Assembly (NCBI GenBank): GCA_050273025.1
Contig: CP158635.1
Coordinates: forward strand, 19,096,001-19,160,000
Direction: 5' to 3'
Length of the DNA stretch: 64,000 nucleotides
Origin: Cenococcum geophilum
Taxonomy: Eukaryota
Under the pieces are notes generated by a model. The model searched no databases. It saw only the letters and a list, made by a program, of their open reading frames with translations, and had not been told where the DNA came from. This document shows, one piece after another, positions 1 to 64,000 of the stretch. How positions within the stretch are numbered: position 1 is the first letter of the stretch; each line of letters begins with the position of its first letter. The position numbers and the translations under genes were made by a program.

Positions 1-971
1 TTATAAAAACCTAATAGGATTCCTAACAACGAAGGAACTTAACTAAAGATAGGTTAAATAGGCAGAGATGCTTACAGAATACTATTTTAAGATTTAGTAT
101 ACTAAAGGAATAAACAACACACAAGCAGACGCTCTAAGTTAAAAAGCTAAACTATAAAGCGATAAAAAGCCATTAGGGGCTTTACTACGAAAAGATATAA
201 ATAGACTAATTAAGTACAATTATTTAAAAATTATAGCAACTTAAGAGAAACTAGATAGAGTTTACAAGTTACCAAAGAGCTTTTAGGCGCAAAAGATCTT
301 TAAAGCACAGCTAGAAGAATAGTTAAAGTATCTAGAGAAAAAAAACACTGTATAAATATAGAGAGGTAAGGTATATTTTAAGAAGCATAGCAGAACACTT
401 TATAGAAGATTTCTATAAGGGAATAACTTAAGGATACAATAGAGCCACGGGCTTAGTATTAAGACTTTAAGAGGAGTATATTATTAACGGAATCTAGGGC
501 TTAGTATAAAAAGTTATAAGAGAATGTCTAGATTACTAAAGAAATAAACTAACGAGGCATAAGCTATATAGAGGGCTACAACCTATTAAAATACTAAAAA
601 GATTATAGGAAGTCATATTATAGGACTTTATTATTAAGTTACTAAGGTTAAAAGACCCTATTACCGGATAAGATTATAACGCGATCTTAGTAATAGTAGA
701 CAAGCTTATAAAGTGGGGATACTTTATAGCATACACAGAAGAAATATTAGCAGAAGATATCGCTAGAATTTATATTAAGGAAGTGTTTATAAGATATAGA
801 GTACTAAGTAAAATTATATCTAACAGAGATCTAAGATTCGTAGTAGTATTTTAGGAGGTATTCTTAGCAGAGTAAGGAGTTTAAGCAGTAACTTCTACTA
901 TATATTATTTACAGACAGATAGTTAAACGGAAAGATTAAATTAAATACTAGAGCAGTATCTAAAACATTAT

Positions 972-1195
972 TGTTTGAATGTAAATAGGTTACATGACAT
1001 AGTCATGTGACCTGCTTCGCTTCCGTCGCTTGGACCCACTTTCTATAGAGTATATAGAGGCCTACGTGGCCTACTTAATACAAGTCAGTCACATCCACAC
1101 AGAGCATACTAGTACTATACGTCTATAGTGCTACGTGCCCTGTGGAAGACTCACTACCCGGGAGACGCTTTATATCATGTAGAGTGATACAAACA
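972..1195. mobile_element. Solo LTR (224 bp) inserted in the Gypsy A integrase
   Basis: TGTTTG...CAAACA termini; 5-bp TSD ATTAT (967-971, 1196-1200); absent from the second Gypsy A copy at ~41380. Confidence 0.88.
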
Positions 1196-2630
1196 ATTAT
1201 ATTAATTATACACAGAATAATTAGGTATTACTATTACTAGTTATATAGTTTATATATAATATAACACCTTAAGAAGGAATAGGCATATTACTATTTAAGG
1301 CAAATTATAGATATAAGCTAAGAATATTGTTATTACTATAATAAGTAAAGAAGACAAGTAGTATAGCTAAAGAAAGGATAAAGATATTAATAAATCTTTA
1401 TATAGACCTTATAGAATTAGTAAAAAAGGTATAAGAGAGAATAAAAAAGTACTATAATGCTAAGAGATCTAAGGGACCAGATCTTAAGGAGGGAGATAAA
1501 GTATAGCTACTATATAAAATTTTTAAGAGTTAACTAAGCAAGAAGTTAGACTACGTTAGACTAGGACCTTTTAAAATTATATAAAGAATTTTACCGGTTA
1601 TATTTAAGTTAAATCTACTAGCTAAAATAAAGATCTACCCTATATAGTATATCGTAATGCTAGAGCCAGTATACGGGAATATGAAGCTACTAGTTTACGA
1701 AGTAGACATATATAGAGGATAAAAAGAAGACAAATAGTAAGTTTTAAAGATCGTTAGTTATAAGAATATTAACGATAAAATATAGTATAAGGTTAAGTAA
1801 ATAGGCTATAACAAGACTACCTAAAAACTACTAGAAAATCTAAAGAACGCTATAGGAAAGGTATAGGAGTATTAGAAGAGATTAGGTTAGGTAACATTAA
1901 TAATAAAAAATCGCTAAAAAATAAGTTACCTAAGGGGGACCCAAGAGAAGCAGCTACTAAGTTATTTAGATCTGTTTCCTTTTTAACTAAAAGAGAATCC
2001 GTTCTTTTATTACCAAGTTCCTATAGACCCTATTCTATAAATTTCTACTCCTTAAAACGAACCTTTTTATAAACCTTCTTAAGACAGATTAACTAAGCGG
2101 ACGCCGCAAGATAAGACTTAAGGGCTTGTTGCTAAGTATTAGCAGCCTCCCATTCCGCGTTATAAGAATAATATAACTCCACCAAAGTAATAGACAGTTT
2201 ATTATCCAGCTATATAATAGTAGATTAAATATAAAACCCTAAAATAAATTAATTAGGGAACCAGACGACTATTTAAAGTAATAGGTTATATATATTTAGC
2301 ATTAGAAATAAAGCAAACGTCGTAGGACGAACAAATATTTACTTTAGTATACTTAGAATAAGAGGACAGTTATTATAAAGATGGGTTCGCTAACGTAATA
2401 TAAACTAACCCCTCTTTTAAATAATGAGAATATGGAGACGGTATAATCTCACTAAGAGATAGTATTATAGTAATAGTGTGAGTACGCCAGACAGTCGAAG
2501 ATAAAGAAATTACTTTAGGTATAATAAGCAATAATATTAACCAAATTAATTAGATAGATATTATACCTCTAGTAAACAACTTAGAGATATTTAGAATCTT
2601 TAAGGACGAAAATAAAGAGGAGGGAGATAG

Positions 2631-3027
2631 TGTTATGGACGCTTTAAGTATAATATTACGACTACTTAGAGAAGAGTTAGAAGAAGCTAGTTAGTTAATT
2701 TAGGTATGGTCTAGAATAGAGCTAATAGAGCTATATAATAAGGAATAGTAACTAAGGTTATATAACGTAATCTATAATAGAGTAAATAGAGCACACGTAT
2801 ATTATGTATAAGAAGGATTTTATAGGAGTACGGTCGTATATTTAAAGGACCACAGTCCCTACCTAGATAGTTCCTTCCTTATAGTAATTCTTAGAATATA
2901 ATTAAAGTTAATCTATTAAGCAACCACTCCACTAGTTATTATTACGTTGTTAACTTTATCTTACATTACCTATACACCTAGCCTAATAATAAGCCCATTG
3001 TAGTACCTGCTATAAGGTTCCGTTATA
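2631..3027 (+). repeat. 3' LTR of Gypsy A copy 1 (397 bp)
   Basis: Matches the LTRs at 35402-35825 and 42817-43240 but is 27 bp shorter in a short tandem ATCTATAGG-like tract. Confidence 0.9.
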
Positions 3028-5307
3028 TTATAAATACGTCTTTATAAGTTAGATATTTATTAACTTAGACCCCTCCCTACCTTATTAGGCGTCTTAGACG
3101 CTATCCAAAACTCTATTTAGGACGTTTAGTAGCTAGCTATAGGTAAGCTTAATAGGGGAACACTTTATTATAATATAGACCTTAGAGTTATAGGTAAAAG
3201 CTACTTCTTTAAGTAGGGAGGCCTAATTAGACTATTCCTAGTTTGTAAATATATATAGGTATACCTTAAGCTCCTAGTTCTAATACTTTATCTAACTATC
3301 TATCTACGGGTAGAATATAGTGCTAAGTTTATATTAAACGCGGAGATGGTAGCATATAATACTCTAATACTTACTTATAAATATACTACCCCTATTAAAA
3401 ATAATATTATCTAGAGGCCCTATTTACGTAAAAACTCTAAATAAGAGTTCTACGAGTTACGTAGCATTAATTATCTTATATACTAGATAGTAGCGCACTA
3501 GCTTTATAAAATAGTCTATAAGGATAAGGACAAAGTTATACTCTACGCTATTAGGAGTTTTAAACTCTAGGAAATCCATAATAAAGTTAAGTAAATAATG
3601 CCGCTAGGCTTAAATAGGGACCTAGAGAGGCTGCAGCTTACTATAGGGTTTATAGTAACGCGATTTAAAGCGTTAGTAGGTATTATAATTATCTAGGTAT
3701 TTGCGGAGGTCCTAGGTAAGGCCGTTTTAAATATACTTCTATATAATTACCTTAAAAGTATAGTTAAAACCATAGTAGCCGCCTATCATGATAGAATTAT
3801 TATAATTCCGCTTAAGGATCTCCTATTATAATAGTATATAATTTAGCACCTAGACCTTATTGTTTTACCTTAGGAGTCCTTAATTATTAAGGGTATAATC
3901 CTTATTACTGGTAGGAACTCGTTCCTAGATTAACTAATCGCATATAAAGCGTATAAAGGCGTCCCTTTTTTATACTCTATAAATAAAATTAACTAATAAC
4001 TTAGGGGGGTGTTCTATAAACGCTGTTTCAGCTAAAGTAGCTACTACTACCTCTTACTATAGCACGATACTCTACGTAAAGTTAGTACTAGCAAAATAAT
4101 ATATAATATATAGGTAACTCACTAGGTTATTATAGGAAACCATAGCCTAGGCTAAGGGGTCTTTCCTAGGGTTAAGCACTATTAGGTTAATTAAAGTAGT
4201 TTTTAAAAAGAATAGTAGGATACTCTAATCCGCCGGCGCTAAGTTTATAAGGGTTACTTATATACTACATACATACTACTCACTAGTGTAGTATAATAGT
4301 ACTAGGGCCGCCCATAAGGCCTATAACCCACAACTTTTGCTATAATATAGATAGTATAGTATTAAGGAGTATCCTCTTACTACTATCTTTAAAGCCTTTA
4401 GTATAATCCAGGCGCCAGAATAGTATATTAGCGGGATTTACTTTACCTAGCTTATATTTAATCTTAAAATTAAACTTAGCTAGTTTTTTTTACCGTACTA
4501 GGCCTAGCGAGTAGATAAGCTCTTAGTAATTATAAAGTACCTAAGATTATTATAATCGCAGAGCACGCGCATTACATACGCGGCGTATTTAAGGTAATAG
4601 CGCCACGTCTTAAAGTATTATACTATAGCGAGTGGTTCTTTGTTATATATATTATACTATACTTTTAGGCTAGTAAGCTTCTAACTATAATAAGCGATTA
4701 GGTACTAGTAAAGTTAATCTCCCTACCCTAAAAGCTATAGAAGTATACTATTATAGGTATAGTCAGAAGCGTTAGTAATTACTATTAGGGGTAAATTAGA
4801 GTTAAAGTAGTAAAGTAGAGGAGCCTATATAAATATAGCGCGTAGCTTATAAAACGCCTACTATGCGTTATTAGGCTAGGACTAAGGTTAATACCATTTA
4901 ATAGGCCCTTTTAACTTATACTTCTTCTTCTTTTTCCTATTTAACGTTAGGTTGTAATATACCTATATAAGCTATATATATAGGGGGTATATAGTATCTA
5001 AGTAGTTCTAGATAAATCGCCTATAAAAGTTAGTAAAGCTAAGGAAAACCTAGATGTCCCTATAGAACTTAGGCTTAGGCTATTCCTTAATAGCTTTTAC
5101 GCGGTTAGGGTCTATTATAATACCACTAGGGGTAATAATAAAGCCTAGGAACTTAACGTTCTTAATATAAAAGATATATTTTAACAGTTTAGTATATAGG
5201 CTCTAAGCGCAGAGCTGTCGCAGTACTTACTTAATATACTTAACGTGCTTATCCTTATTATTTAAGTAAATAAGAATATTATCTAGGTAAACTATATAAA
5301 TAGTATC

Positions 5308-5392
5308 GGCCGTCGAAAACGGATTCTGCACCTATACGTGGTGACGGCTACGAACTTAGGTCTTCGAAGTTTAGACCCAGAGCCAACGCAGA
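5308..5392 (+). ncRNA. HDV-like self-cleaving ribozyme fold, copy 1 (G>A change in L3)
   Basis: P1 GGCCGTC/GACGGCT, P2 TCTGC/GCAGA, P3 ACC/GGT, L3 TATACGT, P4 hairpin, J4/2 CCAAC. Confidence 0.72.
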
Positions 5393-6328
5393 GACGTTAT
5401 ATAGCGCGTGCAAGTAGGACCTAGTAGTTGTGTGCGTCGTAAGGCGTAGTGAAAAGTTTTTATATGGGATGGTGAGATCTCGAAAACCACTACTAACGGT
5501 ACCCCTTTATAATACAGCCACTAGTTCTCCTACTAAGCACCTATGTAATCCAACATGGATAAACAGCTTTTAAAAGCATCCCCTAGCCCCTAATGGAAAG
5601 CATTAATAACCTTATATCGACGGACGAATAAGCGTATAAGCAAACGAACAAATAAGCAAATATACGGCCCCTTTTAACCCCTAGGGCAGTCGCCCGCGGA
5701 GTATGCGGTCACTTGCCGTTTTTAACTACTAAATATTACCTAGCAGCTTGGATTACGACCTACGGTTTTCCCTATCTCCTTTTAACGGAGTAGTGACCCT
5801 TAGAGAGGGCCTAGCTAGGGCCTAGGCATAAAAGATACCCAAATAACACAATATCCCGCTTGCTTATTAGTATTACGGTAGTTAGAACGGATAAATCCCC
5901 CTTACGCCTTTAATGGCTTTAGGGGGGGGGAGGTAAGGCGTATATAGCAGTGGTTTATATAAGAGATAGTGTATAGGGGATAGGCAAGATATAGGATATA
6001 AAGAGATAATAAGACATAGTAATTGATTAGCAAGGCCTAGCTAGGACGTAGTGAACCCTAGCTTTAATAAGCTAGAGAAGGAAGTAGTGGTTCCTAAGGA
6101 GTTCAAAATATCTAAGGAGGAGGACATGCAGTAGGCCCGTAGGGCCGCTGCTATATATAAATATAGCAAATCGGGGTTTTTTATCCTACTGAGGCTGCTT
6201 ATAGGGTTTTTCCTCCCCTAACTGCAGGGTTTTCTTTATATAAATTACAAGTTTTCCCCCCTGTAACGGAGTAGTCTGTGTGGGCCAAGATAGGATCCAT
6301 ATTAAACGTTAATTAAAGAACTACTACT
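5308..6328 (+). mobile_element. Non-autonomous non-LTR retroelement (SINE-like, ~1.02 kb), copy 1
   Basis: 17-bp TSD ACTATATAAATAGTATC (5291-5307, 6329-6345); (CTA)n tail; near-identical to 16454-17470; no ORF. Confidence 0.9.
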
Positions 6329-6617
6329 ACTATATAAATAGTATCTACTAGGGTTTCTAGAGCTTTATAAATATAGCTCTAAAAAGTTATAGGGGCGTTA
6401 ATAAGACTAAAGGGCATTACTAGGTACTTAAAGTAACTATAGCGTATTTTAAATATGGTCTTTTATTTATCTCCCTTTTTAATATAAATTTTATGGTACG
6501 TATTATAAAGATCTAGCTTTATAAATATCTTTATATAGCTAAGCCTATTAAAGAGTTCGCCGACTAGTAGTAGGGGGTATTAATTTTTAATTATAATCTT
6601 ATTTAGGCGTCTATAGT

Positions 6618-9600
6618 TATTGGTTATATAGGGTGACTTACCAATAATGACTACTTGAGTAGGGTTATAGTGATATTGGTTGATAAAGCTTTTTAATTGG
6701 AATAAGGAAGGGCGAGGAGCTTAAGGCTCCTTGCTACGCTAGTGCCGCGGCGACACGTGATGGCAACTTGCCATTACGTGACGGCAGTTTGCCGTATGTA
6801 ACGGTAAATTGCCTTATTCCCGACACTGGCAACTCTTCTTTTATGGTTACCCTCTATATATAAATACTGCTTAACTATTATAATAAATATAGATCCTCCT
6901 TACTTACTATTGCTATTATAATATAAGTCTTACTGTTTTAAAATTTGCCTTTTAATACGTGGTGCTTTCTTGCTAAGGAGTTATAGGTAGATATTATGTT
7001 AGGGCTGTTAGGGCTGCTAAGGCGCTAGCTATAAGTAAGCTAATAGCGATTTTCTATACTGGGTATGGAAAATCCTAATTAGCTAGTTAAAATTAGGGTC
7101 TGTAGAGTATTATACTTTTACTCCCTTTTAACCTAACCTTTAACTTATATGCGTAAAGTATTTATATTAATAAACATTTCTAAAGCCTTATTTAGGTTTA
7201 CCTTTATTATTACATCTGCTAGGTTATTTTAACTATTAATCTATTAAATCTTAAAGAGTTCTCACTATTTATAGGATTAATAAAGTGCCATAATATTAAT
7301 TATAAGGCGCTTTTCCTTTATAGTACTAAGCTTAACTAAGCACTTATAAAGGGAGTATAAGTTAGTACATACGATTATAAAGATAATAGGAAGTTTAAGT
7401 TAATCTGTAATTATCTTTAGGGTAGTTCTAATTGTAATTGCTATATTAACTCCGCTAACTATTCTATATATCTCTAACGCTAGAACGCTTTAAGTAACGC
7501 GTTTACTTTTAGTTAAGCTTTAATAGATAAGATTGCCGTAGATTATAAAGTTATTCTCTTTAGTAGATTTATTTGTAATAATAATCTTATATCCTAGCTA
7601 GGAGCTAAAATCTTTATTATTTATAAATAATCTATTAACAAATATAAAGAGCTTAGCGGTGGGAAGATTAATAGGCATATAGAGTAGTCCTTAGTCGAGA
7701 TGGTTTATTTACTAGGAAAGACGCTTATTTAGGGTAAGGACGTTATCCTTAGTTAGTTTCTAGTATTAAGCGGCAATAAAGAGATTAAATAAAGCCTTAG
7801 GTTAATAGATAGAAGCGATATAAGCTTTATAAGCGCGTTACTCTACATATCTTTATTTTAGAGAATTAACGTTAATAACGTTAATCTTCTTACCTTAACT
7901 CTTCTAGTATAAAGTAATGGAATCCTTGTTTAGGGAGAGGACACATTTATTAAAGAGTAATAGTGTTATTAAATTAAGCTTTTCCTTTAGCTTTGCTATA
8001 AGATTTACCTTTACTAGCTTGTTTTCTTTAAGAGCTAAGAATTAGTTATCTCCTAAGATAATTATATTGTTGGTTTATATGCTGATAATTCTAAATAGAG
8101 TTCCCGTAGTTATAATAAGGAAGTATAGATTAAATATAGAAGTAGTTATTAAAAGCTTCTCTTTATGGTGCTTACTATAAGTAGCCTACTAGTGAGTTCC
8201 TGCCTCTATAATTCTATATAATAGCTTAAGCATAACCATAATTATATCTTCGGAGTATTAGTGGCGAATTTACTCTAGAAGGTATACTAATATTAAGCGC
8301 TAAAGGTGCGTCTCTAATTAGGTGTAGGCCTAAGTAATATCTCGCAGATAGACTGCTATTCTATTCTTTATTAGGGAGGGAGCTAGTATAATAATAACTT
8401 GCTAACTAGCTCGTTAAATTATAGGAGATTATATAAGAATTACCTCCTTACTATCGTCGTTATAGCCTTAGATAATAAGCCTTAATTTCTTAAATAGGGC
8501 GTTAGTAGCTTTGCCTTTAATCTTATTAACTATTCTTAACTTAAAGATGCGAACTTTATTAAACTTAGTAGGGTTATACTTCTTAAATTTAAAGACCCCT
8601 CTTATAATAAGACTATTGATCTCCTGCTTATTAGATGCTTAGAAAGGAGCTTCTAGAGTTATAATACGACCTTCCTTTTAGAGCTATTTTGCAAGTTTAA
8701 AGTTAGCCTTCTCCTTAGCTGTTATAAAGGCCATTAATAGCTTAACTTTATTCTTAATGGCGGCAATAAATTACTCTTTAAAATTAATAAGATGTTAGTA
8801 ATTTTGTAATCCCTTTAGGCGACCTTTACCGCGTTATAGTTACGGCGTATCTACTACAATTATATTAGGATTGTGGTCGCCTTTTAGAGCATGTTAATTA
8901 TAGCTTTTCTCTAGGGTATTTTCTATAGTATTCTATAAAGGCTTAGAACTATTATTTTTATAATAAGGCTTAATAATAGTTAAACGGAATTAAGTGGGTC
9001 TGTAAGGTATTTAAATAGTATAAGTTTAACTATTAATTATAATAAGTTAATGTAGGCCTAACTATCCTCCCTTTTTACACTATACGCGTACCTTAGACTA
9101 AAGTGGCAGATTAAGTATAGTTAAGGTGTTTAGGCCATTTCTTATTCCTAGTGCGTTATTAACCTAGTATATAGCGTAGAGATGTTATACCTCCTTTGTT
9201 ACCTTATAAATAGCCTTAGCTTATTATATAATAGAGGGAGATAGTAAAGAATTGTTAGTTATTTAAGGGTAGGCGCTAAAGACTAATAATATAGGTATGA
9301 GTCCATCCGGGCTAGCGGAATTATTAATAGCTTTAATAGCTATTTATAAGGTAAGTTCTTCGCTAGTATTCTCTAGTTCTAAAGAGATAATCTTATATAC
9401 GCGGCGTAATGGCGTATAATATTATTCTACTTTTTTAATACTATTATATGCCTTAATAGGGACTTCCTTAACCTTAATTGCCATTGCCTTTATCTATTAT
9501 TAAAACTCTACGGATAAGAAGTTCTTTTTTATATTATAGATAATTTAATTAGGGGGTTCTAGGTAGACATCGATCTAGTATAATTAAAGGGTATCCTATA

Positions 9601-12600
9601 CGTTCCTAGCTAATATATCCTTTAAGAATTATGCGGCTTAAAAGGAGGTTAAGAAGTTAATAACTTAGAGTACTAGCTTACCGCTAAGATATATAACATT
9701 AACAATAATATAGAAGTTAAAGTTATAGTTATTTTTAAGGGTAAACTTAAATCGGCTAGGGGACTTTTGGTTTATTTAGTATTAATAGTAGTACTTTATA
9801 AGATGCTTAATTGCCTTAACCTTAACTTTATAGCCTGCCTACTAAAGAACCCTAAGTAATTAGTAAATGGATAGGTGGCTAAAATAATAGTGTAGTTAAC
9901 GTAACTCTAACTTAGTTAAATAGCTCTAAGTAATACTCTTTTCTAGTTAATAAAGGAGTAACTAGGGGTAACCCTACTTGCATATAACGGGTACCTAATT
10001 ATCTCCCTAAATGAGTACATTCTTAAGGTTATTAAGCTTAACGCCTAATTTATTTATATCTCTAATATAAAATAGAAATAGGGTGTTTATAGAAATAACG
10101 TAAAAGGTAATATACCCTAAGGGGGTTTGGACCCTAATTGTGCCAATAAAGATTATAGTACCCTTGCTAAAACGAATTGTGTATTAGCCTGCCGTTAAAT
10201 AGTTAATCTAAATAGAGCTATTAAGCTGCTAAAGGGCTTGAACTTAAGGTTCTCTTACTATAGATACTCCTGCGGCTCTAGTATCTGGTATAATACTATA
10301 GAAGATGTTTACTGAGTATCTATTATTAAAGGAGAACGCGGAACTCTCCCTTAGCTTGTTAAAGATATCTAACTTCGTAGTAAAATAAAGCGTAAATTAG
10401 TTATTAAGAATAGTAATAGTTTATATACTATTTACCTTACCATACTTAGTAAAGTATTAGTTGGGTAAGTACTCCTTAATTTCTATATCTATAAGGAGCT
10501 GTTTGGCCTTATTAACCTTACCCTTAAGATCTTTTATGCCTTTATATTAAACTAGGAAGCTTTAAAAGTAGGCTATAGTAACCTTATAATTTTTAACATT
10601 TCTTATACTTTAGCGGAACTTATTATATACCTCCTTTTATTTATTAAGAGAATGCCTAGTTAACTAGCAATTTGGTTTCTTACAAATATAGCACTTTTTT
10701 TAGCAATTACTTTAAAATAAACCTCTATGAGGACCTCTACCTTTGCCTTATAGTTATTAATTATACTCTTTGCTGTATTACCTACCCTAGCTACTATATA
10801 TTTGATTAGTCTAGTTATAATTATATTAGTTGGGCGGGTTAATTAAAGTAGGTTAGAGTTAGGCGTTAAATTGCTGTACTTCTTAAGAGCGTAGAGCGGT
10901 GCTAATAAAAGATCTTAATTAAGTATATACTTCTTTATAAGTATTTACAGGATTAAAGAGAGTAAGGTTATATTCTTTAACACCTTAATATACGCTAATA
11001 ACTTAATTATATAGGCTAAAGTCCTCTTAATATAATTTAGATAAACCACGCTAAATTATCTAAAGTTAATTAAAGAGCTTTTAAAGATAATTAAGCTAAG
11101 GGATACCTAGGTTTATAGCAATAATTCTTAGGAAGGTAGTCTCTCTTTATTCTAATATATACTGCTGCTTATTCTCTTCTGTTTTAAAGTAGTATCTTAA
11201 CTTATATATTATGCGGTTAAAATTATATCCTTTTCCTACCAAACGATTATAATAGAAGGTACTAGCTTGGCCCTTAAGTATAACGGAATAGGCGTTATAG
11301 TATTAATTAGACTCTATTTTTACCTTTTAGCAATAGTTATAAAAGATACGTAGTTTCGAATTAAGAACATTGTATAATTCTCCGCTAAACTTCTTCTCCT
11401 AATCTAAATAGAGCTTTGTAAGCTCTATAAGCAATTTTAAACTACCTTTAATTTAAGATTAAGATAGAGGAGGTAAGAGTTATATTGTAGGCTATAGTGG
11501 GGATGTAGGTCTAGTTAGTGGAGTCTAAAGGTTAGTAAATTGTAAAGTAAGGGGATCTTGTGCTTACTTATGTTAAGAGGCAGTAGTTAAAGTTATGGGT
11601 TAAATTAGTAGATTCTAGGGAACTAAAGATAGAGGTAGAGGCGATGGATATAGAACGGAAGAACTTATGCCTAGAGTAATAGAATTAAAACGCGTCTCTT
11701 ATAGTATATTACTTAGATTCTATTATAAGTTAAGCTTCCTTATAGTGCGTAGTTGGTGCTTAATCTCTTATACAGTCTATTTGTGCTCTTTTTTTACATT
11801 AAAAACCTACTTCTAAATGTTATCTCTAATAATATCCCCGTCCTTAGAAACAAATACTCCATTCTCCTAAAGGAGGTTATAGAAGTCCTATATAATATCC
11901 TTATTCATAGGGGCCTATATTTTCTTTATCTATCTAATAAAGTCCTCCTTTATACATTCCCATAGCGCGGTATTGTTATATTTACTATCTTATAATATAC
12001 TATACGGTATAATAAAAATCTATTTAAGTCTTATTTATTAGCGTTTATAAGGTTAATTATAGCTTTATTCTATGTCTTTGGGTTAATATCTTCCTTATAC
12101 TTCTTTGGGTAGGTTAACGCCATAGTAGGTATAAAATTGACGGGGTGTTGTATATTGAAGGTAGGTAGGATTTTTGGTTTTATAGGATCTTATAGGTTTG
12201 CTGTTAAGAGGTAGGCAATTTAAGATATTATTTAACGCGTTTTGGATGTTAACTTGGGACCTTAGGTTTAGTAATACTTTTAACCTAAAGTACTTAACCA
12301 AATCTTTGTAAACGCAGTTATTCTATATAATAGACGCAACTTAGTATCTCCTAATACTTAGTAACACTTCTATTACTAGTTTTCCGTAAGTTTAAGGTAG
12401 CACAGTATCGCCGGGATCTATTCTATATAAGCGTATATAGCACCCCTATATAAGACTATCTCTTTTATTTAAAAACCTAGCTGCTCTATAGTTAACTGTG
12501 TATTTAACCACTAATTAGTATTAGTTATATAGGGTGACTTACCAATAACGACTACTTAAGTAGGGTTACAGTAATATTAGTTAATAAAGCTTTTTGATTG

Positions 12601-12706
12601 GAATAAGGAAGGGCGAGAAGCCTAAGGCTCCTCGCCACGCTAGTGCCGTGGCAACACGTGATGGCAACTTGCCATCACGTGACGGCAAATTGCCTTATTC
12701 CCGACA
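6618..12706 (-). mobile_element. Full-length Ty1/Copia LTR retrotransposon, RIP-inactivated
   Basis: LTRs 6618-6825 and 12519-12706 end in CCGACA; TSD ATAGT (6613-6617, 12707-12711). Minus-strand order is gag (CYICKKPNC-like knuckle), protease (IPDTRAA-like), integrase, RT (KSRLIIQGYND, KPLYGI-like), RNase H. Confidence 0.92.
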
Positions 12707-15700
12707 ATAGTTAATATATAGCCGTATTATACCGTCTACTTTCAGTATAAAGAGGATAGGCGCTTTAGTAGGCAACTTACTAGGCCTAATTTAGCCCTTT
12801 TTAAAAGCACTATCTAGGTACTTTTATAAGATCTATAACTCTTTTTATAAACGGTTATAGAGGGGCATTTATAGTAGCGTCTTACCTTCTTCTAAGTCGA
12901 TTATATAGTTGTACCTAGAGTTTTATAGTAGTATACTTACTAACTTATTAAAAAAGATATTAATTTCCTCCTTATATATATATAGTAGGCTAGGGGCTAT
13001 AGAGGTTAAAGCAACTATTATATAATAATAATTCATTGCTTAACGTCCAATTCGGATCTCTATTAGGCCCACGCGGACTACTCCTTATATATATATAGGG
13101 AGAAAACTCTATTTAAGAAAACCCCGTAATCTATCTCCCTGCCTTTTAGGACTCGCCTATAAGGCGCCTGCGAGTCACCTATAGTGTTCCTACTACTTTA
13201 CTTTTTAACCTCCTTAGGAACCACTGCTGCCGTAACAAGCCTATAGACGCGCTAGTATCGCAAACTTTACTCTACTACTATAGAGTTATTAGGGGGCGCC
13301 CGTTGCTCGCCCCCCTACCCTCTATTACTATTTCCCTTATAACCCAGAACTGGTTTAGTATATTTTAGCTAATAAGCCACTAGGTAACCGCCTTAAGGCC
13401 TTTTTATATTAAGAGTAGTATATTATAGTTCTCTGTGCTAGCTACTAAAAGTATTACTTTTTGGTTAGTATATAAGGGGCATAACAGTATTATATATTTT
13501 AGTGTCTATCTTAGCCAGCTATATTTATATCTTAGGCTACCTACTAAAACGCCTACCTGGTAGAGCCAGTCTTTTAGTCCTATTATTCCTATTCTTAGAA
13601 ATATCGCTATTATATTTTCTACCTTCGTTAGGCCTTCTCGGAGCCCTAAAGTGTTTACCCCCTATAGTATTAACCATGCTATAGCTTAGGTTCCTCTTAT
13701 CTTAGTTAGCCTCTATACCTTTAACTCCTATATACCTCTCTAGCGTTAGTCTAACTAGTATTATATTACGGTAGATAGTTTTCTAGCATTCCTTTATGCT
13801 CTACTTTAGCTCCCCCCCCTTTCTTACTATTATCTTTACTGGCCTCTTATATGTCTCCCTTCCTCCTCTATATAGGCCTAGGCCCTAAAGCAGCACTATT
13901 CTTCTTCTACTTTCTTTACCTGTTTCTCTAATATGTCTTCCCTACTTTAGGGTTATTAGTTTATTCTCCTATAGGGCGCCCTAAGGTCCCTCCATAGTTT
14001 GTTTAGGCGCGTCTTAATATACTTTATAATATTAGAGTTACGTTTATTTTAGGCCCTTTATATTACAGCGGCTTTAATATATAGTTATAGGGGGGGAATA
14101 TTAGCTTCCTTTTTAAGCAGTACTGTGGCCGTTTGCTTATATCCGCCTATTATACTCTAGAGGTAAGCTGTTTAGACCTTTTAGAGTAATTTAAGGAGCG
14201 ACTTAGGGGGGCCTTTTTTAGATTCTCTAATGGCCCAAATACTAGACCTATACGTTATAGTTGGCCGGACAACTACTATATATAGTAGGCGTAACCTCTA
14301 AAAGCATAGGCCCTATATAGAATTGACGATCCTAGATAATATAATATACTATACTTAGCCCTTATAGGCCGCTTGCGCCATATATACGCTCTACCGGAGC
14401 TTACTATCTACCTATACTCCTAATACCCTTAGGCCCTAAACTGGTTAACCCCTAAAGCCTTAAATACGGATTATATACTAGAGATCTATAAATTAGTTAC
14501 GTTTTCTTATAAAATAGATTAGCTGGTATTTCTCTAGTAAAAATTAGACTCTATATTATCTTGCCCATTCTATATAGGTATTATAAGCTTTCTCTAACAT
14601 TCTATAGTTCTCTACGGCTAATAGCCCATATATAATTAGGTTTATATTATTAATAAAGCCTATCCCCTAGGTCGCCTCTTCCTTAAAGGAGTTAAGTAGG
14701 TTGCTTATAAGGAAAAGGAAGAGTATAGGCAAGAGGGGTAATCCTTATAGTATTCCTATTATAACTATAATAGGGGGGCTCTAGTATCCGCTAAAGACTA
14801 GTAATATTTCTTTCTAACCTATAAATCCTTAAATAAATTATATAATCCATTCTAGGAAGCCTTTTGCCCTAAGGATATATAGGAGACGCTTATAAGGTAT
14901 ATTATCGTAGGCGCCACTAATATCTAGGCTAAGCATTAATACTATAAAGTCCCTTCGCATCGCCTATACAGATTTAATAGTAGTAGTAAGTAGCGTAAGT
15001 GCTAATAGTGTTAAGCGGTTCTTTCTTACCCCCATTTAGCTCTATAGTAGTAGGGCGTATTCCTTAGCCGTGTCTACTATATAGTCCGCTATTACCTTTT
15101 CTAAGATTTTACTAAGGGTGTTTTCTAAAGCAATAGGGCGGTAGCTTCCTAGGATTAAGTAATCTGCTTTACCTTCTTTTTATAGGACAACCGTTATTAT
15201 AGATCTTTTAAGTTGTAGATAGTAGCCTATAGCAAAGTATGCTTTGGCTATATCTATAAGCTAGGGTGCTATAAGTAGTCTACAGATCTTTAAGGCCTTA
15301 TTTAGAATCCCATCTAGGCCTAGTACTATATTATTTAAAAGGCGGCTAATAGTTCTAGCCATTTCCTCTATTATTATATCGCTGTTAACCTATAGGCTAG
15401 GTCACTAGTGCTTTACCCGTAATATCACTAAGGTCTACTAGAGCTGGTTAGGGGAAGAACCTTTTTATAAAGATCTTTACCTTCTTATTATTATTATTAA
15501 TAGCCTATAATTCCCCTACTCTTCGTAGGAGTAGTAGGTATAAGTCTTCTACTAGTCGCCCTACCTTTTTCTTTACCTATTTCGCTATAGCCCACAGGCC
15601 CTTATTATAGGGGAGGCTTGGGTTAAAAGTATACTCATTTATAAATCGTCTCCAGTTGTTCCTTGCTTCTTTTTTTAGGGTATTCTTTAACTAGTTTCTT

Positions 15701-16453
15701 ATATCTTTATATTATCTCTTATCTTTAGGGTTATAGCTACTTAAGTATTTCCTTCTTACTTATTATTAGCTAGCTATAAGAACCGCGCATTATACGGACC
15801 ATACGTATCGCGTATAGGGGCCCGGTTTTAAGATTAGGCAGTGCTCTTCCAGCCTATTTTTAATTGCTGCCTAAATCCTTTCTAGTCTTTAGTTAATTTC
15901 CTTAGGGGTAGCTAATAAGCCTTACTTATTTAGTATTGGGTGGATTTCTTCTAGGTCTTAGAGTTGTTATTTAACTATATTAAGGAAACTGTCTGCCTTA
16001 AATATCCTTATTACGTATCTTTTACTATTTAGTTACGCCTTAATGTCTAAATCTAGCTATATCTAGATAGGGATATAGTCTAAGGTAAGTGCCTATTCTT
16101 CTTTTGGGTTGTACCTTTTAAGTCTCTAGTATAGGCCTTCGTCCATAAATATAAGGTTAATTGTACTTCTAGCGGATCCTCATTACCATATAATTACTCT
16201 AGGGGGGGTAGCCAGCTTAAGCCCCCAGGTGTTTATAGCTTTTAATAGGCACTCTACCTATTATTTAGCAGCGACGTAGATACCCCCCCACTACGGGTAG
16301 TAGAGGTTTATATCTCCTAATAGAATAGACTCTATGCCTTTAGTTTTAAGTAAGCTTATTACTAATATAATATTCTCTGTTTATAGGATCCCTTTAACCC
16401 TAGGGTTATACACATTAATAATTTATACCGGTCCTCTATATATCTAGATTGTT

Positions 16454-16538
16454 GGCCGTCAAAAACGGATTCTGCACCTGTACGTGGTGACGGCTACGAA
16501 CCTAGGTCTTCGAAGTTCAGACCCAGAGCCAACGCAGA
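16454..16538 (+). ncRNA. HDV-like self-cleaving ribozyme fold, copy 2 (intact core)
   Basis: P1 GGCCGTC/GACGGCT with a G1-U wobble; P2 TCTGC/GCAGA; P3 ACC/GGT; L3 TGTACGT whose GT pairs with the AC after P1 (P1.1); P4 CTAGGTC/GACCCAG; J4/2 CCAAC with the putative catalytic C. Confidence 0.8.
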
Positions 16539-17470
16539 GACGTTATATAGCGCGTGCAAGTAGGACCTGGTGGTTGTGTGCGTTGTGGGGCGTAGTGAAA
16601 AGTTTTCACATAGGATGGTGAGATCTCGAAAACCACTACTAACGGTACCCCTTTATAATACAGCCACTAGTTCTCCTACTAAGCACCTATATAATCTAAC
16701 GTAGATAAACAGCTTTTAAAAGCATCCCTTAGCCCCTAATAGAAAGCATTAACGACCTTATATTAACGGATAAACGAGCGTATAAGCGAACGAACGAATA
16801 AGCAAATATACGGCCCCTCCTAACCCCTAGGGCAGTCGCCCGCAGAGCATGCGGTCACTCGCCGTTTTTAACTACTAAATACTACCTAGCAGCTTGGATT
16901 GCGACCCACGGTTTTCCCTATCTCCTTTTAACGGAGTAGTAACCCTTAGAGAGGGCTTAGCTGGGGCCTAGGCACAAAAGATACCCAAATAACACAATAT
17001 CCCGCTCGCTTATCAGTATTACAGTGGTTAGAACGGATGAATCCCCCTTACGCCTTTAATGGCTCTAGGGGGGGGGAGGCAAGGCGTATATAACAGTGGT
17101 CTATATAAGAGATAGCGTATAGGGGATGGGCAAGATATAGGATATAAAGAGACAATAAGACACAGCAATTAATTAGCAAGGCCTAGCTGGGATGTAGTAA
17201 ACCCTAGCTTTAATAAGCTAGAGAAGGAAGCAGTGGTTCCTAAGGAGTTTAAAACATCTAAGGAGGAGGACGTGCAGTAGGCCCGTAGGGCCGCTGCTAT
17301 ATGCAAACATAGTAAATTGGGGTTTTTTATCCTACTGAGGCTGCTTATAGGGTTTTTCCTCCCCTAACTGCAGGGTTTTCTTCATGTAAATTATAAGTTT
17401 TCCCCCCTGTGACGGAGTAGTCTGCGTAGGCTAAGATAGGATCCGTATCAGACGTTAATTAAAGAACTAC
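16454..17470 (+). mobile_element. Non-autonomous non-LTR retroelement (SINE-like), copy 2, inserted antisense into the LINE endonuclease region
   Basis: 15-bp TSD TATATCTAGATTGTT (16439-16453, 17471-17485); same 5' start GGCCGTC as copy 1; CTAC tail. Confidence 0.9.
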
Positions 17471-20400
17471 TATATCTAGATTGTTATAACTACAATATCT
17501 AGATTAACTGCCTACTTTAACTATAAGGATAGGCTAATAGTTTTACTAATTATAAAGCATACGCGTATGGCTGCTTTTAGTTTATATAGGAGCTAGAATC
17601 CTTGGGGGTAGTATATTAATTATATATAGGTATTGTAGTACAGCTCTTATATAGTAAGGATATAGTATTTCTCTAGGTCTAGACTATCTAGTAAGGGCCT
17701 TACAAGACGGTAGTTTGTGTTGCTACAGTTATACTATATAATAGATAGGTAGCGGACCCCTGGTAAGGGTCCTTCGCCTCTTTATTATTCCTTACTTCTT
17801 CTATTTCTACTTTCTCTAAAATATTTAAAACTTCTATCTTTTATGTCTGCACCCTAGTTACTACTCATTTTATATAGAGCTTTCCATTCCCGTATCTTGT
17901 ATTCCTACTAACGCTTCTATATCTAAATCTATTATTATCTCCAGTTCTTCCCCTATTCTTACTAGTTGGCTATATACCCTTTAGGAGTTAGCTATAAATG
18001 TTATATTTACTACATTAAGTCTAATTCTTAATTGTCCCGGTCTTAAGCTTACTATAGCTATCTATAAGGGTCTTCCTATAGGGCGTCCTCTCCCTTATAT
18101 CCCCTATAACCCTTATATCCCTATATAGTCTAGTAATATCACGCGGCATCGCTTCTAGCCCGTTAAGGCTTAGGATAGCTAGCCTAGCCCCCTAGTATTA
18201 AAGGTAGGAAACGCTAGAAAGGTACCTACGCCCCCCTAGCTTATCGCCTATTGTTTCCATTTATATAACCTAGCGTGCAGTTATTCCCGCAGCTATTAAG
18301 CCCTTACCTTCCATCTCCTATATTTAATGCAGTCTTCTCTCTCCCACGCCTTATATATGCTTTAGTAGCAGTTTACGCATTTTATTTAGTCTTAATTTAA
18401 GCAGTGTCTTATATTATAGGGGCCTACACAATAGCCGTAGCATACCTATACTACGCATATAAATTAGGTATGCCCCTATTATACGCAGCGATAGCATTAT
18501 TTTAGGCGGAGTCTGTAGTTATAAAGCCTTGCGTCGTATATAAGGCCATTTATAATAATACCTTTTTAAATAAGGAGTTTTTATATTCCTAGTATATATA
18601 TGCTAACAATAAGGGAGCCATACGTTCGACTAGCGTTTCCCTAGCGAGTCTTTAGCGACCCTTATATTCTTTTATTATTCTTATTATATACTTAATTTAT
18701 ATTTTCCTATTAAAGCTATTAGATTTGGGTAATCTTAAGTCCTAGTATAAGGCGTTCCGTTTATTTTACTATCTTATATATAGTTGCTATATTGTCCGCC
18801 TAGCGTCCCTTTTCTACCCTAAGGCTTAAGGGAACCACTAGGACTTTAACTAGGTAATCTTTATAGAGCACTTTTATGCCAATACGTTCTCCTAGCCTGT
18901 CCTCTACCCTAACGGCTCGTTCCTTTACCTATTAGTCCCTTAGGGTAACTCTAATATCTCTGCTCCTAAGGTATTAGACTATAACAGCGTTGTAAACCTC
19001 TTTATAAATCTCCGTAAGGACTTCTATTTCTAATTATCCCCTAAGCCCCTCTACTTTTTCTATATTTAGTTATATTATAATTATATACCTAAATATTATC
19101 TTTAGGGGGGTAGGTTCCCTATACTATAAATACACAGCTACGGCGGCCTAGGTGCGGTTCGCCAGTAAGAAAGGGTTTTATTTATTTTTAATTTTACTTA
19201 GCCGTTAGAGGATTTAATTAAGGGTTTACTAAAGGGGCGCCTAAGGTTCGCTGGGCTAGCGGAGCCATTCTACTAGCTGCATTAGTTCGTTATAGCTAAC
19301 GGTTACTCCCCCGCAACTACGGATACTAGACGCGTTTAATAGGCTTTATATTTTATTAGATACCTTCTTAATAGAGGTCTTTCCGCTTTATGGTATAGTA
19401 TTCGCCCGTTCTTATTATAGAGGGCCATTACTAGGCGTGGATCTAGTGGACGCGCGCGAGTGCGAACCACCGTCATTTAACGTGTGCCTCCCCTGCGATG
19501 CATGCATCTCAGGGGGATTCTCTAGGTGTTTTTTAGGGTTCTTTTGGTTAGTTTTAGTCTTTTTAGGCCAGGTGCAGCAAGAGCTCCAATTTTTAGCAAC
19601 TATTATATAGTAGTATGCTTCCGGGAGCTAGTAAAGAAAAGGGTGCAGCTAACATATATTTTATAGGTATACTCACACTAAGAGTATATATAGCTCTGCT
19701 ATAGTATACTTAATAGTTTTAGGGTTTTGATTACCTCCCCCTTATATATAGGTAATCTACGCTAGCACTAAAGGGTCTCTATAGGTACTTACTACCAGTG
19801 ACAGCAGGTCCTCTACTATATTTATAACCAGTATCTCTATATCCAGAGGGTCTGCATAAGTACTCGCTGCTAGTAATAATAGGTCCTCTATTATATTTAT
19901 AATCGGCATAAAAAAAAAGTCTTCTAGCTATAGCAAATAGACTATTTCACTAGCTTTAATATCTACTAGGAAAGCGTTAAGGGTAACTATCTAGAGGTAT
20001 CTAGGGTTTAAAGTACTCTAGATAAACTATCCAGAACGGAAGCTAATTAATAGATCTACTTCTATAAGCTAATCCTATCTAAAAACTATATTATAACTAT
20101 TAAATAAGCCGCCTTAAAAGGCCTGCGGGCTAATAGTATAAAGGGTACCCTAAAAGTCACTAGTGGTAACTATTAAATTATAAGCGTCCCAGATTATTAT
20201 TTAGTTGCTATTATAAAAACGTATAATAGGTTTATATAAATATAGCGCGTAGCGTATAGGTAGGTTAAACTTATAGACAACGTCTTAATTAATAAGGTTA
20301 ATTTGGTATCTATTATTATATAAAGTATATAGGCAAACTTTACCTTAGGGCGTATCTATTATAATATATACTATAATGCGTTTCTTCTCTTCCTTTATAT

Positions 20401-20833
20401 TAGGCCCTGGTTATAGTTAAGAGAAATACGCTACTAGGGCTTTAGGTTTTCCAAAGACTAAGCCGACTTCTCTTTATTAACCTACTTTTAGTATTCCTTA
20501 CGGTGGCCGCCTACGGTCTTTTAACTCGCCTACGTAGTACTAGCGTCTGGGGGGTCCCCTAAGCCTAACTCTATAAAGCCTATACTACGACCGCGCTTTA
20601 TATATAATAATTTACCGCTACTACTTACGCGATCTTCCGCGAGCTTTATAGTATTAAGCAATTACTCTATACAGCAGATTTTATTAAAAAGGTCTTCAGC
20701 AGTTCTTACCTATTAGGTAAAGTTCTAGCGGAAGAGCTCTACTTATAGGTAGGCTAAAAGATATAAAAACCAAAAGTCTACCTATTATTTAGGATTAATA
20801 AAAGGGGTATATAAAAAGAGGTCCTCTAAGCTA

Positions 20834-20954
20834 TCCCATGCGCCGTCAAGGCGCTACCACAATTTATAGTCCGTGCGCAAACACCAGAACATCAAAATTT
20901 TAGACGATTTGGTTGGTTCGCTTACTATAGCGCCTATATTGACAGCGCATGGGA
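20834..20954. mobile_element. MITE (121 bp, Tc1/mariner-type TA target)
   Basis: 16-bp TIRs TCCCATGCGCCGTCAA / TTGACAGCGCATGGGA (1 mismatch), flanked by TA on both sides; inner inverted AGGCGCTA/TAGCGCCT. Confidence 0.85.
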
Positions 20955-21863
20955 TATATACGGGCTAGGAAGACATTAAACCTCTAGTTCTCCTTTATAA
21001 TAGCCATATAGTACATTATAGCGTTATTAAAGCGTCTCATTATAGGGTTCCTAATCTAGTCTTAGACTATAGTCTTAAACTTATCCCATAGTAAAGGTCC
21101 CTTATCCTTAGTACTTAACTGGCAATAAACTAGTTAGGCGATTATCTTCTCTTTTATAAGACCTTCAATGGCCCAGCGCGTACGTCGCTTACAGTTATAG
21201 TCAGCGTTATTAACCTTAAATTGGTTCTTAACTGCGGCAATCTACCAGTTAAAATACTATTAAGTAGTACCGCTAATATTAGGTAGTAACTTCTTAACTA
21301 GGGCGTTAAGATTTATTTGGCGTATATATTCGCTATATAACTTATACTCTTTACTAAAGAGGCAATAAGAGGGCTTTATTAAATTAATAATGCTCCGTAA
21401 GTTAGCTATTTTCTTAGCTAGCTTATCTAGCTCCTTTATATCAGCGGTATTAGGTAAAACATTAGTAACCTTACTAAGCTCCTATTAAGCCTAGGTATAT
21501 AAGTTAAACTAATCTTTAGCATTTATAGATATCTAATCATTTTAAGGTTTAGAAGGTGGCTTAGATACTACTAGTATACTTTTAGTAGTTTTATCTACAC
21601 TAGATCCTAAGGCGTTCTGCGGTTATATTACTAGCGTATTACTATTAGGTATAGGCGTTAGTTTTCTTTTTAAAGGTATTATAAAAAAATTAAACTGGCT
21701 ATCCTCCTAAGGGGGTTAGTAAGAATTTAAATATAAGGTAAAAATATAAATAGGGAGTCTAATAATAGAACAATAGGGTATATTATATAAACAGAGACAA
21801 ATCCTTAAAAAAAAGGAGTCTATATACGAGGTAGAAAGGGATTTCCTTAAATATATATAGAGC

Positions 21864-24800
21864 ACGTACCTTACGGGCGAGTTACCCCTAGGTTACTCTA
21901 GGGTCGCCTATACCTTACGGCTATATAACTATTTACTTAGGTTTCACCTAATAAGTAGCGAGGATAATAGCGGCGGTAAGCGCTAAGTTATAACTAGAAG
22001 TTCTAGATTTAGTAGCTAATACTAGCTATTAAGAACGCTAAGTTATTATAAATACCCTTAATTAGCTAATCCTACAAACTAATAAAATAATATTCTTTCC
22101 TCCCTTTTAATTAAGTATAGAGTTTAAAGCTTTAAGAGCTTTACTACCTAAGATCTACTCCATCCACCAATTAAATCACTTAAATTTACTTTAAAGCAAG
22201 CCTTAGTCTATCCTAAAGCTCTATATTAGCTCCAGTCTAAAAAGATTACTAATAAGCGGTAAGAAGGGAGATGTATTAAGAAGTTATAATCTATACGTTA
22301 AATAAGGTAGGTAAATAGCCAATAATATCCTATAAAGGTGGCAGTAGTTAAATAAACCTCATATTAATATAAAAGCCGTAGCTATTAATAATAAGGAGCC
22401 TCCAATATCTTCCTTAGCGCGCCTTTACCTTTACTTTATAATTAAATAGTATAGTAAGCCACGTAAAGCCCAAATCGTTATTCGTCTAGCCTATTAGCGA
22501 TAAAAAGAAGCAGCTCTATTTATTAGGGTCAAAATCCTATAATTATGTCACGGAACCCCACCGCAGGGGCCTCCATAGGAGAGCCCCGTGCTCTCGCGTA
22601 CACCTCGCGTACAGCTTATGTCAGCTACGCGTAGGTATATCACCTCCTTACGCCCTTAACCCTTACGATCGATCGCGCAACGTCTTATAGACTCCTCGAA
22701 TATATACGTCTTATAGCCACTGCCCCGTCCCGTAACATTACGTTACGCCTTTTTACTACCGACACCCAGCCTATAACCAATTCTACGTCTCTATAATACT
22801 ATAGGCGCTACTAAAAGCAGCGTGCCTATAAGTTACCTTACTTTATACTTCTAAGGAACCTATAATAGTAAGATAATATTTCTTACTAGCTACTATATTA
22901 AACCTAAAGAATAATCCAATACCTATACTTAACCTACAACGCCAATTAATCCTAGGAGAATTTAATTTATCAGCCCTAGCCTTAACCCCTAAGGAGATAG
23001 ATACCAATAATGTCTTATCTTTTATTAACTATATAACTATAGATAAGCAAGCGAAAGGGCTACTACCTATTAAAATTGAAATATAAGACGCCAAGACGTT
23101 TGCAAAAATAGTAGCATAAGAACCCGATAAATACTACCACCTTCTATAAAACTACTACCTAAAGCTTATATAAGCTAAGATGCGTATTACCTAAGATCGC
23201 GATATTATCTAAGACCTATAAGCTCGCGAGGCGCTCGCCGATAACACGTGTTAAGAAACCGAAGACAACCTCTACGTGTCTAAACGCGATGTCTAACAGT
23301 TAAAGAAGGCTAAAATCGCACTTATTGCTATAGTTACTAAAAGAGAAGGCATAATTAAATACCTATAATCTTAGCTTAATAAGTATATTCGTAATAACGC
23401 TAGATACCTCTTTACTGTATATAACGCCACTTAAGTCTCTACGCCCTTAGCAACTTTACCTACTTAACGCTTAACAAAGGGTTAGCGCTAAGCAGCCTTA
23501 CCTAACGGGAACCCCTACTAAAGCAATAACGAAAGCTATAACAACTAAACCTAAGCTGCCACTATAGGGTTTAATACACGTTACCTTAATCCTCTAGTTT
23601 TTTAAGGAGATCGCAAAGAATATAGCTACTAGAAGATATAAATCCATAAGAAACTAACTTAGAGCGCCTGCCTTTTTCCTACGGAAGATATTAAGATTAG
23701 CTATATTATTAGGCGAATAAAGGGTATACTATTTAATAGACTCTTCGCCTAATAGGAGACTAATGGCCCCTAAAAGTGGCAGTCCCACTAAGAAGTCCTT
23801 AATAATCTCAACCTAATATACTATAATTACAACCTACTAGCTACTAACCGAGCTAAACTACGTGCCTTAAAGATAAGCCCTACCAAATTATTTAATAAGT
23901 TCTATATTAAATTCCAGAAATATACCAGAGCCCTCACCTAAGACGATACTAAAGACTAAGAAGATCTCCTTAAAAAAGTCACTTATTGCCTTAGTTACGC
24001 AGCCGCTAGCTATAACTATAATGATGTTTATAATATAGTAGCAGCTATATAGAAGATTAAACGACGACTAAATTAGATCGCTACTATAAACCCCTATCCG
24101 AAGACCTCCTTATAGAAGCCCTCCGGACCTACTAAACTACTAACACCTACTACCCCAAGTAACACTACTGGTCCTAATATTAACCTTTCTATACTAACCT
24201 TCCCGTAAAAGCTACTAAATAGAGAATATAAGCTACTTTAGAAGCTAAAGCGTTGCTATAGATATTATTAAGAAGGCTGTTATAGCTATAGCCCAAACTA
24301 CCTAATAGCTAGGTTTAGTAGCCGCCGCCTAATACCTAACCTAGTACCTTAAATACTAAATACGTCGCTATATGCCACTACTGTATAAGATAAAGACGTA
24401 GTAATAGCGGTAGAGTTAGATACGGAAACGGAAAACGCTAAGTCCTAGCCCTAAGTCGTAGATTAGGACGCCCTAATAATAAGGGGATCTATATATCGGC
24501 CTACTTAATAGATAACTTAATAAAGATAAATAGACGGAAATAAATAGTTTTACCTATAATAGGAACTACTGCTAAAAAATAATATAAAAGCCGTTCTATA
24601 ATTAATTATAGAGCTACTAATAAATTTATAGATACCTAATTTATATGCACTTATAACCTACCTACCTTACCCCTTACTAAAGCCTACGCCCTATAACTCG
24701 CCGACGGTAGTTATACCGCACAGAAGATTACCTATATAGTATAACTCTACCTAAATATAAATAGGCACCAGGAAAAACTCTAGGCCTATATTACACTACT

Positions 24801-27800
24801 TACTAACTACCCTATTATCCTTAAAATAAACTAGCTTAAATAACACAACCCTACTATTAACTAAAAAAAGAGAGAAGTAACCTTTAACTCTAAATACTAT
24901 AGAGAGACCTGCCTAGGATATGGCCTAGCCGTCTCTATCTACTCCCTAGGATACTAACCTAAGGAACCCCTTATTATCCTACCTACGACTAACTGCTACT
25001 ATATAAGTGCCGCGGCCTTCTACCGTATAGTATATAGGAAAGGCTAGACCATTACCGCAGCCTCCTAATTATAACTATATAAGCTTAATAAAGAATAAAA
25101 CTACGTCCTCTACAGTAATAGGATAGATATAGTTAACCTTTTAAAAAATGATGCCCCTATAGAACTCTACGGACTTTTACCTTTAGACTTTAAGAAGTTT
25201 ATAAAGCTTAAAAAAGGACTTACTAATAAGGAACTCCGCAAGCTCCTCCCTAAGAGGTATTATAACTTTATTAACGTATACTTATAAAAGAGCATAGATA
25301 TACTCCCCCTACATTAACCTAATAACTATACCATTAATATTAAATAAGGAAAAACGCCACCCTATAAAAGACCCTACTTAATATTAAAAGACGAACTTCT
25401 AGTTATTAAAAAGTATATCAATAAATACCTTAATAAAGGGTTTATTTGCCCTAGTATATCCCTAGTAGCCGCCCCTATCCTCCTTACTAAGAAGCTAAAA
25501 GGAGGTATTTAATTTTATGTTAGCTATAGAGGATTTAACGCTATTACAATTAAGAACTAATACCCCGTACCGCTTATACGTAAAACTCTTAAGCGGCTTA
25601 GCTAAGCTAAAATCTATACCAAGCTTAATATTATTGCCGCCTTTAACCGCCTCTAAATACAAGAAGGTGACGAATAAAAAACCACATTCGTATTACGCTT
25701 TAACTAATTTAAATATACTATTATGCCCTTTAGCGTATATAATGGCCTAGGCAGCTTTTAAAGCTATATTAATAACGCCTTATAGGACTACCTTAACGAC
25801 TTCTGCTCTGCGTACCTAGATAATATACTTATTTATAGTAATAACCCTTTTAAGTATACTAAGTACGTTTAAAAGGTCCTATAGCGCCTTAGGGACGTAG
25901 GACTTTATATTAATTTAAAGAAGTGCGAATTCTTAGTTATAGAAGTAAAATACCTTAGACTAATTGTTACTATTAAGGGTGTCTATATAGACCCTGAGAA
26001 GGTATATATAATTACTAAATAGCAAACCCCTAACTATATTAAAGACATATAAGCTTTTCTTAGTTTTACTAACTTCTATTAAAAATTTATATATAACTTC
26101 TTGGGTATTATAGCACTACTTACAGCAATAATATAAATAAAGGGCCTTTCCGTAAAAGGAAGAAAAATATATCTATGTTTTATCTAGACGCCTAAATACG
26201 AGAAGGCGTTTTAAGACCTTAAAGATACTTTTACTAAAGCACCTATCCTAGCTTACTTTATACTAGGACAACAACTCTATCTTAAGATTAACTCCTTAGA
26301 CTACGTTAACGCAGGCGTCCTCTCCTAAATAGGTAATAACGGTCTCCTCTACCTAGTCACATTTTATTCATCTAAGCTTATACTATAAGAATATAACTAC
26401 AAGATCTATAATAAGGAACTTCTTATAATTATATAAGCGTTTAAGGAATTCTAACCGGAACTCTCCTTAGCAGAACCTAACTAGCTAACTAAAGTCCTTA
26501 CGGATTATCGCAACCTTAAGTACTTTATAACTATAAAATAGCTAAACCGACGCTAAGCACGCTAGAACGAGTTCCTCTCTAGTTTTAACTTTAAAATCGC
26601 ATATAGGCTAGGAGTATAAGGTACTAAGCCTAATAGCCTAATATGCCGCTTATAAGACCTTCCTTAGTCTAAAGATAACCCCTATAACTAGTTCTAACAA
26701 TAGACGATCCTAAAAGCACGGAATTTGGCCCTAGGTATACTACCTACAATAAAGCCAACTATACCTCAGCTCTATACTATAGAACTAAAATTACCTCCCA
26801 AAATTAATAAGCTTATCACTACGGCATATAATACCTCTATTAACCTATTACTATATTAACTTATTACTATAAAGACCGCTAGCGCCTATACGCTGCTAAC
26901 TAAACTCTAAAGCTTAGGCTAGATTAATATAGTAGCCTTAAAAGTAAAAGAAAACAGGCTCTATTATAAAGGCCGTCTATTTATCCCCAACTTAGAAAAT
27001 CTATAACAGCAACTAATCTAAATGGCCTATAACCTCCGATTAAGCGGCTACCTAGGTAGAGAAGGAACCTATAAGCTTCTTAGCCGATACTACTTCTGGC
27101 CTAAAATAATAGACTTAGTTAAACGCTTTATAGGCGCCTGCTACAGTTATAAGCACGCTAAGGCCTTTAATATAAAGTACTAAGGACTACTACACCCTCT
27201 ACTAGTACCTATATGACGATAGGCAGATATTACTATAGATTTCGTTATTAACCTACTACCCTATAAGCGACATGGCCGTACCTATAAGAACATCCTTATA
27301 ATAATATACCGACTTATAAAAGAGCGCCACTACGTCCCAACCAAAGGCGTAGCCGTCAGCGACGTTACTAACGCCTTCCTTTGCGAAATCTACCAATTAC
27401 ATAGGTTACCTAACTTAATTACGTCTGACTAAGGCATATAGTTCGGCTCTAATATATAGAGACAAATCTTCTAACGCCTTAGCATCTCCGTTAAGATATC
27501 TATATCCTTCTACTACGAAACTGCTGGGTAACCAGAAAACGCTAATACTAGCATAAAAGCGTACCTATAATAGGTAGTCGCCTATAGTCAAGATAACTAA
27601 GTAAATCACCTCCTATTAGGTGAATTCGCAGCAAATAATTACGTCTTAACTACTATAGGACTTACCCCATTCTTCGCGAATAAGGGATATTACCCCTAAT
27701 CCAGTATAGAACCACCAAAACCTATTGATAAGAAACTGCTATATAGAAAATGCCTTAAGATACTACTTGCCAACCAGCATGCAGACCGTATAAAAAATCT

Positions 27801-29580
27801 ACTCAACTACTATAAGGGAGAAATGGCCTAGGCTTAAGTAAAGCAGGCTTACTTCGCCAACTATTATAGAACGCCACCACCGGAGATGCGTATTAGCGAC
27901 TAGGTATAGCTAGATATACGCAATATCTCTACACAAAGGCCTATAAAGTCACTTAATTATAAGAACCTCGGCCCCTACCTAATTAAACGAGTTATTAATA
28001 GGGGAGCCGTATATAAGCTAGAGCTCCTACCTACCCTAGCTACCTACGGGATATAGCCTATATTTTACCCATAGCTACTATACCTTTACTAGCCTAACCC
28101 CTTACCGGGGCAGATACAGCCTAAACCCCTACTAGTACTAATCTGAGATAAGAATAAAGATAAGAACTATAAGGAGTGGACCATTAAACAAATTATTAAC
28201 TCTAAATACTTTGGCAAAGGCAGAGGATAACGGCTTTACTATAGAGCTATATACACAGGATTCGATATAAATCAGCCAGAATAGCAACTATAGGAAGACT
28301 TTAAAAATGCAAAGGATCTAATTAGCAACTTTTATTACGCGAACCTATAGAAACCGGGCCTAAGCAGAGATTTTATACCTAATTCTCTATAGAAGCCCTT
28401 ATAGAGTTAAACCGTTATACATTACTATATAGGGGTAAATTACCATTAGATTGCCGTTAGATTGCGGTAAAGTATAATTACGTGACCAAAATATTGTTAA
28501 GATGTCCAGGAACTTTAACCGGCGGTTAAAGTTGTCTAATTAGTTAGATTTTTAAATGCTAAGCCTTATTATATAACGTTGTTTTAAGCCTTTAGTAATA
28601 CCCCCCTTTCTTCTTTTCTATACCCTAAGTATCCCTTCTATATATATATAGTAACCACAGCGTCGCCGGAGCTCCGCCTCTATAGGAGGGGGGGTAGTGT
28701 TACGGAACCCCACCGCAGGGGCCTCTATAGGAGAGCCCCGTGCTCTCGCATACACCTCGCGTATAGCTTATATCAGCTACGCGTAGGTATATCACCTCCT
28801 TACGCCCTCGACCCTTACGATTGATCGCGTAACGTCTTGTAGACTCCTCGAATATATACGTCTTGTAGCCACTACCCCGTCCCGTAACAAATTAGGAGTC
28901 TTTAGATATTGCTATAAGACTAAGTAAGAGGCTAGTTTTATAAGCGTAGATAGTTGCTAATATAGTAATCTACTTTCCATTTCTATCCTAACTAATATTT
29001 CTAACCCTACCACTATTAAAAGCCTTCTTACAAAAGATTCTCCTTATTTTCTTAAGGAAGCCAATAAAAAAGCCCTTTTTATCTATATTATACATATTCT
29101 CCAGTTATATATTATATTTAATAATCTCCCTACTAAGTAGTTTAAAATATAAGGCTGTAATATAGCGCTGAATTTGCCTTCTTATATATAGTATTAATTA
29201 GTAAGAGGTATCTGGTCTTTATAAGTAGCCAGCTAGCGCGCCGCCTAGTAATCTCCTGTAATTCTAGCTGCTAGATTTTAAACCATTACAGTTATAAGAG
29301 GAAGCCCGCGTTCGGTAAGGTCGTTAATATATTTTATAAGCGCTTTTAACTATACGCGGTCGAGTAATCGCATTAAATCATTCGTAGATTCCTTAGACTT
29401 AGTGACGTTACAAAAGCGCTTAGAGAGGGTCGTACGGTCGCATCCATGCTTTTTTACTATTACAGAAATATTCGGCTTGTCTTAAAGCCTTAAATCAGCA
29501 AAAGCAGCGTCGATATTCGCTATTTTGGTGGTAATACTATTTAATTTTAACAATTTTGATGGGGTTAAACCGTACACACC
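21864..29580 (-). mobile_element. pogo/Fot1-type DNA transposon remnant split by Gypsy C (pieces about 21864-22545 and 28890-29580)
   Basis: Minus-strand HTH start (ANIDAAFADLRL..KKHGCDRTTLSKRF) near 29520, and DDE_1-like motifs (WRLLIIDGHGSH, PPHSTHRLQPLD de-RIPed) at ~22250-22520. Ends are approximate. Confidence 0.78.
22546..28889 (+). mobile_element. Full-length Ty3/Gypsy chromovirus, family C, RIP-inactivated
   Basis: 192-bp LTRs at 22546-22737 and 28698-28889 (TG...CA); TSD AATTA; PPT GGAGGGGGGGTAG; degenerate gag, protease, RT (AYLDNILIYS), RNase H, integrase and chromodomain motifs. Confidence 0.95.
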
Positions 29581-30436
29581 CTGGCGGAGACTTCTATATA
29601 AAAGAAGAGAAAATACAGTTTTTAATAGAAGAGGAGCTCTTGGTGATTTAAATCGCTATTTATATAGATATATCGTAAAGTAAAGCTCCTATAATCTAAA
29701 GCTCTCAGCCAGAAAATATCCGTCCTCCCCACGCCGCTTCGAGATTCGACTTTCCACCCCTATCCCTTACACCGTCGAGTTCCTCAAAATTATGGCCCGT
29801 GCGAGCAACGCCAAAAATCGTCCTTATCATCAAATATGGCTGTAAATATATAGAATAAGTTATATATATAGTTGATCCTTAATATTTACTTATGCTATAT
29901 AAGTCCTCTAGCAGTCTACTTATTATTTAAGGCCCTGTTTTTATACTATAAGTGGTAATATTTAATATATAAAGTTTAATCTATTTACAAGAGTCGCATA
30001 ACAACAATATTTATGTTTTTGGTGTTCGCGCACGGGCCACTTGTTTTGCGCCTTTCTCAGCCGGGTAAAAAGGCGTGCACGGGCTGTTCGCGTGCACGGA
30101 GGTAAAATCAAAGAACGAAAGCCTAAATCTAGTTGACGGCGGTGCCTACAATAGGTACGGATCTCACGCTAATTAGTTAAATGAGAGAGGCACTGACTCC
30201 TTTGCATAATAGTTACAGTATCGTACTCTGTTCGGCTCATCGCTAGGCCGGCCTTTGCGCCCGCAATAAGCGCTCAGCCCAAGAGCTGAGAATACGGCCA
30301 GCAGCGAGAATTGCAAAGGCAACAATAGTAGCCATGCATTCTCCCGAGAATTTCAGCTCTTCATTTCTTTAATTTCCCTCCTCAACCACGATTTTTGGGC
30401 GTCTTTTCCCTCAAATCTCTCGGGGTTTTCGTCGAA

Positions 30437-32568
30437 ATGGTGAATGGCACTGTTTATTGTGGGCTCTGGATCAATGAAGGTTAGTATTATGCTACATGCT
30501 ATCGCAACTCCTCCCAGCTTTCTCACAAACTTTCAGGCAAAGGCCAATCTCTTGGCGCGACGCTCACGCTCCGTAAGGAATGGGGCTTCGTTCTTGTCTC
30601 CTTCTTGACGCTCTATGTGCGCTACGCCGGCAGTCACTTCTGGGCCATCATTTGTTTCGCTTTACATCAAACGCGAGCGACATCTCAAGGCCAAGATGAT
30701 CTCCACCACCAGCTCCAAGTCTTGCTCCGGGCCCGTTCTAGCAGTGGCGGCATGGTGATGAACGTGCTTGAGATGAGCTGGGGCCGGAGGCTGGACAGAT
30801 GCGCAGCGCTCCTCCGCTGCTTTCCTATTGTGCTATTGGCAACCATGCATTTGGCGGCGTTTGGTGTTGCAGGACTGTTCTCGTCAAAAGCCATTACCAA
30901 TAGCGACAACGAAGTCTTGGCCCGAAGCGCTTCTTGCGGATGGATGGACGAAGAGCCGCTTACGGGCAGGACAACCCCCAGCTTTGATGACGCAGCCAGA
31001 GAGACTGCAGATGCATTTTTAGTCACGACTCGTTGGAGTGTTCGGAGAGGCTACGATTACGCGCGCTCATGCTACGGTGATTTGCTAGGCGCTACCGATG
31101 GTTCAACTTGCAACATTTACGTTAAACCGAGCATCAACTCGATAACAACTACCGCAGCTCCTTGCCCATTCCCAGGAAGGGTCTGTGCCACAGATGCCGT
31201 TACGATAGATTCAGGATATATAGACTCAGATCGTCATCTCGGAATTAACGTACATGAGAAGGACAGAATTTCTATAAGGAAAGTGCTCTCATGTGCTCCT
31301 TTGCTCGGTGAAAAGTATACTCAGGGTTGGTTCCAGCCTCCGGCGTCCGCGGGGGTTATACCAAACAACTCTTATAAGGCATACTACTTCGGCCCGCGTC
31401 TATCAGATGCGGCAACCAATCGCTCCTCCACCGAGTACACATTTACCATAAGCAATTTCTCGCTTCACCTAGCTCAGTCGGAATATCACATTAGGTATGT
31501 TTCCGCGAGCTAAACTTTGATTGCCTACTCTTCTCTGACCAGCATCCGATTCATAGTTACGCGTCGTACTTTCCTACCAATGAATCAGCGAGTCAGTTCA
31601 CTCCCATACCAGAATTGCTAGCTAGCCAGGCCGATATCTTCTTGATGGGTCTAGAAAACAGAGCAGTATACCCCAACATGGTGGAAGACCCGTGGTTCGA
31701 AGCGAGCATTCGCAGTAGATCGAAATTTTTTACCGCTTCGAAAGATTTGTCATTTCTAGGTTGCATAGAGCGCTATCAATTCTGTACGAACAGTGAAGCC
31801 GAGTGCAGTCCCCTGACCGGTTTCTATAGCTTATCCCCAGATCCCAGTCAAAACTTCGACCTGAGCGCAACACAAAGAGCTGTTTTCCGGCTCCTGTGGA
31901 AGGCTGTAGAGGGCATGTCACTCTACGTAACGCTCATGATTCTTAATAAAGACCCACTGCTCGCAAACAACTACTTATGGGGAGGAGGAGGCTTTACATC
32001 GAGTCCGCTCCCAGGGAACCATTGGCAGAGCGAGGTTCGCAACATCTTCAACGCTTCGCTCGCGCTTCTGCAGCAACGCGTTGTCGAATACGCGTCGCCA
32101 CCAGTGGTTGAGTTCCGGCCTGGGATTAGCTCGCTCAAACATGTTGTCCGTCCTACTGACTCGGAAGCACTTCGACTTTGCGACCAAGTCAAGATACTCA
32201 CCACTAATTACACGTCCTTCAGCTTCCTCGGAGTCGTACTGACTCTTTTGGCCGGGGGCATAATCATTTCCACCAATATGTCTCTTCCCACTGTCGTGTC
32301 CTGGGTGCAGCTAAAGAGGGGCAAGGGACTCCACCAGCGACTCGAATGGATCGAGACCAATGGATTGCAACTGCAACGAATGGCGTGTGAGGGGCGCGGA
32401 ATTGGGCCGTGGAGTGGACGAGAGGATTATGCTCCCAGCACTGTTGTCGTGGGACAGAAGTTTTCCCTTACCAAACTTTCGTTAGAGCACAGGAACCGTT
32501 CGTCTTCAGAGTATGAGCTGTTAGACCAGACTCGTGGTGCTCCTTACCGCTCTTTCATAACGCCTTAG
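30437..32568 (+). CDS. Conserved fungal multi-pass membrane protein of unknown function, 670 aa, 3 exons (30437-30479, 30537-31494, 31557-32568)
   Basis: GT-AG introns 30480-30536 and 31495-31556 with CTCAC/CTGAC branch sites join the ORF-track frames in phase (2013 nt). N-terminus MVNGTVYCGLWINEGKGQSLGATLTL; hydrophobic segments near both ends; balanced GC and no internal stops. Confidence 0.88.
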
Positions 32569-32799
32569 CATAAAGATGGCCAGTCGAAAAGAGCGGCCAG
32601 CCGAACGGGCACGGTGGAGAAAACGGCCTTGTAGACCTCTTGGCAAAGTCCAACAGACCGTTATGCCTCATCTAAATAGGAAGAGTCACGAGACAATGTG
32701 CTTTCTTTCCGTTCTCAGTGATAATCAGCATGCTAAAAACATTTCGCCAATCTCAGCACAGAGGTGGACACACGGTACCAAGCCACAAGCTGCACGGCA

Positions 32800-33510
32800 C
32801 CTTCGGAGAGAGTTGTGTGTGGAGTTTTCTAGCTAATGAATCCTGCGGCTTGGGTAATAGCAAGAGGCATGTAGTCGAGAGCGCACAGGAGTCCCTTCGC
32901 ATCATCTTCATTAAAGTTCCCCTGAAGCTTCTTATGAAGGAGGTCCATTACAAGTTTTTCACCCATCGAGTCGACCGTTATAATGTCTCTAGTATCTCCT
33001 TTTATTTTAAAGGCTACATCCCGGCTCTGAGAAGCGGCAAGGATGGATCCATTTTAAGATCGGGAAGGAATTCCGATAAAAGGAGACAATGTCTTTGATC
33101 GCGCGCTCCGGCTCATCCGAGTCGAATCGTCCTTGGACCAGGCCCTTGATCGTCACACGGTGTCTGCTTCTGGAAGATCCTGTCCGACAGCGATACATGC
33201 GTCAATGCACTCATTAACCGTCATCCGAAGCCGACCAAGCATGACGGCTATAAGACTGGGCTATTTATTAGCCCTAAATCCCATAACGTTAATAATACCA
33301 TTAACTAACCCGCTAGTGCTAGTGCCTCTAAATATATCAAAGTAGTCGCAAGGCTTCGGCGGCGATTCTGGGTCGGCCTTCTCCATTAGCTACCTTAGGA
33401 TCTAAAGGGTTAACAGGCCTTAGACGCCGCTGCCGTTAAGGGCAAGCAGGTGGAGTTTATGCTCAGGTGTGGCTGGGGAATGGATGGGTAGTAAGGCTCA
33501 ATAGAAACAT
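32800..33510 (-). pseudogene. Degraded patatin-like phospholipase / NB-ARC (NLR-like) gene, internally deleted
   Basis: Minus strand reads LLALNGSGV*GL...PKPCDYFDIFRGTSTSG [intron] LIAVMLGRLRMTVNECID (patatin DGGG/GTSTG decayed), then jumps to NGSILAASQSRD...LDYMPLAITQAAGFI (NB-ARC C-terminal part). Contains stops and frameshifts. Confidence 0.82.
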
Positions 33511-33790
33511 GCAGCAGCACAATCACGAACCCACACAGCTGCGGGGTTGTGTTATAGAAAGTGTTGTAGTTCATCTTCGGCTTAAAAAGGCTGAGAATGC
33601 GGGTGCGGCTAATACCTAGCCTACTGGCTGCAGCTGCTAAATGAGAGTGATCTCCTTTACCTTAACAAGCTTAGACTATAGAATTAAATTAGCGGATATA
33701 TATATATATATCCGCAAGTAGATAATTTAAAAGGCATTATTAAGTAGTTATAACAGGTAAGGTAAATAGTTTTGGTGGTGGGCTAAATTA

Positions 33791-35010
33791 CAGTCGCTTC
33801 GGTAAAAGACGATCAAATGCCAGAAACCATGATCAAAAATAGAAATTTGCCGAATCCTCACCTGTTTGAACCCTTTTTCTGTACTCGCGCATGCCACTAC
33901 CCATTACCTTATTATTACCTTATATTTAAAGCCATGGGCAAACCTGCCTGGTTGACTGAACAGAAGTCGATTGTACAAGCTCTAATTAACCTTGGCAACG
34001 ACGATTTCTATATAGAAGTTAAGACCCGCGTTCTTTAACCTACTCTTTGATATTAGAGGGTAAATTTAAGGAGATTTAGCCAGATTAATCCACCGATTAA
34101 GGCGAGTAGTAGGCTGCTGCTACTTACAGATAAGGCTCTAGATGTATAACGTTAGGTATTATTAATATTAATTTATTAACGCGTACCTTAGGGCCTCCTT
34201 AAATACCTCTTATATAGCCCAGACGCCTATTTTAAAGAGATGCTCTAGTTTCTATATAATGAATATAATATAATAGTGGCACAGAGTACGCTATCGGCTA
34301 GATTAAAGCGAAGGAGATAAAGTAGAAAGGTTATAAGGATAATTATATAATAACGCAACCTAGGCCTAAGAGATAACTAGATCGTTTAAACCTATAGCTA
34401 TAGGCGTAATTAGTTTATTTTTATTAATAAATTAGCTTATAATAAAAAGATAATAAATAAGAAGTATAGGTAGGCACCTATTAATAAGCCTACTAAAGGA
34501 ATGTCAGAATTAAAGAGATCTAAAAGATAGAGCTTACTACTAGCGTATACCTAGCAGGGCTATATGCCTAGTTGGTTAATATACTAAGGCTCTATTAACG
34601 GGTTAATATTTATTTAGTAGATAAAGAACGAGGTTTTTACTTATATGTAGCCTTATCTATAGCCTTGTTTAGTTCTAGTAATAGATAATATATTAATCCA
34701 TTATAATAAGGTATATAGTAACTATAAAGGATAGGCGCGCTAACGCTGCTACTTACTTAAATCTAGGAAGTTTAACGCCTCTATAATGCTGCTGGTGTTA
34801 AACTTAAATATCTTCCTCCTTACTTACCCAATTTTAATCCAATTAAGGCCTCTTTTTATAACTTAAAGTAGTGGCTACATACTTATTAATTTAAAGCTAA
34901 ACTATAGAATAACTTTAGCGACTTTTTAAACTATACGGTAGAGTAATAAGGATTTAATAAAAGGGTAAAAGGCTATTTCTTACGGGTAGGAATTAAGCAG
35001 TAGATAAAGG
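33791..35010 (+). mobile_element. Tc1/IS630-type DNA transposon (transposase from ATG 33934), RIP-inactivated; right end not seen
   Basis: TA|CAGTCGC left end; degenerate FIDES, VLVMDNASIH and LEYLPPYSPDFNPIE motifs, with a probable intron at ~34710-34765. Confidence 0.8.
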
Positions 35011-35401
35011 GAAGGATACGGTCTATTATTATATAGAGCGCCTACTAATTAAGACGTTAAGTAAGGCCTCTGCTATAGCACTATAACGTTACCAATCTAT
35101 TCTAAAGTCCTCTAAGTTATCTACTATACGATTAATAAGCCTGTATATTAAGCCAATCCTATATAGCTTTATATAGCCTATATTGTTATTAAGCAGCGCA
35201 TACTTAAGTATCTTAAAGGTATAGTACTTGTTAACTAAAATTAACTCCGCTTTAGTAAAGGCGTAGGCAAAAGCTAGATAACGGCTTTATAGCCATTTAA
35301 TAAAGGCACTAAGTTTACTATTTAATTATTTAATATCGCTGCGGGCGGGGCTGCTAGGTAGTAGGCTAGTAGAAGGCATATTTAAGAGTAAATAGTAAGG
35401 A

Positions 35402-38400
35402 TGTTACGGACGCTTTAAGTACAATATTACGACTACTTGGAAAAGAGTCGGAAGAAGCTAGTTAGTTAATTTAAGCACGATTCAGGATGGAGCCGATAGA
35501 GCTATATAACGAGGAATGGTAACTAAGGTCACATAATATAATCTATAGGATCTATAGGATCTATATAATCCATAACAGAGTAGATAAAGCACACGTATAT
35601 TACGTATAAGAAGGATTTTATAGGAGTACGGTTGTATATTTAAGGACTTTTAGTCCCTACCTAGATAGTTCCTTCTTTGTAGTGATTCTCAGAATATAAT
35701 TAGAGTTAATTTATTAGACAACTACTCCACTAGTTATTATTACGTTATTAACTTTACCTTGTATTACCTATACACTTAGCCTAATAACGAGCCCATCGTA
35801 GTTCCTACTATAAGGTTTTATTACATGATTACTACCTAGTTACGGTATTAAGTATAGAAAGTTAAATAATATACCACTAAAAGCAGCTACTATAACGCCA
35901 TTAACGGCGGCAACTACTTCAAGGTTAAGTGACACTCGTATAGCGGACACTGACTTATAGCAACCTATAACGGTTAGATAGCTATAAGAGATAGTTAACC
36001 AGTTAATAACAAACAATGCGGCGCTAGAAGAAAGGGTTAATAGGATAGGAGCAGTAAAGATTAAGTTACTATTAATTAAGAGATATTTAGGGGAGAGATT
36101 AAAGCTTAAAGGGTTTCTTATATAAATACACTTTAAAGTTACACAGGAAGGGGTAAAACTACCAACACTTATAGATTGAATAGCCTATGCAGGACTATTC
36201 CTATTAGGAAGGGCACTTAAATAGTTTAAGCCTTACCTTACGGAAATATAGGCAAACGGAATAACGACCACTAATTAAGAGGTACAATTTATATTCTTAA
36301 GCTAGGAAGGGTTTACGAAGCAACTTATATAAATATTTGGAGACCTAAAGGCAGTAACTATGGCGAAAAAAAACTCTAAGACATTATATAATAAACCTTA
36401 GCAATTAAGTATACAATACAGTTCTAGACGTTAGCGACGTAAGTTAAATGGAATAATAAGGCGCTTATAGCATAGTATAAGCAAGGACTTAAGGCTAAAG
36501 TCTAGGATGTAATTATCCTAATAAAAATGCGGACATCTTAAGGGAGTTAATAGATTAAGCGATTAAGATTAATAGTCGGATTTACTAAAGGGAACAGGCT
36601 AAGAGAGGTTAGGATAGAGTTCTATAGTTATATAAGGCGTAGAGTACGCAACAACTAAAGCTAAGTTAGAAACTATAGTATAGCGCAGAGCTAATAGACC
36701 TAAGTAGTACTAAAGAAGCCTATAAGAGATAGAGTAAGAAACTATAAAAACCTAGAGGTTAAGGATCTAGTAATTATAGGACTAAGGAGTAAAGGCCAAA
36801 CTAGGGATTTTAGTAGTAGAAGACGTTTAGGCGGACTCTATAATAAAGTTAATAGTTTAAGAATAGAGCTTGCATAAATTGCGGAAAATAAGGTTACTTT
36901 ATAAGGGATTATAAAAATGGTTAGAGTTACTATGCAATAAAGGGAACTAGACTAGTAGTAGAAGACATATATATATAGAGAGATAATAGTATACTGCGAG
37001 GAACAAAAGAGTATTTAATTAGAAGTTTTATATTCTGTTATAATAACGCATACTAAATTTATAAAGACGCTAAATATAGTATAAGCTATTGGCTATAGGA
37101 GCTAATAACCTTAAAATATAAAGGAACCAATAAACCAGTTCGCAGATTGGATATTAAGGACAATAAATTTAATATAGGTAAACTATTCCATAATAATAAG
37201 GCAACGAAGGCAGCTTACTAGGAGTATATAGACCTTGGAGATATTATATAAGAGGTAGAGAATAATTCTACTATAGAATAGGGAATATTAATAGGGATTA
37301 AGACCCCACTAGATATAATATCTATCGCTTTACAAGACGCAAGAGAAGTAGGATAGTAAACTACTTTAGTACTTAATAAAGGTAAAAGGCTAAAGGCTTA
37401 AAATTCTTAAAACAAGATAAGAGATAACTAAGACTCTTAAGATAAGATAAGGCATACCTAAGGACCTATAATAGACAGAAACCGATAAAGTAGGGTAATA
37501 GCTTAGTTTAAGGACATATAAATAAGCTCGGGATAGAGTTTCCCATAGGCATAAGATTTTCAAGATAAAATAAGTGAGATTTAAGACTCTTAAGATAAGA
37601 TAAGGACACCTAAGCCTAGTTAGACTAAGGTAGGAGTAAAGCTTAAGACAGAAGCAAGCTTAGGATTAAGAATTCTATAGAACTAAGATTTTAAGACATA
37701 AATAAGAACTACTAACAAGATTAAAAAGTAAGAAGACTTTAAAGATCTACTTAGAAGATAAAAACCGAAAGAAACTATAATAGAATTCAGAGCTAGAATT
37801 ATTGCATAGCAATAACAAAAGTTAAATTAAAGGACTAACACACTAGGACGTACTAAGGATAGAGTACTTATACGGAGAATTACTAATAGGCCTAGGATAG
37901 GCATACTAAGAGCTAAGTAGCTTACCGAACTGGAAAATAAAGAGGATTTAAAGATTTTAACTAGGTTTAAGGAATAATATATAAAGGGCTATCATAATAT
38001 AGCAATAAGAAGATACTTCCTTATAAATAAGCTGTATATACTCCAGTAATTATACTAAAAGTAGTATAGACAAAGGCATAATAATAAGTGGGAAGATTTC
38101 TATATGTGGTTGGATAAGAAAGTTATCTAAAACTACCTAATCACAGAAAAGACTATAAGTTACATTAAAGGAGCCTTAATTATAACGTTAAAAGATCTAG
38201 AGGAGTAATTAGAGGACTAGAGAAGTAAAAGGCAAATTATAGTACCTATAAACAAAGCCGTAACGCTTAAATTAACACAAGAAAGGTTTAAACTTAAGGA
38301 TAAAGACGAGCTAAGAGTTAACCTAAGACACTAAGCATATTATACATTAGCATAGATAATATACGTAGATAATGCGTATAATATATATAGAGCACTAAAG

Positions 38401-41400
38401 GACAAAAACCGGAAATACCTAGTAAGGATATACTAGTTATTAAATAAGGCAAAATATAGGAACGCTAAGTATATACATAGTTGGCACCTAGTAGAAGTAT
38501 AAGCCTAAGGGGACTTAATACTTTAGCTAAGAAGATTCCTTACAGAAGAATGCCTAAATAGATAATAGTAGTGGGAATACCTAGAGAATACGTGTCTATA
38601 GCATATTAAAGATAAAAAGCGAACTAAGTTTTGGCTAAAAGTAGACTAAGTATAAACAAGATTAAGCAGCTAATAGTTAGGAAAAGGGGAGGCCTATAGG
38701 ACTAGAGGGAACTAGTAGTAGAGCCTTAGACCCTTAAAGAAATTTAAGGACAATACCTAAATCTATAAGTTAAATAGCAAGATTAACAGTTTAAAGCACT
38801 AATAGATAGTAGAGTAATAAGAAACCATATCTTATTAGTAGCAGTTAAAAGAATGGGACTACTATATAGGAAAAAGGAGTACCCTTACCTATTAGTGACA
38901 ATTTTAGGAGATCTAATAGCCTATAAAGGAGGTATTATTAATCTTAAAACAGGACCTATTTAGTTAACTATTAAAGGGAGACAAATCGAGATATTTTTTA
39001 ATATATTACTATTAGGGAATAATAAGGTAGTACTAAGAATACCTTAGTTACAGGAATATAATCTAAAGATCGATTAGGTTATAGGTTAGGTTAATATTAA
39101 AAATACTTAACGCCATAAGATGTAATAATAAGCTAAGTTAGTATAATACTAAGTAGGAGCAACCTATAAAGAAACGGAAAAAGAACTAAGTTATATACTA
39201 AAGAGATACTATAAGTATAGTAAGAAACTATAGTTACTAAAAAGTAAAAAGCTGTTAGAGTATATAGTATAGGACTATAAGATAGAATTAGAACTAGGAA
39301 TAAGTTTAAGGTTTTTCCTAATCTATAAGCTTACCAAAAAAGAAGGTAGAGCATTAAAAGAGTTTATCCAGGAAACCCTACGGAAAGGATATATTAGACC
39401 ATCGCAGTTATTAGCGGGTTATCCAGTACTATTTATACTAAAGAAGAATAGTAAACTAAGGCTGTATATTAACTATAGATAGTTAAATAGCATTACTAGG
39501 AAGGATAGGTATCCTTTACCTTTAATTAGCGAAATCTAAGATAAAATAGGTAATGCACAAATCTTTACGAAGATAGATCTAAGATAGGCGTACTATTAGA
39601 TTAGAATTAAGGAAGGCAATAAATAAAAGGCAGCCTTTAGGTTAAAGGAAGGACTATATAAACCATTAGTTATGCAATTTAGGCTTATAAACGTACTAGT
39701 AACGTTTTAGAAGCGTATTAATAATATATTAGGAGAACACTTAAATTAATTTATTATAGTATACCTTAATAATATTATTATCTACTTAATAACTAAGAAA
39801 GAACACAGGGAATACATTAAATGGGTTTTAAAGAAACTATAAGAAAAACAGATGCTAGTAGTAATTAAGAAATATAAGTTCTTTACTAGGAAGACCGATT
39901 TTGTTAGATTTATTATTAAACTAGGCTAACTTAGTATAGATTTAAAGAAGATCGAGGCTATAGTAAATTGGCAAGAACTAGAGAACGTTATATAGTTAAA
40001 ATTATTCCTAGGGTTTTATAATTACTATAGAAGGTTTATAGCGCAGTGGTTAAAGGATATTAAACTATTTACGCGCTTAATAAAGAAAGAAAAACTATAG
40101 GCATAGGGAAAGGAATAGTAAGAATTATTTAAAAAGTTAAAGAATTGTTCACCTAGGAGCCAGTTCTTAAGATTTATTAACTAGAACTAGAAATAGTTAT
40201 AGAGACGGATGCATTAGACTTTATACTAGGGGTATACTTTATATAGAAACACCAAGATAGATAGCACCTAGTAGTATACTATAGTCGGAAAATAATACTA
40301 CTAGAGTTAAACTATAATATCTATAACAAAGAGTTACTAGGTATAGTTATAGTATTAAAAAAATAGAAAGTATTCTTATAAGGTATAGAGAAACTATTTA
40401 TAGTTAAAACAGATTATAAAAACCTAACAGGATTCCTAATAATAAAGAAACTTAACTAAAGATAGGTTAAATGGGCAGAGATGCTTACAGAATACTATTT
40501 TAAGATTTAGTATACTAAGGGTATAGACAATACGCGAGCAAACGCTCTAAGTTAAAAAGCTAAACTATAAAGCAATAAAAAGCCATTAGGGGCTTTACTG
40601 TGAAAAGATATAGATAGATTAATTAGGTATAATTATCTAAAAATTATAATAACTTAGAAAGAGTTAAATAAAGTTTACAAATTACTAGAAAGCTTTTAGG
40701 TATAGAGAATCTTTAAGGCATAGCTAGAAGAACAATTAAAATATCTAGGAGAAGAAATACTATATAAGTATAGAGAGGTAAAGTATATCCCAAGAAGCAT
40801 AGCAGAGCATTTTATAAAAGATTTCTATAAGGGAATAACTTAAGGATATAATGGAGCTAGGGGCTTAGTGTTAAGACTCTAAGAGGAGTATATTATTAAT
40901 GGAATCTAGGGCTTAGCATAAAAAGTTATAAGGGAATATTTAGATTATTAAAGAAATAAACTAATAAGGCATAAGCTATATGGAGGGCTACAACCTATTA
41001 AAATACTAGAGAGACTATAGGAGGTTATATTATAGGACTTTATTATTAAGTTACTAAAGTTAAAAGATCCTATTACTAGGTAAGATTATAACGCAATCTT
41101 AGTAATAGTGGATAAGCTTATAAAGTAGGGATACTTTATAGTATATATAGAAGAAATATCAGCAGAAGATATCGCTAGAATCTATATTAAAGAAGTATTT
41201 ATAAGACATAGAGCACTAAGTAAGATTATATTAGATAGAGATTTAAGATTTATAGCAGCATTTTAGGAGGTATTCTTGGCGGAATAAGTAGTTTAAGTAG
41301 TAACTTCTACCGCATATTATCCGCAGATAGACGGTTAAACAGAAAGATTAAATTAGACACTAGAGCAGTATCTAAGACACTATATTAATTACGCACAGAA

Positions 41401-43240
41401 TAATTGGGTATTGCTATTACTAGTTATATAGTTTACATATAATGCAATATCTTAAAAAGGAATAGGTATATTACTATTTAAGGCAAATTATAGATATAAG
41501 CTAAGAATATTATTATTACTACGGTAAGTAAAGAAGATAAGTAGCATAATAAAGGAAAGAATAAAGACGTTAATAAATCTTTATGTAGACTTTATAGAAT
41601 TAGTAAAGAAAGTATAAAAGAGAATAAAAAGGTATTATAATGCTAAGAGATCTAAGGGACTAGATCTTAAAGAGGGAGATAAAGTATAGCTACTATATAA
41701 AAATTTTAAGAGTTAACGACTAAGTAAGAAGTTAGACTATATCAGACTAGGACCTTTTAAAATTGTTTAAAGGATTTTACCGGTTATATTTAAGTTAAAC
41801 CTACTAGCTAAAATAAAGATCTACCCTATATAGTATATTATAATGCTAGAGCTAGTATATAGGAATATTAAGCTACTAGTTTATAAAGCAGATATATATA
41901 GAGGATAGGAAGAGAATAAATAGTAAGTTTTAAAGATTGTTAGTTATAAGGACGTTAACGATAAAATATAGTACGAGGTTAAGTAGATAGGCTATAATAA
42001 GACTACCTAGAAACTACTAGAGAATTTAGAAAATGCTATAGAAAAGGTATAGAAGTATTAGAAGAGATTAGGTTAGGAAGCATTAAATAAAAAGGATTAT
42101 TAAAAAATAAGTTACCTAAGGGGGACCTAAGAAGAGTAGTTGCCGAACTACTTAAATCTATTTCCTTCTTAGACGGAAAAGAGTTAGTTTTCTTATTACT
42201 AAGTTCCTATAAACCCTATTCTATAAGCTTCTACTCCTTAAAACGGACCTTCTTACGAACCTTCTTAAGATGGATTAGTTAAGTAGACGCCGCAAGACGA
42301 GACTTAAGGGCCTATTGCTAAGCATTAGTAGCCTCTTATTTAGCGTTATAAGAACAACGGAGTTCCGCTAGAGTAATAGATAGTTTATTATCTAATTATA
42401 TAGCAGCAGATTAAATATAAAACCCTAAGATAAATTAGTTAAGGAACTAGATAACTATTAAGAGTAATAGGTTATGTATATTTAGTATTAGAGATAGAGC
42501 AAACGTTATAGGACGAATAAATATTTGCTTTAGTGCACTCTAAGTAAGAGGACGGTTATCGCAAAGATAAGTTCGCTAATGCAATATAAACTAATCCCTC
42601 TTTTAAACAGTAAGAATATAGAGACGGTATAATCTTACTAAGAGATAGTATTGCAGCAATAGTGCGAGCACGCCAGACAGTTAAAGATAAAGAAATTGCT
42701 TTAGGTATAATAAGTAATAATATTAACTAAATTAATTAAACGGATATTATACCTCTAGTAAACGACTTAGAGATGTTTAGAATCTTTAAGGACGAAGATA
42801 TAGAGGAGGGAGATAGTGTTACGGACGCTTTAAGTACAATGTTATAACTACTTAGAAAAGAGTTAAAAGAAGCTAGTTAGTTAATTTAGGCATGGTTTAG
42901 GATAGAGCCAATAGAGCTATATAACGAGGAATAGTAACTAAGGTTATATAACGTGATCTATAGAATCTATAGAATCTATATAATCCGTAACAAAGTAGAT
43001 AAAGTACACGTACATTATATATAAGAAGGATTTTATAGGAGTACGGTTATATATTTAAGGACCCTTAGTCCCTACCTAGATAGTTCCTTCCTTATAGTGA
43101 TTTTTAGAATATAATTAGAGTTAATCTATTAGGCAACTACTCCACTAGTTATTATTATGTTATTAACTTTACCTTATATTACCTACACACCTAGCCTAAT
43201 AATAAGCCTATTGTAGTTTTTACTACAAGGTTCCGTTATA
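35402..43240 (+). mobile_element. Full-length Ty3/Gypsy family A, copy 2
   Basis: 424-bp LTRs at 35402-35825 and 42817-43240; TSD AAGGA (35397-35401, 43241-43245); gag CINCGK knuckle, protease, RT, RNase H, integrase, chromodomain. Confidence 0.95.
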
Positions 43241-43375
43241 AAGGACTAGTAGGCGTTTTAGAGGATAGAGTAGAATTAGATAGAGCGCTCTATAAAGAAG
43301 GTACTTGTTAGTTACACAAGGGGATATTACGTAGCTACGGTTCGTAGATAGTATAATAATTGTTATTCTTATATA

Positions 43376-45957
43376 TGTCAGGGAGGGCGAGGAGCTTAAG
43401 GCTCCTCGCCACGCTACTGCCGTGGCGACACGTGACGGTAACTTGCCGCACGTAACGGCAACTTGCCACCTATAATGGCAATTTGCCTTATATAGTGACT
43501 ACTTACCTTTATTTCTAATACTGGCAACTCTTCTTTTATAGTTGCTATTTATATATATATATACCGCTTGACTAGCGTAGCAAATATTAATCCTTTTTAC
43601 TTACTATTGCTATTATAATATAAGTCTCGCTATCCTAAAATTTGCCTCTTAGCATATAGTGCTTTCTTACTTAGGAGTTATAGGTAGATATTTTATTCGG
43701 AGGGCCGCTAAGGCGCTAGTAGTAAGCGAGCTAATAGCGATTTTCTATCCCGGGGATAAAAAATCCTAATTAGCTGGGTTAAGTTAGGGTCTATAAAATA
43801 TTATACTTTAAAAAGTCTTGGTAAGAGAATCTAACTAATTAGATAACTTTAACCGCCGGTTAAAGTTCCTAGATATCTTAAGACCTTATATAACTAAGAA
43901 ATTTCTAGGGACTTCCTTTTAACCTAACCTTTAACTTATACACGTAGAGTATTTATGTTAATAAACGTCTCTAGTGCCTTATTTAGGTTCGCCTTTGTTA
44001 TTATATCTACTAGGTTATCTTGGCCACCAACCTATTAAACCTCAAAAAGCTCTTAACGCTTATAGGATTGCTAAAGCACCACAACATCAACTATAAGGCG
44101 CTTCTCCTTTATAGTACTAAGCTTAACTAAATACTTATAAAGGGAATATAAGTCAGTATATACGATTATAGGGATAATAGGAAGTTTAAGTTAATCTATA
44201 ATTATCTTTAGGGTAGTTCTAATTGCAATTACTATATTAACTCCGCTAACTATTCTATATATCTCTAACACTAAAACACTTTGGGTAATATGCTTGCTCT
44301 TAGTTAAGCTCTAATAGATAAGATTGCTATAGATTATAAAATTATTCTCTCTAGTAAATTCGTTTACGATAATAATCTTATATCCTAACTAGGAGCTAAA
44401 ATCTTTATTATTTATAAACAATCTATTAATAAATATAAAGAGCTTAGCGGTAGGAAGATTAATAGGCACGTAGAGTAGTCCCCAATTAAGATAGTTCATT
44501 TGCTAGAAAAGACGCTTATTTAGGGCAAGGACATTATCCTTAGTTAGTTCCTAGTATTAGGCGGCAATAGAAAGATTAAATAAAGCCTTAGGTTAATAGA
44601 TAGAAGCAATATAAGCTCCGCAAGCGCGTTACTCCACGTATCCTTACTTTAAAGAATTAGCGTTAATAACATTAATCTTCTTACCTTAACCCTTCTAGCG
44701 CAAAGCAATAGAATCCTTATTTAGGGAGAGGATGCATCTATTAAAGAGTAATGGTATTATTAAACTAAGCTTTTCTTTTAGCTTTACTATAAGATTTACC
44801 TTCACTAGCTCGTCTTCTTTAAGAGCTAAGAATTAGTTGTCTTCTAAGATAATTATATTATTAGTTTATATACCAACAATTCCAAATAGAGTTCCCGTAG
44901 TTATAATAAGGAAGTAGGGATTAAATATAAAAGTAGTTATTAAAAGCTTCTCTTTATAGTGCTTGCTATAGGTAGCCCACTAGTAAATTCCTACCTCTAT
45001 AATCCTATATAATGGCTTAAGTATAACTATAATTATATCTTCAGGATACTAGTAGCGAATTTACTTTAAAAGGTATGCTAATATTAAGCGCTAAAGGTGC
45101 ATCTCTAATTAGGTATAGGCTTAAGTAATATCTTATAAATAAACCGCTATTCTATTCTTTATTAAGGAGGAAGCTAGCGTAATAATAACTTGCTAACTAG
45201 CTTGTTAAATTATAAAAGACTACGTAAGAATTACCTCCTTACTACTATTATTATAGCCTTAGATAATAAGCCTTAATTTCTTAAATAGGGCGTTAGTAGC
45301 TTTACCCTTAATCTCATTAACTATTCTTAACTTAAAGATGCGAACTCTATTAAACTTAATAGGGTTATACTTCTTAAATTTAAAGACTCCTCTTATAATA
45401 AGACCATCGATCTCCTACTTATTAGATGCTTAGAAAGAAGCTTTTAGAGTTATAATATAACCTTCCTTTTAGAGCTATTTTGCGAGTTTAAAGTTAGCCT
45501 TCTCCTTAGCTGTTATAAAGGCCATTAATAACTTAACTCTATTCTTAATAGCGGTAACAAATTATTCTTTAAAATTAATAAGATATTAGCAATTTCGTGA
45601 TTCCTTTAGGCGACCTCTGCCGCGCCACGGTTATAGCATATCTACTATAATTATATTAGGATTATAGTCGCCTTCTAAAGCATATTAATCGTGGTTCTCT
45701 TCTAAGGTATCTTTTAGGGTATCCTATAAAGGCTCGGAATTGTTATCTTTATAGTAAGGCTTAATAATAGTTAAACGGAATTAAGTAGGTCTGTAAGGCA
45801 TCTAAATAGTATAAGTCTAACCACTAACTATAATAAGTTAGTGTGGGCCTAACTATTCTCCCTTTTTACGCCATACGCGTACCTTAGACTAGAGTGGCAG
45901 ATTAAGCGTAGTTAAGGTATTTAGGCTATTTCTTACTCCTAATGCGTTGTTAACCTA
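43376..45957 (-). mobile_element. Ty1/Copia, sister of 6618-12706, 3' part only (cut at 45957)
   Basis: LTR 43376-43520 (TGTCAG...CTAATA). The internal sequence is colinear with 6826-9166, and homology stops abruptly after TTAACCTA. Confidence 0.88.
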
Positions 45958-46019
45958 CATCGGGAAAATATTCGCAGGATGAGATTTAAGTAGACTTTGT
46001 TTTTCGCGTTTCGTGTAAT

Positions 46020-46370
46020 TAATATGCAATTTAACCAACTTAACACGCAATTGACTAACTTAATATACAATTAACTAACTTAATATATAACTTAACCAAC
46101 TTAATACGCAATTAACTAACTTAATATATAACTTAACCAACTTAATACGCAATTAACTAACTTAATATATAACTTAACTAACTTAATACGCAATTAACTA
46201 ACTTAATATATTTAAAAGTTAAATAATACGCAGTTGACTTACTTAATAACTTTAAAAGCTAACTGCATATTCCTTAATATGCAATTAACTAACTTAAAAT
46301 TTAAATGATACGTAGTTAACTAACTTAATAACTTTAAAAGCTAACTGCACATTCCTTAACATGTAATTAA
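46020..46370. repeat. Subterminal tandem array of ~20/21-bp units (AATTAACTAACTTAATACGC-like)
   Basis: More than ten direct, partly diverged copies starting ~60 bp from the 45958 junction; a 10-bp TCTTATATAA array follows at ~46478-46560. Confidence 0.9.
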
Positions 46371-46580
46371 GGTAATGTAATATATTATTTTAAAGTTATA
46401 TACTAATTGCGCAAATGAATTTTTATTATTTTCTTAGCCTATAGTATGCTAGCTTATAATATATATTAGGATTAAAATAATTTTATATAATCTTATATAA
46501 TTTTATACAATCTTATATAATTTTATATAATCTTATATAGTCCTATATAGTCTTATATAGGTTCTATACTAGCTTAGCTG

Positions 46581-49500
46581 CTTTTACTATTTATCCTGGC
46601 TTCTATATAATAACGCGATATAGGTTCCTTCTTTAAGAAAGTTGTCTAAGTATAGAGTATTATATTGGTCCTAATTAATATAATTATTAATATAGTATAA
46701 ATCTAGATAAGAAGTAGCGGCTAGAATAATATGCGCGCTTTATAGAATAGATGGCATTAAATAAAAGCAACCACCTCTAAGTACTTGCCTAGTATTTACG
46801 CTTAAGCGCGGCCACCTTTTCACCTTAACTATGCCGTGTGTTAGATGCGGTAGTCTATAATTTAATAGCTGAAGTAGCTCTACTATAGCTCTAGTATACT
46901 ATACGTATATACCGTACTTATCTAACCTTTTAATATCTAGAATAGTAATAATTAGCTAAAGCTAGCCTATAAGTCTTCCACCTAACGGTATGCGGCCCTT
47001 TTTAATACGGTTGTTGTTATCCATATACTTTTGGACCTATACATAATTATACCTCCACTGGTTAGAACATTGCCAATCTGGTATATAACGTACTACCTCA
47101 CTAATTTAGGCCTTAAGGTTGGTTATATTTTTTCCGTCTCGTTTCTAATAGTGGATAGATAGATATATTTTAATAAGTAGGCGCTTAACCTTTAAAGGAT
47201 TCTTCTCTTTCTAGTCCATATTGGAGTTCTAGGTATATTCGCCTTATAGTTTTCGCCTATACTCTTAGATAAATACCATAATACCGTCTAGAAACCCTAG
47301 GATTTTGTAATAGTTTGCTATATAAGATATATAAAGCCACGTCTTTAACCTAAAACGCCTTTAGATAAGATCTATTGCCCTATTTATATCTTTTAAAGGC
47401 TACCAAAGCTTTATAACTGCTAAATGCTATATTAGTTAAGTAACCTATACCTCTAGACGCTAGGAAGACTATAGTATAGAATCACTATTTATAAAAGCTA
47501 TTTTGTCTTCTATTGCTAGTACTACTACCCGTCTTAAATTATAAGAGTAGATTTAAGATAGCGAATCCTGTTTATTTATTAAGTTATAAAACGCCTTAAC
47601 AATATAACGGTGTCTAGCTTCGCCATTTACGCTAGTATAGTACTTATCTGCGCATCTGTATAGGTGGATATTTTCCTTAAAATATATAAGGGTATAGAAT
47701 TTTGGTATATTAAAATGGCCCGTATCAGAATCCTTTACCTTTAGACGGAAACTTTAAAATACGCCTTTAAGCATATTAATTTAATATAGGGCGTGGTGTA
47801 TATATTATAGTGTCTCCTTATTATAGGTGCGATACTAAGCTATAATAACAAAGTTGTATACGGCTCTTGTAAAATGCATAGCATATAGTTCCCTAGACGA
47901 TAGTAGTGGGGCTAGTATAGCGACAAGTTAACGAACTATAGCTTTTTATTTATTACCTATCTATTAAGTAACTTTACTAAATAATAGATTATTAAACCGT
48001 TTTAGCCCTATAAAAGCCGGGATTTATCTAAAACGCTAATTAAGCTAAGCCTCTGTAGATATATTTATTGTGGTTGTTTTTATCCCTCTTCTCTTTCTTT
48101 TTAGCTAGACAATATTACCTACTAGTTTCCGTACCTATTTAATAAGTTGTATAACAATACCCTTTAGAAGCTAATATAGAACATCTACTATTATACCCTT
48201 ATAGATATTAAATAGGTAATAGTGCTACGTAAAACATTCTACCGGGTGTACCTAGTTATCTAAAAATGGAAGAATGTTCTCTAGTTGCTAGCGTTTAATC
48301 TATCTTCTCGTCTCCTCATAGGTATATAGCGGGTATTATTTCTCAGTTAAGTTCTTACACTTTAAAGGGGGGACCTAGCATATAGTACAGTGCTATTAGC
48401 TTTTAACACCTATAAGCAGCACTTGTTCTTTATAGTCTACTATTATTCCATATATAATTAGATAATATTATTGCATAAAATTATCCGTATATTAAAGGTC
48501 TATACCGCTTTCTATAAGATGCTTAATTACTATTATATTTTAGTTTATAGAATATAGCGTTAGAATACTAAAGCAGGACTTACGTTTAAGTATAGTTCTT
48601 ATCGCCTTATAATATACTTTACTTTTTATATTATTATCCTTTTCTTTAATAACTGGTATAAAACTAATAAGAATATTTATGGGGGATGTCTATTAGTATT
48701 AAACTTGTCGGTTAAGATTACCAATAGTAAGATATACCGGCTAGGCCAATTTATTGCCATAGTGCATTATTAGCTGGGTTTTATTAACTACTATAAGTAT
48801 AGGAACTACTATAGCACCGCTAGGAACCTTGCCTTGTGTCTTCTACTACTAGTTACTGCTATATAGCTTATTATAGACTTAGTAGTTATCGGCATTATAG
48901 AGTCTCTTTAGTATATATACTAGTGCATCTTTAAAGGGTCAATGGCCAATTAGAAAGGCAATTATATTTATAATATCCTAGTAAAGAATATAGTATTTCC
49001 TCTACTTAGAGCCTTTAATATTTAATTTTACCTTATACTCTAATTAGAGCCATTATTTGTCTTATATGCTAAATAGAATAGTAGTAATTAGTTCCTCCTA
49101 TTAATTTATAGATTGGAAGCTAAGTAGGCTATAAAGTGGGCTAAGGCGGGTGTCTTTAAGTAGTGCGTTAACGTCTCCCTTTATATAGTAAATGTAGTAC
49201 AGCTATATTAAAAAGGCGTAATTAAACTCTAAATAAAAAGGATTGTATAGTATACTTTGGCTATTATTATGTTATTATATAGTAATATCTAAAATTATCT
49301 GGTTAACTTACTATATATTATTATCGGTTTTATATAAAATTGGTTTACCTACCTTTATATTCTTAGTTGCTTTAAATATCTCTACTCTAAGTAATAATAA
49401 TAACAATAGGACGCTTTTTTAATGTGGTATACCATACGGAGGCACTAGGTGGGCATTCTGCTCATATTTTACCGCCACTAGAGCGTACTTATTAGTATCC

Positions 49501-49736
49501 GTATTTATACCGTCTAGTTATAATTATATATTATCTAACTAGTTAGAGTGGTAGAATTAATTGCGAATTATAAGTAGTTGGGCTGTAATAAACGTGCGAG
49601 TGTTATATCTCTCTTTATGTGCTTTTTTATAGACGTATTAATGGCTAGGCAGCTATCTTTTATAGCACTATAGGTGTTAGTAAAGGCCGCTATAACTTTT
49701 AGGGGTATAAAAACACCATAGACAGCTCCGCTGCAT
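46581..49736 (-). pseudogene. Plavaka transposase with N-terminal C2H2 zinc finger, RIP-inactivated
   Basis: Minus-strand motifs MQRSCLWCF..HL.CH, KTQGKVPSGAIVVPILIVVNKTQL..PVYLTIGNL, DYKEQVLL, VDVL..LLKG and GHFNIPKF match hallmark Plavaka motifs as I recall them. Confidence 0.85.
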
Positions 49737-51370
49737 TATCGCTAATTATATATTAAATAATGTGGTATTATTTCTAGGCGTAAAGAATGCGTATTATGGT
49801 ATTAACGGTTAATTACTAGTATTTAATCTGAGTGGCTTAGCTTTATAGCTGCTAAGAGTATACCTCTTATTTTCTCGCCAAAACTAGTTATACTAAAGCG
49901 TAAGTATAACTAGCTTAACACCGAGTTTAAGGACTTAAGAGTCTAAGGTAATTAAACTAGACGCTAAAGCGTAAGTGTAACTAGCTTAATATTAAGCTTA
50001 ATACTAAGTTTAAAGACTTAAAAGAGTCTAAAGTAGCTAAACTGTAAACTAAAGACTTAATAGTACCTAAAAAACCTTTATCCGTCTAAATAATAATATA
50101 TAGTATTCTTAGGCGATAGCTATAGGACTATAGCTATAGCGAAGATATTATTTACTACTGATGTTATAGAGCCTAATGATGTTAGTTATCCGGACCTGCG
50201 ATTCCGTTATTTCTATATAAGCCGTAGTAAGAAAAAAGGGAGGATTAAGGGTAGTGCTAGTTAAGTTAAGATAACTAAATAAGTTAGTATTTAGAACTAT
50301 AATATCCGGTCTTAGGTATATAGAGTTCTAACTAATGTCTAACTTAAGCTGCCGCCTAAAAGTTTTATATTCGTTGTTAGGGTAACGCTAGAGGGTTAGG
50401 CCGGATAATAGGTATTAGCAATAATATAGATAATTTAAAGCCCGCGAAGTAACTAAATAGAAAGCCTGTGTTTTATAGGCTAACTGCTTATCTTTAACGG
50501 CTTTTAAAAGTTTATTTCTAGAATTCCTTTTAATACCTCCGGTTTCCTATTAAATAGATATATTAGCACGAGCCTATATACTACTAGGGTACGGAGAGCT
50601 AAAATATAGTTAGAGCTCTTTAAATAATTTGGCAGAAAAGAATGGGTTATTTAGGTTAGTCTATAGATTGGCTAGCTTAACCTTAACATCCTACCCTAGC
50701 TTATAAAGATTAGGGCCATCTCTACCCGGTATACTACCGTTAATCTATATATTAGTATCTCCCTTATTTGTAGCAGCTAAAGAAGCTTTAGGTATTTAGT
50801 CTCTAGAAGGTATTATAATACGGCTTTTAAGAGAGCCTACTCCGCGCTAGGGCACCAGACGCTATATTATAGGTAGAGCTTATAGTAGTTATATAAGGCG
50901 GGATATATTTCTAGGCAGTATATATTTAGAGAAATTGAGGCTAAGGTAAGCTTAACGTAGCTATGTTTTTGAAAAGAAATTAAGGCTGAGCTAAGCTTAA
51001 CGTAGTTATGTTTTTGAAGATAAAGAGGCTGTAGTATCGGTTTAGGCGGCTATAGAAGTTTAAAAGATTAAGTAAATAATAGTAGGAAATAGAAGAAAAA
51101 GGCGTATAAATGAGAGTACGGTATTATAGGGCTAGAGTAACAATAGCTATGTTATAGATAGCTTAATATATAATTTGGACTACGGGACCTATATATAAAT
51201 AAGTCTAGCGAATATCTTTAATATAAGGCGTAGTAGCTATAAGTGGGATCTAGGATACTAGTTTTAGGTTGCCTGTGTAGTAGATATAACAGCTTACCTA
51301 AAAAAAGTTACTTTATTAGTGATATAGCTTAAAAATAGGTTATATTTTGGGTAAAAGGGTATCCTAAAGC

Positions 51371-51691
51371 CTTATCTTACGCTTATGGGATAAAATACTA
51401 TATTATATTTCACTTTATTTTATACAATCTTAGACTTTTTATAATGTCTTAGATTATCCCCCTACCTCTCTTTACTATACACTTTACCTTATCTTACGCT
51501 TATAGGATAAAATACTATATTATATTTTACTTTTTTTTGTATAATTTTAGACCTTTTATAATATCTTAAATTATCCCCCTATCTCTCCCTACTATGCATT
51601 TTATCTTACCTTATACTTATAGAATAAAATACTATATTATATTTCACTTTTTCGTACAATCTTGGATATTTTTTAATATCTTAGATTGTCC
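51371..51691. repeat. 117-bp tandem repeat, about 2.7 copies
   Basis: Units start at 51371, 51488 and 51605 (CTTATCTTACGCTTATGGGATAAAATACTATATTATATTTCAC...). Confidence 0.88.
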
Positions 51692-52119
51692 TAAACTTGT
51701 TTCCCTACCTCTTTAGAGCTACTTTACTAACTAGTTATAATATAAAGAATAGAATTATTAGCTCTCTTATTATTATTTACTTAGTTAGTAGCGCAAATCT
51801 TATATCTTATCTCGCTATATACCTTTTGTTCCGTTTCTTACTTTAAGTCTTATATTTTATTTTACTGCCTATATTAAAGCTTATATTTTATCCTACTTCT
51901 TATATTAAGACTTACATTCCGTTCTATTTCTTATATTGCTCTTAAATTGCTCTTATTAGTATTTGCTATTATTTTAAGTTAATATTATTAGCACACCTTC
52001 TTATTATAACTGTTAGGATTGTCTTATTATATTATTGCTAATTATTTAATATATTATCCGCTCTACTGTTTTTATAAGTCACTCTATACTATTCTATATT
52101 AAGCTTTTACCCGCTTATA

Positions 52120-55100
52120 AATATATAGGGTCCCTAACTATAATAGTGGCGCTATATCTAGAATCTAGTTGGTACTTAACTACTATAACTAATAAGAACT
52201 TATTGTAAATAAGTGGTCCAAAGCTACAGTAAGGACTTATAATTAACGAAAAAATATATAGCAAAATCCTTTAATACTATGCTAGCGAAATTAATAAAGC
52301 GTCTAGTAGTAGGTTGCTAATATCTAGACCTATATAAAATAGAGTTAAGCGTACAGTCTTTAACCTTCTTAATACTAAGTATAGGTACGTGTTTAAGAGA
52401 TCCGATCTACCATTAGAGTTTAAAGCTTTTACTATTACCGCCAAAAAATTTATATAGCGATACGTAACGACTAACAGATATAGAGGTGTAGAGGTTATAA
52501 TAGCTAATACTATTTAAAAGCGTAGCGCCTTGTTTTTTAGAAAGTAGTTTATTAACTTATCTAGATTAAGGGTAACCTCCGAGGCTGCCTAGGTGCTTAG
52601 TAATCTATCTATTAAAGCCCTATAATAGCTAAATACTATACCTATACTATTTTATAAAATAAGCTTTACTATATATAGTTACTTAGATAAAACGCCATTT
52701 ACTAGGGCCCCTATTCTATACGGATTTATATTAAAAACTAAGTATAAGTATCTATTGTCCAATTTTCTAGAGAAAATTAATGTATATTACTGTGGATATA
52801 ATAAGCTACAGGCCGCGATAAGTAAAAACTTCTTGGCGGATAAATATAGGGATAGCTGGACTATAGTAGATCTAACTACTGGTATACTAATTCTTAACTA
52901 TATAAACCTAGTATTTATGGTGCTTTCTGTAAAAAAGGCCGGACTTAATATAATTATAATTAGAGTTAAAGATCCTAATCGGATTATAAAGCGTAAGAGA
53001 CTTTATAATTTATAAGATTGTATAATATTATATAGAGTTGTTTAACGTACATTTATAGGTATAAGATTTAATAAGGGTAATTCTAAGTCTAACTCTAACC
53101 CTAATATTATACGACTGGTGCTAACTAGGAGAAGAATAAACACACTTGCCCTAGATTAAAGTAGTTATAAGCAGTTAACCCTAGAGTCTACGCTACCTAT
53201 ACCTAAGCAGTTAAATCTAAAGCCTATATTAACCCTAAAGTCTACGCCACCTATACCTACTAATATATTATTAGCTATATAGCCGGCTATAATTAAAACT
53301 GCTTATAGCTAGACCTATAGTAGTAAAGACTAGCCCCTACTAGATAAATTAAAGCTCTTAAAAGGTGTGGATCTAGACAAAGTATAAACATTTAAGATAA
53401 TACTATGGGATAAAATAAAAGGATAATATAATAAATGGCTAAAGTCTAATTGCAAAATATTTATTAATATATTATTTAAGGATATGAATAATAACCCTAA
53501 CCTAATTTGTATTGGGGAAATTAATCTTAACCGCATATAGGAGCGCCGCCACTTTAACGCCTTAATTAACCCTATTTCGACTAATAAGGAACCGGAAGAT
53601 AAGCACGAGGATAAAATTAAGGAGGTTAATTAGAAAGTTAATTACCTAAAGGACGTACGAGAAGTATATATTAACCTAATATTATAGGTAAAGGTGCTAT
53701 AGTTCCTCTTATTTCCGTTAACTATTTATAACACTCTTTAAGACGTAACCTTCTACTTATACGGTATAAAAAAGGGTAAAGCTATATAGATATATTAGCT
53801 GCTTAGTATTACCTATACTCTTCTTAATTATATAACCCTAGGTAGGACCTTTTTTGCGGATATAATGGGTTTAGGTAAGATGCTTTAAATGCTTTTAATC
53901 TGGTATACTAGTATATTAATAACTAAGATTAACCTTAACTAGCTTAATTAGAAAAATTAAAAAGGTAGAGATAAAAGTCTCTACTTTACCCCTAGTATAG
54001 ATAAACACCTATAGCCGCCTAACGCCTAATACCTGAGTTAAATAGATAGTATGCTATAGTGCTGTTGTGTTAAGGGAAGTATTACTAGAAAATTTCTTAA
54101 CTGGCTAGTAGGACTAACTATATACATTACTAAATAGAATTTACTGCCCTAAGCGGTTAAAGACATTAAATTATGGTTTAAGACCTTAAAACTAAATAAT
54201 TTTATTCTTAAAGGTAAACTATAAGTCCGCGTGCGTTATACGGCTTTTATTAGGTCTAGTATAAAGAAGTATAATTTTACGGATAAAGATAGGGATATTC
54301 TTAAACCTATAAAATATAAAGGAGAAGGCGAAGTGGTCTAGTAGAAAATGGACCCAAGATTAGCTTTATATCTTATAATTACAACCTTATAAACTTAGGC
54401 AATAACTTAGACCGCTTAGAAATAGTATAAACCCATTTTTAATCTCTATAGAGACGGTGGTCCTCGTTATATTATTAGTGGGATTTTTACTAATAAGTTT
54501 TATATAGATAGGTTAGAGATAGGTTATCTAATAAAAATTGCTAAATAAGTGTATAATAATTAAGCAGTATTTCCTTACTTTTAACACCCGGGCCGGTCTT
54601 ATAAGGACGGTAATAGTAAAATAACCTACTATACCTCTTAACCTTTAGTAGTGTTTACTTCCGGTATACTAACTAGTGAAGGTTTTACAAGTCTAATTCC
54701 CGCCTTAGAAATTTTTAGGGCCCCTAATTAGACGGATTCCCTAAATATAAAATTAATTAATAATTATATTGTTAAAGCGTTAATTAAATATAAAAAGCTA
54801 GGAGTAGCTAATTACTCTTTTCTTCTAAATAAGGTTATTATAGGCTTTAAAAAATGCTCCTCTTTAATTATAAAGGTCTTAATTATACGCAAAATAGGGG
54901 AAAACCAATGGTTTAATAGGAGGGTAATTAATAAGCTACTACTAGTTGTCTACTAAGACTGCTATATAATGAACGATTCAATATTTAAACCGTATATTAA
55001 AAAGCTTTGGTGTGGAGCATCCCTAGAAGCTTTTAAATAGCTAAATAAAGCTTTTAGATATTAAAAAGCTAAAGGAAGAAAAGGAGAAGAACCCGTCTTT

Positions 55101-55940
55101 AATATAGATTAATTTCTAGAGGGAGCCGGTCGCTTATTAAAAAATTTTGCTATCTTTTTAGGCCTGGCTAAGGTAGGAGATAAGTGATAGGATATATAGT
55201 AGAAGGATAAAATAAAAGTTGGAATAAAGTTAAGGTAGACAGTTAATAAGTTCTACAGCGAAAAATAGGATAAACCTTTAGATGAGAATCTACTTTGGAA
55301 GAATTAGAGCATAATTACTAACTCTGGGAAACTAAATAGAATTATAAAATACGTTAATAAAGTACTTAAAAGGAATCCTAATAAGAGACTACTATTTAGT
55401 AGTTATAAACTAGCGGTATATACGCTATTACGCCTTATAAGTTAGCTATTAGACTAGTGGTAAACTGTTACTAATAATATAATATAGTATTTCTATAAAA
55501 GGCTCAGCCAGTCTAAATATTTAACTGTTTACTAGATAGAGTTTAGGATATCCCTAAAAGACTAGGAGGATATTTGTGAAGCGTTTTGTATTTTAATAGG
55601 CGGTCCTTACTAGAATAACGTGGTCTAGTTTCTTATTATTAACTAAAGAGTTAGAGGAGAGGGTCTAAATTTGGTCTCTACGCATAGAGTCTATCTACTT
55701 AAACTGGCGATAATAGTAGATATAGAGGTGTAAGTATTTGGCCGAGCTGCTAGATCTGGACAGCTAATGCTAGTAGTTACTATATTAATAATGTATAGTA
55801 TAGATAAGTGGAACCTAATTAATATAGTTATATTAGCGAGGCGTATAATAACTAAAAGGATAACAATTGATAAGTTTTATGAAGTATTTAAAGCCTAACC
55901 TATTTAGCAGGCTAATAATAATATAATGGAAATAGTGTAG
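52120..55940 (+). pseudogene. SNF2-family (SF2) helicase/ATPase with a long N-terminal extension, RIP-inactivated
   Basis: FFADIMGLGKML (motif I, ~53850), FADEFH-like motif II (~54485), TSGTP-like motif III (~54660), and GEGLNLVSTHRVYLL...FGRAARSGQ (motifs V/VI, ~55650-55765). Probable intron at ~55436-55487. Ends are approximate. Confidence 0.83.
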
Positions 55941-57103
55941 CTAGTATAGTTGGAGTAGCGATCCACTGTAATAAGAGTATATCTTAGTATAATGTATATA
56001 TATATAGATAATATATAACTATTTAATATTTTATAATATATTATCTTAGTGTTAACTACCTTATAACTAACTAAACCTTAGAAAGTTTAAATTTTGTTTA
56101 GATTAATATTACTCTGGCTACTAACTACCTTAATACCTATTAAGTAATTTAGCCTATAACCCTACTAACTCTTATTCCTAATATACATTAATAATTCCTA
56201 TTAAGGTGTATTCTTTTTACTAATAGACTATATATATATACTATCTTTATTATTCCAAAAGCCTAATTGGTATATAAGAGGATTATCCCATAACTAAAGC
56301 TCCCTCTATATCTTAAATTATTACAAGAAGTAAGACGGCATTAAAATAGATAAACTAATGTTTATAACTACCGCTTTCATCTACTAATTATATAGTTATA
56401 GCGTATATACATAGTTATCTGCTATAAGGGGGAACCGTTAGTAGTAGTTTTTGAGATCTTATTATCCTATATAAAACTTTCACTACTACCTATAACGTCT
56501 TAACGACTACTAGCTCCTACCTATACGCTATGCGACGTCTATACAAAATCCCTAACAGTAAAGAAAAGCGTACCCTGATTATTCTATTTAATCTACTTTT
56601 TACCTTTTTCTATTAGTGTAAGATATTAAATTAACCTATAATATAATGCTAACTAGAATAATTAGTAAACTTAGCTCTGCTAGATAAATATACTTAATTA
56701 TAAGGACTAAAACCCTATTACTATTAAGCTTATTATACTATAAAATAAAAGGGCTATTATTAATATTGGTACGTTTTAAAGGTACTTTATTAGCCAGCAC
56801 TAATAGATATAAGTTAATGGACTACCTACTACTTTGTATTTAATGGTTTTAAGAATAATAGGGCAAAATATGCTGTTATTTATCGTGCTCTTACTAACTA
56901 TAATATTTAATTTATTATAGGCCAGAAATTTAACCTTAAAGATAAGCAAAAGGTAGACTTTTGGGATATGTTAGATATATTACGGACGAAACCTTTATAT
57001 AACCTACCCGTATTAGAACACCTTAATAGCAGTACTATACTATTGGATTTTGCTATTAGGTATTAGTAACTAAGCAATCTTAAATCTTTCCCTTATTACC
57101 TAG

Positions 57104-57335
57104 CCCTAAGCCTTATTATATTACTAAGACTTATTATATTATTGAGTTTTATTGTATTACTGCTAAGCCTTATTACGTTACTAAGTCTTATTATATTGTC
57201 GAGTCTTATTACGTTGCTAAGCCTTATTACGTCGCTAAGCCTTATTGTATCATCAAGTCTTATTACATTACCGAGTCTCATTGCATCGCCGTTAAGCCTT
57301 ATTACGTCATTAAGCCCTATTACATCGCCGCCGAG
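57104..57335. repeat. 18/21-bp tandem repeat, probably the coding repeat (GDVxRL)n of a RIPed minus-strand ORF (~57080-58350)
   Basis: Units such as TAAGCCTTATTACGTCGC; unit lengths are multiples of 3. Confidence 0.75.
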
Positions 57336-58409
57336 CCTCCTAGCTAGATTGAGTAATTGGACGTCGCGCATTTAACTCCTAGGCGTGGCGGGTTTAATTC
57401 CTACTTGTCGCGCATTAAAAATATTAAAAATATTAAAAAAGAAGGTCGTTTCCTATTAAATTAGGCGTTAGTAAGGCTCCAAATTAAGCTCGTATTTTTG
57501 TATATATCCCATAACGCCTAAAGTCATATATTTAACGAAATCTTAGCACTATATACTAAGCATATTGGCTCTTCTACGTTAAGTTTTAATTACGTTGGGC
57601 TAGCTCTAAATTATAGTAAGAGGCAGAATGTACTATACTACTACACTATAAGGACTTTGGAATGTAACTTTATAAATTTAACTAAATTATAACCCCTTCC
57701 TAAACCTCACAATTAAACTAGATCTTTAGGGAGAGATCCCTACATCTTAGGGAACGTTTGGTTATAACTTTAGATTAAATCTAAAGGCCGTAGAATATAT
57801 CTAAGCTGAAGCTTAAATCTAATTCTAACGCGATTGTTTAATTAATCTGGCGACTTTTTAATCTAAAAGCTCCTCTAAATCGGCAAGCGCGTTAAATTCG
57901 TAAGCTATACCGTATATAGAATCTAAATTTATAAATATAGGGTATCTCTATTACTGTAGTGGCTACTATAGTAACGGGGGCGCTATATTTTAGTAAGTAG
58001 TTAATCTGCTATGTCTCTGCGACTGTAGTGGCGAGGCACCTTAAGTTTAACACCACGCTAAGTATTACAACTTTCCTGTAGTGATTGAGCAACCTTAAAC
58101 TAAAGCGATTATAGAACTTACTATACCACTGCGCTATAAAGGCCCTTAGTTATAGTCTTATGAATTTAATTAAAATATAAATACCTTCCTAAATTTAACG
58201 ATTGAATATTTTTACGTGTAATACTATGCTAAGGATTATAATATAGATTGCTTAGATATAGCTTTACTATAATATAACGGCTCTACGCCAATTAATTAAT
58301 CTATAAGAGATTTAGGTAGTAAAATTACTACTAAGAGTTACTGCCTAGATCCTGGTTAATAAATACCTATAACTATAATTTTAGTAAATGGTAAAAAGTA
58401 TATAGTAGT

Positions 58410-58706
58410 ACTAAGATAATAGTAGGACAATATAAGACAATAATAGGATAATATAATATAATAGTAGGACAATGATAGGATAATATAATATAATGGTAGG
58501 ATAATAATAGGACAATGTTAGAACAATATAATATAATAGTAGGGCGATAATAGGACAATATAATATAATGGCAGGACAATGTAATACAATGGTAGGATAA
58601 TATAATACAATGGTAGGATAATATAATACAATAGCAGGACAATGTGATATAATGGTAGGACAATATAGGACAATATAGGACAATAGTAGGACAATATAAG
58701 ACAATA
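58410..58706. repeat. 10/20-bp tandem array (GTAGGACAATATAATATAAT-like)
   Basis: Directly visible periodicity; it produces the low-complexity ORFs at 58373-58704. Confidence 0.9.
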
Positions 58707-59418
58707 TGAAAAAATAAAATATAAGATATAAAAAGAGGGAGCCCTAACGCTTTCTCTTCTTCCTACTTTTACGGCCCTAGCGCCTAATATAGTGTAATAT
58801 CGTCTATCCGTATAAGTGATAGTATTAAGACGGTTAGAAGTACTAGGAAATTTTATAAAGTATATATTACTTTAAGTAATATACCTAAATAACTAGTTTA
58901 GTGTATAGTTTGTATAATATATAATAATAACAGGGGGATCTTCTATTGTTATATTACTAAGTAATACCTTTAAAGCCACGTTTTTCTAGTGCCTGGAGGT
59001 CTTTAGATTATTATAAGACGCTTTATAAGAACTTATTTTAGTATAGTGGCTTAAGATTTGTTAAGCCCTATAGTAGTTATATCTAACTAGTCTTTAAGAA
59101 TATAAATATTCTTAAATAAGGAAGTATCCTTAATAGCTATAATTAAACTAAGATCTGTATAAGGCTTATTTATAATATATTATAGTACTTTAATATTCTA
59201 TTAAACTTAAACAAGGTGTTCTAATAACGGGAATCTATTAATAGTTAGATATCTTCTTATTTAGAAAATATTATATACTTACGGCTCTCTTATTAGCTTT
59301 TATAATACTAATATAGTATAGTAACTAACTTTATAAAATCTAGTTTATTCCTTAACTATTGTTTATAATATGGATAAGTCGATCTTAATATCTTTAGGTC
59401 TTAAAGAATAAGTTAACC

Positions 59419-62400
59419 TATTCGTACTAACTTAATAGCACGAGTGAGTTGTATCCACGGGCACGAAATACATGTAGTATCGTATGCTTGTTTGGATGGT
59501 GACTGTCGATTGTATGAAGCAGACTACGTGGTCTATATACTAATGCACCTCCCCCCTAATTAGTTAGTGCTTTATAAGTGCACCAGGCGCGTAAGCAAGT
59601 GGTTAGTGCACTAAACGCGTAAACGCGTACCTGGTATACCGAACGCGTAAGCACGCGGTTGGTATAACAGGTGCTGTAATTATATACTAGCGGTACTTAA
59701 AAAATGAAACTACCTATATACAGCCTCCGTAATTGCTTTAATAAAACCATAAAACACAAAGGAAAATATATAGGAAATCTCCCCCGAGGTGCCGTCTAGG
59801 CTGCCTTCTAAATGGTGCTTTAAGCTGGCCGTAAGTCCTGCTTACGGTCCGTAAAATAAACTATACGGCCTTTTAACGGGCCGTAAATGCACCGTACGGC
59901 CTTCCGACGGGCCGTAGCTAAACTGTAAATACTCTATTAGTCTCGCTCTACCCATTCTATAACCTTTAGGTTAAGCTTGTTTGTGTTAATTAGGGTTTTA
60001 AGAGCTTAATACGGCTTTGCCTTAGTTATAGCGTCTGCTAGGTTGTTTCCGCTACTGATCTATTTAACCTCCGTAATCTCACGTCGTTTGTAGGCCTAAT
60101 GTAAGCATATTAGGTTGACTATGAGCCTCTTCTCTTATATTGTACCTAGTTTAACTAGGCAGTTATAAAGGGACTTTAAATTAATATATAAAACTAGGGG
60201 TAACTGCTCTAGTTATACAATCTTTTGGACCGTTAATTTAATTGCGGCTACTATATTAAATCTATAAGCTAGTGTATATAGTTTAAAAGCTAGTACACTA
60301 CGGGTTACTCGTTTACACTTAATTAAAGACTAGTATAGTATATTTGCGTCCTAATTATGGTCCGTAAGTATAATTATAAAGCCGATTTATAATAATAGGT
60401 CTTTATTATTAGTAAAGGAGGCGTTTGTAAATGCTAGTAAGCTAAGGGAACTTAGGTCTAGTGGTATGAAAGTAAGTCCCCTTACTGTATTGTTAATTTG
60501 CTACTAAAGGCGCTTATTAAGCTACTTAATATTTTCTTTTTATAGATCTACTGCCTAGGCCGCAAAGGATAAGTTATAGGCAGATTTAGGTTGGCAGACT
60601 ATAGCAATATAGGCGCCTCTTGCACGCTATATAGCGTATTAGTCCTTTATATTTACGGTCTTATGGGTTTCTCCGCGGGAACTGGTAAGGTCCGTAGGCT
60701 TTACTATAATAAGCTTTAGGTTTTAAGCTTGGCGTTTCTAGGTTAGCTAGATTAAGTTGCCCTTTTATATAATTAAGCCTCTATTAAACTTAATTAGAGT
60801 CTACTTAGTTAACTACTTTTGTGGCTTTGCTAGGAACTTAGCTTCTTGTAGTTTAGTCTCTTTAGCGTCCGCAAATATCCGGTCTACTAAAAAGAGGGTA
60901 TTATCTGTTTAGAGTCTAATAATACTAAGGCCGTTTAATGGGCTGTATAGGAGGCAGAGGTTGTAGGTCGACTATTCCATTTTAAGTTTACTAATGTGGT
61001 GCTAGTGGTATGTCTTAAACTAGTGGTTTCTAGCTTCTAGTACTCCGTAAAGGGGTTTTATAACCCGTAAAATTATTCCTAGTTATAGGTTAAGTTTATA
61101 GGGTGGTCGTATAAAGATATCCCTACTTAGGTAGGTGTTGGACTGCACGTAGGCTTATAAGATATCCCGTAGGTAAAGAGCTATGGGTTTACTTTACTAT
61201 AGTCCGGGCGTAAGTATAAGTATAATCCGTTAACTAACTCGTTAAATTGTAGGTAATTATATAAGGACTAAGTCCTTTCCCTAGTTGTTATAAGCTTATA
61301 TAATAAGCCTTAACTTTTTAAAGGCTTTATTAGTACTAGGGTGCTTAATTTTATTAATAAAGCGTAAGTTAAATATACAGACGCCTTACGGGACGTCTTT
61401 CTCCGTTATAATTGTAAAGACGCCCTTTTTAAGTAGTCCGTTAATCTCTTTACGTCGTAAGTCCGTAAAAGGGGTTTTCTATACTAGAACTAATATATCT
61501 GTAGGCGGAGATTGCCTTACGGATATTCCTGTGGAGGTTAGGTAGTTCTCTATTACGGGGTTCTTGGTTATAAGGTGCTTTTAGGGGCGTCCTTAGCCAC
61601 GCTTTATAGTAGGTTTAGTAGGTTTAGTGGGTTTCTAGGGGACTTCTAGGGTAGGTAAGGGTGCTTCCAGTTCGTCTAATTCGGCAGTTGCTTTTAGTTT
61701 ATCTAGTTCAACGGTTACTTCTAGTTCGTCTAGCTTAACGTCATGGGTGTTTTTGGGCCGAAAGTAGGGTTTTATGGACGTGCTCCTAAAGCTAGTCGGT
61801 CTGCTAGGGAGTTATATATAGCACGTTTTGTTTTCTACGGCTAGTAAACGGTAAGGTCCCGTCTAGTTGCCGCTTTTACGCCATACAAGGACTTTAGAAT
61901 TAAGCGGGAGGTTATAAACTAAGGTTGTGTCTAGTCCGTTGCGGTAATATAGGGCGCTATTAACTGCTTATTTGGCCCGTAGTTTAACTATTTCGGCTAT
62001 TGCCTTCCGTATTATAGCTACTTATTCCGTAATAGATGGGGCAGAAGGGCCTAGGTTGCTTATCCTTAGGTAGGCTCCATAGACTAAAAGGGTGGGTACT
62101 AGTCCGTCCAGGCTAGTGGTGTTATTAATGGCTTTTACGGCTATCTATAGAGCCAGTTCCTTTTAGATATCTTTATATTCGTCCGTAATAATCTAGTAAG
62201 CTCTCTATAAGGCTAGGTAAGCTTGCTTAATAAGCCTAATGGACTAATGCGCTTTAACTAGAACAGCTTTTATTAATATAGCTATGGCCGTAGTATACTA
62301 CTAGAATTCCTTACTAATAAAGTTTCTACTAGCGTTATAGGTAATATACTTAGGGGGTCTAATATATGTGTTAATCCAGCAGGTCCGTAAAATGTCCTAA

Positions 62401-64000
62401 GTATATTTTATAGATATATTTTGTAACCAACGGGCGGCTTAATAGTGGGTTGCCTTATCAATTATATATAATACTAGGCTGCCGTTAATGTATATAATGT
62501 CTACGTATACTAAGTAGTTAAAGTTAAGGTCCTTATAAAGGGTGAACTTAAATTAGCCTAGGGAACGTCTGTATTTCTGGCAAAAGGAGCAGTATTTAGT
62601 TAGGTAGTTAATTGCCTTCCTATTAATGTTGTCGTGTCTAGAGCGTTTAAGGACTCTATATAGCTTTTCGGCTAATAGGTGGCCAAAATGGCGGTGTAGA
62701 CGGTGGATCTCTGTACTGGTAAGGTAGCACGGGTTATAGTTAAAAGATTCCTAAATATAGGTCCGTAAAGTCTCTCCCTATATAAGGAACGGGTATCCAA
62801 ATCGTCGTGTAATTAGTAGGGTAATATGCTTACTTCTTAGGGCAGTTGTGGGGCCGATCAAGGTGTCCGTAATATTGTTATAGTAAACCTATAACCTGTT
62901 TATATCCGCAAGGTAAAGTAAGAAAGGGGTATCTGCTTTTACTATATGGAAGTTAACTAGGCCAATTAGGGTCTTAACTGTAACTAATTTAATTAATGCA
63001 GTTAAGCTAATGCCGAATTGGACGTTTACGGCCCCAGTTTACGTAATATTAATATCCGTATTATTATTTACGGTGGTCCTATATGCAAGGTATTATCCGT
63101 AGCCTATAGTAGACTTCTTAGAGGCGCCTATATCGATTATAACACTATAGAATTCCTTGGGGGTATAGCGTTCTGTAGTAATATATGTAAATAGGTCCTA
63201 CTTATAATCTATAACGTCCGTAATGGGGGTACTTACGGAATAGTTTTTGGGCGTAACTGAGTGTATAAAGGAACGGTCGGCTAATACGGTCGTAATATTA
63301 AAGGCTTAGCTATCCGTAAAAGGTCTAAAAGTAGTTAGAAACATCTCTGGGGTCTCCTATTCCTAGTTATCTAGGTTAAAGTTAATTATAAGGGCTTCTA
63401 TTAACTCATTAGGGGGCTCCTCTTCTTCCTCTCCTTTATATTCTAAGATAAACTGGCTAATCTGTTTATTAAATCTCTTCTTAGACCTGTTATGTTCTTC
63501 TTAGGTATACCTTATAGACTAACATTCTTCCTTACCACACATAAAGCATTTCTGGCTTATTTATTTATAGGGGTATGCTTTTATACGGGGGTTGCTGCAG
63601 GGGTTATAGGTAGGACTTGGTTAGTACAGGTGCTGCTAGTAGTAGCGGCGGTCTGTAAAGTAGACGTCTAAGTCTATTTACGGATATTAAATATCTATAA
63701 TAAAGGCTTAAGTGCTGCCTGGTGGGTTTAAGACTTTGTAGGTTATAATAGAGGAGCGTAGATTATTAATAAGGCCAGCTAAGGTATTTACAGGCTTGTA
63801 ATAGGCGTACTTGTAGGGCTCTACTTTCTAGCAGGCCGTAATAAGTTTATTATATAGAAAGTCGTCTATTTAAAGCTTAGCGTTAAGGCCGTACTATAGG
63901 TGCTAGAGGTCTTTAATAAGAATTTGCAGGCACTCTATAGTCAATTTTTTAGTGTTCTTATTAATTACGGTCCGTAGCTTAGTTGTATTCTATTAGGTAA
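59419..64000 (-). mobile_element. Ty1/Copia retrotransposon, third divergent family, running off the window
   Basis: Minus-strand gag knuckle (KCFMCGKEEC), protease (IIIDIGASK), integrase (LHRHFGH), RT (KPLYGVLEARNH) and RNase H ending near 59937. An LTR-like segment starts at 59419; its inner boundary is ambiguous (59547 or 59669). Confidence 0.87.

Follow-up and report, generated by a model that had tools for sequence, protein, structure and literature searches.

The block at 45958-59418, which lies within an LTR retrotransposon, raises the question of what kind of mobile element it represents and whether the helicase-type genes found in it belong to that element. With a probability of roughly 0.8, it is the first 13.5 kb (13.46 kb, transposase side) of one dead, RIP-mutated, multi-copy large DNA transposon of the Plavaka group with a PlavakaB-type terminus, which landed in one LTR retrotransposon and was later split by another. 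Its internal gene set consists of a Plavaka DDE transposase (minus strand), a divergently oriented, intron-bearing and very diverged SNF2-like SF2 ATPase (plus strand) and a convergent ZNFX1-domain/P-loop gene (minus strand). The window referred to below is the whole 64-kb stretch of DNA that was analysed.

Insertion site and limits of the element

43911..45957 (+), LTR retrotransposon copy B, the target cut by the element (alignment to 7120-9166; "Copia" is the label of the first-pass annotation)
45958..45987 (+), transposase-side terminus 5'-CATCGGGAAAATATTCGCAGGATGAGATTT, unique in the window, with the same end in related loci
59419..64000 (+), second LTR retrotransposon (copy C) in the element, LTR at 59419-59688, placed by shared LTR starts and running off the window

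Copy B is 87.5% identical over 2047 bp to the copy at 7120-9166, and this alignment breaks off exactly at 45957, the uninterrupted copy reading on ...TTAACCTA|GTATATAGCG at 9166/9167. The interruption proposed in the first-pass annotation is thus exact at 45957/45958. The block opens with CATCGGGAAAATATTCGC, which occurs once in the window. The same element was identified in 36 metagenome contigs (all related copies are metagenome contigs). The terminus ...TTTTCCCGATG is common to 32 of these 36 loci, their end reading ...GCGAATATTTTCCCGATG before unrelated flanks that differ at each locus. It also fits the PlavakaB ends printed in the Kojima supplement, CATCAGCAAAA... and CATCGGGGCAAA....

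The limit at 59418 is likewise exact; what begins there is an inserted LTR, so that the element itself does not end at this point. Eight LTR starts share TGTTCGTACTAAC... with different 5' flanks (the window has TA for TG at 59419), and a full 6.1-kb copy of this second retrotransposon is present in locus L024. Because copy C splits the element at 59418/59419 and the copy in locus L020 continues past this point, the far part of the element is beyond the window and the size of more than 13 kb given earlier holds as a lower bound. The far terminus and target-site duplication, both beyond the 64-kb window, were not found, and a second terminus is absent inward of the first over the up to 12.4 kb examined across loci. 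With zero forward-oriented copies of the terminus or the subterminal repeat in the window or any related locus, a terminal inverted repeat pair and a target-site duplication are putative features of the element.

Transposase, repeats and RIP damage

46019..46559 (+), subterminal tandem repeats (Tandem Repeats Finder), 20/41/82-bp units at 46019-46370 and 10/20-bp units at 46477-46559
46590..49736 (about) (-), Plavaka transposase gene, dead, with many stops (PF18759 and tblastn of relatives)
49893..50547, 655-bp segment, in opposite orientation in eight related loci (blastn orientation)
51370..51691, 117-bp tandem array, 2.8 copies, 85% matches (Tandem Repeats Finder), in the interval separating the transposase gene from the divergent SNF2-like gene
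57106..57271, 18/54-bp tandem repeats between the two helicase-type genes (Tandem Repeats Finder)
58412..58707, 21-bp tandem array, 14 copies (Tandem Repeats Finder)

The transposase named in the first-pass annotation is borne out by a Pfam match to PF18759 (E-value 2.1e-32) on the minus strand at 48153-49040. An un-mutated relative, P0001, carries the label "Plavaka transposase" in its source and spans 48440-46590 in tblastn with 69% identity, while P0003 spans 49145-46590; the start of the gene, MQRSCLWC, is zinc-finger-like and lies at 49736.

The subterminal repeats had also been reported earlier, and their 20/41-bp units were recovered at 46019-46370. A 20-mer from them has six occurrences, all in a single orientation, against 0.05 expected, and the same repeats adjoin the terminus in 25 related loci; they are putative transposase-binding sites. 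The 117-bp array was found as described and is kept in related loci. A 73-bp repeat of variable copy number (49890-50054) opens the 655-bp segment, which gives repeated blastn matches at 73-bp offsets in L002, L009, L015, L019, L020, L024, L030, and L037. The 21-bp array is found in L020 too. Two smaller ORFs proposed at first were not confirmed: for the Ser-rich ORF (-, 49800-50900), each of the three minus frames still contains stops when a consensus is built from about 29 copies, and the remnant at 56600-57070 (+) yields neither a family match nor an ORF reaching 90 aa.

All parts of the block have RIP-like indices, as had been claimed, with TpA/ApT of 1.4-1.7 and (CpA+TpG)/(ApC+GpT) of 0.38-0.57, compared with 0.86 and 1.19 in a GC-rich stretch at 30.5-33.5 kb.

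The SNF2-like gene

52275..56036 (+), SNF2-like ATPase gene, dead (lowest stop density, multi-copy alignment and un-mutated relatives)
53016-55436 (+), core exon with the N-lobe (gene models)
53853..53885 (+), motif I (Walker A), FADIMGLGKML in the window and FLADTMGLGKTLQ in an intact relative
from 55437 (+), probable intron, GTAAGT where intact models stop
55536-56036 (+), C-lobe exon (gene models)
55656..55763 (+), motifs V and VI, GEGLNLV ... FGRAARSGQ (hhalign to RapA 563-606)

The lowest stop density in one plus-strand frame (the phase of 51903) extends over about 52.0-56.6 kb, with motifs I, II, III, IV, V, and VI at 53853, 54489, 54654, 55386, 55656, and 55737 respectively; the segment 52275-53012 may be an upstream exon. 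A 3048-nt core aligns without gaps in 15 copies having 37-68 stops each. Of the 1019 columns that vary in it, 954 do so by transitions alone, which is the signature of RIP. The copy is inert in this genome, as there are 65 stops in the 1016-codon core alone. The un-mutated relatives P0052/P0055 are 65% identical to the gene, such copies having open frames of 691-804 aa, and every intact gene model ends ...LLRLVS at the onset of GTAAGT. A Cys-rich insert after motif I is conserved.

The order of the motifs, together with several weak but concordant searches, weakly suggests that the gene belongs to the SNF2 family, and the term "chromatin-remodelling-type" would be a family label for the ATPase only. 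Of the earlier description of a divergent SNF2 ATPase gene, the long plus-strand frame with ordered SNF2-like motifs stands, with the Pfam SNF2 match falling below threshold (PF00176, E-value 1.8e-4, 21.2 bits, cut-off 24.9). Six SNF2 models of ZorD match the protein (best E-value 1.1e-5), and hhalign sets both lobes on the corresponding motifs of RapA (E-values 0.0093 and 0.026, with probabilities of only 2-4%), motifs V-VI aligning to RapA 563-606, which are RapA's own motifs V-VI (E-value 0.026). In a protein-atlas feature search (top score 0.94, 173 shared features), the ten best Pfam-assigned matches share a family or clan (SNF2-rel_dom/ResIII/DEAD), and the source of the relatives names the protein "SNF2-related domain". 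Two AlphaFold models are uninformative, with pLDDT values of 36 and 28.

Among the SF2 groups, the motif forms LADxMGLGKT, DExH, SGTP, GGxGLNL, and QxxGRxxRxGQ are typical of SNF2 proteins. Compared with SNF2 proteins (PF00176 with PF00271, RapA, and ZorD of Zorya), the gene has motifs I, Ia, II (DEFH), III (SGTP), IV, V (GGEGLNL), and VI of matching form and in the matching order, a long insert between the lobes, and weak but concordant matches to PF00176, ZorD and, in the correct register, RapA. It differs in its score under the Pfam cut-off, in the Cys-rich insert past motif I and in the lack of a Helicase_C match (0 of 15 copies; E-value 0.058 in one fragment). No single RIP-damaged copy matches Pfam SNF2 or Helicase_C, no accessory chromatin-reading domain was found on the protein, and searches gave no close homologue outside the element family.

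A helicase-like SF2 protein outside the SNF2 family, such as a lineage-specific DEAH/ResIII-type ATPase, is an unlikely reading, although the sub-threshold Pfam score and the missing Helicase_C match would suit it. The sequence matches are also all confined to the motif I region (that matched by PF00176, the ZorD models and RapA residues 158-194), PDB sequence matches are lacking for the window, a 7-copy profile, P0052 and the L048 ORF, and ResIII and DEAD families appear beside SNF2-rel_dom among the atlas neighbours. However, the motifs, including FGRAARSGQ (QxxGRxxRxGQ-like), have SNF2-typical forms, the source's name points the same way and all named matches are SNF2-type.

The third gene

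58979..59418 (-), remains of the third gene, which the inserted LTR interrupts (PF25396 in L020, P-loop in the window)
58979-58999 (-), P-loop PPGTRKT, from GPPGTGKT
~59388-59418 (-), last codons of the ZNFX1 domain (L020 correspondence)

The remnant at ~58750-59418 (-) of the first-pass annotation is indeed that of a gene, re-read here as a P-loop gene whose ZNFX1 domain is visible in L020 (PF25396 at L020:2763-3014, E-value 1.2e-10, 41.7 bits, cut-off 27). Position 2983 of L020 corresponds to 59419, so the domain spans the point of interruption in the window. As in ZNFX1-type helicases such as human ZNFX1, PF25396 is followed about 130 codons on by a GPPGTGKT-type P-loop. The gene differs from these in that neither the SF1 core (AAA_11/AAA_12) nor NFX1/RZ zinc fingers could be detected, the P-loop matching only McrB Walker A (E-value about 0.1), and in being transposon-borne and dead here. 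Schizosaccharomyces pombe Hrr1 and Neurospora SAD-3 are ZNFX1-type helicases.

Linkage of the genes in related copies

The first-pass reading of a cargo-carrying transposon depended on the SNF2 gene being neither single-copy and syntenic with host genes nor unlinked from the Plavaka gene in other copies. The reading survives this check: the gene is multi-copy, and its core is colinear with the transposase at constant spacing in 20 of the 27 loci having enough upstream sequence, the other seven stopping at deletions or where homology ends. The transposase is covered by 30-37 copies and the SNF2-like gene by 19-25; past 57.8 kb, continuity is supported by only two copies, the window and L020. 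Un-mutated relatives give a similar picture, in that the SNF2-like protein cluster (with P0052 and P0053) and the transposase cluster (with P0001 and P0058) both have longest contigs of 21,121 and 20,152 bp, these equal lengths suggesting intact copies of both genes on one contig. Loci L048/L049, distant and un-mutated, encode a transposase with 37-38% identity to P0001, and an ORF upstream of it is homologous to P0055 (tblastn E-value 4.8e-9, 21% over 616 aa) and shares GxGKT, DEFH, and SGTP with it. Judged by this similarity, a distant Plavaka lineage also keeps an SNF2-like gene by its transposase.

The copies fall into two structural classes and differ in the orientation of two internal segments, each of which is found both ways round, and nested insertions are common in these contigs. 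Such rearrangement inside the block, with no far terminus found to delimit the unit, could be expected of a composite repeat, in which a short Plavaka element entered another mobile element or duplicated host segment carrying the SNF2-like and ZNFX1-domain genes before the block was copied. This is improbable, as no locus has a second terminus within the up to 12.4 kb inward of the first, the spacing from terminus to SNF2 core is identical in the 20 of 27 informative loci, and chance landing does not predict the homologue beside the transposase of a distant lineage.

Possible role of the accessory genes

For a single large transposon, the transposase would bind the CATCG... repeat at the terminus and the 20/41-bp units of the subterminal region and then cut and paste the whole unit. 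The two motor proteins would be accessory genes retained because they are helpful to the element. Their likeliest function, put forward tentatively by analogy with what has been proposed for TET/JBP and PAG genes in other members of the Plavaka group, may be to open or protect the element's chromatin or to blunt host silencing. That the SNF2-like gene is a passive passenger, a host gene fragment captured by transduplication with no role for the element, is doubtful: passive capture of TET/JBP genes has been reported for DNA transposons of this clade (Kojima, 2025; PMC12730594) and the spliceosomal-type intron is host-gene-like, but un-mutated copies retain their long open frames, the search for a host-like homologue of 380-1210 aa came up empty, the representative search giving short fragments only, and the 21%-identical homologue is still linked to a 37-38%-identical transposase, which argues for long retention.

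Comparison with known elements

The combination of an SNF2-like and a second helicase-like gene was not found described in print for the Plavaka group. The element shares with PlavakaB of Agaricomycotina (Kojima, 2025; PMC12730594) the transposase family PF18759, a terminus beginning CATC[A/G]G..AAA as in the printed consensus ends, an accessory gene and a possibly large size (>24 kb in the consensus cell of PlavakaB-1_GyCo). The likeness of the termini is limited to one end, the far end and 2-3 bp duplication not being seen here. The families described there are from mushrooms and carry a TET/JBP dioxygenase, whereas the present element lies in RIP-mutated DNA and carries genes for an SNF2-like ATPase and for a P-loop protein with a ZNFX1 domain. 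In agreement with the first-pass annotation, no TET/JBP match was obtained in the frames scanned, a subset in which RIP blunts such searches; PAG1-3-type domains gave no match in the frames scanned either.

VANDAL with its anti-silencing protein VANC, as cited in the Bostrychia preprint (10.1101/2025.02.11.637652), belongs to unrelated protein families, and the present element is known from sequence alone; the parallel is one of concept, an accessory protein acting on its element's own silencing. Closer are the giant Plavaka elements of red algae described in the same text (10.1101/2025.02.11.637652). Their accessory genes PAG1-3 are of other families (adenine methylase with SET, and ParB-like with 2OG oxygenase), but the elements too are of the Plavaka lineage, measure 17-19 kb and have several accessory genes with tandem repeat arrays adjoining one of them. 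The role proposed for these genes is modification of the chromatin or DNA of the element that carries them.

The block beginning at 45958 belongs to an element present in many copies, which has a defined terminus and codes for a Plavaka transposase, an SNF2-like protein and a protein with a ZNFX1 domain; in the window RIP has killed all three genes. The features referred to in the following sections are listed here.

Features of the element (window coordinates)
46019-46370: 20/41-bp tandem repeats next to the terminus, with further short repeats to 46559
51370-51691: 117-bp array, 2.8 copies
53853, plus strand: remains of helicase motif I in the SNF2-like frame
54489, plus strand: remains of motif II
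54654, plus strand: remains of motif III
55386, plus strand: remains of motif IV
55656, plus strand: remains of motif V
55737, plus strand: remains of motif VI
58979-58999, minus strand: Walker A motif PPGTRKT, about 130 codons past the ZNFX1 domain remains

Insertion site and near terminus

With a GC of about 0.30 outside 30-34 kb, the window is AT-rich, and self-comparison revealed nested repeats. At 30000-34000 a GC-rich island (GC 0.48-0.50) with normal RIP indices lies amid RIP-mutated repeats; it is probably a surviving host gene.

Positions 43911-45957, part of an LTR retrotransposon, align with 7120-9166 at 87.5% identity and the alignment breaks exactly at 45957, while the sister retrotransposon runs on uninterrupted, reading ...TTAACCTA then GTATATAG / ...TTAACCTA then GTATATAGCG at the empty site. 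The insertion therefore lies at 45957/45958, in keeping with the claim of the first-pass annotation that the block was inserted into a retrotransposon at 45957. The opening bases of the block, CATCGGGAAAATATTCGC, have a single occurrence in the window. The reverse complement of its first bases, ...GCGAATATTTTCCCGATG, forms the end of 32 of the 36 copies identified in metagenome contigs, with flanks that differ in each, and as this end is common to these copies and the sequences beyond it are unrelated, the near terminus is considered real. The combination of many copies (36 related contigs), a sharp common boundary and differing flanks fits a Plavaka DNA transposon. In 11 of the 32 copies (terminus flanks of L001-L039) the flank opens with TA, and the window flank ends CTA, which may reflect a target preference or merely the AT-rich RIP background.

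Copies, linkage and RIP

When metagenome contigs were searched with P0001, a transposase relative, 77 loci were obtained. Of these, 36 represent the same element; they have 80-90% DNA identity to the window and are likewise RIP-like, with a GC of 0.25-0.43. The SNF2-like core is colinear with the transposase, at the same spacing, in 20 of the 27 loci having enough upstream sequence, so that this gene is multi-copy and linked to Plavaka rather than single-copy or unlinked, and the refuting condition set in the first-pass annotation does not hold. One of the other seven, L020, has an internal deletion which spares the 3′ end of the SNF2-like gene. In both L009 and L012, colinearity is regained past approximately 6 kb of unmatched sequence and extends only to 51.9-52.1 kb, where the locus ends, and homology breaks at 52824 in L037, 53200 in L039, 48323 in L014 and 49312 in L022. 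Counted in window coordinates, 30-37 copies cover the transposase and 19-25 the SNF2-like gene; the number falls to 6-15 at 56.5-57.5 kb and to 2 from 58 kb onwards.

Across 15 copies, a 3048-nt core (53016-56063) could be aligned without gaps. Of the 1019 columns that vary, 954 show transitions only (508 of those in CpA/TpG context), and such transition-dominated variation is the pattern expected of RIP on many copies of one sequence. RIP indices are equal throughout the block, unlike those of the GC-rich stretch; together with the 36 copies, this upholds the first-pass reading of a block uniformly RIP-damaged and hence repeated.

Two structural classes were also seen (L004, L006, L007, L008, L011, L017, L021, L027, and L029; window 56067 and 57773-59332). 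In one, about 378 bases are added at the position corresponding to 56067; in nine loci of the other, the first 70 bases correspond to window 59258-59332 in inverted orientation and lie only about 220 bases past the match to 57773. Such an arrangement points to inversion of the segment on the helicase side.

Plavaka transposase and neighbouring repeats

The domain PF18759 was matched on the minus strand at 48153-49040, read through stops, well above the Pfam cut-off (113.1 bits against 26.3, E-value 2.1e-32), bearing out the earlier placement of a Plavaka transposase on that strand. P0001, an un-mutated protein of 629 aa with the source name 'Plavaka transposase', has 69% identity to 48440-46590, the alignment of a more distant relative (P0003) runs from 49145, and a zinc-finger-like start (MQRSCLWC) lies at 49736. 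The 117-bp tandem array was also present as annotated. A Ser-rich minus-strand ORF had been proposed at 49800-50900 and is not upheld, since its frame is not open even in the many-copy consensus; the region contains a 655-bp segment and a 73-bp repeat whose number varies. This segment (49893-50547), situated between transposase and array, is inverted in eight copies (L002, L009, L015, L019, L020, L024, L030, and L037), and the 73-bp repeat at its edge (49890-50054) is present in one to about five copies. It could be an invertible or recombining segment.

SNF2-like gene

One plus-strand frame at approximately 52.0-56.6 kb has far fewer stops than the other frames, and remnants of helicase motifs can still be picked out in it. 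Across the intact relatives and the copies, motifs I, II (DExH), III, V, and VI follow in order, in forms typical of SNF2 proteins. A profile of seven copies retrieved P0052, an un-mutated protein of 691 aa with the source name 'SNF2-related domain', whose cluster includes an 804-aa form (P0055). P0052/P0055 read FLADTMGLGKTLQ, ILADEFH and TSGTP, while GGEGLNL and FGRAARSGQ can be read in the copies and in a consensus built for reading only.

With P0052, PF00176 scored 21.2 bits, under its gathering score of 24.9 (E-value 1.8e-4), over profile positions 17-91 only, these being the motif I region. No Pfam match was obtained with the read-through window frames of the SNF2 region, neither any single damaged copy nor the seven-copy profile matched a family or solved structure, and Helicase_C (PF00271) was found in none of 15 copies; PDB sequence searches with the window ORF, the seven-copy profile, P0052 and the L048 ORF returned no SNF2 protein. 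The fragment P0029 matched Helicase_C with an E-value of 0.058. Six ZorD SNF2 models and DpdE were matched in PADLOC (best E-value 1.1e-5), as was a PHROG 'DNA helicase' (E-value 0.0048), and in a protein-atlas feature search the 10 best Pfam-assigned matches all fell into one family/clan (SNF2-rel_dom/ResIII/DEAD; best 0.94, 173 shared features). Comparison with Escherichia coli RapA by hhalign gave one match per lobe in the correct register (motif I, E-value 0.0093; motifs V-VI, E-value 0.026), at probabilities of only 2-4% (1.9% for motifs V-VI). AlphaFold models from the single sequence (pLDDT 36) and from an 11-row alignment (pLDDT 28) were both unusable.

An exhaustive phmmer search with the RIP-damaged 1200-aa read-through gave 45 matches, all of them fragments of 41-161 aa and none full-length. 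A MAFFT alignment of these was discarded, as many fragments were placed wrongly. A homologue search with P0052 at near lengths returned only P0052 itself; at other protein lengths, a C-lobe exon free of mutation and gene models of full length may exist unseen. The ATPase is classed as SNF2-like rather than as a proven SNF2 member, the statistical support being weak but concordant. Of the SNF2 ATPase gene first annotated on the plus strand, the frame and motif order stand, and the family assignment is a weak one.

The intact gene models all finish at ...LLRLVS, equivalent to the DNA point 55437, where GTAAGT starts and is followed by TACTAAT and AG. These sequences point to a putative in-frame intron of 51 or 99 nt from 55437, with splice sites predicted from the motifs. 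Such an intron would remove the four stops common to every copy (core codons 810, 816, 824, and 840); the C-lobe would then run from 55536 up to the close of the frame at 56036. At 53016-53045, by a 20-bp tandem repeat, all 22 other covering copies change frame relative to the window, which is thus considered to carry a private small indel. A second intron may be present nearby, with CTAAC and AG downstream, and the indel possibly falls within it.

Third gene and far end

The first-pass annotation closed the block at 59418. The boundary is indeed sharp but marks an LTR insertion and not the end of the transposon. From 59419 the window reads TATTCGTACTAAC..., and seven other copies at five loci have TGTTCGTACTAAC-like starts with differing sequence in front, identifying 59419 as the first base of an LTR with its TG mutated to TA; L024 contains a complete 6.1-kb retrotransposon with two such LTRs. 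L020 is without this insertion and continues through the junction (L020:2983 equals window 59419), where a ZNFX1 domain (PF25396) lies across it at L020:2763-3014 (41.7 bits against a cut-off of 27, E-value 1.2e-10). Just the final codons of this domain are retained before 59418 in the window. The element is therefore larger than 13.46 kb, with its third gene split by the retrotransposon, and the copy in the window is incomplete.

As a candidate for the true element end, 59418 was rejected, with the LTR beginning there, no inverted copy of the terminus and the L020 domain spanning the point. A 9-mer, GTTAACCTA, precedes both insertion junctions (45949-45957 and 59412-59420), and is judged a coincidence since GTTAACCT also occurs in L020 as element sequence.

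The SF1 core domains AAA_11/AAA_12 were not detected in the six window frames of 56401-59702, in L020:2403-6502 or in four further copies (12 translations), and PDB searches with pieces of the third gene gave no identification; the rest of an SF1 core may be hidden by RIP damage. A plus-strand ORF suggested at 56600-57070 could not be sustained: at 56.1-57.8 kb neither the window nor L020, L006, L007, L029, and L015 yielded an ORF or a family match, and the long frames there pass through tandem repeats. TET/JBP gave no match in the plus frames of 51901-56702, the minus frames of 46401-51400 or the six frames of 56401-59702. The inverted far end (...TTTTCCCGATG) was found neither in the window nor in any locus. 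No locus has a forward-oriented terminus or subterminal repeat, which implies that in most copies the two ends are separated by over about 12.4 kb.

Distant relatives and age of the linkage

The transposase cluster (P0001, P0058) and the SNF2-like cluster (P0052, P0053) both have longest contigs of 21,121 and 20,152 bp. These shared lengths hint that the transposase and the SNF2-like gene sit together on two un-mutated contigs, though they are no proof of it.

Firmer evidence for the linkage comes from a more distant lineage, represented by L048 and L049. These two contigs, recovered from different samples, are nearly identical and encode a transposase that shares 37-38% identity with P0001. 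Upstream of it, an open 608-aa frame matches P0055 (E-value 4.8e-9, 21% identity over 616 aa), with which it shares GxGKT, DEFH, SGTP and a Cys-rich insert, and a C-lobe-like stretch is found in a separate frame. In these loci the SNF2-like gene and the transposase share a strand; in the window they lie on opposite strands. That so diverged a homologue still lies beside a Plavaka transposase argues for a linkage long retained, rather than a recent accident. Among the distant loci L032-L077, mostly short contigs, this P0055 match to L048/L049 was the only one outside the transposase.

The Cys-rich insert (CPS...C.C) comes right after motif I (P0055 residues ~330-350; L048:3662-5485) in both SNF2-like lineages, which are only 21% identical, and may serve to bind metal. 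In L048 (5982-6516), a tandem repeat translating PKCP/SCQNVL separates the SNF2-like gene from the transposase, a placement reminiscent of the 117-bp array of the window. Loci L043-L046, from four different metagenomes, are Plavaka relatives at 45% identity with an open 1080-aa transposase frame (L043:2440-5679). A second open frame of L043, convergent with the first and 614 aa long (L043:5997-7838), matched no PDB sequence and resembles none of the other genes of the element. A PDB sequence search with two ORFs of distant loci gave no identification.

Proposed function

The transposase would act on the terminus and subterminal repeats in cut-and-paste transposition, and the two motor-type genes would help with chromatin access or silencing evasion, a helper role whose chance is put at about one in three. 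Cellular relatives of the ZNFX1-type gene act in RNA silencing. A more far-reaching reading is a tentative one, with a probability of roughly 0.3: a Plavaka lineage may have carried a motor-protein module since before its sublineages diverged, consisting of an orphan SNF2-like ATPase and, in this branch, a ZNFX1/Hrr1/SAD-3-type helicase-like gene. The module would open or protect the chromatin of the element, or jam RNA-based and repeat-based silencing, with un-mutated, probably mobile copies of ~20 kb persisting in environmental fungi.

Should this hold, an SNF2-type motor together with a ZNFX1-type gene would amount to a novel type of tool for counter-silencing or chromatin access, and such a transposon family would account for part of the repeat load in RIP-active fungal genomes. 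The counter-silencing idea is directly testable, as un-mutated copies are present in public metagenome data.

Comparison with known systems

To our knowledge, accessory genes are rare in eukaryotic cut-and-paste transposons, and those known to us (TET/JBP, red-algal PAG, and VANC) all suggest that transposons influence the epigenetic state of their own DNA. PlavakaB is defined by CATCA..TGATG termini and 2-3 bp target-site duplications, CATCAGCAAAAT and CATCGGGGCAAA are among the ends printed in the supplement, and a TET-carrying family has a consensus cell of >24 kb (Kojima, 2025; PMC12730594). The near end of the present element, CATCG..., agrees with printed PlavakaB ends such as CATCGGGGCAAA. 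A preprint on Bostrychia describes Plavaka elements of 17-19 kb with three accessory genes other than those found here. In the portions of the literature consulted, no description was found of a Plavaka cargo of SNF2-like and ZNFX1-domain genes. From the Kojima and Bostrychia descriptions, the transposase family, the type of terminus, the large size and the carriage of accessory genes are thus all known features.
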